Program-made: the position numbers and the translations under genes
The notes under the pieces: generated by a model
What the model saw: only the letters and a program-made list of their open reading frames with translations
What the model was told of the DNA's origin: nothing
The model's database searches: none
Part shown: one piece after another, positions 1-64,000 of the stretch
Layout: each line of letters opens with the position of its first letter
How positions within the stretch are numbered: the stretch's first letter is position 1
Origin: Patescibacteria group bacterium
GTDB lineage: Bacteria; Patescibacteriota; Minisyncoccia; Minisyncoccales; GWA2-38-27
DNA length: 64,000 nt
Assembly (NCBI GenBank): GCA_020148045.1
Contig: JAHCRG010000006.1
Coordinates: forward strand, 137,909 to 201,908
Reading direction: 5' to 3'

Positions 1-456
1 TTGGAGTTAGATAATCCGCCAAATTATGGATATACTTATTCAACAGATGAAAATCCCACAAAAGAAGAAGACCATACAATGGAAATTACCGGTCTTTTGT
101 CAAATACAACTTATTGCTATCGTTGTGTTTCTCATGGTTCTTTGGCAGTGAGCACAGAGCATAGTTTTACTACTCTTAGTGTTATAGGAGAACAAGAAGA
201 AGAGGAGGAGGAAGAGGAAGAAGAACTAGGCCCAATAGTAGGCGAGGAAGAAGAGGAAGAGGAAGAAGAGGAGGAAGAAGAGGAGGAGGAAGAAGAAGAA
301 GTTGTTGAGGGGGAAGAAACGGGACTGGGCTGGCTCTTAGCAGCAATCGGTGATTTGTTTAGATTGGAGAATCTCTGGTGGCTTTTACTACTTCTTATAA
401 TTATAATAATTATTTTGTTTTTGTTATCTCGTAAGAAGAAAAGAAAAGAAGAATAA
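1..456 (+). CDS. C-terminal fragment of a surface protein: FN3-like beta domain, poly-Glu linker, C-terminal TM anchor and KKKRKEE tail. The 5' end lies outside the window.
   Basis: The ORF is open from base 1. It has an LSNTTYCYRCVS...FTT motif typical of FN3-like domains, two long E runs, then the hydrophobic stretch LWWLLLLLIIIIIILFLL followed by basic residues. Confidence 0.6.
   Translation: MELDNPPNYGYTYSTDENPTKEEDHTMEITGLLSNTTYCYRCVSHGSLAVSTEHSFTTLSVIGEQEEEEEEEEEELGPIVGEEEEEEEEEEEEEEEEEEEVVEGEETGLGWLLAAIGDLFRLENLWWLLLLLIIIIIILFLLSRKKKRKEE
190..303 (+). repeat. GAA/GAG-rich low-complexity tract encoding poly-glutamate
   Basis: Direct reading shows two runs of gaa/gag codons, at 190-226 and 241-300. 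Confidence 0.9.
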
Positions 457-471
457 AAAAGCCTTTCTATA

Positions 472-500
472 CTGCCCGAGGCCCGTCCTCGGGCAGTTTT
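472..500 (+). terminator. Intrinsic terminator, copy 1 of a triplicated GC-rich hairpin
   Basis: ctgcccgagg-cccg-tcctcgggcag followed by tttt. Identical hairpins occur at 4210 and 5541. Confidence 0.8.
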
Positions 501-521
501 GGTATAAAAGGGGTGTGAGGG

Positions 522-550
522 TTGACAAAATTCTTAGGTTGTGATAAATT
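522..550 (+). promoter_or_regulatory. Sigma70-type promoter of the csgEFG-curlin operon
   Basis: TTGACA (522-527), 17-nt spacer ending in TGa, then TAAATT (545-550). Paralogous promoters lie at 4279 and 5585. Confidence 0.6.
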
Positions 551-575
551 ATAGAATATTTAATCCGAGGTATTT

Positions 576-622
576 AATCCGAGAGGATTGATTTTTATCT
601 TGGCGGTTCGTTTAAAACTTAA
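576..622 (+). promoter_or_regulatory. Conserved 5' leader element (small GNRA hairpin plus U-run), copy 1
   Basis: A 47-nt block, aatccgagaggattgatttttatcttggcggttcgtttaaaacttaa, is repeated exactly at 4343-4389. It contains AAUCC-GAGA-GGAUU followed by GAUUUUUAU. Confidence 0.55.
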
Positions 623-722
623 TTGGATAGAAAGTTAAAGAAAGGAGATGACAGTGAGAAGATAGAAAAAAAGGTAATTGTTGTTTAGAAAGCAATGTAT
701 AAACAAAGAAAGGAGAAAACGA

Positions 723-1508
723 ATGAAAAGATTTTGGATGATTTTGGTATTGATGTTGGCCCTGGGTTTAGTTTTTACTTTGGCTGTTCAAGCAAAGCAG
801 GAAAAAACAGAGGAGGTAAAAAAAGAGCCGGCAGAAACAGCATGTACAGCATGTGTTGTTGATGCCAGAAAATGTCGTGGTTTCAACAACGTAATGTATG
901 GTGTAGTTTCTTTTAGAGAGGTTTGGAATAGTTCTAAATTTACTCTTCAAAAAGTATGTGTCGTAAAAGGTGACAAACCCAGCGTTTGGAGTTTTGAGGG
1001 TCGTGTAGCGGTTGTTTCTGAGATTACAACAACACAGCAAAAAGAGGCGAAGCAGCAAAAAGAGGTGAAACCCGAGAAAACTTCTGCAGCAGAAGAAAAA
1101 TTAAGCAGGTCAATTGGAAAAATTGAAGAAGCAGAAAGAGCAGCAACAAAAAGAGAAATAGCAGCAGAAGAAGAACTGATGGAAGAAATAACCGGGTTAA
1201 TTATTGAGCAGACCATGACCAAGATTGGTTATGAGTTCTACGAAAACTTCTTCATTCGTTGGGAAGCGCCAAAAGGGATTAAGGGCTACAACATCTTTAT
1301 TGACGAGAGAGCCAGTCCTCTATGGGGAAGCTGGATTCAGATTAAGGTTGATACAACCATGGTTTGGAGCAAAGTGCTTAAACCAAGGTCTGAAGAGATT
1401 GAGGAAGCAGCCAAACAAGCTGTTGAAGTAACCAAGGGATTTCTCTCTCGCTATGAAGAGTACAAAAGAGAGCTTGAAGGACCAGACATGGTAGGCAGCG
1501 GTATTTAG
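723..1508 (+). CDS. csgE: CsgE-like curli secretion specificity factor with an approx 130-aa N-terminal extension
   Basis: The C-terminal GLIIEQTMTKIGYEFYENFFIRWEA...IDERASPLWGSWIQIKVD aligns by eye with E. coli CsgE (GLLTDHTVSSIGHDFYRAF...INERPSARWGSWITITVN). There is a signal peptide from the ATG at 723, and an RBS aaaggag lies 7 nt upstream. Confidence 0.8.
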   Translation: MKRFWMILVLMLALGLVFTLAVQAKQEKTEEVKKEPAETACTACVVDARKCRGFNNVMYGVVSFREVWNSSKFTLQKVCVVKGDKPSVWSFEGRVAVVSEITTTQQKEAKQQKEVKPEKTSAAEEKLSRSIGKIEEAERAATKREIAAEEELMEEITGLIIEQTMTKIGYEFYENFFIRWEAPKGIKGYNIFIDERASPLWGSWIQIKVDTTMVWSKVLKPRSEEIEEAAKQAVEVTKGFLSRYEEYKRELEGPDMVGSGI

Positions 1509-1579
1509 GAGGGATTGTTAAGGAACGTGTAAGGTATTTGAAGAAAGTGTAAATTTAATCCAAAGAAAGGGGAAAGAAA

Positions 1580-2014
1580 ATGAAACGATTAGTGATGTAT
1601 GTTATTTGCGGCATTGTTTGCGTTTTGTTTTTAATGCCGGCAACTGAAGCCACAGCCACAGAATTGGTGTTTGAGTTCATAAACCCGTCTTTCGGCGGTT
1701 CGCCGTTTAATGGACCGTGGATGTTAGCTCAAGCAGAGGCCCAGAACAAGCTCGTAGAGAAGCAAAAGCCGTTTACAATGCCAAAGAGAGACCCGATACA
1801 GGACTTTGAAGATAGTCTGAATCGGCAGATACTCTACCAGATGTCAAGAAAGATAGTGAGTTCAGCATTTGGCGAGGAAGGCCTTGAGCCCGGTCAGTAC
1901 AGCGTAGGCGATTACACAATTGATGTGACGGTTGATGTCATCAGTGGCATAAAAGTTACTATAACTGACACCGTAACTGGAAACTCAACCACTGTAAAAG
2001 TACCCTATTATTAA
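1580..2014 (+). CDS. csgF: CsgF curli assembly/channel-capping protein
   Basis: Signal peptide followed by ELVFEFINPSFGGSPFNGPWMLAQAEAQN, compared with E. coli [27 protein letters not shown]. The C-terminal DYTIDVT...VTITDTVTGNSTTVKV matches DYIVDIA...LNVTDRKTGQTSTIQV. Confidence 0.88.
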   Translation: MKRLVMYVICGIVCVLFLMPATEATATELVFEFINPSFGGSPFNGPWMLAQAEAQNKLVEKQKPFTMPKRDPIQDFEDSLNRQILYQMSRKIVSSAFGEEGLEPGQYSVGDYTIDVTVDVISGIKVTITDTVTGNSTTVKVPYY

Positions 2015-2029
2015 GAGAGGAGGTAAGAA

Positions 2030-2950
2030 ATGAGAAGAATACTGAATATTGTGATTATGGCAGCCATGCTAATGGCACTTGTTCTTCTGTCTGGCTGCGC
2101 TACTACGATGGCTTCTATGTATACCGAGCGGGCAACTATGGCATTTACTACTGCTATTCATCAGGATTTGATTTCTCTGCCTCCGCCGGAAGAAAAAATT
2201 GTGGTAGCAGTTTATAAGTTTAGGGACCAGAGCGGACAGTACAAGCCTCATCCTGCCGCAGTCAGTTTTTCAACAGCTGTTACTCAAGGAGCTACTTCAA
2301 TGCTGAATAAAGCTCTTGAAGATTCTGGCTGGTTTATCCCTATAGAAAGGGAAGGATTGCCTAACTTGTTGAACGAGAGGAAAATCATTCGTTCAACAAT
2401 GATGCAGTATCAAGCCCAAAACAGTGAAGGCGAGAATTTACCGCCTTTACCACCTTTGCTCTATGCAGGTGTACTTTTAGAGGGAGGCATAATTGCCTAT
2501 GAAACCAATTTAGTTACCGGTGGTTTCGGACTCAGATACTTTGGCTTAGGCGGTTCTACCGAGGCAAGGAAAGACCAGGTAACCATTTATTTGAGGGCTG
2601 TAGCTGTCAAGAATGGCAAGATTCTTAAATCTGTCTCAACCACCAAATCCATTCTTTCCAGAGAAGTGAATTTCGGTGTTTACAGATTTGTCAGAGTCAA
2701 GAGGTTGTTGGAGGCAGAAACCGGTTTATCCACTAATGAGCCTCCGTCAATGTGCGTCCTGGAAGCAATAGAGAAAGCTGTCTACGACCTGGTTGTAGAA
2801 GGCATTCAGGACGGCCTCTGGAATTTGAGAAATCCAGAGGACATCAACTCTCCGCTTATTCAGAAGTATTTAAAAGAAAAAGAAGCGACAGAGAAGATAG
2901 TTACCTTTGACGAAGAAGGTAACTTGGTAGCAGTTAAGGACGTTGAATGA
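2030..2950 (+). CDS. csgG: CsgG curli secretion channel lipoprotein
   Basis: Lipobox LLSGC. Full-length similarity to E. coli CsgG (VAVYKFRDQSGQYKP, STAVTQGATSML, WFIPIEREGLPNLLNERKIIR, SILSREVNFGVYRF, TNEPPSMCVLEAIEKAV). Confidence 0.92.
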   Translation: MRRILNIVIMAAMLMALVLLSGCATTMASMYTERATMAFTTAIHQDLISLPPPEEKIVVAVYKFRDQSGQYKPHPAAVSFSTAVTQGATSMLNKALEDSGWFIPIEREGLPNLLNERKIIRSTMMQYQAQNSEGENLPPLPPLLYAGVLLEGGIIAYETNLVTGGFGLRYFGLGGSTEARKDQVTIYLRAVAVKNGKILKSVSTTKSILSREVNFGVYRFVRVKRLLEAETGLSTNEPPSMCVLEAIEKAVYDLVVEGIQDGLWNLRNPEDINSPLIQKYLKEKEATEKIVTFDEEGNLVAVKDVE

Positions 2951-3053
2951 TTTCTATCCAGTATAGGCATAGACAGAGATGAAAGAAAGAGAGGTAATTT
3001 ATGAACAGAAGGATTTTAATAGTAACAATGGCTTTGGTAATTCTTCTTGGTTT
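2918..3053 (+). repeat. 136-bp duplicated block, copy 1 (csgG 3' end, intergenic region, RBS and curlin signal peptide)
   Basis: Matches 4392-4527 with a single mismatch by direct comparison. Confidence 0.9.
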
Positions 3054-3978
3054 ATCCGGCTTGGCTCTTGCTGATGGTAATACCAGCACTGTCGATCAGA
3101 CCGGCAACGACAACAGAGCTAGGGTTAGCCAAGATGGCAGTGGTAATGAAGCCACTATCACCCAGGAAGGCGATGACAACGTTGCTTCTCAGAGTCAGAC
3201 CGGCGACGAGGACATTGCCATTATCACCCAGACAGGCAATGGGAACACAGCTTACCAGTCCCAGACCGGCAGCACTAACAACCAAGCCACTATTGTGCAA
3301 AACACCAGTGGCACTGGGAATATTGCTAGCCAAACCCAGAACGGCAGTTGGAATATTGCCTTGATTCAGCAAATTGAAAGTAGTACTCTCAATACTGCTG
3401 CTCAGGTCCAGACGGGTATTGGGAACGATGCCTCGATTGAGCAGAGTGGGTCCGCAGCTGGGAACACGGCTAACCAAACCCAGATTGGAACCGGCGTCGC
3501 CTGGAACATAGCTAAGATACGGCAGAGGGGAAAAGACTCCATCGCCAGGCAATACCAGGACGGCCGTGGCAACGATGCCTATATTGGCCAGTTTTCATCT
3601 TACAACTATGCTGCACAGAACCAGACAGGTGAGTACAATGGGGCCAAGATTATGCAGTTTGCCGCACACAACATTGCTTACCAAACCCAAGTTGGTATCT
3701 CCAATATTGCTGAGATTGAGCAGCGGGGAGTTGGAAACTATGCTCGACAAAACCAGACAGGTGATGACAATGAGGCCAAAATTTCCCAGAACCCGTACCC
3801 TAGTGATGGTGGCGGCAACGTAGCTTACCAAACTCAGAACGGTAACGGCAACTATGCTGAAGCTACGCAGGTTGGTTGGAACAATTGGAGTTCTCAGACC
3901 CAGACCGGTGACTTCGATTCGAGCATTGTTACTCAGATAGGGGATGGTAATGTAGCTACGGTTGTCCAAACTCCGTAA
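3001..3978 (+). CDS. csgA: Curlin-repeat amyloid subunit (CsgA/CsgB-like), 325 aa with approx 25 strand motifs
   Basis: Signal peptide (..GLALA), then iterated Q-x-G-x-x-N-x-A-x-x-x-Q units, for example VSQDGSGNEATITQEGDDNVASQSQTGDEDIAIITQTGNGNTAYQSQ. Confidence 0.88.
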   Translation: MNRRILIVTMALVILLGLSGLALADGNTSTVDQTGNDNRARVSQDGSGNEATITQEGDDNVASQSQTGDEDIAIITQTGNGNTAYQSQTGSTNNQATIVQNTSGTGNIASQTQNGSWNIALIQQIESSTLNTAAQVQTGIGNDASIEQSGSAAGNTANQTQIGTGVAWNIAKIRQRGKDSIARQYQDGRGNDAYIGQFSSYNYAAQNQTGEYNGAKIMQFAAHNIAYQTQVGISNIAEIEQRGVGNYARQNQTGDDNEAKISQNPYPSDGGGNVAYQTQNGNGNYAEATQVGWNNWSSQTQTGDFDSSIVTQIGDGNVATVVQTP

Positions 3979-4053
3979 GTTAAGTCAATGTTTTAACCCG
4001 GAGCAATAGTGCTCCATAGAATTTTCATCTTGTCTATATTTGGAAGAAATAAA

Positions 4054-4083
4054 CCCCCACTACCAATTTCATTGGTGTGAGGG
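4054..4083 (+). terminator. Imperfect hairpin of the CCCCCAC(T/A)ACCAA...TTGGTGTGAGGG family, 3' of curlin gene 1
   Basis: cccccactaccaa-atttca-ttggtgtgaggg. A second, better terminator (gggcgagga...tcttcgccc plus T-run) follows at about 4133-4170. Confidence 0.45.
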
Positions 4084-4209
4084 TAAACCTATTACTACCA
4101 GAAATTTTTTTGAAGTTTTGGTGTGAGGGTGAAGGGCGAGGATTAAAAAAATCTTCGCCCTGTTTTTATTTTTTATTTCCATTTCCGATTTTTTTTACAT
4201 TTCTATTTT

Positions 4210-4236
4210 GCCCGAGGCCCGTCCTCGGGCAGTTTT
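4210..4236 (+). terminator. Intrinsic terminator, copy 2 of the triplicated hairpin
   Basis: tgcccgaggcccgtcctcgggca plus tttt. Confidence 0.8.
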
Positions 4237-4278
4237 GGTGTAGGGGTTGACCCCCACTTTTGTTAGTTTGAATGGAGG

Positions 4279-4307
4279 TTGACAATCTTCTTTGGTTATG
4301 ATAATTT
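4279..4307 (+). promoter_or_regulatory. Sigma70-type promoter of curlin gene 2
   Basis: TTGACA (4279-4284), 17 nt ending in TGa, then TAATTT (4302-4307). Confidence 0.6.
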
Positions 4308-4342
4308 ACAAGATATCTAAAAATCAATTCGTTAAAGGAAAA

Positions 4343-4389
4343 AATCCGAGAGGATTGATTTTTATCTTGGCGGTTCGTTTAAAACTTAA
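4343..4389 (+). promoter_or_regulatory. Conserved 5' leader element, copy 2
   Basis: Exact 47-nt repeat of 576-622. Confidence 0.55.
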
Positions 4390-4391
4390 AA

Positions 4392-4424
4392 GGTAACTTG
4401 GTAGCAGTTAAGGACGTTGAATGA
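4392..4424 (+). pseudogene. 33-nt relic of the csgG 3' end (GNLVAVKDVE-stop) carried by the duplication
   Basis: Identical to csgG 2918-2950, but no csgG body lies upstream of it. Confidence 0.8.
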
Positions 4425-4474
4425 TTTCTATCCAGTATAGACATAGACAGAGATGAAAGAAAGAGAGGTAATTT

Positions 4475-5380
4475 ATGAACAGAAGGATTTTAATAGTAAC
4501 AATGGCTTTGGTAATTCTTCTTGGTTTGTCTGGATTAGCTTTTGCCGATGGGAATGTGAGCACGGTCAATCAGACCGGCGCTGGCAATAGTGCTACGGTT
4601 AGCCAAGCTGGTATTAACAACGATGCTGAGATTACTCAAAATGGCAATGGGAACGTTTCTTCTCAGAGCCAAGCCGGCCCTGTTGGTAATAACGAAGCTA
4701 AGATTCTCCAGGTTGGTAACACGAATATTGCTTCCCAAGACCAGAGGATCGGCAACAACCTGGCCGAGATTAAGCAGACCAGTACAGGTAGCAACCTTGC
4801 TTCTCAAATCCAGTGGGGCCAATGGAATATTGCCCTGATTGAGCAAATTGAAGGGAGCAACGGCAATAGGGCTTACCAAGTCCAGCTCAGTAAAGGCCAC
4901 AATGCTTATATTAAGCAGGACGAGAACGCAACTGGCAACTATGCTTCTCAAACCCAGTCTGGTGGTCCTGGGATGGGCGGCGAGAACACCGCTGGGATAT
5001 GGCAGAGCGGAGACTCCGCCACTGCCATTCAGAACCAGACTGGTAATGTGAATGGTGCCTACATTAGGCAGAGAGGCGTTGCCAGCCGGGCTTACCAAAC
5101 CCAATATGGTATCTCCAACGCCGCCTTTATTGTCCAGTTCTCATCTGGAAACTATGCTGCACAAGACCAGACAGGTGAGGGCAATGAAGCCAGGATTCGG
5201 CAGTTTGGCGGTGACGGCAACGTAGCTTACCAAACCCAGAACGGTAACGACAACGATGCTTTCGCTACGCAGGTTGGTTCTAGTAATTTCAGTTCTCAGA
5301 CCCAGAACGGCACCAGCGATTTCAGTGTTGTCCAGCAGATAGGAAACGGTAATGTGTCTACGGTTGTCCAAAGCAACTAA
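4475..5380 (+). CDS. Second curlin-repeat amyloid subunit (CsgA/CsgB-like), 301 aa
   Basis: The first 17 residues match the 3001 gene exactly, the next 8 differ at 2 positions, and the repeats then diverge (VSQAGINNDAEITQNGNGNVSSQSQ...). The C-terminal IGNGNVSTVVQ is paralogous to IGDGNVATVVQ. Confidence 0.88.
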   Translation: MNRRILIVTMALVILLGLSGLAFADGNVSTVNQTGAGNSATVSQAGINNDAEITQNGNGNVSSQSQAGPVGNNEAKILQVGNTNIASQDQRIGNNLAEIKQTSTGSNLASQIQWGQWNIALIEQIEGSNGNRAYQVQLSKGHNAYIKQDENATGNYASQTQSGGPGMGGENTAGIWQSGDSATAIQNQTGNVNGAYIRQRGVASRAYQTQYGISNAAFIVQFSSGNYAAQDQTGEGNEARIRQFGGDGNVAYQTQNGNDNDAFATQVGSSNFSSQTQNGTSDFSVVQQIGNGNVSTVVQSN

Positions 5381-5540
5381 GTCAATGTTTTAACCCGGGG
5401 CAATAGTGCTCCATAGAATTTCATCTTGTTTATGTTTGGAAGAAATAAACCCCCACTACCAATTTCATTGGTGTGAGGGTGAAGGGCGAGGATTAAAAAA
5501 TCTTCGCCCTGTTTTTTTCGATTTTTTTACATTTCTATTT

Positions 5541-5568
5541 TGCCCGAGGCCCGTCCTCGGGCAGTTTT
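5541..5568 (+). terminator. Intrinsic terminator, copy 3 of the triplicated hairpin
   Basis: tgcccgaggcccgtcctcgggca plus tttt. Confidence 0.8.
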
Positions 5569-5584
5569 GGTATAAAAGGAAGGT

Positions 5585-5613
5585 TTGACAATCTTCTTTG
5601 GCTGTGATAATTT
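5585..5613 (+). promoter_or_regulatory. Sigma70-type promoter of the beta-barrel protein gene
   Basis: TTGACA (5585-5590), 17 nt ending in TGa, then TAATTT (5608-5613). Nearly identical to the promoter at 4279. Confidence 0.6.
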
Positions 5614-5852
5614 ACAGGATAGTTTGAAACCAATTCTTTGAAGGAAAGAATTAGGAGAATTGGTTTTTAACGGTTCTTTGAAAATTTAAGAAAGGAGGTG
5701 ATGGAAATGGAAAGAAAAATGCCAAGAGAGCCACCCGGAGAATAGATTAAGCCAGAAAATGAAGTATTTGTTTTGGCAGTCAATTGTATTTTGTAGGAAA
5801 TTTTATTGAAAAGAAACTGTTTTTTCACAATTAAATTCAGAAAGGAATTGTT

Positions 5853-6671
5853 ATGGAAAAGAGATTGTTACTGTTAGTTGTGGTGCTTGTGGTGGTTGGT
5901 TTGGGGAGTTCTCCTGCTTTTGCCTTAGACCCGATGGGGCCTCCAACAGGGAACCTGAGACAGGGGCAGTCTCAAGCAGGGATTGATTACTCCTACAGCA
6001 CAATGGACCTTAAATTAACCAACGGTAAATGGACTGAGTATAAAAATGGAAGGTTTTACGACTCAGGAGAAGCGTTTTCCTTGACCCTCAAGAATTTCAA
6101 GATGAATAAGGTATATGCCAACTTTGGATATGGCATCTTTGACAACTGGGACCTATTTTTGCGTTTAGGCGGAGCAGACGCCAAATTTGGTGACTCAATC
6201 TGGGAAGAAGGAGAAAAATTTGATGGCCCGGCTAGTTTTACAATTGGCTTTGGTACCAAAGCAACCTTTTATCAAGAGGGTCCTCTCAAATTGGGCGGAC
6301 TGTTTCAAGCAAGTTGGGCTGATTTGGATGGGCATCTAAAAGCAAAGGACTGGGCTGACTCTGTTGATATTGAGCTTACTGAGATGCAAATCGCTATAGG
6401 CCCAAGCTATGAGCTGGCAGACGGTGTTTCTATTTACGGCGGCCCCTTTTTCCATTTCGTTAATGGCGATTTAGATGATAATTTTAGTGAGACGTGGAAC
6501 GGAGATGTCTTGAGTTCGAAATACTCCTGGGATATTGGTGAGGCCTCTACTTTCGGTTATTATATTGGTTTTCAGGGAGTGAACCTCACCGAAAACATTT
6601 TTCTCAACATCGAGTACCAGCGTACAGCATCAGCTGATGCTCTTGGTCTGAAGCTCATCTGGAGATTTTAG
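5853..6671 (+). CDS. Outer-membrane beta-barrel-type protein (OMP_b-brl / porin-like), 272 aa
   Basis: Signal peptide ending in PAFA. Alternating amphipathic strands rich in G, Y and aromatic residues. The C-terminal LKLIWRF ends in Phe, a typical BAM beta-signal. Confidence 0.6.
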   Translation: MEKRLLLLVVVLVVVGLGSSPAFALDPMGPPTGNLRQGQSQAGIDYSYSTMDLKLTNGKWTEYKNGRFYDSGEAFSLTLKNFKMNKVYANFGYGIFDNWDLFLRLGGADAKFGDSIWEEGEKFDGPASFTIGFGTKATFYQEGPLKLGGLFQASWADLDGHLKAKDWADSVDIELTEMQIAIGPSYELADGVSIYGGPFFHFVNGDLDDNFSETWNGDVLSSKYSWDIGEASTFGYYIGFQGVNLTENIFLNIEYQRTASADALGLKLIWRF

Positions 6672-6681
6672 TCAAAACTAA

Positions 6682-6720
6682 GCCGAGGAGGTAGCTATCT
6701 TTACCCCTCGGCATTTTTTA
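6682..6720. terminator. Hairpin terminator between convergent genes, at the compositional boundary
   Basis: gccgagg...cctcggc followed by atttttta. Confidence 0.65.
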
Positions 6721-6736
6721 TGAAGCCCGACTTCAC

Positions 6737-8467
6737 TTAATTCATCTCTATTTTGTAAACTTCTGAGTTGTTGAGAAGATGGATTGTTTTGTTGTCTGAG
6801 GAGATATCAAGATCTTTGAGATTATCAAATTTTTGGCTTTGGAATTGCTTGATGATTTTGCCTTTTTTATCAATAATAACAACTCTGTTTTTTACTGGTT
6901 CTAAAAGATAAAGATAGGGGATATCTGCTTTGGTTTTGATTTGAGTAATATTTTCTGGAAATGGGAAGAAATCAGGGATTATAGTTTCTTGAAAAGAACC
7001 AGCATAGTAGCGAAGGACTGAATTATCTTCGTTCAAAATCCAAACTGAACCGTCAACTGTCATTGATTTTGGCTCAGAGCAAGGGCCTTTATCTTTCGTC
7101 CATTTTTTAGGAGAGCCCCAATTTAGAGCCCCTAAGAGAGAATATTTAATAATCTCGCAAGTTTTTTTGTCTAAGAAGTAAAGATTGGAAAGGTAAGAAG
7201 CGGATAAATCAAAATTAAATTCAAATGAAGGTGGGTCAACAAGAGAGCTGGAAGGAGAAGAGAACAAGCTTGAATCCGGTTCATTTACAAGTTCGGGATT
7301 TTCAATCTTTTCTAATTTGTTTAAATTTTCCAAGTTTTCTTCAATTGATTGTTTTAAATCAATTATATCAGAAGTTTTTGTTTCGGTTAAAGGTAAAATT
7401 TCTTTCCAGGCCTCTTTAAAAAGAGAATTGGCTTCTTCTTCGTTTTTAAAAATTAAAAAGCTTTCTGCCTGATTAACTTTTTCTTGTATCTTAGCTAAAG
7501 AGGTTCTAATTTCTTTTTCTTTTCTTCCCACTGCTTGTTTAAAAATTAAAAATCCCAGGAGGAGAACAGAAGCTAAGACAAGAATCAGAATTAGCTTTTT
7601 CTTAATGTTTGTCTTGGGACGAAGTTTTTCTATTATAGGGCCTGGTGTAGGTATTTTTATTTTTGGCAATTTTATCTTTGGCAAATTTGGCTTTTTGATA
7701 ATCTTCGGAAGTTTAAAGGGAAATCTAATTTTTGGAAAGGAGAATTTCTTTTCGCTTTGAAAAAGAATCGCTTTGCCTCTTTTTGTTGGTTCTGTTTTTA
7801 CAACAGAGAGGAGGCAAGTCCCAGAAACTTTTGAGCCCTCGCCTTTAGTAAAAAGAGAAGAGGGTAAAATTTCTTTTATTTTTTTTCCATTAATATTTTC
7901 GCTTTGAGCGATTTTAGTCAATAGATTTTGCTGAAGGAAAAATTCAAAAATCTCCTTGGTCAAAACCAAGATTTTATCATCTTGAGTTAATTTGCCTGAA
8001 ACAACATTAAGAAAAATTTTCAAAGGATAGGGTTCAATTTCCCGGAGGTCTAAGTTTTTACCAATATCAATTATTTGTCCGGCTCTTAACAGCAAAATTT
8101 TAATATCGCCGGTTTTAGTAAAAATTAAATTAAAATCTTTTAAAGAAAAAACAGCAAAGTTTAAGTTTCCCAGCCAGCTGACATTTTCCTTTTTTACTTT
8201 TTCAGCTAAATATTCATTTGTTTTTTTTAAACTTTGCGAAAGAGCTTTTTCAGGAAATTTTTGGGAAAAAGTATAATAGCTTTTCTTGATAGCTTTAGCA
8301 ATATCATCTAAAAGTTTTAGATTTTGGGGCAGAACGTTCCGAAGTTCTCCAACAACGTATAAATTTCCTAGGTTCTTCTCGTAGATATTTTCCGGTTCAT
8401 AAATAAAACTGTCAAAGATTTGGTCTTCTTTTAGTTTAGGGTTAAAATGTAGTTCAAATACTTGCAT
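6737..8467 (-). CDS. Hypothetical membrane protein: N-terminal weak PP2C/SpoIIE-like region, central TM, C-terminal beta-rich domain
   Basis: Long ORF. I prefer the start at MQVFELHF (8467), because the longer ORF start at 8509 lies only 5 nt from tRNA-Val (8514). TM segment LILILVLASVLLLGFLIF. The functional assignment is weak. Confidence 0.6.
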   Translation of the reverse strand: MQVFELHFNPKLKEDQIFDSFIYEPENIYEKNLGNLYVVGELRNVLPQNLKLLDDIAKAIKKSYYTFSQKFPEKALSQSLKKTNEYLAEKVKKENVSWLGNLNFAVFSLKDFNLIFTKTGDIKILLLRAGQIIDIGKNLDLREIEPYPLKIFLNVVSGKLTQDDKILVLTKEIFEFFLQQNLLTKIAQSENINGKKIKEILPSSLFTKGEGSKVSGTCLLSVVKTEPTKRGKAILFQSEKKFSFPKIRFPFKLPKIIKKPNLPKIKLPKIKIPTPGPIIEKLRPKTNIKKKLILILVLASVLLLGFLIFKQAVGRKEKEIRTSLAKIQEKVNQAESFLIFKNEEEANSLFKEAWKEILPLTETKTSDIIDLKQSIEENLENLNKLEKIENPELVNEPDSSLFSSPSSSLVDPPSFEFNFDLSASYLSNLYFLDKKTCEIIKYSLLGALNWGSPKKWTKDKGPCSEPKSMTVDGSVWILNEDNSVLRYYAGSFQETIIPDFFPFPENITQIKTKADIPYLYLLEPVKNRVVIIDKKGKIIKQFQSQKFDNLKDLDISSDNKTIHLLNNSEVYKIEMN

Positions 8468-8513
8468 GATAGTTCTATTTATTATAATATATATAAAAAT
8501 GGTGAGCAATCTT

Positions 8514-8586
<73 letters not shown>

Positions 8587-8699
8587 CAATGGCATCATTA
8601 GAGTAGCTTTTTGGTTCTTTCACCAAGTTTCACCAGAGTTTACTCTCTGCACAATGATGTCAGCAAGCCCTCACACCAAAATTAGTAGTGTGACGGGCA

Positions 8700-8748
8700 A
8701 GGGAGAGTTTGGCGTTCCCTCTCCGGCCAATACTCTCCCTCTTTTTTT
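8700..8748 (+). terminator. Terminator closing the tRNA-Val transcription unit
   Basis: agggagag (8700-8707) pairs with ctctccct (8734-8741), followed by a T7 run. Confidence 0.55.
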
Positions 8749-8767
8749 AAAACAAAAGCCCAGCTTC

Positions 8768-9442
8768 TCATTGCTGAGCTTTTATTTCATCTATACCCCT
8801 TTTGTAATAGTCCTCCAAACTCTTCCAGCCCCAATAAATCATTAGTATCAGACCTAAATCAATCAAGAAAATGGAAAGATTAATTAAAGGAAATCCTTGG
8901 TATTTTTCAATACTTAAGGAAAATAGCCAAACCAGAATTACAGTAAAACCGCAGCCAGTTTTCCTTCGCCCCCATTTATTGGGAGAAAGATCAATTTTTA
9001 TCCCTTTAATGTAATAGTAGAAAGCTCCAATACATCCAGCAATAAAAATTGCTCCAACTATTGAAAGCATCAAAATTCCCAAAGCAGTGGTAAGGCCGTT
9101 AGTATAGAAGGGTAGGTTCGTTAACTTCCAACGATTGTGCCAGATTAAAACCATCAATGCTGGATAAATAAAAACATGGTCTGCTAGTATGTCTAAAATA
9201 GAACCAAACACACTTTTACCGTAACGTCGTGCGATCGGCCCATCAATACAATCGGTGAAAGTAGCGAGCCCGCCCAAAATATCTATTAACCAGAGTCGGT
9301 CGGGATTATTAATGGCTGTAAGCAAAAACCAAACAGCCATTACCAATCTACTTAAAGTAATACTGTTGGCTAGGTTTTGTTGCAGCCAAGTTGGTATCAA
9401 ACGAATCTTTTCTCTTATATATTCAGAGATTTTTCTGTTCAT
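8768..9442 (-). CDS. CDP-alcohol phosphatidyltransferase family protein
   Basis: Motif DCIDGPIARRYGKSVFGSILDILADH, which is DG(x)2AR(x)8G(x)3D(x)3D. Multiple TM segments. Confidence 0.85.
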   Translation of the reverse strand: MNRKISEYIREKIRLIPTWLQQNLANSITLSRLVMAVWFLLTAINNPDRLWLIDILGGLATFTDCIDGPIARRYGKSVFGSILDILADHVFIYPALMVLIWHNRWKLTNLPFYTNGLTTALGILMLSIVGAIFIAGCIGAFYYYIKGIKIDLSPNKWGRRKTGCGFTVILVWLFSLSIEKYQGFPLINLSIFLIDLGLILMIYWGWKSLEDYYKRGIDEIKAQQ

Positions 9443-9513
9443 TTCATTCTCCTTTCATTTTTCAGTTGAGAAGGAACATTTTTGTTTTTTGTTGGATGTA
9501 GTATAATATAATA

Positions 9514-9894
9514 ATGAGTATTTTTTTGCAAGGATTAATTTGGCAGTTTTTTGATGTGCCAAAAGCAATTTTAAAGGGCTGGAAAAATTTTCTTTTGTTT
9601 AATTTAAATTATTTTTCAGTTCCTATTCTTTTGAAAACCTTTTTTTCTCATTGGCGCAGATATCATTATCCTTATGGAAAAGTATTTGAGGCATGGAAAA
9701 ACATTGAGACATTTGTTTTTAATATGATGTCCAGAATTATTGGGGCTCTTTTAAGAACCATTTTTATAATTTTGGGACTATTCATAGAAGCTTTAATAAT
9801 TTTAGGAGGAACGATAGTATTTTTTGGCTGGCTTTTATTGCCAGTTTTATTATTGGCAGGATTATTATTCGGCTTAAAGCTCGTTTTTTACTAA
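9514..9894 (+). CDS. Small polytopic membrane protein, function unknown
   Basis: 126-aa ORF with three hydrophobic segments. TATAAT (9502-9507) lies 6 nt upstream of the ATG. Confidence 0.6.
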   Translation: MSIFLQGLIWQFFDVPKAILKGWKNFLLFNLNYFSVPILLKTFFSHWRRYHYPYGKVFEAWKNIETFVFNMMSRIIGALLRTIFIILGLFIEALIILGGTIVFFGWLLLPVLLLAGLLFGLKLVFY

Positions 9895-9910
9895 TTTTGT
9901 TTCATGACCT

Positions 9911-12412
9911 ATGTTCAACTTTAATCTTAAAAAAGCAAAGATATATCAAGCGGTGAAATGGGAAAAGTTTTCGTTTTTTAGATTTGCTAAAATTTTAAAG
10001 ATATTGTTTTTTGTTTTGTTTGTTTTAGTGTTTTTAGCATTTCTTTATGGATTTGTGCCGGAGAATTTCTCGCCAGAGACCAACAGGACTCTATTAGGTC
10101 TTTCAATAATTTTTCTTGTTTCAACTCTGAGTTCTTGGATTAAAGAAAGCTTTTTTAATTTAAAATTAAAAAAGCCAGAGCTTAAAGCTAATATTAGTGA
10201 AGCATTATTAGATCCGGAGAGCTATAACCTGGCTGAGTTTTTAAGCTTTGAAGCAGCTAAGGCGGTTAGTAAGTCCAAATTAAGCTCAACTCGTCTTTTT
10301 TATTTTATTTTAATTGATAACCCGAAATTAGATTTTATTTTCTTACGCGCCCTTTTGGATTCCAACGAGATTAAAAAAATATTAAAGAAAGAGTTAAAGG
10401 CCAAAGAATCCGATAATTTTCAAAGAACTATTCTTGAGGCCTTGGGAATAGCCCAGAAAAAAAATCATACCAGAATTGAAATAGGGGATGTCCTATCTGC
10501 TCTTGCCAAGCATAACCTGATTTTTAAAAGGATTTTAGTTAAACATAAACTCAAAGCCGAGGATATTGAAAATTTAACCTGGTGGTTGGAAAATATTAAA
10601 GAAAAAATCAAAAAAAGGAAAAGGTTCTGGGAATATGAAAATTTAGCTAAAAGAGGAACATTGGCTAAAGAATGGACAGCTGGTTATACGATAGCTTTAG
10701 ATAGATATTCCAAAGATTTAACTGATTCAATTAGGAAGAAGGATTTAGAATTTGTTGGCCATAAAGAAGAAATGAAGAGGATAGAAAGAATTTTAGCTAG
10801 AAGAGAAATTAATAATGTTTTAATAATTGGGGAACCAGGCACAGGAAAAAGAAGCATGGTTTATGCTTTAACCCAGATGAGTTTATTAGGCAGAAGTTTG
10901 CCTGGGGTGAGTTACAAGAGGGTGGTTGAATTAGATGTGCCGGCTTTACTGGCTCAACTTGAAAGTATGGAAGATGTTGAAGCTACTTTAGATAAAATTT
11001 TCCAGGAAGTAGTTTTGGCTGGCAATATTATTTTGGTGATTGATGGATTCCACAACTATATTGGCCAAGTTTCCAGGCCAGGAATAATTGATATTTCAGG
11101 AGTTATCGCACCCTATTTACGTTTTCCCCAATTTCAAATTGTAGCAATTACAACTTACGAAGGTCTTCACAGATATATTGAAAAAAATCCTTCTATCTTA
11201 TCTCTTTTTGGGAAAGTAGAGGTTTCAGGAATCTCCCAAAGGGAGACGCTTGTGCTTTTGGGGTATTTAACCTTTGCTCTTGAGAAAAGATACAAAATCT
11301 TTATTTCTTATCCTGCTATGCGAGAGATAATTTCTTTGACTGACCGTTATTTCCCTTCCCTTCATTTTCCCGAGAAAGCCATAGACATTTTAGATGAAGT
11401 AGCAGTTTATGTTGCGGGCTCAACAAGAGAAAAAGTAGTTTTGCCAAAGCATATAGCTAAGATTATTACCGAAAAGACCGAGATTCCGGTGGGAGAGATA
11501 GAGGCGAAAGAAAGAGAGGTTTTACTCAATTTAGAAAATTTAATTCATCAAAGAATTATTAATCAGGACGAAGCAGTAAAAGAAGTTTCAACTGCCCTTC
11601 GGAGAGCCAGGTCAGAAGTTACAGTAAGAAAAGGTTCAATGGGTTGCTTTTTGTTTTTAGGACCTACCGGGGTTGGTAAAACCGAAACCTCAAAAGCCCT
11701 GGCAGAGTATTATTTTGGTTCAGAAAAGAAGATGATAAGATTAGATATGTCAGAGTTTCAAGATATAAAAGACATCCCTAGATTGATTGGTTCTGCAACT
11801 GAGACAGGGCTTTTAACAACTCCGGTTCGGGAAAATCCCTTTTCTTTAATTCTTTTGGATGAAATTGAAAAAGCTAATCACAATATTTTGAATTTATTTT
11901 TACAGGTTCTTGATGAAGGTCATTTAACAGATGGTTTTGGAAGAAAGGTTGATTTTAAAAATTCAATAATTATTGCCACCAGTAATGCTGGTTATAAGGT
12001 GATTTTGGAAGCTTTAAAAAGAAAAACCGAATGGGCAGGAGTAAAACAAAAACTTTTAGATTATCTTTTTGAGAAAAGAATATTTAGACCAGAATTTATC
12101 AATCGTTTTGATGCAGTTGTCGTTTTCAGGCCCTTAACCAAAGAAAACCTTTTAGATATTGCTCAGCTGATGTTATCAAAATTAAAAAAGAATCTTCAAA
12201 AAAAAGGCATTGAATTTATAATTACAGAACCCCTCAAAGAAAAAGTAGTTGAATTAGGCTATAGCCCGGTTTTCGGGGCAAGGGCAATGAGAAGGGTTAT
12301 TCAGGATAAAGTAGAAAATGTTTTAGCTTCTGCCTTGCTTTCCGGCCAACTAAAAAGAGGGGATAGAGTAGAACTTGACCCAAAGAAATTTAAACTGATT
12401 ATTAATCCTTAA
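9911..12412 (+). CDS. Membrane-anchored ClpB/ClpC-like double AAA+ ATPase with a degenerate D1 module
   Basis: N-terminal TM segments, then Clp R-type repeats. D1 has GEPGTGKRS and ILVIDGFHN. D2 has the canonical GPTGVGKTE and LILLDEIEKA. The ClpB D2-small domain is present. Confidence 0.85.
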   Translation: MFNFNLKKAKIYQAVKWEKFSFFRFAKILKILFFVLFVLVFLAFLYGFVPENFSPETNRTLLGLSIIFLVSTLSSWIKESFFNLKLKKPELKANISEALLDPESYNLAEFLSFEAAKAVSKSKLSSTRLFYFILIDNPKLDFIFLRALLDSNEIKKILKKELKAKESDNFQRTILEALGIAQKKNHTRIEIGDVLSALAKHNLIFKRILVKHKLKAEDIENLTWWLENIKEKIKKRKRFWEYENLAKRGTLAKEWTAGYTIALDRYSKDLTDSIRKKDLEFVGHKEEMKRIERILARREINNVLIIGEPGTGKRSMVYALTQMSLLGRSLPGVSYKRVVELDVPALLAQLESMEDVEATLDKIFQEVVLAGNIILVIDGFHNYIGQVSRPGIIDISGVIAPYLRFPQFQIVAITTYEGLHRYIEKNPSILSLFGKVEVSGISQRETLVLLGYLTFALEKRYKIFISYPAMREIISLTDRYFPSLHFPEKAIDILDEVAVYVAGSTREKVVLPKHIAKIITEKTEIPVGEIEAKEREVLLNLENLIHQRIINQDEAVKEVSTALRRARSEVTVRKGSMGCFLFLGPTGVGKTETSKALAEYYFGSEKKMIRLDMSEFQDIKDIPRLIGSATETGLLTTPVRENPFSLILLDEIEKANHNILNLFLQVLDEGHLTDGFGRKVDFKNSIIIATSNAGYKVILEALKRKTEWAGVKQKLLDYLFEKRIFRPEFINRFDAVVVFRPLTKENLLDIAQLMLSKLKKNLQKKGIEFIITEPLKEKVVELGYSPVFGARAMRRVIQDKVENVLASALLSGQLKRGDRVELDPKKFKLIINP

Positions 12413-12435
12413 TAATAAAAACAAGAAATAAAACA

Positions 12436-12466
12436 GGCCGGGTGGTCTTTGACCACTCGGCCTTTT
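12436..12466. terminator. Bidirectional intrinsic terminator
   Basis: ggccgggtggtc-ttt-gaccactcggcc plus tttt, between convergent genes. Confidence 0.8.
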
Positions 12467-12471
12467 GCTTT

Positions 12472-13311
12472 TTAAAATTCTATAGCTATTGCCGTAGCTT
12501 CTGGGTAGTCTTCGTGGGTTAAGGATTTCTTATCATCTGCAATTTGGCGGGTAGCTTCTAGGATAGCATACAGCCCACCCTTTTTATAAAGCCGGATTAT
12601 TTCTCCTGCCATTCCTAATTCATTTTTTGTCCATTCAAACGGAATGAGACCGTCAGAGAAAAGAAGCAAAAACCCTATTCCCGCCCGCGGAAGTGTAAAT
12701 TTCTGCCAAAAATGTTCAAATTCAGGCTGACCATTAAGAAGAGCAAATCCTCCTTGCTTAGTGTTGATATTGGCTCGTCGCTTTTCTGTAAGAATGGGGC
12801 GGAATTCCTCCCACATTTTCTGCCTATCTCCTTTATGTTTTTTCATAAGCTCTGCGATAATGAGAAGAAGTTCCTCCTCGTAACTATATGTTTTGTTAGG
12901 GGTTGCTCCAAGGGTTCCGTCTTTTGTTTGCCATATTGCTAGAGCATCTCCTCCTTGAAGAATGTGGATATTCGTAGTGTTTACAGATGCTACAACAAAA
13001 GCAGCAGAAGGAAGCAATTCTGATTCCTTTAGAGATAAACCACTTGCCTCAATATCCTGGCGAATCAAGCTATTTGCTCTCCGAACAATGCCTTCCAAAG
13101 AAGATGTTGCTGGAGAGGCATTTCTAAAAGCATAAGAAATAATATGTGATGCAAGTTGACCACCTGTCATTCCGTGAAAAAGTGTTGGACCTTCGTCAGG
13201 AAGATAAATTCCGGTTATGCCATCAGTTACAGCATAGTAATAAGGGGGCTGGAAAATAATCCCATCTTCAGGGATACGCGCACTACCTTGATCATACAAA
13301 ACCTTTATCAT
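12472..13311 (-). CDS. Hypothetical protein, possible PPM/PP2C-like phosphatase fold
   Basis: 279-aa ORF with an RBS aaaggag. Weak motifs AVTDGITG and LLLFSDGL resemble PP2C metal-binding segments. Confidence 0.6.
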   Translation of the reverse strand: MIKVLYDQGSARIPEDGIIFQPPYYYAVTDGITGIYLPDEGPTLFHGMTGGQLASHIISYAFRNASPATSSLEGIVRRANSLIRQDIEASGLSLKESELLPSAAFVVASVNTTNIHILQGGDALAIWQTKDGTLGATPNKTYSYEEELLLIIAELMKKHKGDRQKMWEEFRPILTEKRRANINTKQGGFALLNGQPEFEHFWQKFTLPRAGIGFLLLFSDGLIPFEWTKNELGMAGEIIRLYKKGGLYAILEATRQIADDKKSLTHEDYPEATAIAIEF

Positions 13312-13417
13312 TGGTTACTCCTTTCTTTCATTTTTTGATTTTCAAATAACATTGGTTATGACAACAGCGCCATAACACTTGAATTGTATCATAGTATATC
13401 AAATCTGTCAAGATTTT

Positions 13418-13534
13418 GTGGGTGTGAAAAAAATGTGGAAAAGTATGGGTTGACGGGGGTATATGAAGTGGGGTATAAAGAAAGCAGAGTGTATAATTGT
13501 GGAAAACTATGGGAAAACCCCTAGTTTTTGTGGA
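13418..13534 (+). promoter_or_regulatory. mraZ promoter region with phased GTGG(G/A)/ATGGG boxes (candidate MraZ operators)
   Basis: Boxes at 13418, 13435, 13445, 13468, 13499, 13509 and 13530. Two pairs are spaced exactly 10 bp apart. TTGACG (13450) and TGTATAAT (13490-13497) are promoter candidates. Confidence 0.5.
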
Positions 13535-13539
13535 AAACT

Positions 13540-13971
13540 ATGTTTATTGGAGAATATTGTCATATTATAGATACTAAAAAACGTTTATCTCTTCCAGCTA
13601 AATTTCGAAGAGAGCTCGGTAAAAAAGTAACAGTGACTAGGGGTTTTGAGAATTGTTTGGCTATTTATCCAGAAAAAGAATGGAAGATAGTAACAGATAA
13701 GTTAGAAAAATTGCCAACAAGTCAAATTGGAGTCAGAAGTTTTAGCAGAGTTATTCTTGCTGGTGCCATGGAGGTTAGCTTAGATAAGCTAGGAAGAATT
13801 CTTATTCCAGATTATTTAAAAAAATACGCTGGTTTAAAAAAGAATGTTATAATCTGCGGACTCTCTAACAAGTTAGAAGTTTGGGATGTTCAGAAATGGG
13901 AAATATACCGGAAGAGAGCTGAAAAGGATATTGAGAAGGTTGGAGAGCAATTACCAGAGTTGGGAATTTAA
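13540..13971 (+). CDS. mraZ: Transcriptional regulator MraZ
   Basis: MFIGEYCHIIDTKKRLSLPAKFR and a second SpoVT-AbrB repeat (GRILIPDYL). Located at the head of the dcw cluster. Confidence 0.9.
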   Translation: MFIGEYCHIIDTKKRLSLPAKFRRELGKKVTVTRGFENCLAIYPEKEWKIVTDKLEKLPTSQIGVRSFSRVILAGAMEVSLDKLGRILIPDYLKKYAGLKKNVIICGLSNKLEVWDVQKWEIYRKRAEKDIEKVGEQLPELGI

Positions 13972-13979
13972 ATTAAAAA

Positions 13980-14822
13980 ATGCACATACCTGTTCTTCAA
14001 AAAGAAGTTTTACAATATTTAGATCCAAAGCCAAATGAAAATTTTATTGATGCAACGATTGATGGCGGGGGACATACTATTACTATCCTCGGGAAAATTA
14101 AGCCAAATGGGAAAGTATTGGGGATTGAAATTGACCCAGAAATTTATCAGAAATTGGAGTCAAAGAATTTAGACAGATTAGTTTTAACAAATGATTCTTA
14201 TGTAAATTTAAAAAGCATCCTTGAGAAAAGTAATTTCAGACCGGTTAATGGAATATTATTTGACCTTGGAATGTCAAGCTGGCACTTGGAAGAATCGGGC
14301 AGGGGATTTACATTTTTAAAAGATGAGCCACTTGATATGAGATATAGTTTAGAGAATAATTTAACTGCTGAAAAAATTATAAATAATTATTCTCAAGAAG
14401 AGATTGAAAAAATATTGAAAGAATACGGAGAAGAGAGATTTGCCAGAAGAATTGCTAAAAGAATTATAAAAGAAAGGCCCATTAAGACAACTCTTCAACT
14501 GGTAGAGATTATTAAAAGAGTAGTCCCGGGGAGAACAAAGATTAACCCAGCCACCCGAACATTTCAGGCATTAAGGATTGCTGTTAATGATGAGCTAAAT
14601 AACTTAAGGAAAGTTTTACCCCAAACAATAGAAGTTTTAGCGCCAGGGGGAAAGATTGTCATAATTTCCTTTCATTCTTTAGAAGATAGAATTGTCAAGA
14701 ATTTTTTCAAAAGTTCAAATTTAAATATCTTAACAAAAAAACCAGTAAGACCTTCAAAAGAAGAAATTAAAATTAACCCCCGCTCGCGTAGCGCGAAGCT
14801 CCGAGCAGCGGTAAAACAATAA
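13980..14822 (+). CDS. rsmH: 16S rRNA (cytosine1402-N4)-methyltransferase RsmH
   Basis: HIPVL, DATIDGGGHT, FDLGMSSWHLEE..RGFTF, ISFHSLEDR. Confidence 0.92.
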   Translation: MHIPVLQKEVLQYLDPKPNENFIDATIDGGGHTITILGKIKPNGKVLGIEIDPEIYQKLESKNLDRLVLTNDSYVNLKSILEKSNFRPVNGILFDLGMSSWHLEESGRGFTFLKDEPLDMRYSLENNLTAEKIINNYSQEEIEKILKEYGEERFARRIAKRIIKERPIKTTLQLVEIIKRVVPGRTKINPATRTFQALRIAVNDELNNLRKVLPQTIEVLAPGGKIVIISFHSLEDRIVKNFFKSSNLNILTKKPVRPSKEEIKINPRSRSAKLRAAVKQ

Positions 14823-14825
14823 ACA

Positions 14826-15164
14826 ATGAACAATACTCTAACACTAAACCATCCATTGATTATAAGACCCCTAAAAGGGCCAATTACTTTGAGGTTATTT
14901 TGGCTTTTAACCATTTTATCAGTAGCCGCTCTTTTGGCTTTTTATGTTTTTCAAATTAATGCAGTAGTTTCAGAAAGATACTTAATTCAAAAATACGAAA
15001 AAAGAATAAGTGAGATTTCAATGGAAAATCAAAATTTAGAAATTAGTTCGGCCCAGACGAATTCTTTAGATAATATCACAGCGCTCTTGGGGGAACTTAA
15101 TTTTGAGAAAGCAGATAAAATTCATTACATCCGAGTTTTAGATACTCAAGTTGTTGCAAAATGA
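14826..15164 (+). CDS. ftsL: FtsL-like cell division protein
   Basis: 112 aa with a single TM followed by a coiled-coil segment. Sits in the canonical position between rsmH and the PBP gene. Confidence 0.6.
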   Translation: MNNTLTLNHPLIIRPLKGPITLRLFWLLTILSVAALLAFYVFQINAVVSERYLIQKYEKRISEISMENQNLEISSAQTNSLDNITALLGELNFEKADKIHYIRVLDTQVVAK

Positions 15165-16786
15165 AGAAATGGCGTGTTAATTTAATCTTTATCGTAATTA
15201 TCTTATTTGGGGCGGCTATTATTAGCCGCTTGGTTTATCTTCAAATTATTCAAGAAGAACTTTATAAAGCATTAGCCCAAGGACAACAAAAAGACTTCCA
15301 ACTTATAAAAGGGGAGCGAGGAGAAATTTTTTTTAGCGGAGGAGAAATTTTAGCTACAAATATAAAGGGAAGGTATGTCTTTGTTTCTCCTCAAGAAATT
15401 AAAGAAAAAGAAAAGACAGCAAGGACGCTTTCTCAAATTTTTAATTTAGAGGAAGAGTTGATTTTAGAAAAACTTAAAAAAGATAGTTTGTTTGAGAAAA
15501 TAAAAAGCAAAATAACAAAAGAGGAAGAACAGGCTCTAAAAGAAATAAATTTAGCCGGGGTTTATTTAGGAGAAGCGGTTTTTAGGGAATATCCTCAGAG
15601 AACTACGGCTTCTCAGACCATTGGATTTTTCGGGGGCGGAGAAAGAGGACAGTATGGAATAGAAGGTCATTATGATGATGTTCTTCAGGGGGAGGAAGGA
15701 ATTCAAGAATTTAACAAAGGTTTTGATATTTTTCTAACTCTTGACTATAATATTCAATTTATGGCTGAGAAGTTATTGGAGAGCGCCAAAGAAAATTTAA
15801 ATATTAAAGGAGGTCAAATTATAGTTTTAGACCCCAATTCAGGAAAAATTTTAGCTTTAGCTAATTTTCCAAACTTTGACCCAAATAATTATTCAGAAGT
15901 TGATTTTGAGCTCTTTCAAAATTCAACAGTTCAAAAACTTTTTGAACCGGGTTCAGCCTTTAAACCGATTACTATGGCAGCTGCCCTTGAGCAAGAAAAA
16001 ATAACACCCAAAACTACTTATATTGATACCGGGAAAGTAAAAATCGGAGAACACACTATTGATAATTATAATGAAAGGGTGTTCGGAAAACAAACCATGA
16101 CCGAGGTTTTGGAAAAATCAATTAATACTGGAGCAGTATTTGTTGAAAGACAGTTGGGGCACGAGCTTTTTTTGGAATACATAGACCTGTTTGGTTTTTT
16201 TGAACCAACTGGAATTGATTTGCAAGGAGAGGAATTTTCTGAAAATAGAGAATTTAAAAAAGGCTATGAGATAAATTTTGCCACTGCCTCTTATGGTCAA
16301 GGAATTGAAATGACACCTATTCAATTGGTTAGAGCTTTTTGTGCGATTGCTAATGGGGGGAAATTAGTCAGGCCTTATATAGTAGAAAAAATTGTTGAGA
16401 ATGGTACAATGATTGAAACCCAACCTGAGATATCTTCAAATCAGATTATTTCCCCCAAAACTGCTTCTCAGTTAACGGCAATGTTAATTAGCGTAGTTGA
16501 AAATGGTTTTGCCAGAGCAGCTAAAGTTCCAGACTACTACATTGCTGGAAAAACCGGTACTGCTCAGATTCCTTGGTCAACTCTTGATATAGATAAAAGA
16601 GGTTATTCTCAAGAAACCTGGCAAAGTTTTATTGGATTTGTTCCTGCTTTTAGTCCCAGGTTTCTAATTTTAATAAAACTTGATAATCCTGGAACTAAAA
16701 CTGCTGAATATTCAGCAGTCCCAATCTTCAAAGAATTGGCTAAATATATTATAGATTATTTAGAGATACCACCGGACTACGAATAA
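15161..16786 (+). CDS. ftsI: Class B penicillin-binding protein (FtsI/PBP2-type transpeptidase)
   Basis: N-terminal TM, SAFK (SxxK), SIN (SxN) and KTGT motifs. Overlaps ftsL by 4 nt. Confidence 0.88.
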   Translation: MKKWRVNLIFIVIILFGAAIISRLVYLQIIQEELYKALAQGQQKDFQLIKGERGEIFFSGGEILATNIKGRYVFVSPQEIKEKEKTARTLSQIFNLEEELILEKLKKDSLFEKIKSKITKEEEQALKEINLAGVYLGEAVFREYPQRTTASQTIGFFGGGERGQYGIEGHYDDVLQGEEGIQEFNKGFDIFLTLDYNIQFMAEKLLESAKENLNIKGGQIIVLDPNSGKILALANFPNFDPNNYSEVDFELFQNSTVQKLFEPGSAFKPITMAAALEQEKITPKTTYIDTGKVKIGEHTIDNYNERVFGKQTMTEVLEKSINTGAVFVERQLGHELFLEYIDLFGFFEPTGIDLQGEEFSENREFKKGYEINFATASYGQGIEMTPIQLVRAFCAIANGGKLVRPYIVEKIVENGTMIETQPEISSNQIISPKTASQLTAMLISVVENGFARAAKVPDYYIAGKTGTAQIPWSTLDIDKRGYSQETWQSFIGFVPAFSPRFLILIKLDNPGTKTAEYSAVPIFKELAKYIIDYLEIPPDYE

Positions 16787-16813
16787 ATAATTTTCAATTT
16801 GAGAGCCTAAACT

Positions 16814-17860
16814 ATGAGCATATTTAAAAAACTCATCTTTATTTTCAAAAGGCCTTCTGTTATCCTTATCACCGGTAAGGGTCGTTCTTGCGCTACTCAA
16901 GCTATTTCCAAGGCATTAAAGTCATACACTGAAAAGGGAAAAATTAAGATTTTTGAATCAGATTTATCAGAACCCAAAGAGATAGAAAAATTTAGCTTCT
17001 TGCTTAAGAGGTCTCAATTGCCAATTTTAGTGGTGACTCATATCGGAGATATCCCGGCAGATAAAGATTTTTTTGCTGGAGACAGAGAAGAAACTCTTCA
17101 GATAAGAAAGTTAGCTAAAATTTTGCCAGACCGGGCTTTCCTAATTTTAAATTTTGACGATGAAACTGTTCGGGAAATAGAAAATGAATCTTTAGCTCAT
17201 TCTTTAACTTATGGCTTTCAAAAAAGAGCGGATTTTCGAGTAAGTGATATCAACCTCAATTTAACCGGAACAAACTTTAAAATGAATTATGAGGAAAATA
17301 TCGTTCCTTTTTGGCTAAAAAATCTTTTTGGAAAAGAGCAAATATATAGTGCCTTGACAGCGATTTGTCTGGGGGTAGTAAAGAATATAAATTTGGTTGA
17401 AATATCTCAGGCCTTAGGGACTTATGAATCGCTTCCTGGAAAAATGAGATTAATAAAGGGCATAAAAAATTCTTCAGTTCTTGATGATAGTGAAAATGCT
17501 ACTCTTTTTTCAATGATTGAAGGTTTGGAGATTTTAGGAAAGATTGAGGTAGAAGGGAGAAAAATTGCTGTTTTAGGAGATGTTTTAGGAATTGGAAAAT
17601 ATACAATTGAAGCCCATGAAACGATTGGGGAGAAAGTAGCCCGAGTTAGTGGTTTACTTTTTACGGTTGGCTCAAGGACCAAGTTCATTGCCCAGGGAGC
17701 AATGAGTAAGGGAATGCCAGAGCAAAATATTTTTCAATTTGATAATATTGAAGAAGCGAAAAAAGCTCTTCAAAAAGAAATAAAAAAAGGTGACTTAATT
17801 TTAGTAGATGGCTCAAAAGAAATGAAAATGGGGGAGATAATTGAGGAGATAAAAGCGTAA
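16814..17860 (+). CDS. Short Mur-ligase-family protein (MurF-like) with a degenerate P-loop
   Basis: 348 aa. ITGKGRSCATQA stands in place of GTNGKTT. The Mur ligase middle and C-terminal domain pattern is present (LNFDD, VLDDSENA, VLGDVLGIG). The N-terminal domain is absent. Confidence 0.6.
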   Translation: MSIFKKLIFIFKRPSVILITGKGRSCATQAISKALKSYTEKGKIKIFESDLSEPKEIEKFSFLLKRSQLPILVVTHIGDIPADKDFFAGDREETLQIRKLAKILPDRAFLILNFDDETVREIENESLAHSLTYGFQKRADFRVSDINLNLTGTNFKMNYEENIVPFWLKNLFGKEQIYSALTAICLGVVKNINLVEISQALGTYESLPGKMRLIKGIKNSSVLDDSENATLFSMIEGLEILGKIEVEGRKIAVLGDVLGIGKYTIEAHETIGEKVARVSGLLFTVGSRTKFIAQGAMSKGMPEQNIFQFDNIEEAKKALQKEIKKGDLILVDGSKEMKMGEIIEEIKA

Positions 17861-17911
17861 TAGTTTTTGTAAATCGACAAAATCTAAATTTTATGATAAG
17901 TTAGATATGAT

Positions 17912-17986
17912 GCCGCCTTCGTCTAGTGGTTTAGGACATCTCGTTCTCAACGAGAAGATTCGCGGGTTCGAATCCCGCAGGCGGCA
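17912..17986 (+). tRNA. tRNA-Glu (anticodon CUC)
   Basis: GCCGCCT/AGGCGGC acceptor, GTCTAGTGGTTTAGGAC D arm typical of tRNA-Glu, TCTCG-TTCTCAA-CGAGA anticodon arm, GCGGG-TTCGAAT-CCCGC T arm. The variable region appears to be 6 nt. Confidence 0.82.
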
Positions 17987-17993
17987 CACAAAA

Positions 17994-18020
17994 AGAGGTT
18001 TTTAACAAACCTCTTTTTTT
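17994..18020 (+). terminator. Intrinsic terminator after tRNA-Glu
   Basis: agaggttt-ttaac-aaacctct plus a T7 run. Confidence 0.8.
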
Positions 18021-18070
18021 ATTATAGCATTAGAGTTTTTTTCCACAAGGTTTTAAATATGTCTCTTTCT

Positions 18071-18079
18071 TGTTAGAAT
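18071..18079 (+). promoter_or_regulatory. Extended -10 (TGtTAGAAT) 8 nt upstream of the ATPase ATG, with leaderless geometry
   Basis: Direct reading. There is no SD between the -10 and the ATG at 18088. Confidence 0.5.
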
Positions 18080-18087
18080 AAAACAAT

Positions 18088-20697
18088 ATGACAAAAGAAG
18101 TTGCGTGGCACAGTCTTTCTTGGAGAGAAGTGGTTGAAAAGCTTAAATCAGATTATAAAGATGGCTTAGATGAAAAAGAGGTAAAAGAGAGAAGAGAGAA
18201 ATTTGGCAGAAATTTACTTCCAAAGGAAAAGTCCCTCTCCAAATTGGAGATATTTTTAGAGCAATTCAAAAGCCCCTTAATTTATATTTTAGTGATAGCT
18301 GGAATTGTGGTTTTGTTTTTTAAAGAATTTACTGATGCTATTGTTATTTTCGGGGCTGTTATTTTGAATACTGTTGTTGGATATTTTCAGGAAAATAAAG
18401 CCAGTCAAGCCCTGAGAAAACTAAAAAAGATAGTTAAGATTAAAGCCCAGGTAATAAGAGAAGGAAATATAAAAATTATAGATTCTGGAGAATTGGTTCC
18501 AGGTGATATTTTTATTTTAAGTCCTGGAGATAAGGTACCAGCTGATGGGAGAATTATTGAAAGTTATAATTTAAAAACTAATGAAATGGCTTTAACTGGT
18601 GAATGGCTGCCAGCTGAGAAAAAATCAGATGTCCTTCCAGGGAAAACACCGTTGGCAGATAGAGATAATATGGTTTATATGGGAACGGTTACAGAAGATG
18701 GGAAGGCAAAAGTTGTTGTTACCTCAACTGGCCTGGAAACTGAAATAGGCGAGGTAGCTCAGATGGTAAAAGAAGCCAAGGAAGAAAAGACACCCTTGCA
18801 AAAGAAGTTAGCGAGGTTTGCTAAAATTGTTGGTGGAGTTATTGTAGCGATTTGTATTGTTATTTTCATTGAAGGAGTGATTACCGGAAACACTCTCTTG
18901 GAAATGTTTGAAGTAGCAGTAGCTGTGGCAGTAGCTGCTATTCCCGAGGGTTTGCCAGTAGCAATGACAGTCATTTTGGCTTTAGGGATGCAGAGAATTT
19001 TAAAAAAGAGAGGATTAGTTAGAAAACTTGCTTCAGCAGAAACCTTAGGAAGCACCAGTATTATAGCAACCGATAAGACCGCCACCTTAACAGAGGGAAA
19101 AATGAAAGTAACTGAAATTTTAACAGAAACAAAGGCAGGCCGACGTTTAGCTCTTAAGATTGCCACTTTGTGTAATGAGGCGTTTATTGAAAACCCAGAG
19201 GAGCCAATGGAAAAATGGGTTATCCGAGGCAGGCCAACAGACAAGGCATTGCTTTTGGCAGGGGTACAAGCTGGAATTAATAAAAAAGAATTGGAAAGAA
19301 AAATGCTAAAAACTGCTGAACTTCCATTTAGCACAATAAATAAATACTTAGCTCGGGCATTTGCCTTAAGTAAAAAAGAAGACATCCTTTATATTTCTGG
19401 GGCCCCTGAAAAAATATTGGAAATATCAAAATATTTAAGAAAAGGCAATAGGGAAATACCCCTGACCCCAGAGATAGAAGATAAAATAAAAGCTGAATTG
19501 GAGGAGTTGACCGGGGAGGGATTGAGAGTAGTAGCTGTTGGTTATAAAAAAATTAAGAGCTTGAAAAGTTTTTTTGATAATTTGGTTTTTGTTGGCTTAA
19601 TAGCCCTAAAAGACCCGGTTAGGAAAGAAGTGAAAAAAGCAATAAAAATCTGCCGACAGGCAGGGATGAAACCGATTATTGCTACTGGCGACCACAAGTT
19701 AACAGCAAAGGCAGTAGCTCAGGAATTAGGATTTAAAGTAAAGGAAGAAAATATTATGGAAGGCAGAGAATTAGATAAACTTTCAGACAAAGAATTTGAA
19801 AAGAGGGTAAAAGATATTCAGATTTATGCCCGAGTTGAACCGAAACATAAAATGAGAATTATTCAGGCCTGGCAGGAGAAAGGGGAAGTAATAGCAATGA
19901 CTGGAGATGGAATTAATGACGCCCCAGCTTTAAAGAAAGCTGATATTGGAGTAGCTTTGGGCTCGGGCACAGAAGTTGCCAAAGAGGTTTCTGACCTTGT
20001 TTTGCTGACTGATAATTTCAATATCATTGTAGCTGCAGTAGAAGAGGGGAGAGCGATTATTGATAATGTCCGCAAGGTAATTACCTATCTGCTTTCTGAT
20101 TCTTTTACTGAAACAATCTTGATTGGAGTAGGTCTTTTCTTTGGTTATTTACCAATTACTGCTGTCCAAATTTTATGGGTAAATCTTATTGAAGACGGTC
20201 TTCCTGATATTGCTTTAGCTTTTGAGCCAAAAGAAAAAGATTTAATGAAGCAAAAACCTCAGGGTCATGATATGCCGCTTTTGAATCGAGAAATGAAAGT
20301 ATTGATTTTTATTATTGGGATAATAACTGATCTCTTTCTTTTAGGATTATTTTTCTGGCTTTTAAAATATTCTAATTATGAAATTCCTCATATTAGAACA
20401 GTGATTTTTGGGGGATTAGCCATAGATTCGCTTTTTTATGTTTTTTCTTGCAAAAGTTTAAGAAGGAATGTCTGGCATATAAATCCGTTTTCTAATAAGT
20501 TTTTAGTTTTTGCCTGGGTTTTCGGCGCTCTAACCCTTATCGGAGCCATTTATCTATCTCCGCTTCAAACTCTTTTGAAAACCGTGCCCCTAAATCTTTT
20601 TGATTGGGGATTACTTTTAACCCTTGGTCTTATTAATTTAATTTTGATTGAGGCTACGAAACATTATTTCATTGTGAGGCATCAAACTGATATATAA
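18088..20697 (+). CDS. P-type ATPase, type IIA/IIB cation (Ca2+)-transporting family
   Basis: Cation_ATPase_N-like start, DKTATLT phosphorylation site, TGDGINDAPALKKADIGVA, 10-TM architecture. Confidence 0.88.
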   Translation: MTKEVAWHSLSWREVVEKLKSDYKDGLDEKEVKERREKFGRNLLPKEKSLSKLEIFLEQFKSPLIYILVIAGIVVLFFKEFTDAIVIFGAVILNTVVGYFQENKASQALRKLKKIVKIKAQVIREGNIKIIDSGELVPGDIFILSPGDKVPADGRIIESYNLKTNEMALTGEWLPAEKKSDVLPGKTPLADRDNMVYMGTVTEDGKAKVVVTSTGLETEIGEVAQMVKEAKEEKTPLQKKLARFAKIVGGVIVAICIVIFIEGVITGNTLLEMFEVAVAVAVAAIPEGLPVAMTVILALGMQRILKKRGLVRKLASAETLGSTSIIATDKTATLTEGKMKVTEILTETKAGRRLALKIATLCNEAFIENPEEPMEKWVIRGRPTDKALLLAGVQAGINKKELERKMLKTAELPFSTINKYLARAFALSKKEDILYISGAPEKILEISKYLRKGNREIPLTPEIEDKIKAELEELTGEGLRVVAVGYKKIKSLKSFFDNLVFVGLIALKDPVRKEVKKAIKICRQAGMKPIIATGDHKLTAKAVAQELGFKVKEENIMEGRELDKLSDKEFEKRVKDIQIYARVEPKHKMRIIQAWQEKGEVIAMTGDGINDAPALKKADIGVALGSGTEVAKEVSDLVLLTDNFNIIVAAVEEGRAIIDNVRKVITYLLSDSFTETILIGVGLFFGYLPITAVQILWVNLIEDGLPDIALAFEPKEKDLMKQKPQGHDMPLLNREMKVLIFIIGIITDLFLLGLFFWLLKYSNYEIPHIRTVIFGGLAIDSLFYVFSCKSLRRNVWHINPFSNKFLVFAWVFGALTLIGAIYLSPLQTLLKTVPLNLFDWGLLLTLGLINLILIEATKHYFIVRHQTDI

Positions 20698-20712
20698 AGT
20701 ATTTATAATAAT

Positions 20713-21750
20713 ATGATTTGGTTATTCATTTTTATAATCTCTTGTTTCGTCTTATTCTGGTCAGGTTCCAGGTTAGTTAAAGGCCTAATAAGAATGGCTC
20801 GGTATTTAGGTTGGCGGGAGTTTGTAGTAGCTTTTTTTGTTATGGCTTTTGCTGGTACTCTCCCTAACCTATTTGTTGGAATTAATTCGGCTTTGCATGG
20901 AATCCCCCAGCTTTCTTTTGGAGAAGTTGTCGGTGGGAATGTTGCTGATTTAACTTTAGCTGTGGCTTTGGCTATTTTAATCGGCGGCACCGCCCTGCAA
21001 GTTAGAAGTAAAATGGTTCAGACCAGCACTATTTTTACTGTTGCAGTCGCCATTTTACCTTTAATTTTAATCTTGGATGGAAATTTAGGAAGGGGCGATG
21101 GTTTAATTTTACTTTTAGCTTTTGGTCTGTATATCCTTTGGCTTTTTTCAAAAGAAGAAAGATTTAGAAAGGTTTATAAAGGAGATAAATATAAAGAAAA
21201 TAAAAATAAAGAAAATAAAAACGAACAGGGACACAACCTACGGTTTATAGATTTTTTAAGGAACAGAAAAGAGCCAAAAAGTATTAGACGGTTTAAGACC
21301 TTTTTAAAAGATTTAAGAAAGATAACAGTGGCTTTAATTTTACTTTTAGCAGCTTCCTGGGGAGTGGTCCAAAGTGCTCAGGTTTTTGCTGATGCATTAA
21401 ACGTTACCCTTCCAATAATTGGGATTTTAATTGTTGGATTAGGAAATGCCCTCCCAGAAACTTATTTTGCCATTGTTTCGGCAAGAAAACGACATACCTG
21501 GCTGATTTTAGGAAACTTAATGGGCTCGGTTATTGTTTGTGCTACCCTTGTTTTAGGAATCGTTGTTTTAATTCACCCAATTAAAGACATTGACTTTTCT
21601 CCTTTTGCTATTGCTCGTATCTTCCTTATAATTTCAGCTGTATTCTTTTTGATAGTTGTTAGAACCGATCAAAAAATCACTAAAATAGAAGCTTTTCTCC
21701 TGCTGGGAATTTACATCCTTTTTCTTGTAGCTGAAATATTCTTCAGATAA
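20713..21750 (+). CDS. Ca2+/Na+ (CaCA, YrbG-like) antiporter family membrane protein
   Basis: Two alpha-repeat motifs (GEVVGGNVADLTL and GLGNALPETYFAIVSA) separated by a charged cytoplasmic loop. Confidence 0.8.
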   Translation: MIWLFIFIISCFVLFWSGSRLVKGLIRMARYLGWREFVVAFFVMAFAGTLPNLFVGINSALHGIPQLSFGEVVGGNVADLTLAVALAILIGGTALQVRSKMVQTSTIFTVAVAILPLILILDGNLGRGDGLILLLAFGLYILWLFSKEERFRKVYKGDKYKENKNKENKNEQGHNLRFIDFLRNRKEPKSIRRFKTFLKDLRKITVALILLLAASWGVVQSAQVFADALNVTLPIIGILIVGLGNALPETYFAIVSARKRHTWLILGNLMGSVIVCATLVLGIVVLIHPIKDIDFSPFAIARIFLIISAVFFLIVVRTDQKITKIEAFLLLGIYILFLVAEIFFR

Positions 21751-21876
21751 AAAAAGGAAGGCTGCTTGCTGCAATACCTTCCTTGTGGCATTGTGGAGGA
21801 TAAGGCATTAGCCTTGGCAGAACTTCGTGGGGAACTTCCAAAGCCATGTCTGACACGATGCCATTTCCGTCGTTCT
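21749..21876 (-). ncRNA. Candidate small RNA (approx 128 nt) with its own promoter and terminator and an exposed CCUCC
   Basis: On the minus strand: TTGACA (21912-21907), 18 nt, TATAAT (21888-21883), then hairpins, then GGAAGG-N15-CCUUCC plus U7 (21782-21749). No ORF is present, and it lies between convergent units. Confidence 0.5.
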
Positions 21877-21921
21877 ATTTTCATTATAGACTCATCATTT
21901 ACATCCTGTCAAGGGGAATCA

Positions 21922-21942
21922 CTACGAGAACAGTTCTCGTAG
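21922..21942. promoter_or_regulatory. Perfect 21-bp palindrome CTACGAGAAC-A-GTTCTCGTAG, copy 1
   Basis: Direct reading. Lies 9 bp upstream of the -35 of the sRNA candidate promoter. The second copy is at 22294-22314. Confidence 0.5.
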
Positions 21943-21983
21943 AAATAAAGCAGGCCGAAAGTTTAATCTCTCGGCCTTTTGGT

Positions 21984-22217
21984 TTATTGCTGAGAATATG
22001 CTTTGGGTTGACCAAATCTTCTTCTCCTTTCTTTTTGGAAATGTCGCAAGAAACTTATTGCTAAAATCAGGCAGAACATATCCGAGAAGCCTGCTAGGTA
22101 GTACCCAAGATAGTCAGGGTTATTCATTAGGTCTAATAAGTTTCCTCTCATGAATATGGCCAAAAGAATTATAAAGAAAATACCATATTGAAGACAATTT
22201 TTCTCTGTTACATTCAT
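21984..22217 (-). CDS. Small two-TM membrane protein (77 aa) with a basic C-terminal tail
   Basis: RBS aggagg 5 nt upstream. Flanked by the duplicated promoter block and the double hairpin. Confidence 0.6.
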   Translation of the reverse strand: MNVTEKNCLQYGIFFIILLAIFMRGNLLDLMNNPDYLGYYLAGFSDMFCLILAISFLRHFQKERRRRFGQPKAYSQQ

Positions 22218-22230
22218 AACTACCTCCTTT

Positions 22231-22291
22231 TAAATTTTGAAGTTGCTTTTGTTTAATATATATTATCGTAATATTTTAAATTTGTCAAAAG
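22231..22291 (-). promoter_or_regulatory. 61-bp duplicated promoter block, copy 1
   Basis: On the minus strand: TTGACA (22288-22283), 17 nt, TAATAT (22265-22260). Two mismatches to 22634-22694. Confidence 0.65.
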
Positions 22292-22293
22292 AA

Positions 22294-22350
22294 CTACGAG
22301 AACAGTTCTCGTAGAAATAAAACAGGCCGAAAGGTTTTTGTCTTTCGGCC
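22294..22350 (-). terminator. Palindrome copy 2 plus GGCCGAAAG hairpin (terminator of the 79-aa gene)
   Basis: Repeat of 21921-21980. ggccgaaag...ctttcggcc with flanking A/T runs. Confidence 0.6.
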
Positions 22351-22375
22351 CTTAGCTTAATATAGTGAGTGTGTT

Positions 22376-22615
22376 TTAGCCTAACATATTTTCTTTTTTC
22401 TTTCTGTCAGATGGTAGCATGTGGGTGTTAGAAAAAACACTGACAAACAGCAAGAATCCTATTCCAATCACTATTGCCCCTCCAAAAAATAAAACTACTA
22501 CTAAATCAATTCCTAATTTATGGATGGATTCCACTGCCTCAAGAATGAGAGAAGTCCCTATGTAGATAGCCAGAACACCCGCGAAAAGCAAGATTATTTT
22601 TTTTATAAGTTTCAT
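22376..22615 (-). CDS. Small two-TM membrane protein (79 aa) with a basic C-terminal tail
   Basis: RBS aaggag. Same flanking module as the 77-aa gene, but the protein sequence is unrelated. Confidence 0.6.
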   Translation of the reverse strand: MKLIKKIILLFAGVLAIYIGTSLILEAVESIHKLGIDLVVVLFFGGAIVIGIGFLLFVSVFSNTHMLPSDRKKKENMLG

Positions 22616-22633
22616 CTTTTCTCCTTTACTTAT

Positions 22634-22694
22634 TAAATTTTGAAGTTACTTTTGTTTAATATATATTATCGTAATATCTTAAATTTGTCAAAAG
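22634..22694 (-). promoter_or_regulatory. 61-bp duplicated promoter block, copy 2
   Basis: TTGACA at 22691-22686 and TAATAT at 22668-22663, on the minus strand. Confidence 0.65.
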
Positions 22695-22733
22695 ATAATT
22701 GATTTTTTATTGGAAACATTGTAAGATGAGGTA

Positions 22734-23771
22734 ATGATGGAGTATATAATCGGAATTTTAATATTAATTATTGTTGGTTTGGCAGTGGGGCTTTTTTTAT
22801 TATTGAGAAAAAAACCAGAAAAGCAGTCAGATGCATTAGTGATGCTTCAGCAGCAAATGAATCATATTAGTCAGGTTTTAGATAGTAAATTGTCTGAATC
22901 AACTAAAGCCATCCAAGCCCAGTTTGGACAAAGCGCTAAAATTATTCAGGATGTTACAGAAAAACTTACTCGGCTTGATGAAACCAATAAACAGGTTGTA
23001 AGTTTCGCTGATCAATTGAGAAATTTACAGGATATTTTAAAGAACCCAAAGCAAAGAGGGGTTTTAGGAGAGTATTATTTAGAAACTGTTTTGAAAAATG
23101 TCTTGCCTCCCGGCTCATATCAAATGCAATATCCATTTAAGGATGGAACTATAGTTGATGCTGCAGTATTTATTGATAAACGGATTATTCCAATTGATTC
23201 TAAGTTTAGTTTAGAAAATTACAATAGAATATTAGAAACAAATAACCCCGAAGAGAAAAGAAAATACGAAAGAGCTTTTATAAATGATCTTAAAATTAGA
23301 ATTGACGAAACATCAAAATATGTAAAACCAGAAGAAAACACAATGGATTTCGCTTTTATGTTTATTCCTTCAGAAGCAGTTTATTATGATTTGCTTATTA
23401 ATAAAGTTGGAGCGGTTACTGATGATACCAATAATTTGATTTACTACGCTGGCAAGAAAAAAGTTATAGTTATTTCTCCTACTTCTTTCTTGGCATATTT
23501 GCAAACTGTTCTTCAAGGACTAAGAAACCAAAAGATTTCAGAACAGGCCAGAGAAGTGATTAGAGAGGTTGAGCGTTTGGGCAGGCATTTGGGAAGTTAT
23601 AGTGAATATATGAAAAAACTTGGAAATCACTTGGGCACAACTGTAAGTACTTATAAAAAGGCCCACAAAGAATTTGCCAAAGTTGATAAAGATGTGGTAA
23701 AAATTACTGGTACAGGGTCAAAAATAAAACTCAAAGAACCAGATATTGAACCACCATTATTAGAAGAATAA
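22734..23771 (+). CDS. rmuC: DNA recombination protein RmuC
   Basis: N-terminal TM, coiled-coil, then NPKQRGVLGEYYLETVL and the RmuC nuclease-like C-terminal region. Confidence 0.85.
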   Translation: MMEYIIGILILIIVGLAVGLFLLLRKKPEKQSDALVMLQQQMNHISQVLDSKLSESTKAIQAQFGQSAKIIQDVTEKLTRLDETNKQVVSFADQLRNLQDILKNPKQRGVLGEYYLETVLKNVLPPGSYQMQYPFKDGTIVDAAVFIDKRIIPIDSKFSLENYNRILETNNPEEKRKYERAFINDLKIRIDETSKYVKPEENTMDFAFMFIPSEAVYYDLLINKVGAVTDDTNNLIYYAGKKKVIVISPTSFLAYLQTVLQGLRNQKISEQAREVIREVERLGRHLGSYSEYMKKLGNHLGTTVSTYKKAHKEFAKVDKDVVKITGTGSKIKLKEPDIEPPLLEE

Positions 23772-23777
23772 CTGAAT

Positions 23778-24089
23778 ATGTTAGCTGTAATTAAAACTGG
23801 GGGCAAACAATATCTTGTTAAACCCGGGGATAAAATAAAAATTGAGAAAATTGCAGGGAAAGAAAGAAAGGAGATAACTTTCAAAGAAGTTTTGTTATTG
23901 GAGAAAAATAAAAAAGTGGAGATTGGCACGCCTTTAGTAAAAGGCGCTAAAGTGATTGCTAAAATTTTATCACAAGGCAAAGGAAAAAAAGTCATCATTT
24001 TCAAATACAAACCAAAAACCCGCTACAAGAAAAAAGCGGGCCATAGGCAACCCTTTACCGAAGTCGAAATATTAAAAATTGAACTTTAA
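23778..24089 (+). CDS. rplU: 50S ribosomal protein L21
   Basis: MLAVIKTGGKQYLVKPGDKIKIEK...GHRQPFTEVEI. Confidence 0.93.
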   Translation: MLAVIKTGGKQYLVKPGDKIKIEKIAGKERKEITFKEVLLLEKNKKVEIGTPLVKGAKVIAKILSQGKGKKVIIFKYKPKTRYKKKAGHRQPFTEVEILKIEL

Positions 24090-24121
24090 AATTTTTGAAC
24101 AGAGAAGAAAGGAGAGAAAAA

Positions 24122-24352
24122 ATGGATTACAGTATCCTATTTAGAACTAATTTGAGGCGACTTAAAGAAAAAGCTGGCGTCAGTTTTAATGAAATAGGGC
24201 AGGCAGTAAATCGAGGAGCTGGAACGGTTCAGCGATGGGGACCCGATGGACTACCAGATTATAACGTCTTGGTTGGTTTAGCTGATTTTTTTACTAAAAC
24301 TTTAGGAAGATTTGTTTCCATTGATGAATTCTTTGATAGAAAGCCGAACTAG
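24122..24352 (+). CDS. Small XRE/Cro-type helix-turn-helix protein
   Basis: RBS aaaggagag upstream of the ATG at 24122. LRRLKEKAGVSFNEIGQAVNRGAGTVQRW looks like an HTH_3 pattern. It occupies the slot usually held by rpmA. Confidence 0.5.
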   Translation: MDYSILFRTNLRRLKEKAGVSFNEIGQAVNRGAGTVQRWGPDGLPDYNVLVGLADFFTKTLGRFVSIDEFFDRKPN

Positions 24353-24382
24353 CCAGCGTCCCAGAAATCATTGGTTTTTTAG

Positions 24383-24411
24383 AAAAAAGGCCTCTTGAGA
24401 GGCCTTTTTTT
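24383..24411. terminator. Bidirectional intrinsic terminator
   Basis: A6-aggcctc-ttga-gaggcct-T7. Confidence 0.85.
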
Positions 24412-24433
24412 ATTTGTTTCAAGTTTTAGGTTT

Positions 24434-25027
24434 TTATTTTCTTCCTTCAAAGGCGCTGGACAGGGTGTCTTCGTCAGCGTACTCCAATTCGCCACCAACA
24501 GGGAGGCCCCGTCCGAGGCGGGTGGTTTTAATATTAAAAGATTTTAGTTCTCTTTTTATAAATAAAGCAGTGGCTTCGCCTTCAGTAGTGGAATTGGTAG
24601 CAATAATGATTTCTTTAAAACCATTATTTTTAATTCTTTCTTTTAATTCTTCAATCCTTATTTTCTTTGAATCTGCTTTTTTAAAACTAATTGTCCCGCC
24701 CAAAATAAAATAAAGACCCTTGTATTTCTTTGTTTTTTCAATTGAAATTAAGTCAGTTTCTTTTTCTATCACACAAAGTAATGTTTTGTCCCGCGAATTA
24801 TCTCTACAAATAGAACATAAAGTTTCCTCTGAATCCTCAAAAGGATTAAAACAAGATGAACAGATTCTTATTGCTTTCTTCAAATTGGTTATTGAAGCCA
24901 AAAGCTCATCAAATTTTTCTTGAGGAAGTTTTATTAAATAAAAAACAAAACGGGCAGCAGTTCGCGGCCCAACAGTGGGGAACTTAGAAAACAAATCAAT
25001 AAGTTTTTGAATAGATTTTGGATACAT
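24434..25027 (-). CDS. recR: Recombination protein RecR
   Basis: HhH start (LIDLFSKFPTVGPRTAARF), C4 zinc finger (CSSC...CSIC), Toprim domain. Confidence 0.92.
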   Translation of the reverse strand: MYPKSIQKLIDLFSKFPTVGPRTAARFVFYLIKLPQEKFDELLASITNLKKAIRICSSCFNPFEDSEETLCSICRDNSRDKTLLCVIEKETDLISIEKTKKYKGLYFILGGTISFKKADSKKIRIEELKERIKNNGFKEIIIATNSTTEGEATALFIKRELKSFNIKTTRLGRGLPVGGELEYADEDTLSSAFEGRK

Positions 25028-26401
25028 TTATTCTGTATATTCTCCTTTTTCAAGGTTTCTAAAGCATACTCTTCGGTCGTCAAAATAAAGTTCAACTTTT
25101 CCTACCGGTCCATTTCTATGTTTAGCAATAATAATATCAGCAATATTTTTCCTGGTAGTGTCAGGACGGTACCTGTCCTCGCGATATATAAAGAGCACCA
25201 CATCCGAGTCCTGCTCCAGGCTCCCACTTTCACGTAAATCTGCTAATCTGGGGATTTGGGGGGAGCGTTGTTCTACTGCCCGGGAAAGCTGGGATAAAGC
25301 AAGGACTGGAACATTAATCTCTCTAGCCAAACCTTTAAGGGCTCGAGAGATTTCAGTTACTTGTTGAACCATAGTGGTCGCTGGATTTCTGGGCTCCATC
25401 AGTTGTAAATAATCAATAATAATAAGCCCTAATCCATGTTCTGCCTGTAATCTCCTTGCCATTGCTCTCATTTGCAAAACATTAGAAGAGGCAGCATCAT
25501 CAATATAAATTGGGGCTTCGGATAGCAGACCCATTGTATGTTGAATTCTCGTAAAATCATTGTCTTCGCCTTCGCTGGAAAGCCGGCCAGTCCTTAACCT
25601 CCATAAGTCAACATTAGATAAACCAGCAATCAATCTATCTACTACCTGGTCTTTTGACATTTCTAAACTAAATAATCCTATTGGGATTTTTTGATTGACG
25701 GCAATATTAGCTGCAATATTTACAGCCAAAGCGCTCTTTCCCAGAGAGGGGCGGGAAGCTAAAATTACCAGGTCAGATTTTTGGAGGCCAGCTAAAATAT
25801 TATCTAAATCAGTAAAGCCGGTTGGAAGTCCTCGAAGACCTCCTTCGTGTTTGGAGAGTTTATCAATTCTTTCAAAAGCATCTTCTAAACCATCTTTAAT
25901 CAGGATAAACCGTTGGGTTAAACTTTTTTGGGCAATACTAAAAATTCTTTGTTCAGCCCGGTCCAAAAGCACATCAATATCTTCTTTTTCGTCATAGCCT
26001 ATTGAATTAATTTCCTGGCTGGCTTCAATTAAGTCCCTTAAAATTCTTTTTCTTTGGACGATTTTGGCGTAATTTGAGATATGGGCAGCAGTAGGAACAG
26101 TATTAATAAGTTCAGTTAAATAACTATTTCCACCAACTTCTTCCAAGAGTTTCTTTTCTTTGAGGCGGCTAGAAACAGCTAATAAGTCAACTGGTTCTCC
26201 TTTTTCAAAAAGCTCTACAATTGCCTGGTAAATTTGCTGATGATTTTGTTTATAAAAATCTCGCGGCTGAAGGAAATCCGCCACCTTAATAATAGCGTTC
26301 TTATCCAACGTTAAAGAACCTAATAAAGATTTTTCTGCCTCAATATTTTGGGGCGGAAGTTTTTCAGGCCCGCCCAAGTTTTGATTTTCCTTAGCCATCA
26401 A
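25028..26401 (-). CDS. dnaB: Replicative DNA helicase DnaB
   Basis: PPQNIEAEKSLLGS, Walker A SRPSLGKSA, IIDYLQLM, ALSQLSR. Confidence 0.93.
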   Translation of the reverse strand: MMAKENQNLGGPEKLPPQNIEAEKSLLGSLTLDKNAIIKVADFLQPRDFYKQNHQQIYQAIVELFEKGEPVDLLAVSSRLKEKKLLEEVGGNSYLTELINTVPTAAHISNYAKIVQRKRILRDLIEASQEINSIGYDEKEDIDVLLDRAEQRIFSIAQKSLTQRFILIKDGLEDAFERIDKLSKHEGGLRGLPTGFTDLDNILAGLQKSDLVILASRPSLGKSALAVNIAANIAVNQKIPIGLFSLEMSKDQVVDRLIAGLSNVDLWRLRTGRLSSEGEDNDFTRIQHTMGLLSEAPIYIDDAASSNVLQMRAMARRLQAEHGLGLIIIDYLQLMEPRNPATTMVQQVTEISRALKGLAREINVPVLALSQLSRAVEQRSPQIPRLADLRESGSLEQDSDVVLFIYREDRYRPDTTRKNIADIIIAKHRNGPVGKVELYFDDRRVCFRNLEKGEYTE

Positions 26402-26487
26402 TTCCTGTATAGCAAAAATAAGAAACTATGGCAAGAATTTGACAAAGAAAAGACCCAAAAAGCCCCGCCAAGGCAGGGCTTTTTTGT

Positions 26488-26516
26488 TTGACAAGATTTA
26501 AATAATAAAATATAGT
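26488..26516 (+). promoter_or_regulatory. Sigma70-type promoter for the 125-aa basic protein gene
   Basis: TTGACA, 17 nt, TATAGT. A leader of about 60 nt with SD aaaggag follows. Confidence 0.6.
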
Positions 26517-26584
26517 GTTAATAGAAAGGAGATGGTTTGTTGAAAAGTTAAAGAGCACATTTACAAAAGAAAGGAGCGTGCGGT

Positions 26585-26962
26585 ATGGCACGTAAAGATA
26601 TGAGACATAAAAGTGAAGAGGAGCTTGCTTTCTTAGACAAATTATCCAAAAGTCCTTACAATCCCGAAGGTTTACCAAATGATGGAGCAGTTGAAAGGGG
26701 TGACTTTGTTTGGAAACGGGAAGGTATTGGTCATGTATTTTTTCTGAGGCGGAAAAATCCTAAGAAAAGACCTAAGGGCCTTTATGATGGGATACCTTTA
26801 TTTGTTAGATCGTCTGCTTCACTAAAAGCTTTTGGACAACTAACAATGGAGGATTATTTAAGCTTTTTTGCCAAGAGATTCGGACTTTCACTCAGAAGAC
26901 TTAAAAAAAGAGGAGAGGAAAAAATTTGGCAGTTTTATAAACCAAGGAAAAAACCAGATTAA
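26585..26962 (+). CDS. Hypothetical basic protein (125 aa)
   Basis: ORF with a good SD. I recognise no family. Confidence 0.55.
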   Translation: MARKDMRHKSEEELAFLDKLSKSPYNPEGLPNDGAVERGDFVWKREGIGHVFFLRRKNPKKRPKGLYDGIPLFVRSSASLKAFGQLTMEDYLSFFAKRFGLSLRRLKKRGEEKIWQFYKPRKKPD

Positions 26963-26974
26963 CAAAGCCTGCAA

Positions 26975-28381
26975 TTATTTGCAGGCTTTAATTTTCGGGC
27001 CTTCTTTTGTGTCTTTAATCTGATAGCCCATTTGTTTGATTTTTTTTCTTATTTCATCAGCTAATTTCCAGTCCTTTTTTTTACGGGCTTGCTCTCTTTG
27101 TTTGACTAATTTTTTGACAGACAAGGAGATTTTAACAGCTTCTCTTTTACCCCAAAAGATAAAACTAAAAACTTTATCAACTTCCTTTAAAAATTTTAAA
27201 ATATCTCTGGCATCTTTAGAAGTGAGTTTATTTTTGTTGAGCAGTAGATTGCCTTGATTGACTAATTGAAATATTGAGGCCAAAGCCCTTGGCGTGTTAA
27301 AATCATTTTCCATATGGTCTTCAAAATCCTTTTTAATTTTTGAAATTAGATTTTTAGCAATTTTTGTTTTTTGTTTCTCGTTTCTTATTTTCTGTTTCTT
27401 GATTTTATCTAAAAATTCGTCAATTCTTTCCAACTGCCTCTTGACTTGGTCAATCTCTTTTTCGCTATAATTGATAGGGGAGAGGTAATGAGTTTTGAGA
27501 ACAAACAGACGGAGAATTCTGGCTGAATGATTTTTTAAAAAGTCCTTGATAGTAATAAAATTGCCAAGAGATTTTGCCATCTTTTTTCCTTTGACAGTTA
27601 AAAACCCAGTATGAAGCCAATATTTTACCATTGGGCTTTTGCCGGATATAGCTTCCATCTGGCTAATTTCAGCTTCATGATGAGGGAAGATTAAATCTTT
27701 TGCTCCGCCGTGAATATCATACTGGGGCCCAAAATATTTTTCAGTAATAGCAGTATCTTCAATATGCCAGCCAGGACGCCCAGGTCCCCAGGGACTGGGC
27801 CATTTTGGTTCTCTTTTTTTTGAGAATTTCCATAAGCAAAAGTCACCCTTGTTCCTTTTATCTTTTGCCTCGTCAATTCGGGAAACAGCGTCCTCGGCTT
27901 GAACAGCCGTCCTTCCAGAGAGCTTGCCATAATTTTTAAATTTAGAAATGTCATAATAAATCCCGTCTTTTATTTGATAAGCAAAACCTTTGTCCAGTAA
28001 TCTTGTGACTTGGCTAATGATTTCTTTAATGTGAGCTGTTGCCCTGGCATACTTGGTAACACTATTTACATTCAGGGCTTTCATATCTTTTAAGTATTCT
28101 CTTTCAAATTTCTGAGATAAGTTCTTCCAAGAAACCTTTTGTCTTTTTGCTTGATTTATAATCTTATCATCAACATCAGTAATATTTTGAAGATAAAAAA
28201 CATCATACCCCTTTTGCTTGAGATATTTAGCTATCATATCAAAAACAATATAGGTCCTTGCATGACCAATATGAGAAAAGTCATAACTTGTTATCCCGCA
28301 GACAAAAAGATTTATCTTTTTACCTCTTCTGGATTTTAAAATCTCTTTCTTTCTGGTTAAAGTATTGTAGAGTTTGAGCAT
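26975..28381 (-). CDS. cysS: Cysteine--tRNA ligase
   Basis: HIGHARTY and KMAKSLGN (HIGH/KMSKS), plus the CysRS-specific WPSPWGPGRPGWHIE. Confidence 0.93.
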   Translation of the reverse strand: MLKLYNTLTRKKEILKSRRGKKINLFVCGITSYDFSHIGHARTYIVFDMIAKYLKQKGYDVFYLQNITDVDDKIINQAKRQKVSWKNLSQKFEREYLKDMKALNVNSVTKYARATAHIKEIISQVTRLLDKGFAYQIKDGIYYDISKFKNYGKLSGRTAVQAEDAVSRIDEAKDKRNKGDFCLWKFSKKREPKWPSPWGPGRPGWHIEDTAITEKYFGPQYDIHGGAKDLIFPHHEAEISQMEAISGKSPMVKYWLHTGFLTVKGKKMAKSLGNFITIKDFLKNHSARILRLFVLKTHYLSPINYSEKEIDQVKRQLERIDEFLDKIKKQKIRNEKQKTKIAKNLISKIKKDFEDHMENDFNTPRALASIFQLVNQGNLLLNKNKLTSKDARDILKFLKEVDKVFSFIFWGKREAVKISLSVKKLVKQREQARKKKDWKLADEIRKKIKQMGYQIKDTKEGPKIKACK

Positions 28382-28430
28382 ATTAATTCATTTTATCATA
28401 AAATTTAGTCTTTTCAAAAATTAAAATTTG

Positions 28431-28439
28431 TGATAAGAT
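28431..28439 (+). promoter_or_regulatory. Extended -10 (TGaTAAGAT) 6 nt upstream of the ATG, with leaderless geometry
   Basis: Direct reading. Confidence 0.45.
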
Positions 28440-28445
28440 AAAAGA

Positions 28446-29063
28446 ATGAGAAAAGCAAATATTATATATCCTTTTATTATCGGAGAAGCGATTGCCTTAA
28501 TTTTCCTTGGCGTTTTAAAATATTCACCAGAATATTTGCCAGAAATGCCCTCCTTTATAATCCGAATGGTATGGTATTTCCCCATAGTTTTACCCCTTCT
28601 TTCAATTTTTGGCGTTTTTGTTGCTTCTCTTTTGACGAAAAAAATCCCAGCCCTTTTTCAACTGGCTAAATTTGTTTTAGTTGGTGCCTTAAATACTTTT
28701 GTTGATTTTGGGATATTGATTCTTTTATTGACAATTTTTGGAGTTGCTGCGGGCTTGCTCTATTCTATTTCCAAAGCTTTTTCTTTCAGTTGTTCAGTAG
28801 TAAACTCTTATTTCTGGAATAAGTTTTGGACTTTTGAGAAAAAAGAAACTAAGGGAGCTGGCAGGGAGTTTGGAAAGTTTTATTTAATAGCTGGAATTGG
28901 GTTTTTCCTTAATGTTAGTATTGCTTCTCTTATAGTTAATATTATTGGACCTCAATTCGGTTTGTCAGTAGAAATCTGGGCAATAGTCGGAGCTTTTATA
29001 GCTGTTCTTTGTGTTTTTATCTGGAACTTTCTCGGATATAAATTTATAGTATTTAAAAAGTAG
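28446..29063 (+). CDS. GtrA-family membrane protein with an N-terminal TM extension
   Basis: LAKFVLVGALNTFVDFGILILL and a four-TM GtrA-like C-terminal region. Confidence 0.75.
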   Translation: MRKANIIYPFIIGEAIALIFLGVLKYSPEYLPEMPSFIIRMVWYFPIVLPLLSIFGVFVASLLTKKIPALFQLAKFVLVGALNTFVDFGILILLLTIFGVAAGLLYSISKAFSFSCSVVNSYFWNKFWTFEKKETKGAGREFGKFYLIAGIGFFLNVSIASLIVNIIGPQFGLSVEIWAIVGAFIAVLCVFIWNFLGYKFIVFKK

Positions 29064-29065
29064 CT

Positions 29066-30184
29066 ATGGCTAATTTAGTTTTATACAGAAAATACAGGCC
29101 GCAGACCTTTACTGAGATTATCGGCCAAGAGCATGTGGTCCAAACCCTGACTAATGCAATTGCTTCAGGCATGATTTCCCATGCTTATTTGTTTTCTGGC
29201 CCCCGGGGTTCAGGAAAAACCACTATTGCCCGGCTTTTGGCAAAATCAGTAAATTGTCGTAATCATAAGGATTCTGAATTTGAGCCCTGCGATAAATGCT
29301 CTTCTTGTTTGGAAATTAAACAAGGCAACTCTTTAGATTTGATTGAAATTGATGCTGCCTCACACCGAGGCATTGATGAAATCAGAGAATTGAGAGAAGG
29401 GATTAAATTTGCTCCGACAAAAGAAAAATACAAAGTTTTTATAATTGACGAGAGCCACCAATTGACCCGCGAAGCAGTCAATGCTCTTTTAAAAACTTTG
29501 GAAGAACCACCTTCTCATGCAATATTTGTTTTAGCTACAACCGAGATTCATAAAATGATTCCAACCATTATTTCCAGATGCCAGAGATTTGATTTCAGAA
29601 AACTAACCTTGCCTGAAATTATCAAAAGATTAGATATTATTTCTAAAAAAGAAAAAGCAAAAATTGATAGACCAGCTCTGGAACTCATTGCTTTAAATTC
29701 CGGGGGTTCAATAAGAGATGCTGAAAGTTTATTAGACCAGGCCTTGACTTTTACCGGAACTTTAGGGAGAGAGGGGATAATCAAAACAGAAGATATTAAA
29801 GATTTATTGGGATTGACAGATATAAATTTAATCAACCAGTTTGTTGATTTTATTTCTGAAAAAAGCGGGGAGAAAGCTATTAAATTTTTGGAGGAAACTT
29901 TTGAAAAGGGTTATGACCCTCAAGAATTTGCCAAGGCATTAGTTCGTTATTTAAGGCAGACAATGCTTTTGAAAATAAATCCCAGTCCAATGAACCCGGT
30001 GATTATTGGTTTAACCAAAGAAGAGCAAGAAAAAATTCAAACTCAGGCAGAGAAGTTTAACTCCCAGGAACTTCAGCACATTTTAAACCTTTTTCTGGAG
30101 GCAGAAAACAAAATGAAATATTCCTCAATTCCGCAACTTCCATTGGAATTAGCAATAGTTGACATAATACACCAAGAAGGGTAA
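29066..30184 (+). CDS. dnaX: DNA polymerase III subunit gamma/tau (short form)
   Basis: YRPQTFTEIIGQEHV, GPRGSGKTT, zinc module CxxCxxC, FIIDESHQL, SRCQRF. Confidence 0.92.
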   Translation: MANLVLYRKYRPQTFTEIIGQEHVVQTLTNAIASGMISHAYLFSGPRGSGKTTIARLLAKSVNCRNHKDSEFEPCDKCSSCLEIKQGNSLDLIEIDAASHRGIDEIRELREGIKFAPTKEKYKVFIIDESHQLTREAVNALLKTLEEPPSHAIFVLATTEIHKMIPTIISRCQRFDFRKLTLPEIIKRLDIISKKEKAKIDRPALELIALNSGGSIRDAESLLDQALTFTGTLGREGIIKTEDIKDLLGLTDINLINQFVDFISEKSGEKAIKFLEETFEKGYDPQEFAKALVRYLRQTMLLKINPSPMNPVIIGLTKEEQEKIQTQAEKFNSQELQHILNLFLEAENKMKYSSIPQLPLELAIVDIIHQEG

Positions 30185-30196
30185 AATATATTTTAT

Positions 30197-30267
30197 TCCG
30201 GGGTCATCTAATGGTAGGATGTTGGGTTTTGGTCCCAAAAATTTTGGTTCGAATCCAAACCCCGGAG
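30197..30267 (+). tRNA. tRNA-Gln (anticodon UUG)
   Basis: TCCGGGG/CCCCGGA acceptor, TTGGG-TTTTGGT-CCCAA anticodon arm, TTTGG-TTCGAAT-CCAAA T arm. 71 nt, no encoded CCA. Confidence 0.85.
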
Positions 30268-30383
30268 CACCGATTAGAGGGTTAATAACTCTCTTTTTAT
30301 TTGACTAATTTAAATAATAAGTATAATCTTTAAGCAGTATTTTCCAAATAGAATAATGAAAGAATAAATCAGAAAGGGAAAAA

Positions 30384-30800
30384 ATGGGTAAAAAAAAATC
30401 AAATAAGCGGATTTTAAGACCAATAGAAGTAGAAGATTTAATGAGGGGGCGTGCTGGAAAAATTACTATTCGTTTTGATCCGCAAGACTTAGTGGAATTA
30501 CAATGTCATTGTGATTATGATCCTAAGCTATGCGGTAAAGAAGACGAAGATAACAAAGTAATGTTAGTAAGAAAAATAGAAGTTCAGAATCCCGATGGTT
30601 CTTGGAGCCCTTATCCAAGTGTTACTTGGCTCGATGGCGTTGAGGGTGAAGACGATGAACAACTTGTTACCAGAGCTTTTATTAAAAAAACTGACGAAGA
30701 AGGATTTGACATCATGAGTTCTTGGCAAGGGGTTCCAGATGGAACATTGATGTGTGCTGCTAAAGGAGCTGGTATTCATACGGAAACCATATATGGATAA
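30384..30800 (+). CDS. Hypothetical protein (138 aa, acidic, Cys-containing)
   Basis: ORF with an RBS aaagggaaaaaa. An own terminator hairpin lies at about 30810-30848. Confidence 0.55.
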   Translation: MGKKKSNKRILRPIEVEDLMRGRAGKITIRFDPQDLVELQCHCDYDPKLCGKEDEDNKVMLVRKIEVQNPDGSWSPYPSVTWLDGVEGEDDEQLVTRAFIKKTDEEGFDIMSSWQGVPDGTLMCAAKGAGIHTETIYG

Positions 30801-30851
30801 TAAATATAAAGCGACTTATCGTTAGATGTATAAGTTGCTTTTTATTTTCCT

Positions 30852-30924
30852 AAACAGGTTCTAACATCGTCCATCCCGTGGCACGCCAAAAAAAATCGCC
30901 AAGAAGGCGATTTTTTGGTAGAAT
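30852..30924 (+). repeat. Intergenic cassette-flank repeat, copy A (AAACAGGTTCTAAC box, A8-TCGCC hairpin, TGgTAGAAT)
   Basis: Shared with 31803-31881 and partially with 32723-32780 by direct comparison. Confidence 0.8.
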
Positions 30925-30932
30925 AAAAAAGC

Positions 30933-31778
30933 ATGTATTTTGATTTTCCAATTATAGACATACATACTCATTTAAGAGAATACCCTTCTCTGGGTTTAAG
31001 ATTGAAAAACCGAAAAAACATAAAGAATGTCTTGGGCAGAGAGGCATACTTTGGTCGGATTAACATCTTTCTTTATATGGCGAACACCGAACCGCCATTA
31101 GACAGCCTTGGGATTATAAAGAAATCATTAGAAATTCCAAGATATAAAGAAGTAAAAGCAATACCGGTAAGCGCGATTACAAAGAATTTAGATGGAAAAG
31201 AGCCAGTTGATGTGGAGAATATAAAACCTTATGTTGCAGGATTTAGCGATGATGGAAAATGTTTAGGCAATCTAGAAATATTAAAATATGTACTAAGTAA
31301 AAATGTTTTGGTAATGGCTCATTTAGAACCCGAAACGGAAATGCTGAAAAAATATTTAGAGATTTATAGCGAGACTGGTGGCCATTTACATTTCCAGCAT
31401 ATAAGTAGAAAAGAAAGTGTTGATTTAATCAGAATAGCAAAAAAGGATGGATTAAAAATAACTTGTGAAACCTGCCCCCATTATTTTTATTTTACTTCTC
31501 GAGACATGGATCTAATAATGAATCCTCCTCTTGGAGACACCGAAGATTTAAACGCCATTATTGAGGGGTTAAAAGACGGCACAATAGATGCAATTGCTTC
31601 TGATCACGCACCCCACGATGACCCCTTAAAGAATGGTTTAAGGGGTATAAGAGTATTAGTTCCTTTGTCTTCAGGATTGGTTTTAAAAGGTTTTTTAAAC
31701 GAAGAACAACTGAAAGAGAAACTGTATACTAACCCCAAAAAGATAATTGAAAGTGGGGGATATAAGCTTCATCTGTGA
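30933..31778 (+). CDS. Truncated dihydroorotase-like metal-dependent amidohydrolase
   Basis: IDIHTHLRE and ASDHAPH motifs. At 281 aa it is far shorter than canonical PyrC. Confidence 0.65.
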   Translation: MYFDFPIIDIHTHLREYPSLGLRLKNRKNIKNVLGREAYFGRINIFLYMANTEPPLDSLGIIKKSLEIPRYKEVKAIPVSAITKNLDGKEPVDVENIKPYVAGFSDDGKCLGNLEILKYVLSKNVLVMAHLEPETEMLKKYLEIYSETGGHLHFQHISRKESVDLIRIAKKDGLKITCETCPHYFYFTSRDMDLIMNPPLGDTEDLNAIIEGLKDGTIDAIASDHAPHDDPLKNGLRGIRVLVPLSSGLVLKGFLNEEQLKEKLYTNPKKIIESGGYKLHL

Positions 31779-31802
31779 AGTAAGCTTCTTTAAATTTCAA
31801 CC

Positions 31803-31881
31803 AAACAGGTTCTAACCCTTCAATTTTTCAGGGCAGGCATCGTCCAAAAAAATCGCCAAGAAGGCGATTTTTTGGTAGAAT
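31803..31881 (+). repeat. Intergenic cassette-flank repeat, copy B
   Basis: AAACAGGTTCTAAC, then CATCGTCC, then the ccaaaaaaatcgccaagaaggcgattttttgg hairpin, then TAGAAT. Confidence 0.8.
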
Positions 31882-31922
31882 AGAAACGAAAGGTCGCAAT
31901 ATAACTTTAATTAAAAAATAAT

Positions 31923-32702
31923 ATGTCTAAAACATTAATTGCAATCATTACCATAGTAGTTATTATAATAGTAGGTTATTGGATTTATCAATCAATTTCA
32001 GCACCTCAAGGAATAACTGAGGCAGAAGCCAAGAACTGTGAAGTTGATTCTGATTGTGTTGTTTTTGGAGAAGATGGGGACTGTAATTGTGGATGTTTTA
32101 ATAAAAACTACCAATGGGAAAAAGAAGGCGATTGTTTTTGTGCAGCCCCAAAGTCCTGTAAATGCGTAAATGGGAAATGCGAAGGAGTTTTTGAAGAAGA
32201 GCCTTTAGTTTCTAAAGAGGAAGCAATAAAAAAACTTTTTGCTGAAAAGTACGATAAAGAAGTTTCAGAAATCACCATAAATATCAGCAAGGAAACAGAG
32301 GGTCATCTTATGGGCGGAGTTAAGTTTGGAGAAGGAGGACCTGGCGAAGAGGGTGGTTTTTTAGCAGCTAAAGAAAATGGTAACTGGAAATTAGTATATG
32401 ATGGGGTTGGAGCTATGTTTTGTTCAGACATTGAGCCTTATAACTTTCCAGTAGATATGGTTATTGAATGTTGGGATGAAGAGGCTGGAAAAGTAAAAGA
32501 TAGAGCAGGAGAGGCATGTATTGATTCTGGAGGCGAGATAACAACTTCTCTATGCTGTAAAGCAACCAGTGATTATCCAAACCTCTGTCTTGTTGGTCCC
32601 TGCGGGTGTGCTCCGGATTACAGCCATCAGGTAAAAATTTGTGATTGTGGACCCGATAAATGCTTTAATGGTAATGAATGTGTAGTTCTGGAAAATAAAT
32701 AG
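31923..32702 (+). CDS. Membrane-anchored Cys-rich secreted protein, function unknown
   Basis: N-terminal TM, then two Cys-rich modules (CEVDSDCVVFGEDGDCNCGC... and CIDSGGEITTSLCC...CGCAPD...CDCGPDKC). Confidence 0.6.
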   Translation: MSKTLIAIITIVVIIIVGYWIYQSISAPQGITEAEAKNCEVDSDCVVFGEDGDCNCGCFNKNYQWEKEGDCFCAAPKSCKCVNGKCEGVFEEEPLVSKEEAIKKLFAEKYDKEVSEITINISKETEGHLMGGVKFGEGGPGEEGGFLAAKENGNWKLVYDGVGAMFCSDIEPYNFPVDMVIECWDEEAGKVKDRAGEACIDSGGEITTSLCCKATSDYPNLCLVGPCGCAPDYSHQVKICDCGPDKCFNGNECVVLENK

Positions 32703-32722
32703 GAAAATTCTCCCAAAACTAA

Positions 32723-32780
32723 GTTCTAACATCGTCCGTCCCCCGGAGCAAAGTAAAATTGCCCAGCGATGGGCAATTTT
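32723..32780 (+). repeat. Intergenic cassette-flank repeat, copy C (GTTCTAACATCGTCC plus an AAAATTGCCC hairpin)
   Basis: The 15-mer is identical to 30858-30872. It contains CCCCGGAGCA (32741-32750), identical to the tRNA-Gln 3' end at 30260-30269. Confidence 0.7.
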
Positions 32781-32812
32781 ATTTATCCAATGAACAAAAC
32801 AATAGTTAAATC

Positions 32813-34591
32813 TTAGGGAATATAATAGATAAATATTGAGTTGCCGACCCGGGTTATTGGCTGATAATCGTCAAGCCAGCGATAGTAGCCGGTTGGTTGA
32901 TCAAAACCATGGGTAGGACTTCCTTTGCCTCCCTGAAGAAGGGTTGCCGAGACCGCCAGATAACTTCCTTGGGGAAGTTCTTTTTTATTACGATCGCCCC
33001 ACCAGGAAGCATATTTTTCTTTTAGATAATATTCGGTATCGCCTCCGCCAAAATAATCAACATAAATTTTCTCAATCTTATTTTCATCCACCCATTTTTT
33101 TAGTCGTTTCAAATCCTGGCCCCAATCATAGTTTGAATCCACCACATATTTGTATCCATTTTGGGGCCCTCCGGCAATTTCATTAAAATAGGTTAAGTAG
33201 TGAGGCCAAACCAAGAGAGAAGAAATTATGTAAAAGCCCAAAAGCACCGAAACAAGAGAAGTTCCCATTTTTTTCCGGGATATGCCGGGTATTCTTTTTA
33301 TCCATTTTGCTATTCCCAGACTAACTAAAATATAGGTAAAAGGAAAAACAGGCAAAAGGTGCCTTACTCCAATATTAAGAGTTCCAGTTATAGAAGTGAG
33401 CCAATAAATTATTAAAAATACCATCATTGAAAATTCGGGAAAATGATTTTTTATCCAATCTTTTAACCGATGAAAAGTATTTTGCCAAAAAGGCTTTTTA
33501 ATTATAATTAACCAGGCTGCATACAAAAGAACAATTAAAGTTAAAATATGAAAAGCTAAGGGTATTTTTAAAAGATAAACAGTCGGGAAATAATACCACC
33601 AGCCCCCATTTGAAATTTCATTAAGAAAATACACAGTATTGCCGCCAGCTACCCTTTGAGTAACCATTAGAAGTCCTAAAAGATAATAGGCATAGGGTCG
33701 GAGCACTGGTTTGTCAGCCATCCAGAGACAAAGATTTTTTAGAGGATTTATGCCGCTTGAAGCTAAAATAAATTCAGAATCTTGTAATTGGCGTTCGGCT
33801 GGATAATTTAAAAGATGAAATTGATAAACCGGCCAGATAAGAATCATTCCAATTATTCCTACAATTAGAGCCAGCCCGATGTATTTCAGAATTCCTAAGA
33901 GGCATTTTTTAGAACCCTTTTCTTGAGACCAAGCATAAATTACGGTAATTACAGCAAAGAAGGGAACAAGCAGGGCTAAGGAAAATTTTAAGAGCATTGA
34001 TAGCCCGAATATCAGCCCGGCTAAAATTATATTCTTTTTTGTCGGGCTTTTTAGAAATTTTAACCAAAAATAAGTAGCCAAGACCACTCCCAAAGCAGCT
34101 GCAATATCAGTAGTTACCAATCTCCCATGAGCCAGAAAAGTAGGGGAGAAGGAAAATAGGGTTAAGACCAAAAGAGCAACTTTGTTTCCGGCTAATTCTC
34201 TTGCCCAGCGAAAGAGGAACCAACCTAAAAATATTAAAAGCAAAATCATTGGGATTCGGGCCCAAAATACAATCTGATCAGGATTGTTCCCCGAACGATA
34301 CAAAAACTGAGAACCAAACCACCACTGTTCATTAATTCCCTCAGTCCAGGAAGCATGGTTTTTTGGGAAATTCAGGTCCAAAGATAGAAGAGGGACAGCA
34401 GCTAGGTCTTTTATCAATGGCGGATGCTCCGGGTTAATTCGAAAATCTTTCTGGGTTAAATAAGAATAGCCGGCCGGGATATGAGACATTTCGTCCATGG
34501 TGGCTGAATCATCTTTCATACTGAAAAAGCAAACTAAGAATACCGTAAGAAGCAGAAGACCAGCGATTAAATTTGTGAGACGGTTAGACAT
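32813..34591 (-). CDS. GT-C fold glycosyltransferase (family 39/83-like, polyprenyl-phosphate-sugar dependent)
   Basis: 592 aa and polytopic. The first-loop acidic motif is DDSATMDEMSHIPAGYSY. The C-terminal soluble domain is typical of PMT/ArnT-like enzymes. Confidence 0.7.
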   Translation of the reverse strand: MSNRLTNLIAGLLLLTVFLVCFFSMKDDSATMDEMSHIPAGYSYLTQKDFRINPEHPPLIKDLAAVPLLSLDLNFPKNHASWTEGINEQWWFGSQFLYRSGNNPDQIVFWARIPMILLLIFLGWFLFRWARELAGNKVALLVLTLFSFSPTFLAHGRLVTTDIAAALGVVLATYFWLKFLKSPTKKNIILAGLIFGLSMLLKFSLALLVPFFAVITVIYAWSQEKGSKKCLLGILKYIGLALIVGIIGMILIWPVYQFHLLNYPAERQLQDSEFILASSGINPLKNLCLWMADKPVLRPYAYYLLGLLMVTQRVAGGNTVYFLNEISNGGWWYYFPTVYLLKIPLAFHILTLIVLLYAAWLIIIKKPFWQNTFHRLKDWIKNHFPEFSMMVFLIIYWLTSITGTLNIGVRHLLPVFPFTYILVSLGIAKWIKRIPGISRKKMGTSLVSVLLGFYIISSLLVWPHYLTYFNEIAGGPQNGYKYVVDSNYDWGQDLKRLKKWVDENKIEKIYVDYFGGGDTEYYLKEKYASWWGDRNKKELPQGSYLAVSATLLQGGKGSPTHGFDQPTGYYRWLDDYQPITRVGNSIFIYYIP

Positions 34592-34667
34592 GTTAGTATT
34601 TTAACATCCTCTATGTTAAAATACAATTGCAAGTCGAATAATTAACATTAGTAATTAAAATAAAATA

Positions 34668-35420
34668 ATGAATAACCAAAATCAAAAAATTCACCTTTCA
34701 GTGATTATTCCAGCCTATAATGAAGAGAAAAGAGTACCAAAGACCCTGCGGGAAATTAATGATTATTTGAAAAAACAGTCTTATTTGTCGGAAATTATCG
34801 TTGTTAATGACGGTTCAACCGATAGAACTTCAGAAGTAGTCAAAGAATTACAGAAAATAATTCCAAATTTAAAATTGATAAATATCGAAAACTCGGGTAA
34901 AGGCTACGCAGTCAAAAAAGGAATACTTGAGGCCAAAGGAGAATATCGAATTTTTACTGATGCCGATAATGCAACTTCAATTAATCAGGTTGAGAGAATG
35001 TGGCCAGAGTTTTCCAAGGGATACGATGTTGTCATCGGTTCGCGAGATGTTAAAGGGGCGGTCCTGGCTGTACCTCAACCCTGGTTAAGAAAGGTAATTT
35101 TGGGAGGAGGTTTTAAATTAGTTAGAAAAATAATTATTGGTCTTTGGAAGATTCAAGATACTCAGTGCGGTTTTAAGGGTTTTAAAGAAAAGGCAGGGCA
35201 AGATATTTTTTCCAGAGTCACAATTTACCGTTTTGGATTTGATCCCGAGGTCTTGGTTATAGCAAAAAGACTGGGCTATAAAATTAAAGAAATTCCCATA
35301 ACTTGGATAAATGATCCAGAAAGCAAGGTAAAATTTAAAAATATGGTTAAAATGTTTTTTGAGATATTAAAAATCAGATGGAATCTAATTTTGGGAAAGT
35401 ATAAGAATATAATAAAATAA
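34668..35420 (+). CDS. GT2 glycosyltransferase (polyprenyl/dolichyl-phosphate hexose synthase-like)
   Basis: LSVIIPAYNEE, VNDGSTDRT, TDADNAT (DxD), QCGFKGF. Confidence 0.82.
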   Translation: MNNQNQKIHLSVIIPAYNEEKRVPKTLREINDYLKKQSYLSEIIVVNDGSTDRTSEVVKELQKIIPNLKLINIENSGKGYAVKKGILEAKGEYRIFTDADNATSINQVERMWPEFSKGYDVVIGSRDVKGAVLAVPQPWLRKVILGGGFKLVRKIIIGLWKIQDTQCGFKGFKEKAGQDIFSRVTIYRFGFDPEVLVIAKRLGYKIKEIPITWINDPESKVKFKNMVKMFFEILKIRWNLILGKYKNIIK

Positions 35421-35424
35421 ATTA

Positions 35425-36429
35425 ATGCCAAAGATTGTTAAAAATGCTTTAGGGAATTTTTTGGTGATTTGCCTTATTTTTACTTTGGTGACGGTTTGGA
35501 TTTTTTCCGGCTGGCCCCAGATTTGGCAGAAACCGCCAGTGCCACCGGAAGTAAAGGAGGTTAAAGCTGCGCCGGAAACGCTTTCATTATATGTTAACAC
35601 AGAGGTTTCGGTTGGTGTTTGGACTACCGCGGGTACGGTTCCTTATCTTAACGCACAAGACCAACCAACCAACTATATTTATAGTATTGGCAGAAATTCT
35701 GATTCTGGTGTTTATGGCTTTGCAGACACTGCTCAAACAGGCACGATTAATAGCGTTTATCTTTATATTTATGCTTACGGAGTTGCTTCTACTAATTTTA
35801 CAACATACATAAATTCTACTGATACCGGTTTAGGACCACCTACAAGTTGGGGTTGGGTAAGCGTTAATGTGTCAACAATTCTTACTACTTGGGACGCTAT
35901 AAATGCTGCCACTTGTTATTTTGATAGACCAAATACTACCGATAATGCTGGGGTTGATGCCGCCTACTTTTATGTAGATTATACTCCTGCTCCTACGTTG
36001 GATATCACTGCTCCTGAGAATGTTCAGATGCCTGATTATACTTTAGGAGGAGTGGGATATAGCGAGAGAAATTTTAATGCTGACCCTCCGGCTTTAGTTC
36101 AGGTGACTGCTGAAGCTGGTTTTACTGTTACTGTTTCTTCCACTAATCTTACTGGTGGGGGTAACACCATTCTTGCCTCTGATGTTAAATTAAAAACTGA
36201 CGATAATCCCGAAACCAATCCCACCCAAATTCCAGCGGCAAATTGCAGTGGTTTTAGCGAGATAGACGAGCCGATTAGCGATGAATATAGTTTAGATTCT
36301 ACCAGAACCATTGTAACCACTTCATCTGGCAGCGGCACCTGCGATATTTATCCGACTATTAAAGTTTACATTTCTAATAATCTTTTGGCTGCGGAGGTTA
36401 CTGGTACATTAACTTTTACTGTTCAGTAA
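35425..36429 (+). CDS. Surface protein with an N-terminal TM anchor and a WxL-like C-terminal domain
   Basis: TM segment LVICLIFTLVTVWIF. The C-terminal GFTVTVSSTNLTG...LASDVKLK...VTGTLTFTVQ resembles the two conserved WxL-domain segments (F in place of W). Confidence 0.5.
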   Translation: MPKIVKNALGNFLVICLIFTLVTVWIFSGWPQIWQKPPVPPEVKEVKAAPETLSLYVNTEVSVGVWTTAGTVPYLNAQDQPTNYIYSIGRNSDSGVYGFADTAQTGTINSVYLYIYAYGVASTNFTTYINSTDTGLGPPTSWGWVSVNVSTILTTWDAINAATCYFDRPNTTDNAGVDAAYFYVDYTPAPTLDITAPENVQMPDYTLGGVGYSERNFNADPPALVQVTAEAGFTVTVSSTNLTGGGNTILASDVKLKTDDNPETNPTQIPAANCSGFSEIDEPISDEYSLDSTRTIVTTSSGSGTCDIYPTIKVYISNNLLAAEVTGTLTFTVQ

Positions 36430-36441
36430 TAAATAGAAAAC

Positions 36442-36475
36442 AAAAATCCACCGAGTTTTATTTGGTGGATTTTTA
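36442..36475. terminator. Bidirectional intrinsic terminator
   Basis: aaaaatccacc-N11-ggtggattttt. Confidence 0.75.
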
Positions 36476-36490
36476 ATTGAGGGACATCAG

Positions 36491-37645
36491 TTATTTCTTT
36501 TTTGGAATAAATAGAGTGTCTCCTTTTTTTAATATATAGGGCGGTTTGAGACGATTAATTCGGGCCAGTTTTTTCCAGGAAACACTATATTTTTTAGCAA
36601 TATCCATAATAGTCTGCTTTTTTTCTACAGTATGACTTTCCATAGTAAGCTTGACTTTAGCTAACCAGAGATGCCAGAGCAACCGGCCAAGGAAGAAAAG
36701 AATAATTAAGACAACTAAGAAAAATATTAATGGCCAGGGAATAATAAAGAAAGAAATATTTTTTTCAATGGTTTGATTATCACCATAATTGATAAGGAGG
36801 CTGGCTCGGACAAAATTAAAAGCCGGAGGATTTTCCCAGCGTCGAGGAAGGAGAGTGGATTTTACAGGAAAGGTAGTACCCAGGGCAATGTTTTCCAGGG
36901 TAGCTATATGACCGCCAAAAATATCACGTATCTCAATGGTAGCCAAAGGATTAAGGTGGACATTACCGGTGTTTTTTAAAGCAATGTTAAGCTGTCCATA
37001 TTTATGAAGTCCTAAAACATGTTTAATCTTTTCCCAGGTAGTATTTTTATCGGTAAGACGTTTATTATGAATAGTAAAATCAAAACCAGTTAGCTCAATT
37101 TTTTTAACAATTTCACCTGGTACCGTTTCATAGACTCGCACCCCTACCCGGGTGATAATGGTTAAAGCCCCTTCTCTGCCGCCTTTCTGCCTTTCTAAAT
37201 TCTCCACTATAATTCCACCCATATGATCACCCACCTCAGCGTCTTGAGGAATAGAGATAGTGAAATAGATAAGCTGCTCAGTATCATTTGGAATAACTAA
37301 TTTATAACTCTCCATTTCAATCCACCCGCCAATACCCAGACGTTCATCGCCTTCATTATTCAGGGCAAAAGCACCGTCTGGAGTGAGGCCAGCATCTACT
37401 GGATAAATTTTTATTTCTACATCTTCACCGGTACGATTTTTAATTCTTACTGCGTCCCGCTTACTTTCTTCTTTGTCAAGATTGTAAATAAACCAGATAT
37501 CAGAATATTTGACATCAAGGTCAGGAAAAGCTGGTAAAATACTTAAGCCTCCTATCCCGGCTGCCTTAACCTCCATGACCCCGCCTATTATGCCTATTAT
37601 GATTATTCCTATAATTATTAACTTTATTAAATTATTTTTTTTCAT
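36491..37645 (-). CDS. DUF916/DUF3324-like cell-surface protein with a TM and a C-terminal LysM domain
   Basis: Start at MKKNNLIKL (37645), avoiding overlap with the upstream gene. Ig-like body similar to the WxL-cluster CscA class. TM segment FFIIPWPLIFFLVVLIILFFL. LysM segment HTVEKKQTIMDIAKKYSVSWKKLARINRLKPPYILKKGDTLFIP. Confidence 0.6.
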   Translation of the reverse strand: MKKNNLIKLIIIGIIIIGIIGGVMEVKAAGIGGLSILPAFPDLDVKYSDIWFIYNLDKEESKRDAVRIKNRTGEDVEIKIYPVDAGLTPDGAFALNNEGDERLGIGGWIEMESYKLVIPNDTEQLIYFTISIPQDAEVGDHMGGIIVENLERQKGGREGALTIITRVGVRVYETVPGEIVKKIELTGFDFTIHNKRLTDKNTTWEKIKHVLGLHKYGQLNIALKNTGNVHLNPLATIEIRDIFGGHIATLENIALGTTFPVKSTLLPRRWENPPAFNFVRASLLINYGDNQTIEKNISFFIIPWPLIFFLVVLIILFFLGRLLWHLWLAKVKLTMESHTVEKKQTIMDIAKKYSVSWKKLARINRLKPPYILKKGDTLFIPKKK

Positions 37646-37649
37646 AATT

Positions 37650-38387
37650 TTAATTCTTTTGGGCGAGACAGACAACTGAAGTGCCAAAGGGAAGATTGAT
37701 ATATTTAAGTAATTGAGCTTCTATTTTTAATGTAAAAATTAAAAGATTATTAAGAAATTTTGGTAAAATAACGTAAGAAGTTTGAGGAGTTAAATTACCT
37801 TTGGATAATATACCCTTTAATAAACGATAACCTAGAATTAAAGGAAAGGTAAAAGTAATAACATAACTTCGTTTCACTACCCGAAAACCGGCTTGATTGA
37901 GTTTTTGGTGGAGCTGAGAAGCAGTATAGCGGCGGAAATGATGAAGGGCTTCGTCATGCTCTGACCAAATAAACTGGTAGGCAGGAGCAGTAATTAAAAG
38001 TAGACCTTGGCTTTTCAATACTCGATGAAATTCCTTGAGAGTCTTTAAATCATCAGCAATATGTTCAATTACATCGAGGGCGGTAACTAAATCAAAAGAT
38101 TTATCACCAAAAGGAAGTTTTTCTGCTTTGGCTTGCCGGAGATTTTTAAAACCCCGTTTGCGAGTAAATTGTAGAGCTTTTTTTGAAGAATCAACTCCGA
38201 TAACCTTTCCAAATTTTCCCAAGGTGGCCAAATTGATACCGGTCCCACAGCCTACATCTATTATAACAAAAGGTTCTTCATTGGGCAAATAGTTTTTTAG
38301 CAGCCTATAAATAATTTTACCTCTACCTACATGCCACCAGTAGTAATTTTCGAATTGATATAATTTTTCGTATTCGTTTTTCTCCAT
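37650..38387 (-). CDS. Class I SAM-dependent methyltransferase
   Basis: Motif I VIDVGCGTGINL. Post-I and motif II pattern (DLVTALDVIEH). Confidence 0.85.
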   Translation of the reverse strand: MEKNEYEKLYQFENYYWWHVGRGKIIYRLLKNYLPNEEPFVIIDVGCGTGINLATLGKFGKVIGVDSSKKALQFTRKRGFKNLRQAKAEKLPFGDKSFDLVTALDVIEHIADDLKTLKEFHRVLKSQGLLLITAPAYQFIWSEHDEALHHFRRYTASQLHQKLNQAGFRVVKRSYVITFTFPLILGYRLLKGILSKGNLTPQTSYVILPKFLNNLLIFTLKIEAQLLKYINLPFGTSVVCLAQKN

Positions 38388-38389
38388 AA

Positions 38390-40003
38390 CTAAGGTTTTT
38401 TAATAATAATACTAATTTCATCTTGATAAACTATTTGCCAATCGGCATTTACTAAAATATACGAAACAACCCGTTGAGGATATGCTAATACCCAATCAAT
38501 GTCATATTTATCAATAAATTGAGCATAATTCATTTTACCACTTAAAAAATTATCATGATCTTCAAAGGGATTTCTGCCCGGTAATTGCCAGATTGCCATC
38601 CGACCATCAATAAACACCTTTTTCTCGGGCAATTGCCAGGTTAAATAGCCTCCCCAATTATATTCATTAAACATCTGACCGGGAAGTTCATCAAGATGCT
38701 GTTTGATATATTGAACCGCCCCGTAAGGGTAGTTTCCGGCTTGGGCAGCTTTCTCGGGAGAATTAATTAAAGGAAAAGTTTGGGTTACTCTCTGCCAACC
38801 AATCAATACAGTTACTAAAAGTAAAAGCGAAATTACTAATTTTGAACGTGACATTGAAGAAAGAGTTTCACCTACCAGATTTTTCATTGATGAAACCCAT
38901 AAAGGAAGGGTAATGACAATATAGACTGGCATATGGCGCCAAGAAGAAAAACCAAAATAAAGAGAGATTAAGGCAAAAGCTATTAAAGTAAAGCCCAGTT
39001 TTTTTATATTCAGCAGCACTAAAAATCCTAAAAAAATCACATAGATAATAAAGAAATAGCTCATGGCATTAGCTGAAGTAACATTCTGCCATTCACCAAT
39101 ATGTTCTTTTACATAAGCTCCGGATTGAGTTTGAGCAAAAGTATTATAAATCTCTTTATAAATTCCCACTCCATAAGGATTAACCAAGGTTGCCAGTATA
39201 CTTATTAAAAATATTAATGCCAGCTTTCCTAAAAGTTGTTTGCTTAATACTTCATTTTGGAACCACCTGATATTAAATAAGCGTTTTTTTAATTTTACCA
39301 ACCAAATTTTGATTAGGGTTTGGGAATAAGAAACAGAAGAAGATTGCCAAAAAGAAATCTTTTGGTAGAAAAACTTTGTTGTTTCTAAAAGAAGAAATAA
39401 AAATAATACCACCAGACCAATAGAAAAACCGCCATGTAAATTTACCCAGAAAAGAAAAATTAAAGGTAGCCAAAAGATTAATTTATTGGAGGGAGAACGA
39501 CGCCAGCGGAATAATAAAAAAATAATTAAAGCTAAACTAAAAAGAGTAATGACCTGAGGTCGAATTCCAATAATGGGAACACTGGCCAGGGAGCCAATTA
39601 GGGCAGCAGTGATCCGGTATTCCCAGCTGGTAAAAATAGCTGAGGCAGCTAATAAGAAAGCGGCGCTGGCTATGAGAGAAAAAATAATTACTAAGGGCCA
39701 AAAACCAAAATTATTATAAATCCAGAAAAAAATAATATCAGTAAACCACTCGTGGGCAATCCAGGGGTAGTCAGCCATACTATGGGAGAGCATATCTAAA
39801 CGGGGAATAGTACGATGTTCTAAAAAATATCTACCATTAGCTAAATGCCAGCCCAAATCAGGATCTAAAGGAGCTTTTAAATTAATAAAGAACATTGCAA
39901 TTAAAGCAAGAAATATAAAAATGAGCAATCTCTTTTGCGGATAAAATTTAAAATCCCTAATTCTTTTGATTAGGGATTTACTAAATTTACCAGATTGATT
40001 CAT
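38390..40003 (-). CDS. Large polytopic membrane protein, putative GT-C-type glycosyltransferase
   Basis: 537 aa with at least 11 TM segments. The first-loop acidic motif is PLDPDLGWHL. The C-terminal soluble domain and genomic context support the call, but the function is inferred. Confidence 0.5.
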   Translation of the reverse strand: MNQSGKFSKSLIKRIRDFKFYPQKRLLIFIFLALIAMFFINLKAPLDPDLGWHLANGRYFLEHRTIPRLDMLSHSMADYPWIAHEWFTDIIFFWIYNNFGFWPLVIIFSLIASAAFLLAASAIFTSWEYRITAALIGSLASVPIIGIRPQVITLFSLALIIFLLFRWRRSPSNKLIFWLPLIFLFWVNLHGGFSIGLVVLFLFLLLETTKFFYQKISFWQSSSVSYSQTLIKIWLVKLKKRLFNIRWFQNEVLSKQLLGKLALIFLISILATLVNPYGVGIYKEIYNTFAQTQSGAYVKEHIGEWQNVTSANAMSYFFIIYVIFLGFLVLLNIKKLGFTLIAFALISLYFGFSSWRHMPVYIVITLPLWVSSMKNLVGETLSSMSRSKLVISLLLLVTVLIGWQRVTQTFPLINSPEKAAQAGNYPYGAVQYIKQHLDELPGQMFNEYNWGGYLTWQLPEKKVFIDGRMAIWQLPGRNPFEDHDNFLSGKMNYAQFIDKYDIDWVLAYPQRVVSYILVNADWQIVYQDEISIIIKKP

Positions 40004-40035
40004 ACAGCTCTTTTGATAATTCTTGTCCCTCTAAA

Positions 40036-40647
40036 TTACGAAACCGTTAAAGTTAGTACCGCAGTATAATCTCCAGCAGCATCCCCGGCTTCAATACTAA
40101 GATTCATCACGGTGTTATCTAATTGGAAAGCACCAGCCCCATTGCCAGCACTCGCTGTCATCATATTAACAGCATTAGTGGCATTAGACCCCAAAGCCTG
40201 GTTATCTGAACCAGCAGTAACCCCGGTGTTATCAGATGAATTTAAGTTAGTAACATCACCAGGACTCGTTTTTGCTCGAGCATAGGTATTTAAGATATTA
40301 GTACCTGCTTCCAGATTATTAGCAGTAGCAGTTAAGGACCAACCGCCAGAATTGCCCCGATAGTCAGTGACCTGGATATTGTTCATATTCTCCTGTTGGT
40401 TTGAAGCTTGACCAGCAGTAGCATCGGGCCAGTCGAAATCTGTATTTTCTGCAGCCGTATCTAAGGAGCCAGTGGTAATATTAACAGCCAAATTGGTAGT
40501 ATCTTGATTACTAGCAGTAGCAACATTGAGAGAAGTAAAGAGCATCCCAAAAAGTATGCTCAAAATTAAAAGAGAATAAATTCGTTCTTTAATAGTTTTT
40601 ATTTCGTTTTTTACCTGGGACATATTTGTATTTCTTAATTGTAGCAT
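40036..40647 (-). CDS. WxL-domain-like secreted surface protein
   Basis: Signal/TM segment, then VTDYRGNSGGWSLTATANNL (WxL motif 1) and the C-terminal GDYTAVLTLTVS (motif 2). An alternative start is at 40623. Confidence 0.6.
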   Translation of the reverse strand: MLQLRNTNMSQVKNEIKTIKERIYSLLILSILFGMLFTSLNVATASNQDTTNLAVNITTGSLDTAAENTDFDWPDATAGQASNQQENMNNIQVTDYRGNSGGWSLTATANNLEAGTNILNTYARAKTSPGDVTNLNSSDNTGVTAGSDNQALGSNATNAVNMMTASAGNGAGAFQLDNTVMNLSIEAGDAAGDYTAVLTLTVS

Positions 40648-40724
40648 GATTGTAGATTATCCTGTCAAGAGAGGTTATCCACAAGCGATATTTTATTATA
40701 TTTTCTTTTCTTTTAATATTTCGT

Positions 40725-40730
40725 TATAAT
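40725..40730 (+). promoter_or_regulatory. TATAAT -10 box 6 nt upstream of the ATG, with leaderless geometry
   Basis: Direct reading: gttataataataaaATG. Confidence 0.45.
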
Positions 40731-40736
40731 AATAAA

Positions 40737-41765
40737 ATGCTTAGTAATAGTCTTTTAAAAAAGACCTCCCTGCTGATTTTATTTATTATTTTTAGTTTAT
40801 TAATTAGTGAATATTACACTTTCGCCGCTGATACTCAACTTCATATTGAGATTACCGCAGTTTGCGGCGACGGCGAGAGGGAAGGAAACGAGGAATGTGA
40901 TGGAGATGATTTAGGAGGCCAAACCTGTCAGGGGCTTGGTTATGAAAGCGGGAATCTAAGCTGCTATCCAGCCGGCGGACCCGACGAATGCACCTTTAAT
41001 ACTTCTAATTGCACAACTACAGCGCCGCCTTCGGGCGGCGGAGGCGGTGTTGCGCGAGTTGCAACTAAAGTTATCTTCAAAGGAAAAGCTTATCCAAATT
41101 CCTCAATCACAATCTTAAAAGATGGCAAAATAACAACTACTGTTAAGGCAGATTCCAAAGCAGATTTTAGAGCAGAAATTACTAATATCACTGCTGGAAT
41201 TTATACTTTCGGTCTCTGGGCTAAGGATAAAGATGGTATAAAATCTATTACTTATACCTTAACTTTTCGTGTTTTCTCAAATACCACAACTACGGTTAGC
41301 GGAATTTATTTACCCCCGACTATTGATTTAGATAAAACTGCTCTTCAAAAAGGAGAAACTTTAAATATTTTTGGCCAGGCTGTGCCAGAAGTAGAAGTTG
41401 ATGTTCATATTCATTCATCAGAGATTATTGAACAAGTTCAAACTGATGAAATTGGCGCATGGCTTTTGGCATTTGATACTCAACCTTTGGAAGAAGGTTC
41501 TCATATTACAAAAGCTCGTTTTAACTTAAACGAGGAAGAAAGAAGCGGATTTAGCGGGCTTTTGACCTTTTATATAGGAGAAGAAGGTCTGCCTGAAGAA
41601 TTTTGTCCTCGTGCTGATTTAAACAAAGATGGAAGAACAAATTTAGTTGATTTTTCTATTTTACTTTATTGGTGGGGCAGGGCTAATGCTTGTGTTGACC
41701 AGAACAGGAACGGGATAGTGGACTTGCCAGATTTTTCAATTATGATGTATTACTGGAGCGGCTAA
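40737..41765 (+). CDS. Secreted protein with a Cys-rich CGDG repeat, Ig-like domains and a C-terminal dockerin
   Basis: Signal peptide. CGDGEREGNEECDGDDLGGQTC (Myxococcus-type Cys-rich repeat). Duplicated EF-hand-like dockerin segments DLNKDGRTNLVDFSILLYWW and DQNRNGIVDLPDFSIMMYYW. Confidence 0.7.
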   Translation: MLSNSLLKKTSLLILFIIFSLLISEYYTFAADTQLHIEITAVCGDGEREGNEECDGDDLGGQTCQGLGYESGNLSCYPAGGPDECTFNTSNCTTTAPPSGGGGGVARVATKVIFKGKAYPNSSITILKDGKITTTVKADSKADFRAEITNITAGIYTFGLWAKDKDGIKSITYTLTFRVFSNTTTTVSGIYLPPTIDLDKTALQKGETLNIFGQAVPEVEVDVHIHSSEIIEQVQTDEIGAWLLAFDTQPLEEGSHITKARFNLNEEERSGFSGLLTFYIGEEGLPEEFCPRADLNKDGRTNLVDFSILLYWWGRANACVDQNRNGIVDLPDFSIMMYYWSG

Positions 41766-41770
41766 ACTAT

Positions 41771-42679
41771 ATGACAAATCAAAAATCAAAAATTATTATT
41801 TTAATTATTGGTCTTCTTTTATTTCCTGTTATTGCTTTTGCAGCAACCTTGTATTTAGAACCATCCCAAGGAGAATATCAGCCAGAAGATACTTTTATAG
41901 TGAAGATAAAAATTGATATTGAAGAAGAATGTATTAATACTGTAAAGGTTGATTTAAAGTTTTCTCAGGAGATATTAGAAGCAGTTGATTTCAGTCAAGG
42001 TGATTCTATTTTAACTCTTTGGTTGGAAACTCCTCAGATTAATCAATCCGAGGGTTTAATTTCTTTTGTTGGCGGAGTACCGGCAGGTTATTGCGGGGAA
42101 ATACCTGGCGGCGTAGGAGAGAGTAATTTATTAGGAAGAATTATATTTAAAGTACAGGAAAGCGGGATAAAGCAAGCAGAAGTAAAGTTTTTACATACTT
42201 CACAAGTATTATTAAATGATGGGCTGGGGACTTTGGCTGAATTAAGTACCAAAGGAGTAGCATATACAATTTCGCAGGAGAGATTAGGACCTGCAAAAGA
42301 TGAATGGCAGCAAGAACTTGAAGAAGACAAAATTCCCCCAGAACCATTTGAAATAGAAATTCATCAGGATTCGGCCATTTTTGAGGGTAAATATTTTATT
42401 ATCTTTTCTACCACTGATAAACAAACTGGTCTTAGTCATTTTGAGTTTAAGGAGGGGGAAAGAGATTGGGAAAAAGCGGAAAGCCCTTATCTATTGGAAG
42501 ACCAAAGCTTAAAGAGTATAATAAAAGTGAAAGCAGTTGATAAAGCAGGAAATGAAAGGATTGCTGAATATATTCCAGAAATTCCAAAGAAACCATTTCC
42601 TTGGTGGATAATCCCCGTAGTTTTATTCGGTGTCTTGGTAGTAATTTGGATATGGAAAAAATACATAAAAAAACACTAA
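41771..42679 (+). CDS. Cohesin-domain protein with a C-terminal TM anchor
   Basis: Signal peptide, then ATLYLEPSQGEYQPEDTFIVKIKID...VKVDLKFSQEILEAVDF (cohesin-like). C-terminal TM segment WWIIPVVLFGVLVVIWIW followed by KKYIKKH. Confidence 0.6.
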   Translation: MTNQKSKIIILIIGLLLFPVIAFAATLYLEPSQGEYQPEDTFIVKIKIDIEEECINTVKVDLKFSQEILEAVDFSQGDSILTLWLETPQINQSEGLISFVGGVPAGYCGEIPGGVGESNLLGRIIFKVQESGIKQAEVKFLHTSQVLLNDGLGTLAELSTKGVAYTISQERLGPAKDEWQQELEEDKIPPEPFEIEIHQDSAIFEGKYFIIFSTTDKQTGLSHFEFKEGERDWEKAESPYLLEDQSLKSIIKVKAVDKAGNERIAEYIPEIPKKPFPWWIIPVVLFGVLVVIWIWKKYIKKH

Positions 42680-44133
42680 TTTTAGCTTTGTGTATTTTTG
42701 CGCTCTTTTTTGCATGCTTTTGGGTAAATGAAGCCCAGGGGGCTTCGGTTTCTTTGTATTTATCTCCTTCCAGCGGCACTTATACTGTTGGCAGTACTTT
42801 TCCTGTTGCAGTTAAAGTAAGTAGCGGAGGACATGCAATTAACGCTGCCGAAGGAGTTTTAGTTTTCAATACAAAAGAGCTTGAAGTAGTTAGCGTTTCA
42901 AAATCAAGCTCAATTTTTACTCTCTGGACTAATGAACCGACTTTTTCTAATTCTACTGGAAATATAACTTTTGGCGGAGGCACGCCCGACAAATTTACCG
43001 GAACTTCAGGAACTATTATTACTATTACTTTTAAAGCTAAAGCTAATGCTTCAGCTAAGGTAACTTTTTCCTCAGGTTCAGTTTTAGCAGCTGATGGAAA
43101 GGGAACAAATGTATTAGATAATATGGTTTCTGGAACTTATGTTATTCAAAAAAAAGTAATTACTGAACCTCCAGAAGAATACACTCCTCCAGTTCCGGCC
43201 GGAGCTCCAGCTGCTCCTATTGTTTCTTCTCCTACTCATTCTGACCCGGATGAATGGTATTCTAATAATAACCCAGAATTTTCCTGGGAGCTCCCTCCAG
43301 ATGTTACCGGAGTAAGTTTAGCGCTTCATCCAGAACCTTTTGCTGATCCCGGACCGATTTCAGATGGTTTAATGGTATCAAAGAAATATGAAAACGTTGA
43401 AGGTGGAATCTGGTATTTCCATATTAAATTTAAGAATAAATATGGCTGGGGCAAGATTACTCATCGAAAAGTTTTAATTGCCTTAGAGGCACCGATTATT
43501 ACTGATTTTCCTCAGACAGTTCAAGTAGAAGATATTTTAGTTATTAAGGGAGCTTCTAAATACCCGGATGCCACAGTTACAGTTTTTGTTAAAAAAGAAG
43601 GAGAAGAACCAATTACTAGAGATATTAAGACAGATAGTGAAGGTAATTGGACTTTTATCTATGACAAAAGTTTAGAGAAAGGAACTTATCAGGTTTGGGC
43701 AAAAATAACTGACAGCCGAGGCGCAAAGAGCTACTCAACCGAAAAAATTACTATCGCAGTTACCTTGCCAGCTTTAATAAAGTTTGGTAAAATAACTATA
43801 GGTTATCTAACAGTTATGATTACTCTTATATCCTTAATTATATTATTAATATTAACAATCCTTTTGTTAATATTAATAACCTTTTATGCTTGGTATCGAA
43901 TTTCTCTTTGGCGGAAAAGAATTGGGAGAGAAACAGAGGAGGCGAAAAGAAGTGTTGAACAGGCCTTTAGTAATTTGCGTAAAGAAGTTCGAGAGCAGGT
44001 TGAATATTTTGATAAGAGACGAGGCTTATCAAAGGGAGAAAAAGAAATTCGCGATAAATTACAAAAAGCCTTAAGGGTTTCTGAAGAAGCTATTAGCAAA
44101 GAAATCAAAGATGTAGAAAAAGAATTGGAATGA
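42652..44133 (+). CDS. Cohesin-domain protein with Ig-like modules, a TM and a cytoplasmic coiled-coil tail
   Basis: Start at MEKIHKK (42652). Signal peptide, then SVSLYLSPSSGTYTVGSTFPVAVKVSSGGHAINAAEGVLVFNTKELEVVSV (cohesin-like). TM segment at ITIGYLTVMITLISLIILLILTILLLILITFYAW. Confidence 0.62.
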   Translation: MEKIHKKTLILALCIFALFFACFWVNEAQGASVSLYLSPSSGTYTVGSTFPVAVKVSSGGHAINAAEGVLVFNTKELEVVSVSKSSSIFTLWTNEPTFSNSTGNITFGGGTPDKFTGTSGTIITITFKAKANASAKVTFSSGSVLAADGKGTNVLDNMVSGTYVIQKKVITEPPEEYTPPVPAGAPAAPIVSSPTHSDPDEWYSNNNPEFSWELPPDVTGVSLALHPEPFADPGPISDGLMVSKKYENVEGGIWYFHIKFKNKYGWGKITHRKVLIALEAPIITDFPQTVQVEDILVIKGASKYPDATVTVFVKKEGEEPITRDIKTDSEGNWTFIYDKSLEKGTYQVWAKITDSRGAKSYSTEKITIAVTLPALIKFGKITIGYLTVMITLISLIILLILTILLLILITFYAWYRISLWRKRIGRETEEAKRSVEQAFSNLRKEVREQVEYFDKRRGLSKGEKEIRDKLQKALRVSEEAISKEIKDVEKELE

Positions 44134-44190
44134 ATGGTTAAAACTTTCACTTGAAGTAGTCAAAAGATGTTCTTTTGGCTACTTTGTTTG

Positions 44191-44230
44191 CCCCCACACC
44201 AATATTTTGGTAGTGGGGGTCGAATTTTTT
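44191..44230 (+). terminator. Intrinsic terminator of the CCCCCACACCAA hairpin family
   Basis: cccccacaccaa-tatt-ttggtagtggggg plus tcgaatttttt. Confidence 0.75.
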
Positions 44231-44302
44231 CAAAATTTTTGTTATCATAGTAATACAGAAAACTGTTCTCTGTAAGCTGTTGCTTTTTAAAGGAAGGTTA
44301 GG

Positions 44303-44308
44303 TAGAAT
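44303..44308 (+). promoter_or_regulatory. TAGAAT -10 box 6 nt upstream of the ftsZ ATG, with leaderless geometry
   Basis: Direct reading: ggtagaataaattaATG. Confidence 0.45.
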
Positions 44309-44314
44309 AAATTA

Positions 44315-46057
44315 ATGGTTAAGAAAAAGAGTATGGCCAAGAAAAAGAAAACTAAACCTCGTACCACTGTTCGAAAAAAGAGGTTGGACAAAAGAACTGG
44401 AAAAAAAGTGCTACGGGGTAAAAAAATAGAAAAGAAAAAGAAAACTTTAAAACCTACCAAAAAGAGGAAAGTTAAGGTTAAGGCTAAATTAAAAGTAAAG
44501 AAAAGGGTAAAAATAAGAAGAAAACCCAAGAGGACTAAGTCTGTAAAACGTCGAACTATTGTACGAAAAAAGGTGCGGGTTAAACCTCCTTTTTCTGACA
44601 TTACAATTCACAAAACCAAAATCAGGGTAATCGGGATTGGAGGAGGAGGTGGTTCAATTGTTTCAGAGATTGTTTCCAGGATAAAGAAGGCAGATTTTGT
44701 AATAGCTAATACTGATATTAGATCTCTTAGGGCAGTAAGACAAGTAAAGCGATTTCAGTTTGGTCAGAGTTTAACCAAAGGATTGGGTACTGGGATGAAT
44801 ACTGAGTTAGGGGAGCTGGCTGCCCTAGATGAGAAAGAGAAAATAAAAAAGCTTTTTGAGGGGCAAGATCTTTGTATTATAGTTGCCTGTTTGGGAGGAG
44901 GAACTGGCTCAGGGGCTACCCCTGTTTTCGCTAAGATTTCAAAGAATTTAGGTTGCCTTACTTATGGAATTTTTACTTTACCTTTTGAATTTGAGGGAGA
45001 GAAAAAAATGGAGATTGCCAAAGAATCTCTTGAGAAGATAAGGCCTAACCTTAATGCTTATTCAGTTATCCCTAATGAAAGAATTTTTCAAATAATTGAT
45101 AAAGATACGCCTTTAAAAGATGCTCTTTCCGCTATTAACGAAAGATTAGCTGAGAACTTAGAAGGATTAATTGGGATGATTTACTTGCCCGGTCTCATTA
45201 ACATTGATTTTGCTGATTTGAGAACGATTCTTGGTGGTCGCGGTCGTTTAAGTTATTTAAATACAATAGAAATTGAAGAGCCCGATAGGGAAGAGGTAGC
45301 TAAAAAAGTAATTTCCAGTCCCCTCTATCCTTACACTATCAAAGGAGCCAAGGGGATTTTATATAACATAGTAGGAGGAAAGACGCTTCAGCTTTCAGAA
45401 GTTTCTCAGCTGTCAAAGATAATTGCTGATTCCATAAATAAAAATGCAAAAATTATCTTCGGCATTAGTCAAGGTCAGAAATATCAAGGGAAAATCAAGA
45501 TAACCCTGTTAGCTACAGGTTGTGGGAAAAAGAGATTTTTGTTAAAACCCACTGAGAAGAAAACCAAATCCTTTACTTTTCGAAAGAAGCCAAAAAGGAA
45601 AAAGAAAACCCCAAAGACAAAAAAGCCAAAAATAGAAAAGAAAGAAAAGCCGAAATCAAAAACCAAGATAGTAAGGAAACCCAAATCCAAGCCAAAAGTA
45701 AAAATAAAAGAAAAAATTAAAATTAAAACTAAACGCAAAACTGTTAGTAAGAAAGCTTTATCCCGCACCTTTTCTCGATTAAAAAAGGTGAGGGGTTTAA
45801 TTAAAAAGAAACCCAGGAAAACTAAGCCCAAAAAAGAAAAAGTAATTCCCAAAACTAAAAGGCAACTCAAAAGGAAAGAGAAAAAAACTAAAGGGCCTGC
45901 CCGCCATTCGCCTAAGGCGAAGCCGATGGCAGGCGAGAAAGTTAGACGAAATGCTCTTCAATTAAAAAAGGTTATTGAAGAAGAAGAAAAAGAATTATTA
46001 GAAAGGGAAAAGATTTGGGAAACCCCGGCTATATTTAGAAGAAAAATAAATGATTAA
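44315..46057 (+). CDS. ftsZ: Cell division GTPase FtsZ with long polybasic N- and C-terminal extensions
   Basis: Core has IRVIGIGGGGGSIVSEI, GLGTGMNTELG, GGGTGSGATPVFA and NIDFADL. It is flanked by about 95 aa (N-terminal) and about 170 aa (C-terminal) of K/R-rich sequence. Confidence 0.9.
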   Translation: MVKKKSMAKKKKTKPRTTVRKKRLDKRTGKKVLRGKKIEKKKKTLKPTKKRKVKVKAKLKVKKRVKIRRKPKRTKSVKRRTIVRKKVRVKPPFSDITIHKTKIRVIGIGGGGGSIVSEIVSRIKKADFVIANTDIRSLRAVRQVKRFQFGQSLTKGLGTGMNTELGELAALDEKEKIKKLFEGQDLCIIVACLGGGTGSGATPVFAKISKNLGCLTYGIFTLPFEFEGEKKMEIAKESLEKIRPNLNAYSVIPNERIFQIIDKDTPLKDALSAINERLAENLEGLIGMIYLPGLINIDFADLRTILGGRGRLSYLNTIEIEEPDREEVAKKVISSPLYPYTIKGAKGILYNIVGGKTLQLSEVSQLSKIIADSINKNAKIIFGISQGQKYQGKIKITLLATGCGKKRFLLKPTEKKTKSFTFRKKPKRKKKTPKTKKPKIEKKEKPKSKTKIVRKPKSKPKVKIKEKIKIKTKRKTVSKKALSRTFSRLKKVRGLIKKKPRKTKPKKEKVIPKTKRQLKRKEKKTKGPARHSPKAKPMAGEKVRRNALQLKKVIEEEEKELLEREKIWETPAIFRRKIND

Positions 46058-46940
46058 TATGGAAATAAAAAAAGCTATTATTCCTTTGGCTGGTGCAGCT
46101 ACAAGATTTCTGCCCTTAACAAAGGTGGTGTCAAAAGAGCTTTGGCCATTGGCAGATGTACCGATTATTCAATATATTATTGAAGAAGCAAAGAACTCAG
46201 ATATTCAAGAGATAATTTTTGTTCTAAACCCTGAGAACAAAAAGGTTTTAGATTATCTAAAACCTTCTCCTAAAATAGAAAAAATCTTAAAAGAGAGAAA
46301 AAAAGAAAATATCTTGGCAGAGATGAAAAAATTAGAAGAACTTTTAAAAGATATTTCTTTTTCTTATGTTTTACAAAAAAAGCCTTTAGGGGACGGTCAC
46401 GCGCTTTTACAGGCGGCAAAACTTGTAGGGGAAGGACCTGTGGCTTGTATGTTTGGAGATGATGTTATTGATTCAAAAACACCCGGTGTTTTACAATTAG
46501 CCAGAATTTTTAAGACCTGCCAAAAACCAATTATTGCCCTCCATCGTCCGCCTAAAGATAAAATCCCTCAATATGGAATAGTTGGTGTTGAGAAAATTGC
46601 TAATCGTCTTTACAAAATTAAAAAAATCATAGAAAAGCCATCTTTGGAAGAAGCTCCTTCTGATTTGGCAATTGTGGGAAGATATATTTTGACTCCTGAA
46701 GTGTTTGATTATTTGAAAAAAGCCAGGCCCACTAAAAAGGGAGAAATAATTCTGGCTGAGGTTTTTAATAATCAGATGCTGAAAGATGGTAAAGTGATTT
46801 ATGGATATGAATTTGAAGGGAACTGGCTTGAATGCGGGGATAAAATTAGATGGCTAAAATCAAACCTTTATTTCTCTTTGAAACATCCCAAATTCGGCCC
46901 TGAATTAAAAAATTATTTAAAAGAATTAAAAATAATATGA
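46050..46940 (+). CDS. galU: UTP--glucose-1-phosphate uridylyltransferase
   Basis: KAIIPLAGAATRFLPLTKVVSKELWPLADVPIIQYIIEE. The start may be the ATG at 46059, because 46050 overlaps the ftsZ stop. Confidence 0.88.
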   Translation: MINMEIKKAIIPLAGAATRFLPLTKVVSKELWPLADVPIIQYIIEEAKNSDIQEIIFVLNPENKKVLDYLKPSPKIEKILKERKKENILAEMKKLEELLKDISFSYVLQKKPLGDGHALLQAAKLVGEGPVACMFGDDVIDSKTPGVLQLARIFKTCQKPIIALHRPPKDKIPQYGIVGVEKIANRLYKIKKIIEKPSLEEAPSDLAIVGRYILTPEVFDYLKKARPTKKGEIILAEVFNNQMLKDGKVIYGYEFEGNWLECGDKIRWLKSNLYFSLKHPKFGPELKNYLKELKII

Positions 46941-47815
46941 TTGAAGTAAATAAATCCATTCTAAAAAATATCTATCAAAAAAGGCCTGCGACTGCCAGAA
47001 AATATGATTATGGTTTGTTGTTAGTTATTGGCGGTTCAGAATTTTATAGTGGTTCTCCAGCTTTTTCAGCCCTTGCTGCTTTTAAAACAGGAGTAGATAT
47101 GGTTAGAATTATTGCTCCAAAAAGAGCGGCTGATATAATTGCTTCTTTTAGCCCTAATTTAGCAGCTTATCCTTTACAAGGAGTTCATTTGAACAAAGAG
47201 AACTTAATTACTTTAATTTCAATGACGAAAGGCGCTAAAGCTGCTGCTAAAGGAAAAGCAGCTGTGGTGATCGGCGGAGGAATGGGAAGGTCGCAAGAAA
47301 CCCAAGAAGCAATTTTGGAATACTTATCTCAGGTTTCCGTGCCAGTTGTTGTTGACGCTGATGGAATTCATGCTTTAGGGAAAAAACCAGAAACAATATC
47401 TGACCAACCGTCTTTGATTACTCCCCATGCTCACGAATTTTTCGTTTTGACAGGAAAAGAAGTGGCTGAACTTTCTGACGAAGAGAAAATAAGGATAGTT
47501 CAGGAAGAAGCTGGCCGGCTTAAGACAACAATTTTATTAAAAGGAAAAATAGATATAATTTCTAATGGCAAAGAAGTTGCTATTGCCAAAGCTGGTTCTC
47601 CATATATGACCGTCGGCGGTATGGGAGATACTTTAGCTGGTGTTTGCGGGGCTTTGTTAGCAAGAGGGATGAGTCCTTTTGAAGCAGCCCAAGCCGGTAT
47701 TTTAATCAATGATTTGGCTGGAGAAATAGCTTGCAAAAAATTAGGAGAATCAGTAATGGCTACTGATTTAATTGAGGCAATCCCTCAAGTAATAAAAGGT
47801 CGCTTTCTAAAATAA
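46937..47815 (+). CDS. nnrD: ADP/ATP-dependent NAD(P)H-hydrate dehydratase (YjeF C-terminal family)
   Basis: YDYGLLLVIGGSEFYSGSPAFSALAA, TPHAHEF, GSPYMTVGGMGDTLAG. Confidence 0.85.
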   Translation: MIEVNKSILKNIYQKRPATARKYDYGLLLVIGGSEFYSGSPAFSALAAFKTGVDMVRIIAPKRAADIIASFSPNLAAYPLQGVHLNKENLITLISMTKGAKAAAKGKAAVVIGGGMGRSQETQEAILEYLSQVSVPVVVDADGIHALGKKPETISDQPSLITPHAHEFFVLTGKEVAELSDEEKIRIVQEEAGRLKTTILLKGKIDIISNGKEVAIAKAGSPYMTVGGMGDTLAGVCGALLARGMSPFEAAQAGILINDLAGEIACKKLGESVMATDLIEAIPQVIKGRFLK

Positions 47816-47829
47816 AAACTTAATTAAAG

Positions 47830-48591
47830 ATGCTTAATTTAAAAAACAAAGTAGCAATTATTACCGGAGCCAGAAGAGGCATGGGCAGAACTCATGCTTT
47901 AACTTTGGCTAAGGCAGGAGCAAAAGTGGTTGCTTCTGATATTTCTTTAGAGGATTGTGAAAAAGTAGTAAAAGAAATTGAAAAAGATGGAGGAGAGGGC
48001 TTGGCTCTAAAGTGTGATGTTACTAAAAAGAAAGAAGTTGAGGAGATGGTTAAAAAGACAGTAAAAAAATGGGGCAGGTTGGATATTTTGGTAAATAATG
48101 CTGGAATTTGTCAATTTAAACCATTTCTGGACCTAACTGAAGAAGAATGGGATAGGACAATTAATATTAATTTGAAAGGATATTTTCTTTGCGCCCAAGC
48201 AGCAGCAAAAGAAATGGCAAAGCAAAAGTCAGGAGTGATTGTTAATATTGCGTCTGTGGCTATGGGCCAGCAGGGAATTGGTTTTCCTAATATTGTTCAT
48301 TACTGCGCTTCAAAAGGAGGAATTGTTGGGATGACTGAAGCTCTGGCTCTTGAGATGGCACCATATAATATCAGGGTTAATGCTATTTCTCCTGGAATGA
48401 TTGATACTCCAATGATTGACCCGGTTAAGAAAGATCCTCAACAAGAAAAAGGAATTTTAGCCAGGATTCCAATGCATCGCATGGCAGATGCTCAAGAAGT
48501 TTCTAATTTAGTTTTGTTTCTGGCATCAGATGAGTCCTCTTATATGACCGGCTCCACTGTGGTAATTGACGGCGGCTGGCTCGCCGGGTAG
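47830..48591 (+). CDS. Short-chain dehydrogenase/reductase (FabG-like)
   Basis: TGARRGMGR (TGxxxGxG), NNAG, YCASKGG (YxxxK). Confidence 0.85.
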   Translation: MLNLKNKVAIITGARRGMGRTHALTLAKAGAKVVASDISLEDCEKVVKEIEKDGGEGLALKCDVTKKKEVEEMVKKTVKKWGRLDILVNNAGICQFKPFLDLTEEEWDRTININLKGYFLCAQAAAKEMAKQKSGVIVNIASVAMGQQGIGFPNIVHYCASKGGIVGMTEALALEMAPYNIRVNAISPGMIDTPMIDPVKKDPQQEKGILARIPMHRMADAQEVSNLVLFLASDESSYMTGSTVVIDGGWLAG

Positions 48592-48614
48592 TTATTCTCT
48601 AAAAACTTTTGAGA

Positions 48615-48640
48615 AGCCCCGTCCAGGCGGGGCTTTTTCT
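48615..48640 (+). terminator. Intrinsic terminator
   Basis: agccccg-tccagg-cggggct plus a T-run. Confidence 0.8.
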
Positions 48641-48671
48641 TTTTAGAGGAATGGTGTAAAATGGATATAAT

Positions 48672-49592
48672 ATGAAGCATGATTTAATTATTATTGGTGG
48701 GGGACCGGCTGGAATGACAGCTGGTATCTACGCTGGTCGTTTGGGTTTAAAAACTCTTTTAATTACCAAGAGCTTTGGAGGACAAATAGCTAAGAAGGCT
48801 GTAAGTATTGAGAATTATCCTGGATTTGAATCAATTTCCGGAATTGAATTAGTTCAGAAAATAGAAAAGCATTTGAAATCTCAAAAAATTGATATTGAGA
48901 TGGATGAAATAAGAAAGGTTGAGAAAAAGAATAATGATTTCTTGGTTTTTGCTAAAAGCAAAAAAGAATTTCAGGTAAAAGCAGTAATTCTGGCTTCTGG
49001 AGCTGACCCTCGTCCTTTGGAGGTTCCCGGCGAGAAAGAATTTATTGGCAAAGGGGTGAGCTACTGCTCCGTCTGCGATGGTCCATTGTTTAAGGATAAA
49101 GTTGTAGCCGTGATTGGAGGAGGAAATGCTGGTTTTGAAACAGCTATATTTTTAGGTCAACATGCTAAGAAAATATATATTTTAGAATATGCGTCAGAGC
49201 CAGGGGCAGATGCTGCAAATCAGGAAATAGTTAAAAAAGCTGGCAAGACAGAGATAATAACAAATGCTGCTCCAAGAGAAATTAAGGGAAAGGATTTTGT
49301 AGGTTCAATAATCTATGAAGATAGAAAAACAGGAAAAGAGAAAACTTTAAAGGTTCAGGGCGTCTTTGTGGAAATTGGTTATCAGCCAGCAACTTCCTAT
49401 GTTAGGGGCTTGGTTGATTTTAATGAAAGGGATGAAATAAAGGTAGATTATGAAACCTGTCAGACAAAAACTCCTGGGCTTTTTGCAGCGGGAGATGTAA
49501 ATGTAGGTTCTGCTAAGCAGATTGTTACAGCTGCAGGCGAAGGAGCAAAAGCTGCCATAGCCGCTTATAACTATATTCAAAAGAAAACATGA
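48672..49592 (+). CDS. trxB: Thioredoxin-disulfide reductase
   Basis: IIGGGPAGMTAG, redox CSVCDG, GGGNAGFETA, GLFAAGDV. Confidence 0.9.
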   Translation: MKHDLIIIGGGPAGMTAGIYAGRLGLKTLLITKSFGGQIAKKAVSIENYPGFESISGIELVQKIEKHLKSQKIDIEMDEIRKVEKKNNDFLVFAKSKKEFQVKAVILASGADPRPLEVPGEKEFIGKGVSYCSVCDGPLFKDKVVAVIGGGNAGFETAIFLGQHAKKIYILEYASEPGADAANQEIVKKAGKTEIITNAAPREIKGKDFVGSIIYEDRKTGKEKTLKVQGVFVEIGYQPATSYVRGLVDFNERDEIKVDYETCQTKTPGLFAAGDVNVGSAKQIVTAAGEGAKAAIAAYNYIQKKT

Positions 49593-50689
49593 TTAAGGGT
49601 TTGAAAGCAAGAGAAATATTGGATTCCAGGGGGAAGCCAACTGTTGAGGTTGAATTAAGAACTAATAAAGGTGTTTTTAGAGCATCTGTTCCTTCAGGTG
49701 CTTCTGAAGGAAAACACGAGGCAATCGAGTTAAAAGCATCAGAAGCAGTTAAAAACGTAAATCAAATTATTGCTCCTGAGCTTGAAGCTAGAGATCCAGC
49801 TCTTCAGAAAGAGATAGATGAGTTAATGATTGATTTGGATGGTACAGAAAATAAATCAAAATTAGGAGCTAATGCTATTTTACCTGTTTCCATTGCTGTT
49901 TGCCGAGCTGGTGCTGCTGTTAAAAAACTTCCTCTTTGGAAATATATTTCTCAAATTGCTAAAACAAAACCTGGTTTACCTACACCTTCTGTTCTTTTAA
50001 TTGAAGGGGGACTTCATGCTAAAAATAAACTTGATTTCCAGGAATTTATGATAGTTACGAAGTTTGAGCAAGCAAAGGAAATTTATCAGAAGCTTGGAAA
50101 GATTTTAGCTACAGGGCTAGGTGATGAAGGTGGTTTTGCTCCACAGATTTCAGACCCAAACCAGACCCTGGATTTTATTATGGAGGCGGCCAGAGGATAT
50201 ACTATAAAAATAGGCCTGGATTGTGCTGCGTCACACTGGAGGAAGAAAAAATATGACATAGATTTTTATACCAGCTTAGTTAGCAAATATCCAATTATTT
50301 TTCTTGAGGATCCTTTTGGAGAAGAGGACTGGGAACTGTTTCAGGAAATTACTAGAAAATTGGGTAAAAAAGTGACTATTGTAGGAGATGACCTTTTAAC
50401 CACTAATGTTAAAAGAATCAAAAAGGCTAGAAGTAAAAGGGCTTGCAATGGGACAATTATTAAACCAGATCAAGTTGGCACAGTAAATGAAGTTATTGAA
50501 GCTGTAAAATTAGCCAAGTCGTTTGACTGGAAAATTATGGTCTCTCATCGGGCAGGGGAGACCATGGATGATTTTATTGCTGATTTGGCAGTTGGCATTG
50601 GCGCTGATTTCATTAAATCCGGCGGTCCAACCAAACCTGAACGATTAGTAAAGTATAACCGTTTATTAAAAATCGAAGAAGAAAAATGA
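49589..50689 (+). CDS. eno: Enolase (compact, 366 aa)
   Basis: AREILDSRGKPTVEVE, SGASEGKHEA, VGDDLLTTN, SHRAGETMDDFIADLAV. Confidence 0.88.
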   Translation: MIKGLKAREILDSRGKPTVEVELRTNKGVFRASVPSGASEGKHEAIELKASEAVKNVNQIIAPELEARDPALQKEIDELMIDLDGTENKSKLGANAILPVSIAVCRAGAAVKKLPLWKYISQIAKTKPGLPTPSVLLIEGGLHAKNKLDFQEFMIVTKFEQAKEIYQKLGKILATGLGDEGGFAPQISDPNQTLDFIMEAARGYTIKIGLDCAASHWRKKKYDIDFYTSLVSKYPIIFLEDPFGEEDWELFQEITRKLGKKVTIVGDDLLTTNVKRIKKARSKRACNGTIIKPDQVGTVNEVIEAVKLAKSFDWKIMVSHRAGETMDDFIADLAVGIGADFIKSGGPTKPERLVKYNRLLKIEEEK

Positions 50690-51888
50690 AAAAGATTGTT
50701 TTAATTATTATTGATGGGCTGGGGGATAGGCCGATTGCGGCTCTTGGGAATAAAACCCCGCTTGAAGCAGCTAAGACGCCTAATTTGGATTTTTTAGTTG
50801 AAAATGGAATTTGTGGTTTAGTTGAACCTAAGTTTCAAGGCGCTACCCCAACATCTGAAGGCGCCCATTTTTCTTTGTTTGGTTATGACCCTGAAGTTTA
50901 TAAAATAAGGAGGGGAATTATTACAGCAACAGGCGCTGGGCTTAAAGCAAAAAAAGGAGATGTTGCTTTGAGAGGAAACTTTGCTACTGTTGATAAAGAA
51001 CTAAATATGATTGATAGAAGAGCTGGCAGAATTAAAAATCCAGGTCTTTTGATTAAAGCTTTAAATGGAATAAAAATTAACAATGTAAGATTTTTATTAA
51101 AAAGCGCCACAGAACATAGATTGGGAATTATAATGAGAGGGAAAAATTTGAGCCCTGATATTTCAGACGGTGATCCTCATTATGGAAAACTTGGGAAAAA
51201 GGCAAGAAAAATTAAACCTTTTAATAAGAGTGCTAACGCAGTTTTTACAGCTAAAGTTTTGAATAAATTTTTAAAAAGAGCCGGTCAGATTTTAAAAGCT
51301 CATCCCTTGAATAAAAAAAGAGAAAAAATGGGATTGCCAGTAGCAAACTATATTTTAGTGAGAGGTGCTTCTACTGTTAAAAAATTACCTTCTTTTAAAA
51401 AGAGATATAACTTGAAAGCCTGTTGTATCGCCGGCAAGTTTCTTTATCAACAGATTGGCAAGATTTTAGGGATGGACCTGATAAAAGTTAAAGGAGCTAA
51501 TGGGCTTGTTAACACAAACTTGAAAGGGAAAGTTCAAGCTGTAAAAAAGGCCCTGAGAAAGTATAATTTTGTTTTCTTACATATTAAGGCAACGGATTCT
51601 TTGGCTGAGGACGGGAACTTTAAAGGAAAAAAAGAATTTATTGAGAAGATAGATGGAAATTTGAAACCAATTTTAAATCTTAAAGATACCTTAATAGTAG
51701 CTACGGCTGACCATTCCACTTGCTGTTCTCTCAAAAGACATTGTTCAGAGCCGATACCAATTTTAATTTTTGGCGATGGTAAAGATTCGGTGAAAGAATT
51801 TTCTGAAAAGGTTTGTCAGAAAGGAAAGTTAGGAAGAATAAAGCAGACAAATTTAATGAAGAAAGTTTTGGCTATTGCCAAGAAATAA
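50686..51888 (+). CDS. apgM: Cofactor-independent phosphoglycerate mutase, archaeal type (ApgM)
   Basis: IIDGLGDRP, KTPNLDFL, FLHIKATDSLAEDGN, ATADHSTC. Confidence 0.85.
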   Translation: MKKIVLIIIDGLGDRPIAALGNKTPLEAAKTPNLDFLVENGICGLVEPKFQGATPTSEGAHFSLFGYDPEVYKIRRGIITATGAGLKAKKGDVALRGNFATVDKELNMIDRRAGRIKNPGLLIKALNGIKINNVRFLLKSATEHRLGIIMRGKNLSPDISDGDPHYGKLGKKARKIKPFNKSANAVFTAKVLNKFLKRAGQILKAHPLNKKREKMGLPVANYILVRGASTVKKLPSFKKRYNLKACCIAGKFLYQQIGKILGMDLIKVKGANGLVNTNLKGKVQAVKKALRKYNFVFLHIKATDSLAEDGNFKGKKEFIEKIDGNLKPILNLKDTLIVATADHSTCCSLKRHCSEPIPILIFGDGKDSVKEFSEKVCQKGKLGRIKQTNLMKKVLAIAKK

Positions 51889-51910
51889 ACATTTTGCTAA
51901 AATAAAAAAT

Positions 51911-52639
51911 ATGAACAAGAACTTATTAGCAATAGCAATTATTATTGCAGGTGTCCTAATTGCTGGGGCAATCGTTTACACCAACTATTCAAAGTCTTCA
52001 GAAGAGGGTGAGGTTTTGTCTTCCCAAGAAGCCGGGGAGAAGATGGTAAATTTTATTAGTGATAATATCTTACAGGGAGAAGCTGCCATTTCTTTAATAG
52101 AGACATTGGAAGAGAATGGGTTGTACAAAGTTAAGTTTGAGGTTGAAGGAGAAGAGGTAGAATGGCGTATAACAAAAGATGGAGAGCTTATCTTTCCTCA
52201 AGTAATTGATTTAGCAGAATTTGAACTACCGGCAGAAGAGACAGGTCAGACAATTGGGAATTTTTCAGTAAGTAATGATGAAGTTTGTAAAGAGAATGGT
52301 AAACCCATTGTTTATTTTTTTGGCTCTGAGGAATGTAGTTATTGTAAATGGGAGCATCCTGTAATGGAAGAGGTGGCAGCAAAATTTGAGGGAGAGATAG
52401 CTTTTCATAATAATATGGATTCAGAAGCTGATATGGATGTATTTTCCAAATATAGCACTGGCGGTGGCATACCAACTTTAGTTTTAGGGTGTAAATATTA
52501 CCGAGTTGGAGCTGGAACCCAATCTGGCGAAGAAAAAGAAACAGAGTATTTAACTGCTTTAATTTGTAAGTTAACAGAGAATAAACCTGCTGACGTCTGT
52601 AGCTCTGTTCAAGATTTAATTAACGAAATAAAAGATTAA
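51911..52639 (+). CDS. Membrane-anchored thioredoxin-fold (DsbA-like) protein
   Basis: Start at MNKNLLAIAIIIAG. CSYC redox motif in a thioredoxin-like C-terminal domain. Confidence 0.65.
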   Translation: MNKNLLAIAIIIAGVLIAGAIVYTNYSKSSEEGEVLSSQEAGEKMVNFISDNILQGEAAISLIETLEENGLYKVKFEVEGEEVEWRITKDGELIFPQVIDLAEFELPAEETGQTIGNFSVSNDEVCKENGKPIVYFFGSEECSYCKWEHPVMEEVAAKFEGEIAFHNNMDSEADMDVFSKYSTGGGIPTLVLGCKYYRVGAGTQSGEEKETEYLTALICKLTENKPADVCSSVQDLINEIKD

Positions 52640-52643
52640 TGAA

Positions 52644-52871
52644 ATGGTTAAAGTTTTTTCCACCCCAAGCTGTCCATACTGTGTTACTTTAAAAGAATTT
52701 TTGAAAGAGCATGATATTGAATTTGAAGATATTGATGTTTCTCAAGATAAAGTTGCTTTGGATGAGATGGTAAAAAAATCAGGCCAGATGGGAGTTCCAG
52801 TTGTGGATATAGATGGCCAGATTGTTATTGGCTTTGATAAGGAGAAAATCACTAAATTATTAAATCTATGA
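52644..52871 (+). CDS. Glutaredoxin/NrdH-like small redoxin
   Basis: 75 aa. KVFSTPSCPYC...GVPVVDIDG. Confidence 0.85.
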   Translation: MVKVFSTPSCPYCVTLKEFLKEHDIEFEDIDVSQDKVALDEMVKKSGQMGVPVVDIDGQIVIGFDKEKITKLLNL

Positions 52872-53833
52872 TAAAAATTGCTATAAATGGTTTCGGAAGA
52901 ATAGGTCGTCCTACATTCCGAAGAATTATTGACAATCATCCTGATTTGGAAGTTGTTGCTATTAATGATTTAACTGATAACAAAACATTGGCTCATCTTT
53001 TAAAATACGATTCTATATATGGAAGATATGATAAAGAGATTACTTGTGCTATGCTTGCTGAAGCAGAACCGGAGAAACTTCCATGGAAGAAATTAGAAGT
53101 TGATATTGTTTTAGAATGCACTGGTCGTTTTACTGATTTGCAAGGAGCTAAAAAACATATTAAAGCAGGCGCAAAAAAAGTAATAATTTCAGCTCCCGGA
53201 AAAGACCCAGAGATTCCGGGTTTTGTTTTGGGCGTTAATGAAGAGAAATTTGACCCTAAAAAAGATGAAATTATTGATATGGGCTCTTGCACTACTAATT
53301 GTTTGGCTCCGCTCGTAAAAGTTTTAAATGATAATTTTGAAATTAAAAATGGCTTTATGACCACTGTTCACAGCTATACCAATGACCAGAGAATATTGGA
53401 TTTACCTCACAAGGATTTAAGAAGAACCAGGGCCGCTGCTTTGAATATTATTCCAACTACTACTGGGGCTACCAAAGCAATTGGAAAGATTATCCCTGAA
53501 TTAGACGGGAAGTTGGATGGAATTGCTATAAGAGTTCCAACTCCAACAGTTTCAATTTTAGATTTAATCGTTGAAATAGAGAAATCAACAACTAAAGAGA
53601 AAGTTAATGCTGCATTTAAAAAAGCTGCTAACCAGCTTAAAGGGATTTTGAGAGTAGAAGAAGAGCCATTGGTTTCCACTGACTATATCGGCGACACTTA
53701 TTCAGCCATTGTTGACGCTTCTCAAACAATGGTTAAAGACAAGTTAATTAAAGTCCTTGGCTGGTATGATAATGAATATGGTTATGCCTGCCGTTTAGCA
53801 GAATTCACTGAATACGTAGGCAAGAAATTATAA
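52868..53833 (+). CDS. gap: Glyceraldehyde-3-phosphate dehydrogenase (compact, 321 aa)
   Basis: INGFGRIGR, SCTTNCLAP, WYDNEYGY. Confidence 0.92.
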   Translation: MIKIAINGFGRIGRPTFRRIIDNHPDLEVVAINDLTDNKTLAHLLKYDSIYGRYDKEITCAMLAEAEPEKLPWKKLEVDIVLECTGRFTDLQGAKKHIKAGAKKVIISAPGKDPEIPGFVLGVNEEKFDPKKDEIIDMGSCTTNCLAPLVKVLNDNFEIKNGFMTTVHSYTNDQRILDLPHKDLRRTRAAALNIIPTTTGATKAIGKIIPELDGKLDGIAIRVPTPTVSILDLIVEIEKSTTKEKVNAAFKKAANQLKGILRVEEEPLVSTDYIGDTYSAIVDASQTMVKDKLIKVLGWYDNEYGYACRLAEFTEYVGKKL

Positions 53834-53852
53834 TTATATAATTTAGAGAAGC

Positions 53853-53884
53853 AAAAAGGCCGAAACTTTCGTTTCGGCCTTTTT
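53853..53884. terminator. Bidirectional intrinsic terminator
   Basis: A5-ggccgaaac-tttc-gtttcggcc-T5. Confidence 0.85.
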
Positions 53885-53899
53885 GCTTCTTGCTCCTCT

Positions 53900-54076
53900 T
53901 TAGTCTTCTTTCTCTTCTTTTTTTTCTATTTTCTTTTTCTCTTCCACTTGCGGAAATCTCTTTTTAATATCTTTAGTAAGCCAATCACCGCTAAGTTTTT
54001 GGCTTCTTTTTATTATATCAGTGGTGGTATATTTTTCTTTGGTTTTATCTCTTTTTGGAAGATTTTTTAACATCAT
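53900..54076 (-). CDS. Possible 58-aa charged protein overlapping the 3' end of the protease gene (below the ORF-track cutoff)
   Basis: Hand translation gives MMLKNLPKRDKTKEKYTTTDIIKRSQKLSGDWLTKDIKKRFPQVEEKKKIEKKEEKED. I recognise no RBS. It ends just before the terminator. Confidence 0.3.
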   Translation of the reverse strand: MMLKNLPKRDKTKEKYTTTDIIKRSQKLSGDWLTKDIKKRFPQVEEKKKIEKKEEKED

Positions 54077-54902
54077 TTTTTTCTATATAAATTATTTTAA
54101 AGTAATATTTTTTAAATATTTCCTCAAAGTCTTTTTTGATTATTTTCCATTCTTTCAAAGACTCTAACTTTTCAACGGTCAGCTTGAGAGCATTTTTTGC
54201 TTCATTTAAAAATATAGAATATTCGTGCGCTGGATAATTATTAACAAAGGCTCTCGCTGTTCGAAGAGCTTTTTTGAAATCATTTTTCATCATTGCAGCC
54301 GATAATAAATCTATGGCATAAAATAAAGCTACTCTAAGTTCCCGATAACTCTTTTGAAGGTGATAAGGGTCAATTTGTTGAATAACTGGTTTAACAAATT
54401 CGGTTGCTATATGTAGAGCTAACTTAGCAGAATCAAGTCTTGATAATTTAATTTCGTTTTGACGAAGAAATTTATATCGGTCGTTTGCTATACTCTCTGA
54501 AAGATTAGATAGTGTCGTTATTATATTTTGGATATCAAGTGCAGATATCCTTGAACCATCTCTTGGGTGTTCCATAGGTAAATCCAAAGGACCAAGAGCA
54601 GCTTTGTCGCTCATATAAATTACATCTCCTCCTAATGCCATTAAAGTTCCCGCACTTTTTGCATAATTTGGAATAAGTATATAAATTTTTTGAAACCTCT
54701 TTCTCAAAAGAGTCATAATGGCAACTGCAGAAAAAGGATCTCCTCCATATGTTTGCAAAACCAAAAATAGCTTTTCACTTTGGTGATTTTTAATTTCTTT
54801 TTCAACTTCGTCTAAACAGGTTGAATCTATTTTTCTATTTTCATCTACTAAAAAAATTAAGTAGGAAGTTTTTGGCATCAATCTAATTATATCATAATCC
54901 AA
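54045..54902 (-). CDS. ClpP/crotonase-fold serine protease (SDH / SppA-like family)
   Basis: LVLQTYGGDPFSAVAIMTLL and NYAKSAGTLMALGGDVIYM match the serine dehydrogenase proteinase pattern. Confidence 0.65.
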   Translation of the reverse strand: MDYDIIRLMPKTSYLIFLVDENRKIDSTCLDEVEKEIKNHQSEKLFLVLQTYGGDPFSAVAIMTLLRKRFQKIYILIPNYAKSAGTLMALGGDVIYMSDKAALGPLDLPMEHPRDGSRISALDIQNIITTLSNLSESIANDRYKFLRQNEIKLSRLDSAKLALHIATEFVKPVIQQIDPYHLQKSYRELRVALFYAIDLLSAAMMKNDFKKALRTARAFVNNYPAHEYSIFLNEAKNALKLTVEKLESLKEWKIIKKDFEEIFKKYYFKIIYIEKNDVKKSSKKR

Positions 54903-54919
54903 AAATATTACAAATTTAC

Positions 54920-54948
54920 TTGACTTATCTTTTAAAGAACTTTATACT
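54920..54948 (+). promoter_or_regulatory. Sigma70-type promoter driving the structured RNA candidate
   Basis: TTGACT (54920-54925), 17 nt, TATACT (54943-54948). Confidence 0.6.
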
Positions 54949-54954
54949 GAAAGT

Positions 54955-55145
54955 AGCCTCCCAGAGGCAGCCCGTTAGAGCAACCGCAACATAGCGAGAA
55001 GCGGGGCAACGGCAATACGATGAAATAAGTGTAAAAATCCTTATAGTAGCAGTAGAGTTTGACTCTCAATTCGAGAAGATATACAACTAACTATTATAAG
55101 GGGCTTATTGAAGGAGATATGTGCTGGGAGGCTTTTCGTTTTTGG
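54955..55145 (+). ncRNA. Unclassified structured RNA candidate (approx 190 nt, multi-helix junction)
   Basis: P1 AGCCUCCCAG (54955-64) pairs with CUGGGAGGCU (55124-33), followed by UUUUCGUUUUU. Nested helices are GCCCGUU/AACGGC, CCGC/GCGG, the 11-bp CCUUAUAGUAG/CUAUUAUAAGG, and GAGU/ACUC. The segment is GC-enriched relative to its flanks and has no ORF. Confidence 0.55.
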
Positions 55146-55210
55146 AAAAATTCCATTACTTGAAACATTGGGCTATATGCCTTGAAGGGGGCTTTGAGGA
55201 GAGGCCTTGA

Positions 55211-55250
55211 CCATGCCAAAAATCGTCCGATCGGACGATTTTTGGCATGG
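55211..55250. terminator. Perfect 40-bp palindrome (strong hairpin) upstream of the acs promoter
   Basis: ccatgccaaaaatcgtccga|tcggacgatttttggcatgg, followed by gtacttttt. Confidence 0.65.
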
Positions 55251-55272
55251 GTACTTTTTCACAGAAAAACCT

Positions 55273-55300
55273 TTGTTAAATTTCTTCTACAGGGTATAAT
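55273..55300 (+). promoter_or_regulatory. acs promoter with leaderless geometry
   Basis: TTGTTA, 16 nt, TATAAT (55295-55300). The ATG lies 8 nt downstream and there is no SD. Confidence 0.5.
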
Positions 55301-55308
55301 AGAATAAC

Positions 55309-57231
55309 ATGATTAAAAAAGGCAATCTATATTATCCAAGCAAAGAATTTAAAAAAAAGGCCTGGGTTAATAATAAGGCAATTTATAAGAAAGCTAGCAG
55401 GAATCCAAAAAAGTTTTGGGAGGATTTAGCCAAAGATTTGCTTTGGTTTAAAAAATGGAGAAAAGTTTTTGTTCACAAGCCGCCATACTTTAAGTGGTTT
55501 GTAGACGGAAAACTCAATATTACTCAAAATGCTTTGGACAGAAATTTAGAGAAGAAGAAAAATAAAGTTGCTCTAATCTGGGAACCGGAGCCAATTAAGG
55601 AGAAATCAAGAGTTTTCACCTATTACGACCTGTTTAGAGAAGTTAACAAATTTGCCAATGTTTTGAAGAAATTAGGAGTGAAAAAGGGGAATAGGGTAGG
55701 AATTTATTTGCCAATGATTCCAGAAGTGGTAATTGCAATGTTGGCTTGCGCTCGTCTTGGAGCAGTTCATTCAGTTGTGTTCTCAGCTTTTAGTTCTCGG
55801 GCTTTGAACATAAGATTGCAAGATACTAAAGCAAAAATCTTAATAACAGCAGATGGTTATTTTCGGCGAGGTAAGGTTATTGATTTAAAGAAAAATGCTG
55901 ACGAAGGTATAAAGAAGACAGAGGTGAAAAAAGTTATTGTGGTAAAAAGAACAGGGAATCCAGTCAAGATAAAGAAAGGTCGTGATCTTTGGTGGCAGGA
56001 ATTAATTGAGAAGGAGAAAGACCAATGCGAGCCAGTACCAATGGATTCAGAAGACCTTTTGTTTGTGCTTTACACAAGCGGGAGTACGGGACGGCCCAAA
56101 GGCTGCGAACACGTCTGCGGTGGCTACACTGTCCAGGCCTATTGGACAGGCAAATGGATATTTGATTTGAAAGAGGATGATATTTTTTGGTGCACTTCAG
56201 ACCCTGGCTGGATAACAGGACATACCTACACAGTTTATTCTCCATTGCTTAACGGAGTAACAAGTCTGATGTATGAAGGCGTTCCGGATTACCCGACGCC
56301 TGATAGATGGGCTCAGATTATTGAAAAATACGGGGTGACGATTTTTTATACTGCGCCAACAGCCATCCGGATGTTTGAGAAATACGGAACAGGTTTAGTT
56401 AGAAAGCATAAATTTAAAACCTTGCGGCTTTTAGGTTCAGTAGGTGAGTGTATTGATCAAGCAGCGTGGCAGTGGTATTTTAAAGAAGTTGGAAAGGGAA
56501 AGCGTCCTTTGGTAGATACTTGGTGGCAGACGGAAACAGGCGGAATTTTAATTACTTCTTTACCCGGCCTCGGTCCCTTTAAGCCAACTTTCACCGGACT
56601 ACCTTTTCCGGGAATAAAAGCTGATATTTTAGATAGTAAGGGAAAATCACTGCCTCCTAACAAAGAAGGAAATTTGGTGATATTGCCTCCTTTCGCTCCC
56701 GGGCTTTTGCGAGGGGTCTATAAGAATCCAAAGAGATATTTAAAAACTTATTGGAGTCAATATGGTAAGAAAACTTATTTTACCAGCGATGGGGCTTATC
56801 GGGATAAGAAGGGACTAATAAGAATTATTGGCAGGGTTGATGATGTAATTAAAGTAGCAGGCCATAGGGTAACTACCGGTGAGTTAGAAAGTGCGATTGC
56901 TTTGCACAAAGATATCACAGAGTGCGCTGTGGTTGGCAAGACGGATGAAATAAAAGGAGAGGTTCCAATTGCTTTCGTGGTTTCCAAAACCAAAAAATCG
57001 TCAGAAGTGATAGCAAAAGAGGTAATTACTCAAGTGAGAAAAGAAATAGGACCGATTGCTTCGCCTAAAGAAGTTTATCTGGTTAAAGATTTACCAAAAA
57101 CCCGCAGCGGAAAAATTATGAGACGGATTTTAAGAAAATTATTTACCGGGGAAGAGTTGGGCGATTTGAGTACTTTAGCTAATCCTGAAAGCGTTGAGAA
57201 GATTAAAAAAATAATTCACCCGATTAAATAA
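55309..57231 (+). CDS. acs: Acetyl-CoA synthetase (AMP-forming)
   Basis: YTSGSTGRPKG, WWQTETGG, TRSGKIMRR. The length of 640 aa is typical. Confidence 0.93.
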   Translation: MIKKGNLYYPSKEFKKKAWVNNKAIYKKASRNPKKFWEDLAKDLLWFKKWRKVFVHKPPYFKWFVDGKLNITQNALDRNLEKKKNKVALIWEPEPIKEKSRVFTYYDLFREVNKFANVLKKLGVKKGNRVGIYLPMIPEVVIAMLACARLGAVHSVVFSAFSSRALNIRLQDTKAKILITADGYFRRGKVIDLKKNADEGIKKTEVKKVIVVKRTGNPVKIKKGRDLWWQELIEKEKDQCEPVPMDSEDLLFVLYTSGSTGRPKGCEHVCGGYTVQAYWTGKWIFDLKEDDIFWCTSDPGWITGHTYTVYSPLLNGVTSLMYEGVPDYPTPDRWAQIIEKYGVTIFYTAPTAIRMFEKYGTGLVRKHKFKTLRLLGSVGECIDQAAWQWYFKEVGKGKRPLVDTWWQTETGGILITSLPGLGPFKPTFTGLPFPGIKADILDSKGKSLPPNKEGNLVILPPFAPGLLRGVYKNPKRYLKTYWSQYGKKTYFTSDGAYRDKKGLIRIIGRVDDVIKVAGHRVTTGELESAIALHKDITECAVVGKTDEIKGEVPIAFVVSKTKKSSEVIAKEVITQVRKEIGPIASPKEVYLVKDLPKTRSGKIMRRILRKLFTGEELGDLSTLANPESVEKIKKIIHPIK

Positions 57232-57234
57232 AAA

Positions 57235-57789
57235 ATGAAAGTTCTTATTGCAATTGACAATAACTTTATAAGGGAAACCTATTCAGAGGTTTTTAAGACA
57301 GAAAATTTTGAGGTGTTAGAGACAAAAAAGGGAAAAGAGGCCCTGGCTTTGTCTAAGGAAGAAAAACCGGATATTGTTATAGCTGACATCGCTCTTTCAG
57401 AAATAGGAGGATTTAAATTATTAAAAACCCTCAAAGAAGAAACTTCAACTGAGAAAATCCCAGTAATTATTTTTGCTCAATTTGAAAAAAAAGAGGATAG
57501 GAGAAAAGCAATGGAATTGGAAGCCAAGGACTTTATTGCAGCTGCCAGCGTTTCCCCAGTTGAAGTAATTCGAAAAGTAAAAATTGCTTTAGGGAAACAA
57601 AGATCTTACCGTATATCTATGCCGAAGGACCTACATGATGCCAGAGAATTGATTACTGATTTAGGTTATAGTTATGATTTTAAATGTCCCAAATGCGGCT
57701 CTGATCTTTTGTTGTGTTTAATAAGAGACCTTTCAAAAGGTGAGAAATATTTTATATTATCTGTTATTTGTCCTGAATGTAATAAATGA
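57235..57789 (+). CDS. Orphan response-regulator receiver domain fused to a C-terminal zinc ribbon
   Basis: REC pattern (KVLIAIDNN, PDIVIADIAL, PVIIFA, K at the expected position). CPKC...CPEC at the C-terminus. Confidence 0.7.
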   Translation: MKVLIAIDNNFIRETYSEVFKTENFEVLETKKGKEALALSKEEKPDIVIADIALSEIGGFKLLKTLKEETSTEKIPVIIFAQFEKKEDRRKAMELEAKDFIAAASVSPVEVIRKVKIALGKQRSYRISMPKDLHDARELITDLGYSYDFKCPKCGSDLLLCLIRDLSKGEKYFILSVICPECNK

Positions 57790-57790
57790 T

Positions 57791-60166
57791 ATGCTAAGAA
57801 AATCTCAAAAAAATATTCTATGGCTTAATAAAATCGGTTTAAAAGATGTTCCCTTGGTGGGAGGAAAAAATGCTTCTTTGGGAGAGATGTATAGAGAGTT
57901 TTTTAAAAAAGGGGTTAATATTCCAGATGGCTTTGCTTTGACTACCAAAGCATATTGGAAGTTTTTAAAAGCAAATAAAATTGATAAAAAATTGAAAGAA
58001 ATTTTTAAAGAATTTGAGCCCAAGAGTTTAAAAAGTCTTCAAGCAACCGGGAAAAATGCTCGCGCTTCTATTTTAGAAGGAGAATTTCCCGATGATTTAA
58101 AAAGAGAGATTTTAAGAGCTTATCAAAAATTAGAGAAAAAATATGGTGAAAATCTTGCTGTTGCTGTTCGTTCTTCTGGGGTTTGCGAGGATATGCCCGA
58201 AGCTTCTTTTGCCGGCCAATTCGAAACTTTTTTAAATATTAAAGGAGAGGAAGAATTATTAAAGGCGATTAGAAAATGTTTAGCTTCAACATTTAATGAT
58301 AGGGTTATTGCTTATAGGGAAGAAAAGAAAATTCCTCATTTAAAATTTGCTCTTTCAGTTGGAATTATAAAAATGGTAAGGAGTGACTTGGCTTCATCCG
58401 GAGTAATTTTTACTTTAGATACCGAGACCGGTTTTCCTGATGTTGTTTTGATTAATTCTATTTGGGGGATAGGAGAAATGATTGTAAAAGGAAAAATTAC
58501 CCCTGATGAATTTTATGTTTTTAAATCGACTTTGGAAAAGGGGTTTAAATCAATAATTGTTAAAAATTTGGGAAGGAAGACAAAGAAATATATCTATAGC
58601 AGAAAAGGAGGATTAAAAGAGGTAACCGTTAGCCCTGCTAAACAATTAAAATTTTCTTTAACTGATAAAGAAATTTTAACTTTATCTCGCTGGGCAATTT
58701 TGATTGAGGAACTTTATTCAAAAAAATTCAAGAAGTGGATGCCCCAGGATATTGAATGGGCAAAAGACGGAAAAACCGGAGAGCTTTTTATTGTTCAGTC
58801 AAGACCAGAGACAGTTCATGCTTCGAAAACAGCAAAAACTTATGAGGAATATGAAATCAAAACTAAGAAAAAGCCAGTTTTAACTGGCATTGCTATTGGA
58901 GATAAAATCGGGTTCGGGAAAGCAAAAATAATTCCTGATGTTTCAAAAATTGACCAGTTTCAAAAAGGGGAAGTTTTAGTGACTAAAATGACTGACCCTG
59001 ATTGGGTTCCAATAATGCGTTTAGCTTCAGCAATTGTGACAGATGAAGGCGGAAAAACTTGTCATGCAGCAATAGTGGCAAGAGAACTAAACATTCCTAC
59101 TATTGTCGGGGCAAGAGAAGCTACAGAAAAACTGAAAACAGGGAATACAGTTACTGTTGATTGCACTCAAGGATTAAATGGCAGAGTTTTTGAAGGGAAA
59201 GTTCCTTTTGAAGTAAAGGAGTATAATTTAAGGAAGATACCTAAATTGAAAACAAAAATAATGCTCAATATTGGAGCGCCAGAAATAGCTTTTAAGACCT
59301 CTTTTCTACCAAACAATGGAGTCGGGTTAGCTAGAGAAGAATTTATAATTGCTGAAAAAATTCGGGTTCATCCTTTGGCGCTTTATCACTATAAAGATTT
59401 AAAAGATAAGAAGTTAAAGAAAAAAATTGCAAGAATAACAATTGAGCATAAAGATAAGAAAGAGTATTTTATAAAAGAATTGGCTGAAGGAATTGCTCAA
59501 ATAGGAGCTGCCTTTTACCCCAAAGAGGTAATTGTTAGGTTTTCTGATTTTAAAACAAATGAGTATAGAAATTTAATTGGAGGGGAGCTTTTTGAAAGAG
59601 AGGAAGCAAATCCAATGCTTGGATTCAGAGGAGCTTCCAGATATATTGATGAAAGTTTTCAGCCAGCTTTTAAAATGGAATGCCAGGCAATAAAAAGAGC
59701 AAGAAATATATTTGGATTGAAAAATATTTCAGTGATGGTGCCATTTTGTAGAACCGTGGAAGAGGGAGAAAAAGTAAAAAAACTAATAGAAAAGTTTGGG
59801 TTAAAAGAACTGAAGATTTATGTGATGTGTGAAATTCCATCTAATGTTATTTTAGCTGAAGATTTCTTGAGAATTTTTGACGGAATGAGTATTGGTTCAA
59901 ATGATTTAACCCAATTAGTTTTGGGTATTGATAGAGACAATGCCCAGATAGCTTATATCGGAGATGAAAGAAATGAAGCAGTAAAGCAGATGGTCAGTAA
60001 AGTTATTAAGCTTTGTCGGCAAAAGAAGAAATATTGCGGAATCTGCGGCCAGGCTCCAAGCGACCTACCAGAGTTTGCTAAATTTTTACAGAAAGAAGGC
60101 ATAGAAAGTATGTCTTTAAACCCTGACACTGTAATCAAAACAATTTTAAATTTGGCTAAATTATGA
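57791..60166 (+). CDS. ppsA: Phosphoenolpyruvate synthase
   Basis: Start at MLRKSQKN (57791). VGGKNASLGEM, phospho-His loop GGKTCHAAIVARE, PEP-utilising C-terminal domain (IGSNDLTQ). Confidence 0.9.
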   Translation: MLRKSQKNILWLNKIGLKDVPLVGGKNASLGEMYREFFKKGVNIPDGFALTTKAYWKFLKANKIDKKLKEIFKEFEPKSLKSLQATGKNARASILEGEFPDDLKREILRAYQKLEKKYGENLAVAVRSSGVCEDMPEASFAGQFETFLNIKGEEELLKAIRKCLASTFNDRVIAYREEKKIPHLKFALSVGIIKMVRSDLASSGVIFTLDTETGFPDVVLINSIWGIGEMIVKGKITPDEFYVFKSTLEKGFKSIIVKNLGRKTKKYIYSRKGGLKEVTVSPAKQLKFSLTDKEILTLSRWAILIEELYSKKFKKWMPQDIEWAKDGKTGELFIVQSRPETVHASKTAKTYEEYEIKTKKKPVLTGIAIGDKIGFGKAKIIPDVSKIDQFQKGEVLVTKMTDPDWVPIMRLASAIVTDEGGKTCHAAIVARELNIPTIVGAREATEKLKTGNTVTVDCTQGLNGRVFEGKVPFEVKEYNLRKIPKLKTKIMLNIGAPEIAFKTSFLPNNGVGLAREEFIIAEKIRVHPLALYHYKDLKDKKLKKKIARITIEHKDKKEYFIKELAEGIAQIGAAFYPKEVIVRFSDFKTNEYRNLIGGELFEREEANPMLGFRGASRYIDESFQPAFKMECQAIKRARNIFGLKNISVMVPFCRTVEEGEKVKKLIEKFGLKELKIYVMCEIPSNVILAEDFLRIFDGMSIGSNDLTQLVLGIDRDNAQIAYIGDERNEAVKQMVSKVIKLCRQKKKYCGICGQAPSDLPEFAKFLQKEGIESMSLNPDTVIKTILNLAKL

Positions 60167-60990
60167 AAAAACAAAAGGCATTCACTCTAATTGAAGTTTT
60201 AGTAGTTATTGCTATAATAGGTTTTTTAGCCAGTATTACTTTAGTATCTATAAAAGAAGCCAGAGAAAGGGCCAGGATTGCCAAGGGTCTTAACTTTGCT
60301 GCCCAAGTTCATCACGCTCTCGGAGCTTATGCAGTAGGAATTTGGGATTTTGATGATAATACATTTCCTACTCAGGATATAAGTGGTTATGAAAACCATG
60401 GTGATTGCACAAATTGCCCTATTTGGACCGCTGAGAAAGATACGCCAAGCAGAAAGGGTTATGCTTTGATCTTTGATGGTCAGAATGATTACCTTGATTG
60501 TGGAGATGCTAATTTATTAGGTGGGGGAAATCAATTTACCATAATGTATTGGGCAAGACCAGGTAGAGATTTAAAGGAAGAGTCATCTGTTTGGTATGGA
60601 GGTGTAACAGAATACACAGAATATTCGCTAGGTTGGCAGGGTTGGACAGATGGCATAACTGTAGATTTTTTAGATACTTCTGGAACCCGTCATTTTATGG
60701 ATACTTGGGATACTTATCTTTTAGAAGACCAATGGTATCATATAGTTGGGCTTTATGATGGTACTTATTTAAAAGTCCATATAAATGGAGAATTTATAAG
60801 GCAGGAAAATGAGGGTTCTCATACTGTCAGAACTACAACTAATGCTTTTAGAATTGGTTATGCTGGAGGAGTTTATTGGGATGGCACAATCGACGAAGTC
60901 CGCGTTTATGAAGAAGCCCTGACCTCAGCCCAAATCAAAAAACTCTATGTTGAAGGAGCGAGAAAACGGGGGTTATTAACTCAAGAATAA
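60163..60990 (+). CDS. Type IV pilin-like protein (prepilin N-terminal methylation motif) with a LamG/ConA-like lectin domain
   Basis: KAFTLIEVLVVIAIIGFLASI. The C-terminal GTIDEVRVYEEALTSAQIKKLY is typical of LamG domains. Confidence 0.8.
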   Translation: MKKQKAFTLIEVLVVIAIIGFLASITLVSIKEARERARIAKGLNFAAQVHHALGAYAVGIWDFDDNTFPTQDISGYENHGDCTNCPIWTAEKDTPSRKGYALIFDGQNDYLDCGDANLLGGGNQFTIMYWARPGRDLKEESSVWYGGVTEYTEYSLGWQGWTDGITVDFLDTSGTRHFMDTWDTYLLEDQWYHIVGLYDGTYLKVHINGEFIRQENEGSHTVRTTTNAFRIGYAGGVYWDGTIDEVRVYEEALTSAQIKKLYVEGARKRGLLTQE

Positions 60991-60994
60991 AAAT

Positions 60995-61984
60995 ATGTTT
61001 GATATTATAACTTTTGGGTCTGCTACTTGGGATGTTTTTTTGAGACCAAAACCAACCCAGGGCTGGCAGGTAGTAAAAAACAAAAAATTTATCACCGGTA
61101 AAGGGATTTGCTTTAATTTGGGTTCCAAGGTTGATGTTAAAGATATTTGTCTTTCCTCTGGTGGAGGTGGAACTAATACAGCTGCTACTTTTGCCAAGCA
61201 AGGTTTTAAGGTAGCTTATTGTGGCAGAGTGGGGGATGATTTGAGTGGTCAAGAGATAATTAAAGAATTAAAGAAATTTGGGATTGACTGTCAGTTCATT
61301 TTTAAAACAAAACTGAAACCGACTAATTGTTCCATTGTTTTAAATAGCGGTTTAAAAATAGACCGAACTATCTTGGTTTATCGAGGGGCATCAGAACTCT
61401 TGGGAAAAAAAGATATTCCCTGGAGCAAATTGAGAGCAAAATGGTTTTATTTAGCTCCTCTTTCAGGAAAACTCTGTAATATCACCGAAGATATAGTTAA
61501 TTTCGCTTACAGAAATAAAATAAAAATTGTTTTTAATCCGGGTAACTCTCAACTTTCATTGTCTCCAGAAACCCTGAAAAGAATTGTTAAAAAAGTCAAT
61601 ATTTTAGTTTTAAATCAAGAAGAGGCTTCTTTGTTAACTAAAATTCCTTATCAGAAAGAAAAGAAAATTTTTAAAAAAATTGATGAAATATGTCCTGGTA
61701 TTGCTATAATGACAAAAGGTCCCGGGGGAGTGGTAGTTTCTGATGGAAAAAAGCTTTATCGAGCCAAACCTGCAAAAACAAAAGTAACTGACCGGACCGG
61801 AGCTGGGGATTCTTTTACTTCTGGATTTGTTTCTGGTTTTATAAAAAAGGGTAAGATAGAATATGCTATTCAAATAGGCACGGCTAATGCTTATTCCTGT
61901 CTTCAAAAATGGGGAGCTAAAGATGGATTATTAAAAAACAAGGAAAAGTTTAAAAAAGTGAAAGTTATAAAGAAGAAATTATGA
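60995..61984 (+). CDS. PfkB-family carbohydrate kinase
   Basis: GGGGTNTA and TGAGDSFTSGF motifs. Confidence 0.85.
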   Translation: MFDIITFGSATWDVFLRPKPTQGWQVVKNKKFITGKGICFNLGSKVDVKDICLSSGGGGTNTAATFAKQGFKVAYCGRVGDDLSGQEIIKELKKFGIDCQFIFKTKLKPTNCSIVLNSGLKIDRTILVYRGASELLGKKDIPWSKLRAKWFYLAPLSGKLCNITEDIVNFAYRNKIKIVFNPGNSQLSLSPETLKRIVKKVNILVLNQEEASLLTKIPYQKEKKIFKKIDEICPGIAIMTKGPGGVVVSDGKKLYRAKPAKTKVTDRTGAGDSFTSGFVSGFIKKGKIEYAIQIGTANAYSCLQKWGAKDGLLKNKEKFKKVKVIKKKL

Positions 61985-62784
61985 CATTAAAAGATTGTCT
62001 TAAAAAAGCACAGAGACAAAAGTTCGCTATTGGCCAGTTTAATTTCTCAACTATTGAGCAGTTGAAAGGGATTTTGGCTGCTGCTCAGAAAACAAGGGTT
62101 CCAGTGATTTTGGGGACCTCTGAAGGGGAAAGTAAATTTTTGGGTCTGAGAGAAATTATTGCTTTGGTTGAAATCTCTAAAATGAAATACAAGGTTTCTG
62201 CTTTTTTAAATCTTGACCACGGAAAGGATTTAAATTGGCTCAAAAAAGCTATTGATTTTGGATATTCAGCAGTTCATTTTGATGGTTCAGGATTAGCCTT
62301 TAAAGAAAATGTAAAACGTGCTAAAAAGATAGTAGATTACGCTCACAAAAGAGGGGTTTTAGTTGAAGGAGAAATAGAAGCTATAAAGGAGAAAAACCTG
62401 ACTTCTTCAGTTCAAGCAGAGAAATTTGTTAAAGAGACAAAAGTAGATAGCTTGGCAGTAGCTATAGGGAACATTCACGGATTATATACTGGAATGCCAA
62501 AATTGAATCTTGGAAGGTTAAAAGAAATTAACAAAAAAACAAATGCTTATCTGGTTTTACATGGAGGGTCAGGTATTCCAGATGTTCAGATTAAAAAAAC
62601 AATCAAGCTCGGGATTGCTAAGATCAATATTAATACTGAATTAAGGCTAACTTGGAAAAGAGCTTTAACAAGAAGTTTGAAGGCCCAGGAGATTAAACCC
62701 TATAAAATTTTGCCCAAAGTTCAAAAAGCTATCCAAAAAAAGGTCGAAGAGAAAATAGGAATCTACCTCGCTAACGCTCGGTAG
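61981..62784 (+). CDS. fba: Class II fructose/tagatose-bisphosphate aldolase
   Basis: FNFSTIEQ, LNLDHG, AIGNIHG, LVLHGGSG. Confidence 0.88.
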   Translation: MTLKDCLKKAQRQKFAIGQFNFSTIEQLKGILAAAQKTRVPVILGTSEGESKFLGLREIIALVEISKMKYKVSAFLNLDHGKDLNWLKKAIDFGYSAVHFDGSGLAFKENVKRAKKIVDYAHKRGVLVEGEIEAIKEKNLTSSVQAEKFVKETKVDSLAVAIGNIHGLYTGMPKLNLGRLKEINKKTNAYLVLHGGSGIPDVQIKKTIKLGIAKININTELRLTWKRALTRSLKAQEIKPYKILPKVQKAIQKKVEEKIGIYLANAR

Positions 62785-62838
62785 AACCTTGATTCGCTAA
62801 GGTATTAAAATATAATCTTAAATTAAAACTATTTGAAA

Positions 62839-63276
62839 ATGAATAAAAAAGATTTTTTAATAATAGGAGCAGGAATAGTTATTTTGGTTGCAATAATTTT
62901 AGTTGCTGTTTTAACAAAGGTTCCTGGAGAGGTGAATGTTATTACTGAAAAAACAGAATATAAAATTGGGGATGTTATAAAGGTAAAAATTGAAAACAAT
63001 TTAAAGAAAAACGTTTGTTTTTCTTCTTGTTATCCTTATTATCTTGAGAAGAAAGAAGAGGAATGGAAAAGTTATGATTATATGGGTTGTCCAAACAGTG
63101 ATTTAGTTAAAGATTGTATTGATTCAAGGCAAGTCAAAGCATTTGAACTTATTGTCCCTCCTATTGAGGAAGGACTTCACCGGCTTGCTATATCAGTTTG
63201 TATTGGATGTAATCTTGACGAAGTGTTTAGAGAAGACCAAAAGTTTTATTCTAATGAGTTTATAATCAACGAATAA
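62839..63276 (+). CDS. Membrane-anchored hypothetical protein (about 145 aa)
   Basis: ATG at 62839 (the track start at 62833 is TTG). N-terminal TM and a Cys-containing beta-rich body. Confidence 0.55.
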   Translation: MNKKDFLIIGAGIVILVAIILVAVLTKVPGEVNVITEKTEYKIGDVIKVKIENNLKKNVCFSSCYPYYLEKKEEEWKSYDYMGCPNSDLVKDCIDSRQVKAFELIVPPIEEGLHRLAISVCIGCNLDEVFREDQKFYSNEFIINE

Positions 63277-63444
63277 CGAATCTAATACGAATATAAGAAC
63301 CTGGCTTCGCCAGAACCTTGATTCGCTATTGTATAAACACATAGTCTTGAATTAAGAATTCGTAAAGCAACCCTACGGGGAGTCTCATTTGTTTTGAAGA
63401 AAAAATAAGACAGCGAAACTAATTCGCTATTCGTTGATGATTTT

Positions 63445-63663
63445 ATGAAGATTATCCATGAGCGAGAAAAATGCATTGGTTGTGGGTCTTGTGCAGCAAT
63501 ATGCCCAAAGTATTGGGAAATGGCCGAAGATGGAAAAGCTAAACTTTTGGAAGCCGAGGCAACCCCCCAAAAAGGAAATTATGAGTTAGAGATAAAAGAA
63601 ATTGAATGTAACCAAGAGGCAGCTGATGCCTGCCCGGTGGAGTGCATCCACATTATAAAATAA
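63445..63663 (+). CDS. Small 4Fe-4S ferredoxin
   Basis: CIGCGSCAAICP plus the distal CP. 72 aa. Confidence 0.85.
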   Translation: MKIIHEREKCIGCGSCAAICPKYWEMAEDGKAKLLEAEATPQKGNYELEIKEIECNQEAADACPVECIHIIK

Positions 63664-63666
63664 TCG

Positions 63667-64000
63667 ATGTTAACCCTTAAAGCCAAAATTAGAGAGGAGC
63701 GGGGTAAAAAGGTAAAGAAATTAAGGAAGAGGGGTATTCTGCCTGCTGTTTTATATGGACCAAAGATAAAAAATTTATCTTTGGAAGTAGACTTAAAAAA
63801 GTTTGGAAATATTTATAAAGAAACTGGAGAAAGTTCTTTGATTTCGCTTGAAGTAGGAGATGAGAAATTTCCAGTTCTAATTCATGAAGTAAAAAAGAAC
63901 CCATTAACTGGCAAGCCAATCCATATTGATTTTTATCAGCCAATTCTTACCGAAGAAGTTGAGGCAACAGTTCCAATAGTTTTTGAAGGAGAAGCTCCGG
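63667..64000 (+). CDS. rplY: 50S ribosomal protein L25/Ctc (3' end outside the window)
   Basis: Not in the ORF track because it runs off the end. Hand translation gives MLTLKAKIREERGKKVKKLRKRGILPAVLYGPKIKNLSLEVD...PIHIDFYQ. Confidence 0.85.
   Translation, partial: MLTLKAKIREERGKKVKKLRKRGILPAVLYGPKIKNLSLEVDLKKFGNIYKETGESSLISLEVGDEKFPVLIHEVKKNPLTGKPIHIDFYQPILTEEVEATVPIVFEGEAP

Follow-up and report, generated by a model that had tools for sequence, protein, structure and literature searches.

A candidate cassette array at the 3′ end of a tRNA-Gln gene in Nealsonbacteria, marked by a recurrent 33-nt site

Directly downstream of a tRNA-Gln gene in the genome of an uncultured member of Nealsonbacteria, the segment 30268-32750 of a 64-kb stretch of DNA (the whole of which was analysed and is called here the window) carries three gene units associated with a recurrent 33-nt site, designated EL. 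From the sequence comparisons described below we infer, with more confidence than doubt, that this segment arose as a cassette array through site-specific recombination at tRNA 3′ ends, with the recombinase encoded elsewhere. Such arrays are widespread in Nealsonbacteria and related Parcubacteria and apparently undescribed; no description of the conserved part of the site or of the arrays was found in the literature searched. CPR bacteria have tiny genomes with few recognisable mobile elements; if the proposed reading is true, EL arrays would be their integron-like store of flexible genes.

The array downstream of tRNA-Gln

The three co-directional ORFs reported after tRNA-Gln in a first-pass annotation of this DNA were confirmed. 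The parts of the array, in the coordinates of the window, are as follows.

30159-30187, plus strand: promoter-like TTGACA-17-TAAAAT just 5′ of tRNA-Gln, with 11/12 matches to the consensus (by consensus only)
30197-30268, plus strand: tRNA-Gln(ttg), head of the array (Rfam, 60.6 bits); its 3′ end, CCCCGGAGC, is imitated by EL tails
30269-30305, plus strand: tRNA trailer with the terminator-like hairpin AGAGGGTTAATAACTCTCT and a T-run
30384-30800, plus strand: ORF1, gene of unit 1, 138 aa, conserved hypothetical protein of Patescibacteria, no Pfam family
30808-30848, plus strand: intrinsic-terminator-like hairpin and T-run of ORF1 itself, preceding EL-A
30852-30884, plus strand: EL-A, AAACAGGTTCTAACATCGTCC + ATCCCGTGGCAC, with a complete box and a degenerate tRNA-like tail (nhmmer E=3.7e-08)
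30887-30925, plus strand: terminator-promoter module A (A-run, TCGCC-AAGAA-GGCGA hairpin, T-run and the extended -10 TGGTAGAAT)
30933-31778, plus strand: ORF2, gene of unit 2, 281 aa, compact dihydroorotase-like amidohydrolase, full length for its family
31803-31845, plus strand: EL-B, interrupted and without tail (weak nhmmer match, E=0.088)
31846-31882, plus strand: terminator-promoter module B, 93% identical to module A
31923-32702, plus strand: ORF3, gene of unit 3, 259 aa, with an N-terminal membrane anchor and Cys-rich modules, no Pfam family
32717-32749, plus strand: EL-C, with the first 7 nt degenerate (AACTAAG), then GTTCTAACATCGTCC + GTCCCCCGGAGC (nhmmer E=2.6e-05)
32751-32784, no strand assigned: bidirectional terminator-like hairpin common to the array and the convergent PMT_2 gene, distal end of the array in this genome
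32813-34591, minus strand: PMT_2 glycosyltransferase gene, convergent with the array

The flank that had been ascribed to all three genes is a real repeat, but its true unit is the 33-nt EL, which in copy B is split by a 21-nt insertion (nt 1-14 of the box at 31803-31816, the insertion at 31817-31837, and CATCGTCC at 31838-31845). The hairpin and the -10 box, which had been counted as part of this flank, do follow copies A and B, but they form a module separate from the EL that accompanies only 41 of 294 ELs and occurs in the window only at EL-A and EL-B. The stretch comprising the hairpin and TGGTAGAAT extends over 46 nt and is 93% identical between 30884-30929 and 31841-31886. A G+C-rich hairpin with a T-run and then a -10 box was recognised at 30887-30925, 31846-31882 and 32751-32784, and such a terminator/promoter spacer explains no more than the 3′ part of the flank, and not the EL. 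The ATG of ORF2 lies 8 nt past the -10 box of module A, so that ORF2 is probably leaderless.

Counted over the 64-kb window, AAACAGGTTCTAAC is found exactly at 30852 and 31803, and with up to two mismatches it gives 5 matches against a shuffle mean of 0.66, a number reached in 0/100 shuffles. GTTCTAACATCGTCC occurs exactly at 30858 and 32723 and in no other place in the 64 kb. The recurrence of the tRNA 3′ end was also borne out, with CCCCGGAGCA exact only at 30260 and 32741; if the next A is counted, the tail of EL-C equals the 3′ end of tRNA-Gln over 10 nt. The tail of unit 3 is good, and the tail of EL-A is decayed and EL-B disrupted, so at least part of the window array is probably no longer active.

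None of the three window genes is an orphan, contrary to their first description as orphan-like. ORF1 has 93 homologues in differing contexts, several of which are EL arrays, and ORF3 has 188. ORF2, which matches dihydroorotases of the PDB (E=4e-31), is not truncated, as had been supposed; its length is normal for the family to which it belongs, a very large one of dihydroorotase-like proteins of ~275 aa in these bacteria. Close relatives of ORF2 are found in Mur-ligase/FemAB (cell-wall) clusters without ELs, so the genes of the arrays do not form a mobile-only pool of their own.

The EL site and its arrays in other genomes

The EL is composed of AAACAGGTTCTAACATCGTCC, an almost invariant box of 21 nt, and a tail of roughly 12 nt made up of ~4 variable nt and CCCGGAGC; its final 8-12 nt mimic a tRNA's 3′ acceptor strand. 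Its edges are sharp, since in 135 copies that were not selected by pattern the conservation begins abruptly at position 0 and stops at 32. Tails are alike within one array, and they match the 3′ end of the nearest upstream tRNA at 6.50 of 11 positions versus 5.55 +/- 0.19 when permuted (0/2000 permutations as high). At five loci (L170, L165, L288, L259 and L287), the similarity between EL and tRNA continues into the tRNA trailer and terminator, and in L322 two ELs are followed by a trailer homologous to that of the window tRNA; since the trailer is non-functional, this extension points to a shared origin of the DNA. Most of the EL, namely the 21-nt box, has no tRNA sequence and could not fold into a T-arm. 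Species with DnaX identities of only 66-70% share the box almost unchanged, as do arrays located at different tRNAs, which argues for selection rather than decay.

ELs lie a median of 51 nt past the stop codon, on the sense strand. The consensus does not fold: the two DNA strands give -0.1 and -1.2 kcal/mol (z=+1.3 and +0.7), no better than shuffled sequence, and the consensus contains neither inverted half-sites nor a second inverted block. An Rfam search of the window region and four array loci returned no known RNA family.

Several other identities were considered for the site. A coding element was considered, since EL-A and EL-B are each open in the frame of the ORF that precedes them, and EL-A differs from a copy in L132 mainly at third codon positions; in a set of 125 ELs, however, the three frames relative to the preceding gene are used 34/44/47 times, with none fixed, and many copies bear TAG at codon 2. 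The box resembles the variable-loop and T-loop region of a tRNA, but it lacks a complementary 3′ stem and has 5-6 extra nt, and neither ARAGORN nor Rfam calls anything there. A dif/Xer site, an ECF-type promoter and a DNA uptake sequence were rejected on the grounds of no inverted arms, no well-spaced -10 and no copies outside the arrays, respectively. As for a phage origin, a 17-mer of the site was found in three viral contigs, and two of these are chance matches inside a phage gene; the third (L130) holds a true EL adjoining phage structural genes near the contig end, but no integrase.

The block CysS-GtrA-DnaX-tRNA-Gln, together with ~10 kb upstream, is syntenic in 80 species-level relatives, and tRNA-Gln follows DnaX in nearly all of these loci. 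Synteny with the window stops exactly at the tRNA, and the downstream gene order is not conserved. Window genes reappear at the same position of relatives only as three partial matches to ORF2 or ORF3 (L154, L162 and L170, with the partial homologues of ORF3 in L162 and L170), and a relative with 91% DnaX identity has no window gene downstream of its tRNA-Gln. Around tRNA-Gln in the relatives, 538 kb of upstream DNA contains 0 ELs and 307 kb of downstream DNA contains 31, every one of them on the strand of the tRNA.

A metagenome scan with an exact 20-mer of the EL as the query matched at least 120 stretches. Among the matches listed, there are 258 ELs, and no contig has them on both strands; they are spaced by a median of 806 bp, and the longest arrays have 10 sites. 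The arrays are headed by co-oriented genes for tRNA-Gln(ttg), tRNA-Gln(ctg), tRNA-Asn, tRNA-His or tRNA-Glu, and their unit is usually one small co-oriented gene with an EL at its end. Grouping of the 776 ORFs in the matches listed gives 674 clusters, of which 603 are singletons, and 82% of the ORFs run in the direction of the ELs; the families include NUDIX, CSD, GIY-YIG, dCTP deaminase, HTH and hemerythrin.

Units recur in different surroundings. A unit with a 65-aa cold-shock gene is present in 5 arrays with differing neighbours, a unit with a 63-aa gene is shared at 96% identity by different arrays in L132 and L322, and the unit of ORF1, its terminator and the EL is found both in the window and, with the same linkage, in L340. 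Two contigs, L262 and L311, match at 99.7% identity on the right-hand side of ...GGAGC, whereas their sequences on its left are unrelated; no other empty-versus-occupied pair was found at strain level. Internal left ends of shared blocks fall at an EL in 42% of cases versus ~7% by chance, with peaks at both edges of the EL. Neither a circular contig nor a circular unit was found among the EL contigs.

Proposed recombination in trans and competing explanations

The absence of an integrase, noted in the first-pass annotation, was confirmed on a larger scale. With XerD, gamma-delta resolvase and a Patescibacteria integrase as seeds, no tyrosine or serine recombinase was found in the 64-kb window, 877 kb of DnaX loci and 576 kb of EL contigs (~1.5 Mb), nor was any integrase fragment; the positive control, the integrase of a related Patescibacteria metagenome contig (L335, the source of the third seed), was detected with E=6.5e-31. 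Pfam domains at 20-56 kb of the window include no tyrosine recombinase, and an IntI-type tyrosine recombinase with attI beside the array is absent from the window and from all array-bearing loci examined. The original suggestion of a cassette islet with att-like flanks that, for lack of an integrase in cis, might depend on a recombinase in trans gains strong support from the synteny break, the recurrent site, the tRNA-like tails and the units that reappear beside other neighbours; recombination is still what we infer from them.

In the mechanism proposed, ELs would serve as recombination sites. Gene units would be inserted at a tRNA 3′ end or at an EL already in place, and would be lost via EL x EL or EL x tRNA-end recombination, with the junction presumably at or beside the 3′ edge of the EL. 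The recombinase would act in trans from a gene elsewhere in the genome, and the terminator-plus-promoter module after an EL may insulate the next unit. Against it weigh the absence of a recombinase from the ~1.5 Mb covered, an EL devoid of the inverted half-sites or hairpin that characterise tyrosine recombinase core sites, dif and attC, the lack of circular units or contigs, and the ORF2 relatives in clusters without ELs. Tails, as it turned out, are specific to the array and not to the unit, which is not predicted by simple cut-and-paste at one fixed point, so that exchange across the tail, gene conversion, or units made in place would be required.

That units are shuffled by RecA-type swaps of relatives' DNA between the 21-33-nt boxes, with ELs as anchors for homologous recombination, would agree with the lack of a recombinase in cis, with a box nearly identical between species, with tails and post-EL modules alike within an array, as gene conversion would give, and with homology breakpoints at both EL edges rather than fixed sharply at one nucleotide. 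However, 21-33 nt is at or under the usual minimum for efficient RecA recombination, and neither the start of arrays at tRNA 3′ ends, nor the imitation of the acceptor strand and trailer by the tails, nor the uniform orientation (258 to 0 among the matches listed), nor the strong conservation of the box would be explained; we regard such shuffling as unlikely. Still more doubtful is a role of ELs at the RNA level, as a 3′-UTR or processing element similar to a tRNA 3′ end that cuts or stabilises mRNAs arising from tRNA-promoter read-through. The position of ELs shortly after stop codons on the sense strand, the tRNA-like tail and the strong promoter-like site of the tRNA would suit it, but some ELs sit past the gene's own terminator (EL-A of the window, the copy at 6663 in L008, and that in L340), no EL structure is predicted and no Rfam family recognised, the likeness reaches the non-functional trailer, ELs keep to the arrays, with none in 538 kb of neighbouring genes, and it is at EL edges that blocks of homology end.

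Like classic islands and those of Prochlorococcus, the arrays are located at tRNA 3′ ends and have partial-tRNA-like repeats, and a true EL stands beside phage structural genes in L130; arrays might then be decayed integrase islands or prophages inserted serially at tRNA genes, their integrases lost and the ELs left as functionless attR scars, with which the degenerate EL-A and EL-B of the window would agree. Yet units of one gene and ~0.8 kb are far below any self-mobile element, not even a fragment of an integrase remains in ~1.5 Mb, and a box that is not tRNA sequence is near-invariant across species and tRNAs, all of which makes this origin improbable. Within the window alone, modules A and B, 93% identical over 46 nt, could be put down to local duplication of a terminator-promoter spacer, and the lone 10-mer match to the tRNA end, weak evidence in itself, to chance; since box and tail stand in the same arrangement in dozens of other species and at least 120 metagenome contigs, hardly any weight is left to this account. 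A similarly negligible probability is assigned to a CALIN, that is, an integron cassette array without integrase whose flanks are attC sites. Co-oriented, mostly one-ORF units with a repeated site 3′ of the gene, an enormous, mostly singleton gene pool, sites alike within an array and different between lineages, and no recombinase adjoining the array are indeed common to EL arrays and integrons or CALINs, but the analogy fails at the structure of the site. An attC is 57-141 nt long and forms an ssDNA hairpin from imperfect inverted repeats, R''-L'' ... L'-R', whereas the EL is linear, 33 nt long, and folds no better than shuffled sequence; the R' core GTTRRRY marks the 3′ boundary of a cassette, whereas the EL ends there with ...CCGGAGC; and the hairpins present are T-run terminators that follow only a minority of ELs. 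Flanks A and B contain an apparent inverted match, GTTCTAAC...GGTAGAAT, which could be taken for an attC pair; it was discarded, as GGTAGAAT is the -10 box of the general promoter module and ELs of other arrays have no such 3′ partner.

Relation to known systems and possible use of the EL

Besides the structure of the site, the array built by recombination in trans would differ from integrons in its platform: an integron has attI and intI, whereas EL arrays are anchored at a tRNA gene, the tail imitates the tRNA 3′ end, and no IntI was found. Moreover, many EL units have their own terminator and promoter.

Similar in location are the islands of Prochlorococcus and their tycheposons, which are anchored at tRNA genes, bounded by direct repeats of partial tRNAs, and grow by tandem accretion; tycheposons are elements of several kb with an integrase, replication genes and true partial-tRNA repeats of ~40 nt (bioRxiv 10.1101/2020.12.28.424599). 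Like these, EL arrays begin immediately 3′ of a tRNA gene and share its orientation, synteny is lost at the tRNA, the tRNA-3′-like repeats are co-oriented, and repeated insertion at the same site would push older material outward. Unlike them, EL units are ~0.8 kb long and hold a single unrelated gene, with neither an integrase nor genes for replication or excision; their repeat consists for the most part of a non-tRNA box of 21 nt common to arrays at different tRNAs. The last 8-12 nt of this repeat are tRNA-like, agreeing exactly over 10 nt in the window and to a significant degree across loci. Islands anchored at tRNA genes also include archaeal "gene capture".

The pdif modules of Acinetobacter plasmids are small gene modules with short sites served by a chromosomally encoded recombinase in trans. 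The proposed EL arrays are similar in having small modules bounded by short sites and a trans recombinase. However, dif-type sites are 28 nt long, have a pair of inverted 11-nt arms and change orientation from one site to the next, whereas ELs have a single orientation, no inverted arms, and not the layout of a 28-nt site with a 6-nt spacer.

It may be, and we put this forward only tentatively, as something we would not yet expect to hold, that EL arrays represent a dedicated gene-capture system of Nealsonbacteria and related ultra-small bacteria, distinct from integrons, with a trans recombinase that inserts and excises single-gene units, a linear 33-nt site, tRNA 3′ ends as the primary dock, the tRNA promoter region as the entry, and the arrays as the main store of flexible genes. 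The 33-nt EL provides a handle for cataloguing the gene pool of the arrays in metagenomes and for seeking a new type of recombinase or a targeting mechanism that recognises a mimic of the tRNA end. It also provides a handle for explaining assembly breaks after tRNA-Gln, where at least 12 contigs end within 100 nt of the tRNA.

The tRNA-Gln locus and its three downstream genes

The tRNA-Gln(ttg) gene is followed by three co-oriented genes and three copies of a 33-nt site (EL), composed of a 21-nt box and a tRNA-like tail of ~12 nt. Handles beginning with L denote compared loci and contigs, i.e., DnaX loci of relatives, metagenome contigs, and viral contigs.

Features of the window around tRNA-Gln
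Just 5′ of tRNA-Gln, + strand: promoter-like site TTGACA-17-TAAAAT (consensus match)
30197-30268, + strand: tRNA-Gln(ttg) (ARAGORN, Rfam)
Trailer of tRNA-Gln, + strand: short terminator-like hairpin
30384-30800, + strand: ORF1
30808-30848: terminator hairpin belonging to ORF1, before the shared element
30852-30884: EL-A
30933-31778, + strand: ORF2
31803-31845: EL-B, the same 33-nt site split by 21 nt and without a tail
31923-32702, + strand: ORF3
32717-32749: EL-C
32813-34591, convergent to ORF1-ORF3: PMT_2 glycosyltransferase gene, the next gene after ORF3

The first-pass annotation proposed a cassette-like islet with an att-site-like scar, and all its repeats were recovered: exact copies of AAACAGGTTCTAAC at 30852 and 31803 and of GTTCTAACATCGTCC at 30858 and 32723, a hairpin plus TGGTAGAAT of 46 nt (30884-30929 vs. 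31841-31886, 93% identity), and CCCCGGAGCA, whose exact matches in the window lie only at 30260 and 32741. The insert in EL-B occupies 31817-31837 (CCTTCAATTTTTCAGGGCAGG) and is placed after box position 14. Judging by protein hits and by the related loci, the source organism is a Nealsonbacteria-type member of the Patescibacteria.

The genes themselves had been described as orphan-like, a view that does not hold: ORF1 has 93 Patescibacteria homologues (identity 36-100%, most 53-79%), ORF3 has 188, many of which have only Cys-rich modules in common with it, and ORF2 is one of a very large protein family. The match of ORF2 to solved dihydroorotases has E=4e-31; since members of its own family measure ~265-285 aa, its length is normal, and, contrary to the earlier supposition, it is not truncated relative to them. 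Relatives of ORF2 at 75-78% identity are found in clusters of Mur-ligase, FemAB, and DivIC genes that lack EL. In L337 (3922-4767) and the metagenome contig L335 (6001-6846), close relatives are flanked by Mur ligase, MurL-like, aminotransferase, FemAB, and FtsQ-like genes, a neighbourhood that hints at a cell-wall role of these compact dihydroorotase-like proteins rather than one in pyrimidine synthesis.

A DnaX scan with one genome per species yielded 80 loci. The window order CysS(-), GtrA, DnaX, tRNA-Gln(ttg) is kept in nearly all of them, usually together with ~10 kb more on the upstream side. Synteny is lost at the tRNA: no homologues of the downstream window ORFs were found in the corresponding position in the 80 loci, including L132, whose DnaX is 91% identical, and partial matches to ORF2 or ORF3 downstream of the tRNA are confined to L154, L162, and L170. 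Among the 80 contigs, at least 12 stop <100 nt past the tRNA, which is what repeats or strain variation give in assemblies. In one subclade, a conserved block sets in again 1.8 to 7.5 kb past the tRNA; thus, a variable region of variable length follows tRNA-Gln.

Several minor features of these loci may be added. In L175, DnaX is followed by a tandem pair of tRNA-Gln(ttg) genes (3016-3194), and the variable region of L165 contains a tRNA-Gln(ctg) gene (13491-13562), the ELs beyond which bear its 3′ end and trailer. The window dnaB (25028-26398, - strand) is uninterrupted; in L143, L151, L168, L174, L194, and L211, the DnaB homologue forms two matching pieces with ~1.2 kb between them, an arrangement suggestive of an intein or intron. 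An ORF truncated by the window start (1-456) encodes a long poly-glutamate run.

Distribution and shape of the EL site

In relatives, the box often occurs in several copies, always 3′ of the tRNA and on its strand, and an nhmmer EL model detected 0 copies in 538 kb upstream and 31 in 307 kb downstream of the tRNA. The exact 20-mer AACAGGTTCTAACATCGTCC is present in at least 120 metagenome stretches; the 120 listed hold 258 ELs in 576 kb, with a median spacing of 806 bp (mostly 315-1500 bp), and the largest arrays among the matches listed have 9-10 copies (e.g., L325, L280, and L310). Orientation is strict, no opposite-strand EL being found within any one contig among these 258 copies.

A profile built from 135 copies, not chosen by search pattern, has sharp edges on both sides: position -1 is unconserved, and conservation is nil from position 33 on. 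The block starts with AAACAGGTTCTAACATCGTCC, most positions of which are 82-99% conserved (positions 3 and 14, 62% and 75%), followed by A, about three variable positions, and CCCGGAGC. Having neither an inverted partner nor a fold (-0.1 / -1.2 kcal/mol per strand, no better than shuffles), the EL is not an attC site. A coding reading of the box was also discarded, its frame relative to the upstream gene not being fixed, and no Rfam family matched in the window region or in four array loci.

Hairpins had been counted as part of the conserved flank; they are terminators, associated with the EL but separate from it. The terminator-promoter module ATCGCC-N5-GGCGRTTTTTT-GGTAGAAT occurs in the window only after EL-A and EL-B; over all loci, 95 copies lie on the EL strand and 0 on the other, and only 26 of the 95 directly follow an EL.

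Some arrays show further peculiarities. L310 contains two successive blocks of five ELs each, with no tRNA found between them: the first (1549-5498) has the box variant AAAAAGGTTCCAAC and tail CATAGGGCCAGC, and the second (8433-13768) the standard box and tail AGTTCCCGGAGC, so box variant and tail type co-vary. Pairs of ELs of unlike subtype 55-68 nt apart (L181, 3227/3279 and 9307/9362; L280, 1677/1741) could represent empty units or else composite sites. In several spacers of one Nealsonbacteria array, G+C-rich repeats (CCTCCTTCGCTAAAGCT.CGGACGGGCGAGCC...) without an Rfam match take the place of the EL from about position 18 on (L008, 5775-5900, 7416-7540, 8695-8930, and 10284-10415; L161, 2025-2100). 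In L008, a 47-nt unit (TAAGAACCTTGCCTTCGGCAAGAACCTTG...) is also present four times in tandem (9067-9294), immediately 5′ of an RRM_1 gene.

Units, tails, and trailers

In the arrays, the median distance is 51 nt from stop codon to EL start and 109 nt from EL to the next gene start, and 82% of ORFs point the same way as the ELs. The gene pool is diverse (776 ORFs in 674 clusters, 603 of them singletons), and its recurrent families are small single-domain proteins (NUDIX, CSD, GIY-YIG, dCTP deaminase, HTH, and hemerythrin). Units are reused as modules among differing neighbours: a 65-aa cold-shock gene unit is found in five arrays, a 63-aa gene unit in L132 and L322 (96% identity), and ORF1, together with its terminator and an EL, in both the window and L340. 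Homology is broken at the edges of ELs. L262 and L311 share 99.7% identity over 2.2 kb to the right of ...GGAGC, and their left sides are unrelated; shared blocks have 114 internal left ends, 48 of which fall between -80 and +120 nt from an EL start vs. ~7% expected, with peaks at the 5′ and 3′ EL edges.

The arrays are anchored at tRNA 3′ ends: where a contig reaches the head, a co-oriented tRNA gene for Gln(ttg), Gln(ctg), Asn(gtt), His(gtg), or Glu is found there. EL tails resemble the acceptor 3′ strand of the head tRNA, inexactly in places, with 6.50 of 11 matches vs. 5.55 +/- 0.19 for permuted pairings, 0 of 2000 of which reached 6.50. Recurring tail types (e.g., AGTYCCCGGAGC, ACGACCCGCAGC, CATAGCCCCAGC, and CCTAGGGGACC) are alike within an array and are not bound to a particular unit. 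The likeness runs on into the tRNA trailer and terminator in L170 (...GCCCCGCAG TTAGCTACCCCGAGAG...), L165 (CCCGCAAC AAATT), L288 (CCCCTAGG..ACCC TAG.AAA..ATCGCC...), L259, and L287, and the trailer of the window tRNA-Gln is found again after two ELs in L322.

Origin of the arrays and known systems

Trailers are functionless as RNA; their sharing therefore speaks for an exchange of DNA between ELs and the tRNA 3′ end, and it is quite improbable that the EL is an RNA processing signal. ELs are more likely sites of site-specific recombination; units would enter at the 3′ end of the tRNA or at an existing EL and push older units outward, while EL x EL exchange would allow units to be lost or moved. 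Homologous recombination anchored on the boxes might likewise exchange units but is unlikely. Given array-specific tails and shared units, site-specific exchange is likely to extend across the tail, or else conversion against the resident site comes afterwards. Another possibility is that the EL is added to units within the host lineage; in sedentary chromosomal integrons, units are proposed to be given their site in this way. Since EL-C is the only site with a well-kept tail and EL-B is interrupted, the window array is probably partly fossil.

The recombining enzyme would be encoded elsewhere in the genome. As the first reading had noted, there is no integrase in cis: neither tyrosine nor serine recombinases were found in the window, the 80 DnaX loci, or the 120 metagenome contigs listed, nor any recombinase in Pfam lists for window coordinates 20-56 kb, and the search detected the integrase of a related Patescibacteria metagenome contig (L335, E=6.5e-31) as a control.

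Integron cassette arrays and CALINs are closest in architecture, but EL arrays lack attC structure and IntI. Islands anchored at tRNA genes and bearing partial-tRNA repeats, e.g., Prochlorococcus tycheposon islands (bioRxiv 10.1101/2020.12.28.424599), are also similar; however, EL units have no integrase or replication genes, and the EL repeat is mostly non-tRNA sequence. EL arrays lack the site and enzyme features that define either system, and ELs are very unlikely to be scars of classical islands. Full-text searches turned up no mention of the box sequence and no account of such arrays in these bacteria, which does not prove their absence from the literature.

A true EL also lies 90 nt from the end of the viral contig L130 (IMGVR_UViG_3300009529_003397), beside phage structural genes and with no integrase found in the contig. 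This EL and the ~300 nt of unusually G+C-rich sequence that follow it (14300-14731, - strand) gave no Rfam family and no tRNA. Two other viral matches to the box lie inside a gene and are due to chance.

Small GIY-YIG nuclease genes occur in or beside arrays in L310 (6663-7046), L338 (4783-5022), and two more EL contigs, and their products are possible candidates for a nuclease acting on arrays.

Follow-up and report, generated by a model that had tools for sequence, protein, structure and literature searches.

What does a patescibacterial cell do with a secreted dockerin protein and two membrane-anchored cohesin proteins encoded side by side? The three genes, here called A, B and C, lie in a 64 kb stretch of DNA (the window), and a preliminary description made from its letters had read them as a self-contained, non-cellulosomal tethering system. 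On balance, we favor the reading that A-B-C is a three-gene unit encoding a non-enzymatic cohesin-dockerin surface module, conserved in Patescibacteria (lineages of the Parcubacteria/Paceibacteria type). Since the trio recurs in this lineage without enzymes, it probably serves for tethering at the cell surface rather than for cellulose degradation.

Results

All three open reading frames are present on the + strand as first described: A at 40737-41765, B at 41771-42679 and C at 42652-44133. A public contig is identical to the window, and its separate gene call gives proteins of 342 (A), 302 (B) and 493 (C) residues; the public entry 100% identical to A is annotated “hypothetical protein KJA13_02475”. 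Five nucleotides separate A from B. The longest reading frame for C begins at a TTG at position 42601; with the called start, the ATG at 42652, C overlaps B by 28 nt (42652-42679), the same overlap that had been noticed from the letters. Downstream of C, a terminator-like hairpin followed by a U-run (44186-44225, + strand; RNA folding ΔG −24.5 kcal/mol, z −5.26; equaled by 0 of 200 shuffles) closes the A-B-C transcription unit ahead of an FtsZ gene. A sigma-70 promoter scan was uninformative, with 18 sites against 12.2 ± 3.0 expected.

Protein A, delineated by its ORF, Pfam, a family profile and an AF2 model, is secreted and runs from a Sec-type signal peptide (about residues 1-31) through a variable head and two Ig-like stalk domains to a C-terminal dockerin. 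Here the head is one disulfide-rich, DUF4215-like Cys-rich module (residues 43-95, nt 40863-41021) that begins with CGDGEREGNEECD (residues 43-55) and is followed by a Gly-rich linker. The two Ig-like domains span residues 111-191 (nt 41067-41309) and 208-280 (nt 41358-41576). The AF2 model (pLDDT 84.4) comprises a signal helix, the Cys-rich module and two beta-sandwich domains, in agreement with the Cys-rich repeat and Ig-like domains proposed at the outset. The absence of a recognizable enzyme in A also held: Pfam and NCBIfam profile searches identified no enzyme family in A, B or C, and likewise no CBM.

The dockerin of A (residues 292-342, nt 41610-41762) has the two-repeat form that defines these modules, with tandem F-hand repeats of ~22 residues and a helix after each. 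Its calcium loops are DLNKDGRTNLVDF (residues 294-306) and DQNRNGIVDLPDF (residues 321-333), with D294, N296, D298, N302 and D305 as the Ca-loop residues of repeat 1 and D321, N323, N325, D329 and D332 as those of repeat 2. Asp or Asn at loop positions 1, 3, 5, 9 and 12 is near-invariant (26-29 of 29 and 37-40 of 40 relatives). AF2 places helices at residues 303-311 and 330-341, after the two loops; they are unusually aromatic (DFSILLYWW and DFSIMMYYW) and carry a conserved Cys pair. A profile of the A family matches the solved dockerins 2y3n_B (E 1e-4, both repeats), 5nrm_B and 4fl4_A, as well as an Ig domain of Bap. Foldseek comparison of the A model with the PDB returned tandem-Ig adhesins only (Bap, SiiE) and no dockerin, because the 50-aa dockerin is too small to surface in such a search.

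Dockerin and cohesin HMM searches had been named as a check on the initial reading, and for the dockerin they gave a divided answer. Pfam Dockerin_1 (PF00404) scores 19.5 bits on A of the window, under its cut-off of 22.9, and the Big_6 match there is also under cut-off, whereas the A orthologue in the related locus L002 passes with 24.9 bits and also passes for DUF4215 and Big_6. Among the matches listed, 32 of 120 A homologues carry a precomputed PF00404 match. With a custom dockerin HMM, A reaches 103 bits and is the sole match within the 64 kb. Taken together, loop conservation, the family profile and the Pfam pass of the orthologue bear out a duplicated calcium-binding dockerin at the C-terminus of A.

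Protein C (identified by ORF, Pfam, AF2 and Foldseek) is a type-I membrane protein. A signal peptide (about residues 1-30) is followed by a single membrane-distal cohesin (residues 31-166, nt 42742-43149), a Pro-rich linker, and a stalk of two domains: a middle beta domain (residues 190-276, nt 43219-43479) and a Big_13 Ig domain (residues 282-371, nt 43495-43764). Both Pfam Cohesin (36.8 bits, cut-off 24.1) and Big_13 (34.7 bits, cut-off 27) pass. The AF2 model has a pLDDT of 83.4, with values of ~90 across the cohesin, and its N-terminal domain superimposes on the solved cohesins 4dh2_A, 1g1k_A and 2vn5 with TM-scores of 0.69-0.75 and r.m.s.d. values of 2.4-3.6 Å (Foldseek TMt 0.75 for 1g1k_A, 0.72 for 4dh2_A at 2.4 Å, and 0.67-0.71 for 2vn5/2vn6); the best Foldseek match of C is 2w1n (E 1.6e-10). 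A hydropathy-defined TM segment (residues 378-420, nt 43783-43911) with basic residues after it leads into a cytoplasmic tail of ~73 aa (residues 421-493, nt 43912-44130). An alignment of relatives shows this tail to be conserved, and AF2 predicts two helices with a break at residues 456-460, consistent in length and helicity with the coiled-coil tail of roughly 70 residues described earlier. Searches of the tail profile against the PDB and Pfam gave spurious repeat or coiled-coil-like matches only, and no known family.

Protein B (defined by ORF, profile alignment to the C family, and hydropathy) is likewise a type-I membrane protein with one membrane-distal N-terminal cohesin-like domain (residues 25-169, nt 41843-42277) after a signal peptide (about residues 1-24). 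Its stalk is a single beta domain of OmpL47 type (about residues 186-265, nt 42326-42565), for which NCBIfam barrel_OmpL47 gives a match under its cut-off (E 9e-5), and its TM segment (residues 274-299, nt 42590-42667) precedes a short basic tail, KKYIKKH. The hydropathy segments of both proteins lie C-terminal to their stalks, as expected of the membrane anchors first proposed. Pfam Cohesin (PF00963) reaches only 13.8 bits on B of the window (E 0.069), short of the 24.1 cut-off that C exceeds, and matches 13 of 29 B orthologues (best 2.4e-5), so that the cohesin HMM check succeeded for C and in part for the B family. An hhalign comparison of the B-family and C-family profiles returned 100% probability and an E-value of 9.4e-48, from which we take B to be a paralogue of C; a custom cohesin HMM scores 177 bits on B. 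Full-length B and C profiles gave no significant cohesin match against PDB sequences, and the assignment therefore needed the fold search and Pfam. It stands for both proteins, by Pfam and fold match for C and by profile homology for B.

We asked how the trio is arranged in relatives, using 72 loci from GTDB species representatives and scoring gene order in the 45 whose upstream sequence reached 2.5 kb or more. In 44 of these 45, a same-strand dockerin gene precedes the first cohesin gene, usually by tens of nucleotides, and 35 of them have a B-type gene. Conservation of this arrangement across dozens of species excludes chance. Loci hold one dockerin and one to five TM-anchored cohesin proteins; by custom HMMs, the 64 kb window has exactly one dockerin and two cohesins, one cohesin per protein. 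The families are large, with 3,376 cluster representatives at E ≤ 1e-30 for C and 874 matches for A. In 42 of 46 dockerin proteins (285-993 aa) the dockerin sits at the extreme C-terminus beneath differing N-terminal heads, and of the eight segments compared it is the least diverged (mean pairwise distance 0.37, versus 0.45-0.66 for the other seven). Twelve loci additionally encode an adaptor-like protein of ~250 aa in which a cohesin and a dockerin occur together. The long head of the dockerin protein in locus L034 is homologous (E 2e-7) to that of a protein in L030 with a WxL-like anchor; the same head thus occurs on either type of anchor. In the retrieved loci, the operon has no cytoplasmic partner gene as a conserved neighbor.

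WxL-type genes lie near the trio. Divergent from A across an 89-nt intergenic region is a gene for a small WxL-domain surface protein (40036-40647, − strand; Pfam WxL 38.4 bits, cut-off 25), for which the public contig likewise lists PF13731; proteins of this class accompany the cluster in relatives as well. Farther upstream, a WxLIP-like protein (36491-37687, − strand) combines DUF916/WxLIP_PGBD (29.4 bits, cut-off 27.3) with another Ig-like domain, a TM segment and, at its C-terminus, a LysM (36.3 bits); Pfam did not detect WxLIP_HBD in it. An hhalign comparison (95%, E 2.6e-8) shows its homology to the TM-anchored protein whose gene immediately precedes A in relatives. A large secreted WxL-like protein (35425-36429, + strand) has no Pfam match; its N-terminus resembles 745-aa and 447-aa proteins at the head of the clusters of relatives (phmmer, 62 bits to the 745-aa protein of L002, L002_745), and it ends in a WxL-like C-terminal strand (...TGTLTFTVQ). 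PMT_2 and GT2 genes also adjoin the trio. As defined in PMC10599100, a WxL cluster has at least one WxLIP (DUF916+DUF3324+TM) and at least two WxL proteins within four genes; against that definition, the window has one WxL and one WxLIP_PGBD Pfam pass, and its second WxL candidate is the large protein. Most Patescibacterial members miss the Pfam WxL/WxLIP cut-offs.

In relatives, the genes form a single same-strand string: one or more large WxL-like proteins, then a WxLIP-like TM protein, then A, B and C. Kaiserbacteria-type loci place a WxL-like gene between A and B. The idea of a self-contained system must therefore be abandoned, because the trio is the tail end of this longer string.

Discussion

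Our data place A-B-C among known cohesin-dockerin systems without making it a cellulosome. Both module folds are shared with cellulosomal type-I pairs (OlpC-Doc435 of C. thermocellum, 4dh2; C. cellulolyticum, 2vn5/1g1k), and here too the dockerin is C-terminal on the carried protein while the cohesin is on the cell-anchored one. Unlike a cellulosome, however, the trio has no glycoside hydrolase, CBM or multi-cohesin scaffoldin; B and C are anchored by a C-terminal TM helix in place of SLH domains or sortase; there are two to five cohesins per dockerin, the reverse of the cellulosome ratio; and the host lineage is Patescibacteria. We rule out a cellulosome because enzymes and CBMs are absent and the sole dockerin in 64 kb is on a non-enzymatic protein, which upholds the non-cellulosomal character claimed from the start.

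Cohesins and dockerins beyond cellulose degradation have parallels in the cohesin-FN3 of Clostridium perfringens GH84C (2w1n) and in a pair from Archaeoglobus fulgidus. Such modules are reportedly widespread across the three domains of life, according to a 2009 survey by Peer et al. The A. fulgidus modules form a functional pair, from an organism that is not cellulolytic (PMC12484212, PMC9705933). In C. perfringens the modules are on secreted enzymes and toxins, whereas the Patescibacterial trio is enzyme-free, with one module on a secreted stalk protein and the other on TM-anchored paralogues, all encoded in an operon conserved lineage-wide. The other close comparison is with the WxL/Csc clusters of Firmicutes, whose classes (small WxL, large WxL, and WxLIP as DUF916-DUF3324-TM) have counterparts in the window and its relatives (WxL, WxLIP_PGBD and large WxL-like proteins); unlike the described Firmicutes WxLIP, that of the window bears a LysM after its TM. 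Csc clusters also include LPXTG proteins. The accounts of Firmicutes clusters consulted here present secreted surface proteins held by a TM-anchored Ig-like protein, and in them cohesin and dockerin genes go unmentioned (PMC10599100, PMC1534035).

We propose a model in which the dockerin of A plugs in a Ca2+-dependent manner into the cohesin of B, of C or of both, a pairing suggested by synteny. The head of A would thereby be kept on the cell surface without a covalent bond, spaced from the membrane by a fixed distance, and the module may form one surface complex of several proteins together with the wall-associated WxL and WxLIP proteins encoded nearby. It would probably serve to display variable binding heads for adhesion to a partner cell or substrate rather than to catalyze reactions; the adhesive role is suggested by the architecture and by the lifestyle of the lineage. 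Tethering fits both the order of dockerin gene before cohesin genes and the C-terminal dockerin under variable heads. The tail of C may oligomerize the anchor or contact a putative cytoplasmic partner.

Several other readings deserve weight. A, B and C could instead be structural subunits of a WxL-type wall complex with a housekeeping envelope function (wall or S-layer scaffolding, spacing) and no part in displaying a host adhesin, the cohesin-dockerin contact then serving only to put the complex together. We consider this unlikely, though it is the most serious competitor: the same-strand WxL-like/WxLIP-like string in relatives, the WxL-like gene between A and B in Kaiserbacteria-type loci, and the WxL, WxLIP+LysM, PMT_2 and GT2 neighbors in the window all speak for it, and so do the strongly conserved dockerin and C tail and the very large, well-conserved family, as a core envelope function would predict. 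Nevertheless, the dockerin proteins differ widely in how long their heads are and what these contain, a pattern more typical of ligand-facing parts than of a fixed scaffold, and Firmicute WxL clusters are themselves read as host- or substrate-binding (PMC10599100, PMC1534035). Doubt could also be cast on the pairing itself. The cohesins of B and C might bind other dockerins, a glycan or another ligand, with the EF-hand pair of A serving as a calcium-stabilized cap or binding a different partner, and co-location would then reflect co-regulation. That both A and B of the window fall under Pfam cut-offs is in keeping with this, as is the excess of cohesins per locus, some of which may bind dockerins encoded elsewhere; moreover, mirror-tree analysis gave no specific dockerin-cohesin co-evolution signal (partial correlations of 0.04 with the B and −0.06 with the C cohesin, other domains controlled), although with 38 taxa and paralogue ambiguity this result is uninformative rather than counter-evidence to binding. 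We judge such a separation of partners improbable, given a dockerin gene kept directly upstream of the cohesin genes in 44 of the 45 loci scored, translational coupling and overlap inside the operon, adaptor-like proteins with both modules in the same loci, and near-invariant dockerin Ca-loop and helix residues, as a conserved protein-protein contact would predict.

The conserved, helical tail of C raises one further idea, that it contacts the FtsZ encoded just downstream (44315-46057) and links the surface complex to the division site. FtsZ also follows C in L002 and L003, yet it is absent from the retrieved flanks (up to 10 kb) of ~70 other loci, a strong terminator separates C from ftsZ, and searches with the tail profile brought up no known FtsZ-binding family. 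We regard this contact as very unlikely, and we reject FtsZ linkage as a general feature, since the adjacency is confined to the window and those two loci, with the terminator in between. Returning to the tethering module, a bolder extension would make the whole string of WxL-like, WxLIP-like, dockerin and multiple cohesin genes a lineage-defining surface organelle of Paceibacteria type, with TM-anchored cohesins on graded stalks presenting interchangeable dockerin-tagged heads for host attachment and the invariant cytoplasmic tail of the last cohesin protein relaying or organizing that contact from within the cell. This is speculative, and we give it little credence at present.

Type IV pili and generic Ig/PKD proteins make up most of the published candidates for attachment in Patescibacteria (PMC10936435; bioRxiv 10.1101/2022.04.20.488981), and our search of the literature on cohesin, dockerin or WxL together with Patescibacteria, CPR or Parcubacteria found no description of a system like this one. 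The lineage is uncultivated, and the binding chemistry of these modules is well understood and readily testable in vitro. The module could yield new orthogonal cohesin-dockerin pairs for protein engineering, and it would add to cohesin-dockerin biology an operon-encoded form that is TM-anchored, free of enzymes and tied to WxL-type clusters. Surface organization and partner-cell attachment in these ultra-small bacteria are little understood, and this operon bears on both: an abundant family, a strongly conserved gene order and a tractable binding chemistry make it a concrete candidate for surface assembly or attachment.

Modules of the A-B-C unit

The ORF listing places three genes head-to-tail on the + strand: A (40737-41765, 342 aa), B (41771-42679, 302 aa) and C, whose longest ORF spans 42601-44133. 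In an independent gene call on an identical public contig, C begins at ATG 42652 (493 aa), and the two sources together bear out the gene coordinates of the preliminary description, including a 28-nt overlap of B and C; A and B are separated by 5 nt. A hairpin of the 17-bp class with a U-run (44186-44225; dG -24.5 kcal/mol, z-score -5.26) closes the unit ahead of the next gene. By its modules, A-B-C is a cohesin-dockerin system.

Protein A, which shows 100% identity to ‘hypothetical protein KJA13_02475 [Patescibacteria group bacterium]’ and thereby assigns the window to a patescibacterial MAG, begins with a hydrophobic segment ending in ...YTFA/AD. The Cys-rich CGDGxxExxEECD repeat reported for it is present as CGDGEREGNEECD within a six-Cys module whose relatives pass Pfam DUF4215, and the reported Ig-like domains correspond to two beta-sandwich domains that follow a Gly-rich linker (Big_6 and Big_13, weak in the window protein and passing in relatives). 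Searches against Pfam and NCBIfam matched no enzyme family in A, in agreement with the earlier reading. The C-terminal 51 residues carry two loops, DLNKDGRTNLVD and DQNRNGIVDLPD, with a helix after each one. Alignments of 29 and 40 relatives show D/N at loop positions 1, 3, 5, 9 and 12 almost without exception. On the window protein, Pfam Dockerin_1 reaches 19.5 bits, under the cut-off of 22.9, and it passes at 24.9 bits on the orthologue from L002 (L-numbers denote related loci retrieved from GTDB species representatives); a precomputed PF00404 match is attached to 32 of the 120 A homologues listed. The A-family profile aligns over both repeats with the solved dockerins 2y3n_B (E 1e-4), 5nrm_B and 4fl4_A. 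The two loops, their D/N positions and these profile matches support the duplicated Ca-binding dockerin proposed for the end of A, which is the most conserved of eight segments compared in a distance-matrix test (mean distance 0.37). One Cys lies shortly ahead of each repeat (C290, 41604-41606; C319, 41691-41693), and the two are jointly kept in most relatives (18 and 17 of 29; 34/39 and 27/40), a conservation that suggests a disulfide clasp across the dockerin.

Protein C passes Pfam Cohesin (36.8 bits vs a cut-off of 24.1) and Big_13 (34.7 vs 27). Its AF2 model has a mean pLDDT of 83.4, with residues 31-166 at about 90, and resembles the solved cohesins 1g1k_A, 4dh2_A, 2vn5/2vn6 and 6kgf (TM 0.67-0.75, rmsd 2.3-3.6 Å); the best structural match is 2w1n, the non-cellulosomal cohesin-FN3 of C. 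perfringens GH84C. The other proposed cohesin protein, B, is weak against Pfam Cohesin on its own (E 0.069). B- and C-family profiles align with a probability of 100% (E 9.4e-48), pairing the N-terminal domain of B with the C cohesin and its second domain with a ~90-aa domain of the usual 570-600-aa C proteins, and 13 of 29 B orthologues match Pfam Cohesin.

The N-termini of B and C look like signal peptides (AFA/A and AQG/A, respectively) and, as described earlier, both proteins end in a TM anchor, seen as a single C-terminal hydrophobic segment followed by basic residues; this sequence pattern indicates a type-I topology with a membrane-distal cohesin. The roughly 70-aa cytoplasmic tail attributed to C, a putative coiled coil, corresponds to 73 residues after the TM segment, modelled by AF2 as two helices. 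Tail and ectodomain are equally conserved (tail consensus ...KPGLTKxEKExRDKLQEALxxSExFIxKEIKDVEKELE), and the tail profile matched no known family. An alignment of C homologues identifies the 493-aa window protein as a short form, in which a ~90-aa OmpL47-type domain present in most homologues (570-600 aa) is deleted and the TM segment carries a 7-residue insertion, TILLLIL. In giant proteins of 1,700-5,817 aa from the 50%-cluster database (P0241, 4269 aa; P0242, P0245, P0246, P0288, P0380), the C profile finds 7-31 separate stretches, most of them corresponding to the middle ‘THPD..WY’ domain or the OmpL47-like domain, so that these stalk domains also serve as repeats in very large surface proteins.

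Spread and gene order in relatives

The C family has at least 863 matches in the 90%-cluster database, mostly of 570-600 aa and, where named at all, annotated as Patescibacteria, Parcubacteria or Nealsonbacteria ‘cohesin domain-containing protein’. Its profile finds 3,376 matches at E<=1e-30 among 1.84 billion 50%-cluster representatives, and the A family has 874 matches. Scanning the GTDB species representatives yielded 72 loci, nearly all of them carrying the labels of Patescibacteria lineages (Nealson-, Kaiser-, Wildermuth-, Falkow-, Giovannoni- and Sungbacteria, Spechtbacterales and Minisyncoccales). Four contigs with the full cluster are labelled Promethearchaeota (Loki_b32), Aminicenantia or Gammaproteobacteria (L022, L008, L066, L071); since their gene content is of Patescibacteria type, they are probably mis-binned rather than true occurrences outside Patescibacteria.

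We searched the loci as six-frame ORFs with phmmer and custom dockerin and cohesin HMMs, limiting the synteny count to the 45 loci whose first cohesin gene has 2.5 kb or more of sequence ahead of it. A dockerin gene lies upstream of that gene on the same strand in 44 of the 45, typically at a distance of tens of nt, and 35 have a B-type gene. Loci encode a single dockerin protein alongside one to five cohesin proteins; with the custom HMMs, the 64-kb window holds exactly one dockerin and two cohesins. The extra cohesin paralogues sampled (L049, L054, L057) are all SP-cohesin-stalk-TM proteins, and among those examined only the last carries the conserved tail. L034, which has no B-type gene, has an Hsp20/alpha-crystallin-like gene (L034:9462-9968) between its dockerin and cohesin genes.

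Of 46 dockerin proteins (285 to 993 aa), 42 carry the module at their very C-terminal end; the Ig-Ig-dockerin part is constant and the N-terminal heads differ. The long head in L034 is related to that of an L030 protein (27% identity over 198 aa, E 2e-7) ending in a WxL-like strand, so the same head can ride on either anchor type. Twelve loci (L027, L028, L029, L030, L032, L033, L035, L039, L040, L044, L045, L070) also encode a ~250-aa protein that combines a cohesin (residues ~50-170) with a dockerin (~200-247), as in L030:12401-13162, from a gene about 0.7 kb downstream of C. Absent from the window, this protein resembles adaptor scaffoldins, which likewise combine the two modules.

A WxL-like neighbourhood

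The system had been said to look self-contained, a view that its relatives contradict: on the same strand, their trio is preceded by genes for one or two large secreted proteins, small WxL-like proteins and then a TM-anchored Ig-like protein. This last family is homologous to the window ORF 36491-37687 (- strand; hhalign 95%, E 2.6e-8), a WxLIP_PGBD/DUF916 protein with LysM that passes Pfam WxLIP_PGBD. Its LysM is C-terminal to a single C-terminal TM segment, which, given a type-I topology, would put a peptidoglycan-binding module inside the cell; something here is unusual, be it the topology or the function that LysM has. The window also encodes a large WxL-like protein (35425-36429) and, divergent from A, a protein passing Pfam WxL (40036-40647, - strand). 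Firmicute WxL clusters are described as comprising small WxL, large WxL and WxLIP proteins (PMC10599100; PMC1534035); by this comparison, the patescibacterial gene string has the look of a fusion between a WxL-type cluster and a cohesin-dockerin set.

Of the twelve loci with the cohesin-dockerin protein, the fully flanked ones (L028, L030, L032, L033 and L044) further contain a WxL-like gene between A and B, with ORFs read only in L030. Surface-biogenesis genes surround the cluster at window 32813-40003: a PMT_2 protein-mannosyltransferase-like membrane protein (32813-34591, - strand), a GT2 glycosyltransferase (34668-35420), a SAM methyltransferase (37650-38387, - strand) and a 537-aa polytopic membrane protein with no family match (38390-40003, - strand). 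From these genes, the surface proteins may be glycosylated.

Proposed mechanism and comparison with known systems

A cellulosome was considered and rejected, as enzymes, a CBM and a multi-cohesin scaffoldin are all missing, which upholds the non-cellulosomal label given earlier. The system resembles the non-cellulosomal cohesin-dockerin uses of C. perfringens and A. fulgidus, but differs in that its cohesins are single, TM-anchored and in paralogous arrays, its last cohesin protein has a conserved cytoplasmic tail, and the set is a lineage-wide operon linked to WxL/WxLIP-like genes. Full-text literature searches yielded no account of patescibacterial cohesin, dockerin or WxL systems, and the Parcubacteria-methanogen symbiosis papers searched mention neither cohesin nor dockerin.

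Our analysis establishes the modules, topology, operon, conserved gene order, variable heads and constant anchor. In the mechanism we propose, the A dockerin would dock with Ca2+ into the cohesin of B and/or C, and docking would tether the head of A at the cell surface within a larger wall-associated complex. The distance-matrix test over eight segments gave no specific signal of dockerin/cohesin co-evolution. Downstream of the unit lies an FtsZ gene (44315-46057, + strand; Tubulin and FtsZ_C both pass Pfam), and this neighbour could be taken to tie the surface complex to division. However, apart from the window, L002 and L003 are the only loci retrieved, with flanks of up to 10 kb, in which FtsZ adjoins the cohesin operon, and a terminator stands between C and the FtsZ gene, making a divisome connection very improbable. 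The window FtsZ itself (580 aa) has long Lys-rich N- and C-terminal extensions; the orthologue in L002 (468 aa) resembles it in having a Lys/Pro-rich C-terminal extension, and the Lys-rich N-terminus of that protein is short.

For the tethering complex, the putative role in host adhesion raised in the preliminary description is a plausible extrapolation. The A-B-C system is not mechanistically surprising; it is widespread and amenable to experiment, a candidate for how an uncultivated lineage assembles its surface or attaches.

Follow-up and report, generated by a model that had tools for sequence, protein, structure and literature searches.

In the 430-nt spacer between divergently transcribed genes for a serine protease (minus strand) and acetyl-CoA synthetase (acs, plus strand) of a Patescibacteria genome lies a sequence that we tentatively read, with a little less than even confidence, as a small RNA gene that stands alone, is specific to its lineage and lies within a 1.36-kb insertion. 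The transcription signals are present, their joint arrangement is rare, syntenic relatives lack the element and it matches no known RNA family; from these observations we infer transcription of the candidate, its 3' ends, the fold it would adopt and its function. The promoter, the rare composite arrangement of signals and a downstream terminator without a protein gene argue for a real plus-strand transcription unit, with a predicted RNA of ~185 nt if transcription ends at a first stop and ~300 nt if it ends at a second. An earlier sequence-only reading had proposed an unclassified multi-helix RNA with its own promoter at this place. That proposal is partly supported: the candidate is unclassified, has signals of its own and is not an acs riboswitch, but for a conserved multi-helix RNA we found no support.

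To our knowledge, almost nothing is known about the non-coding RNAs of the Patescibacteria (Candidate Phyla Radiation). If transcribed, the candidate would be a concrete, experimentally approachable small RNA candidate in such a genome, placed in a central-carbon gene cluster and in a segment that seems to have been recently acquired or rearranged. A recent overview of the Patescibacteria treats riboswitches only as prospective genetic tools and leaves small RNAs unmentioned (PMC11665869). As a single-genome prediction, the candidate deserves a transcriptome check but does not yet amount to a discovery.

Transcription signals and folding of the candidate

The window, that is, the whole 64-kb stretch of DNA that we analyzed, belongs to a 165-kb scaffold (ENA ERZ23498930, ZHAO22-1 scaffold_16; BioSample SAMN13740702) in a metagenome-assembled genome of the Patescibacteria (CPR), and it has a GC content of 36%. 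On scaffold_16 the candidate locus falls at ~17.7-18.7 kb. A survey of the gaps between open reading frames in the window reveals a compact genome with few gaps of more than 300 nt, and the ORF-free gap at the candidate locus, 406 nt, is the third largest. The genes of the neighborhood encode the ClpP-like protease, acs, GAPDH, a response regulator and PEP synthase (a PEP-utilising enzyme). The candidate is flanked as follows.

54878 (ATG), minus strand: start of the SDH/ClpP-like serine protease gene (PF01972), to the left of the candidate
54913-54886, minus strand: protease promoter, TTGTAA-16-TATAAT, back to back with the promoter of the candidate RNA
55273-55300, plus strand: acs promoter, TTGTTA-16-TATAAT, behind the hairpin at 55211-55250, its -10 hexamer ending 8 nt before the ATG
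55309 (ATG), plus strand: start of the acs gene, to the right of the candidate

Because the -10 hexamers end 7-8 nt before the ATG in both cases, the protease and acs mRNAs would be essentially leaderless, and since each gene has its own promoter abutting its ATG, neither needs the candidate DNA as a leader. What, then, occupies the DNA between the two promoters? The candidate itself has a local GC content of 52-55%, with promoter DNA of 17-25% GC on its flanks, in a genome of 36% GC, and its features follow one another closely on the plus strand.

54920-54948, plus strand: sigma-70-type promoter, TTGACT-17-TATACT, with 10 of 12 consensus matches, in the best-scoring class of the region
54955-54964, plus strand: 5' strand of the closing helix P1, AGCCTCCCAG (RNA AGCCUCCCAG), containing an anti-Shine-Dalgarno-like CCUCC (CCUCCC)
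54970-55013, plus strand: GC-rich arm P2, built of GCC-C-GUU/AACGGC, GC/GC and CCGC-N13-GCGG, with one bulged C
55024-55109, plus strand: AU-rich arm P3, with P3a formed by AAUAAGU/GCUUAUU and P3b by (U)CCUUAUAGUAG/CUAUUAUAAGG(G), the latter with one G.U pair
55124-55133, plus strand: 3' strand of P1, CTGGGAGGCT (RNA CUGGGAGGCU), containing a Shine-Dalgarno-like GGGAGG tract
55134-55145, plus strand: T-run UUUUCGUUUUUG (TTTTCGTTTTT at 55134-55144; RNA UUUUCGUUUUU), directly 3' of P1, the proposed first stop, T1

The predicted start of the RNA, A54955/G54956, falls on the first base of P1. P1 itself is a GC-rich helix of 10 bp with 100% complementarity that closes 159 nt, and a GCA/UGU pairing would add 3 bp to it. 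The loop of P2 has 13 nt (AACAUAGCGAGAA), and the GC content around this arm is 52-53%. Within P3, the strands CCTTATAGTAG and CTATTATAAGG form an 11-bp helix with one G.U pair (55039-55049/55091-55101), and the 41 nt at the apex hold two small hairpins, AGAGU/ACUCU at 55054-55066 and UCUC/GAGA at 55064-55076. At minimum free energy (MFE), 54954-55145 folds into a three-way junction made up of P1, P2 and P3. The sequence-only reading had described the promoter with its start at the closing helix, the 10-bp helix followed by a U-rich tract, the GC-rich nested arm and the 11-bp AU-rich helix, and each of these is present as described. It had also drawn the two small hairpins together inside the AU-rich helix, but the strand 55064-55066 is common to both, so that the hairpins are mutually exclusive. 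Hexamers of a similar style to those of the candidate promoter are found at other genes of the window, for example TTGACA..GATAAT at 4281 and 5587.

On our favored reading, the sigma-70-type promoter would start the RNA at about A54955, and the nascent RNA would fold into the three-way junction, its 5' end pairing with 55124-55133 to form P1 and enclosing P2 and P3. Since the U-tract lies immediately after P1, some transcripts would end there, giving an RNA of ~185 nt whose ends would be paired and protected. The tail of T1 has the interrupted form that is also seen in bona fide terminators of this genome, such as GGCCTTTTGCTTTTT at 12455. How far can P1 be taken as a terminator, as had been claimed? 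The adjoining U-tract speaks for it, but a stem that closes 159 nt is not canonical, and a canonical terminator, T2, lies 65 nt farther on.

The folding energy of the element is ordinary. The plus strand of the element has an MFE of -52.7 kcal/mol (z -2.19; 3 of 200 shuffles fold as well) and is favored in energy over the minus strand, which reaches -48.3 kcal/mol (z -2.69); for the 243-nt rod fold discussed below the energies of the two strands are -69.1 versus -54.7 kcal/mol. As a genomic background we took the MFE of 4258 windows of 180 nt from the same 64 kb, regressed on base composition; against such composition-matched windows the candidate, cut at the ends of P1, has a z of -1.4 and ranks 357 of 4258. 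Taken alone, P2 gives -12.5 kcal/mol (z -1.0) and P3 gives -19.5 kcal/mol (z -2.5; matched by 1 of 200 shuffles). The claim that this is a defined multi-helix structured RNA gets no backing from these figures or from the homolog searches described below, and in the longer transcript an isoenergetic rod competes with the fold.

The arrangement of signals is another matter. Among the 60 perfect 10-bp inverted repeats in the window with a spacing of 30-300 nt, P1 is the sole one with at least 7 G/C. We also searched for a composite of signals, looser than the observed case, in which a promoter with at least 9 of 12 matches is followed, 4-10 nt after the -10 hexamer, by a helix of 8 or more Watson-Crick pairs, 4 or more of them GC, that closes 40-300 nt and has 6 or more T within a 9-nt stretch after it. 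With both strands counted, the window contains this composite once, at the candidate site; in shuffles of 500-nt blocks it occurs 0.033 times per window (2 of 60), and two stricter versions occur in 0 of 60, a rarity that is indicative only, because the thresholds were set after the candidate was seen. Thermodynamics, which is ordinary, and signal arrangement, which is rare, disagree on the candidate. At the level of transcription signals, judging from the sequence, the element is probably more than chance.

A predicted second stop, a candidate micro-ORF and a rod-like fold

Downstream of T1 three further features bear on how the candidate might work.

55211-55260, plus strand: canonical intrinsic terminator T2, an 18-20-bp perfect hairpin (55211-55250) followed by GUACUUUUUC
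GTG 55121 to TGA 55208-55210, plus strand: candidate micro-ORF of 29 codons, with GAAGGAG 4 nt upstream
55169-55193, plus strand: rod partner of the 5' end, UGGGC..UGCCUU..GGGGGCU, pairing with 54955-54974 through 18 bp in three blocks

The T2 hairpin, at -32.3 kcal/mol, has a z of -8.8. In a terminator scan, all strong hairpin-plus-T-run signals of the window but one follow a co-directional ORF stop at a distance of 7-155 nt; the exception is T2, which has no such stop in the 155 nt before it. T2 sits 1378 nt behind its nearest co-directional ORF, that of GAPDH, which has its own terminator at 53847-53890. Such an orphan terminator implies either an unannotated plus-strand transcript or a relic. 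The candidate has promoter- and terminator-like signals of its own; its promoter, as had been claimed, is there as a consensus match. We favor the first alternative, in which RNAs that read through T1 would stop at T2, as a fail-safe, at ~300 nt. By its position, T2 separates the putative unit from the acs promoter, and an RNA so insulated from acs would most likely act in trans, by base pairing or protein binding, and not as the leader of a flanking gene. A relic of this kind could have come with an inserted segment.

Does the plus-strand unit encode a peptide? The micro-ORF overlaps P1, its stop codon abuts the T2 hairpin, and in the same frame a TTG (55142) follows the GGGAGG of the P1 3' strand at a distance of 10 nt. 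One could imagine that the candidate is a structured 5' leader, an attenuator or riboswitch-like element, of an mRNA for a peptide of 22-29 residues ending at T2. P1 would then mask GGGAGG together with the start region and, in combination with the T-run, end transcription early; its opening would permit read-through and translation. The spacing of GAAGGAG before the GTG and of GGGAGG before the TTG suits this idea, as do the anti-Shine-Dalgarno-like CCUCCC of the P1 5' strand and the junction of ORF stop and T2 hairpin, and the succession of promoter, structured region, T-run, ORF and terminator is the usual order of a cis-regulated gene. We nevertheless find the idea doubtful. A 29-codon open frame has, by our estimate, a chance of ~12% per start codon at 36% GC, so that one such frame is expected by chance in the stretch; neither of the two public annotations of the genome calls a gene at the micro-ORF, and the peptide has neither a family match nor obvious features. 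Moreover, the P1 5' strand has a single alternative partner, which is situated 3' of the T-run and would leave the leader with no co-transcriptional antiterminator. The candidate region holds no ORF of more than 45 codons, and a Pfam search of its six frames gave no match and no remnant of a protein domain.

The alternative partner just mentioned belongs to a second fold. For the 308-nt transcript that ends at T2, the MFE structure is a rod and not the three-way junction. In addition to the pairing of the 5' end with 55169-55193, the stretch AGCGAGAAGC at 54993-55002, mostly the P2 loop, pairs with GCUUUUCGUU at 55131-55140, which comprises the end of P1 and part of the T-run, and CGGCA pairs with UGCUG; P3 is retained, and P1 and P2 are dissolved. 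The rod consists of an 18-bp closing stem, an 18/28-nt internal loop with a small 3' hairpin, and a long irregular stem. In the 308-nt transcript the rod has an energy of -105.5 kcal/mol versus -104.8 kcal/mol when P1 is enforced, and two incompatible folds of equal energy weaken the case for any single defined architecture. The pair probability of P1 is ~1.0 for 3' ends at 55146-55184, 0.5 at 55216 and 0.2 at 55262, and RNAs of ~300 nt could adopt the rod, with their 5' end paired to 55169-55193, at no cost in stability. Across the window, with both strands considered, no segment forms a better duplex with the 5' 21-mer than 55166-55195 (-28.6 kcal/mol; the next best, -26.6). The rod relies on G.U pairs and is strongly strand-specific, with a z of only -2.2. 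Because it is transcribed after the T-run, the rod partner would not serve as a classical antiterminator. Neither the rod-like fold nor the 29-codon ORF with its Shine-Dalgarno-like GAAGGAG was part of the sequence-only reading.

The GAPDH-acs interval in relatives

Where did the candidate come from? In the closest acs relatives (78-86% identical), the gene order is thioredoxin-like, glutaredoxin, GAPDH, acs, (response regulator), PEP synthase. In 8 of 8 syntenic loci (L083-L086, L088-L091) the GAPDH terminator leads on to the acs promoter, with neither a protease gene nor the element between them. The GAPDH-acs spacers measure 100 nt in L083-85 and L088 and 226 nt in L090/91; those of L086 and L089, 490 and 877 nt, hold unrelated small ORFs. 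What the relatives share with the window is only the last ~57 nt of the spacer, which is the acs promoter, where the block '...TTTTTCACA...GGTATAATAGAATAACATG' is conserved, and homology between the window and L090 resumes at ~55252. By this comparison of sequences, a segment of ~1.36 kb (~53896-55251) between the GAPDH terminator and the acs promoter is specific to the lineage of this genome. It contains a 58-aa ORF and the protease gene, both on the minus strand, the candidate RNA unit and T2. A Logan contig from run SRR10836662 breaks off exactly at 53892.

An acs leader or riboswitch was considered and set aside, as the element is absent from the eight syntenic relatives, and T2 and the conserved acs promoter, with its -10 hexamer 8 nt before the ATG, intervene; the sequence-only reading had come to the same view. 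A linkage to the protease was likewise rejected: the nearest relatives of the protease are 57-60% identical, and nothing like the element in sequence or structure was found when 13 protease loci of Patescibacteria, taken from GTDB species genomes, were examined. Three Logan contigs with the closest protease relatives also lack the element. That the element is tied elsewhere to neither acs nor the protease supports the view that it is not an acs riboswitch.

The search for homologs, which the sequence-only reading had put forward as a check, was carried to the loci of related genomes and to metagenome, viral, phage and plasmid collections, and no homolog was found in them. Searches with nhmmer/blastn and with R1, a calibrated single-sequence covariance model built on the three-way-junction structure, gave no homolog in the window, the 13 protease loci, 11 acs loci and the three Logan contigs; the Patescibacteria loci searched in this way total ~150 kb. 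Among JGI metagenome contigs, a first descriptor (loops fixed, R/Y transitions allowed in the helices, a variable loop gap) gave 0 matches, and a second, consisting of J3/1 and the P1 3' strand, gave 4 matches in unrelated contigs of 51-70% GC, all R1-negative. Three scans of viral contigs gave 0 matches, and blastn against the phage and plasmid collections gave none. A search for strain variants by way of identical short proteins, namely glutaredoxin and the 58-aa ORF, led back to the same sample only. The exact-pattern scans have an estimated sensitivity of ~10% each for diverged homologs; because of this low sensitivity, and with relatives covered as loci, the absence of homologs is weakly supported.

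It is possible that the 330 nt from the protease start to the T2 hairpin are non-functional junction DNA, a filler or relic of rearrangement, although we consider this somewhat unlikely. A module of the protease and the 58-aa ORF would have been inverted between GAPDH and acs, T2 would once have ended a gene upstream of the protease in its donor context, and the promoter-like hexamers and helices would be there by chance. The element does lie exactly inside the lineage-specific insertion, where relatives run directly from GAPDH terminator to acs promoter and where homology with L090 is regained only at ~55252; and relatives of the protease, where their context is known, lie behind a co-directional gene, across a spacer of 43-145 nt, and lack the element. 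The failure to find a homolog in any collection searched and the ordinary folding stability are what junction DNA would give, and promoter-like sites are common around the locus, 6 in 800 nt versus 2.3 expected. One would not expect a rearrangement scar, however, to combine promoter, GC-rich closing helix and T-run in a manner that is jointly rare in shuffles. GC-rich segments within an AT-rich spacer are likewise unlike neutral decay at 36% GC, the genome is compact, with few large gaps of this kind, and no coding remnant is detectable. A pseudogene remnant in particular was set aside, as six-frame tblastn against all loci and the six-frame Pfam search found nothing.

The perfect inverted repeats of P1 raise a related issue. 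Might the two strands be the 10-bp terminal inverted repeats of a MITE, or of some other mobile-element remnant, around a 159-nt body inside the insertion? The resemblance is formal only, and we give this origin a very slight probability: the sequence is present in single copy in the 64 kb plus flanks, no target-site duplication is seen (the flanks are AAGT vs TTTC), the phage, plasmid, viral and metagenome scans gave no match, and the exact placement of promoter and T-run would go unexplained.

Likeness to known RNA classes

The candidate had been called unclassified, and family searches agree. At gathering thresholds, Rfam 15 finds three tRNAs only in the whole window, and ARAGORN finds the same number of tRNAs and no tmRNA. 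A permissive covariance scan of 54850-55320 with Rfam 15 (E<=10) gives nothing over 54955-55145 and no 6S-type match; such matches as there are, of the T2 hairpin to miRNA and antisense models, are chance, at 15-19 bits versus a gathering score of 79. The response regulator encoded nearby was also considered, as a possible agent of ANTAR-type control, and rejected, as the C-terminus of that protein is a zinc ribbon and not an ANTAR domain.

The stand-alone small RNA gene that we favor resembles generic small RNA genes, which are often lineage-specific, in its near-consensus promoter, its structured body, its U-tract terminator, and its insulated site in a divergent intergenic region. It departs from them in its first stop, a long-range helix closing 159 nt and not a compact hairpin. 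With terminating riboswitches and attenuators the candidate shares a multi-helix domain closed by a P1, a U-tract and the Shine-Dalgarno-like tract in the P1 3' strand. Unlike them, it is not found in relatives as a conserved element ahead of any gene and matches none of the known aptamer classes; downstream, the unsupported micro-ORF is the sole coding candidate, and no co-transcriptionally plausible antiterminator is seen. The inverted repeats at both ends of a ~180-nt non-coding RNA recall the a1/a2 repeats of retron msr/msd RNAs, but there is no reverse transcriptase gene near the candidate, and membership among the retrons fails.

Could the candidate be a highly divergent housekeeping RNA that the Rfam models miss, most plausibly a 6S-like RNA that binds RNA polymerase? 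Its length, ~180 nt, or 240 nt to the closing stem of the rod, falls in the size range of 6S RNA (RF00013 and related), its 5' and 3' ends would be paired, it has its own promoter and terminator, and one of its predicted folds, the rod, has a large asymmetric internal loop comparable to the 6S bubble. The three-way junction is not 6S-like, however, and the 6S models fail to match even at the permissive threshold. A housekeeping RNA would be expected in close relatives, yet nothing similar was found at their loci examined, and the element lies in a lineage-specific insertion; the modest z of the rod also speaks against this identity, which we regard as highly unlikely.

The most far-reaching interpretation, and one that we think quite improbable, though less so than a 6S-like identity, is that the candidate is the first member seen of a new class of structured regulatory RNA in Patescibacteria, with a three-way junction closed by a multi-role P1, a switch to the rod, and either control of a micro-protein or 6S-like protein binding. 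P1 would in that case be at once a clamp on the transcript ends, a terminator stem and a helix sequestering Shine-Dalgarno and anti-Shine-Dalgarno sequences.

The segment between GAPDH and acs

GAPDH and acs are separated here by a 1.36-kb segment, extending from the GAPDH terminator to the acs promoter, that is present in this genome alone when set against L083-L091, acs loci of Patescibacteria relatives. In relatives whose acs is 78-86% identical, GAPDH is followed directly by acs. The segment holds the following:

53896-55251: 58-aa ORF (minus strand), ClpP-like protease (minus strand) and candidate RNA unit

What rearrangement might account for this arrangement? In L082, a locus from other Patescibacteria, the protease, a 59-aa ORF and GAPDH follow one another in a single shared direction, and because of that co-directional order the protease/58-aa ORF module of the present genome looks, from gene order, to have been translocated or inverted. 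Contig L100 (Logan, run SRR10836662), taken from an independent assembly, is 100% identical to window positions 50900-53892 and stops precisely at the hairpin of the GAPDH terminator, the inferred insertion's left-hand boundary. Its end could reflect a branch in the assembly graph, and hence population heterogeneity for the insertion; it could also be a mere break at a palindrome.

Repeats around and within the candidate RNA

The protease gene begins with the 10 nt ATGCCAAAAA (54869-54878). The same 10 nt are found again 334 nt away in both arms (55213-55222 and 55239-55248) of the terminator palindrome that precedes the acs promoter, so that the candidate RNA region is flanked by 10-bp inverted repeats. 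These repeats are probably a matter of chance in AT-rich DNA; they could instead mark a recombination junction.

Within the candidate RNA there are two copies of the 7-mer CGAGAAG, one in the loop of the GC-rich arm P2 (54995-55001) and one at the tip of the AU-rich arm P3 (55072-55078), and both are complementary to CUUUUCG at 55132-55138, in the T-run after the closing helix P1. In the terminated RNA, such pairing would let a loop and the 3' tail join in a pseudoknot. Repetition of a 7-mer within 180 nt is expected by chance.

Promoters and neighbors of acs

The protease and acs start regions are alike in layout:

54878-54913, minus strand: protease promoter and start, -10 hexamer ending 7-8 nt before the ATG
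55273-55309, plus strand: acs promoter and start, -10 hexamer ending 7-8 nt before the ATG

Because of this spacing, and because a Shine-Dalgarno sequence is absent upstream of both genes in these two regions, the transcripts of both appear to be leaderless. Relatives keep the acs promoter block, TTTTTCACA...GGTATAATAGAATAACATG, nearly base for base, though their acs proteins are just 78-86% identical:

L083: 2960-3001
L086: 2975-3003
L089: 2510-2540
L090: 2960-3001

Between acs and PEP synthase lies a 184-aa response regulator (57235-57789), whose C-terminus is a CxxC...CxxC zinc ribbon in place of the standard DNA-binding output domain. It is missing at this position from the closest acs relatives, L083-L086, and is found there in L090 (5484-6041).

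Other structured intergenic regions of the window

A pair of near-duplicate intergenic regions, each about 480 nt long, comes after tandem paralogous genes (3001-3978, 4475-5380 and 5853-6671):

3979-4474 and 5381-5852: in each, two strong terminator hairpins followed by a TTGACA-type promoter and a 150-250-nt leader

With z -4.1 to -4.4, both are among the most stable windows in the folding scan at matched composition; the candidate RNA is far less stable. A GC-rich hairpin, CCCCCAC(T)ACCAA..TTGGT(G/A)GTG(A/G)GGG, recurs between genes at a minimum of three or four places in the window:

4054-4085: copy
5450-5480: copy
44192-44220: copy
8670-8700: similar hairpin

It looks like a small family of repeated intergenic palindromes; a 13-mer from it has three matches, against 0.24 expected.
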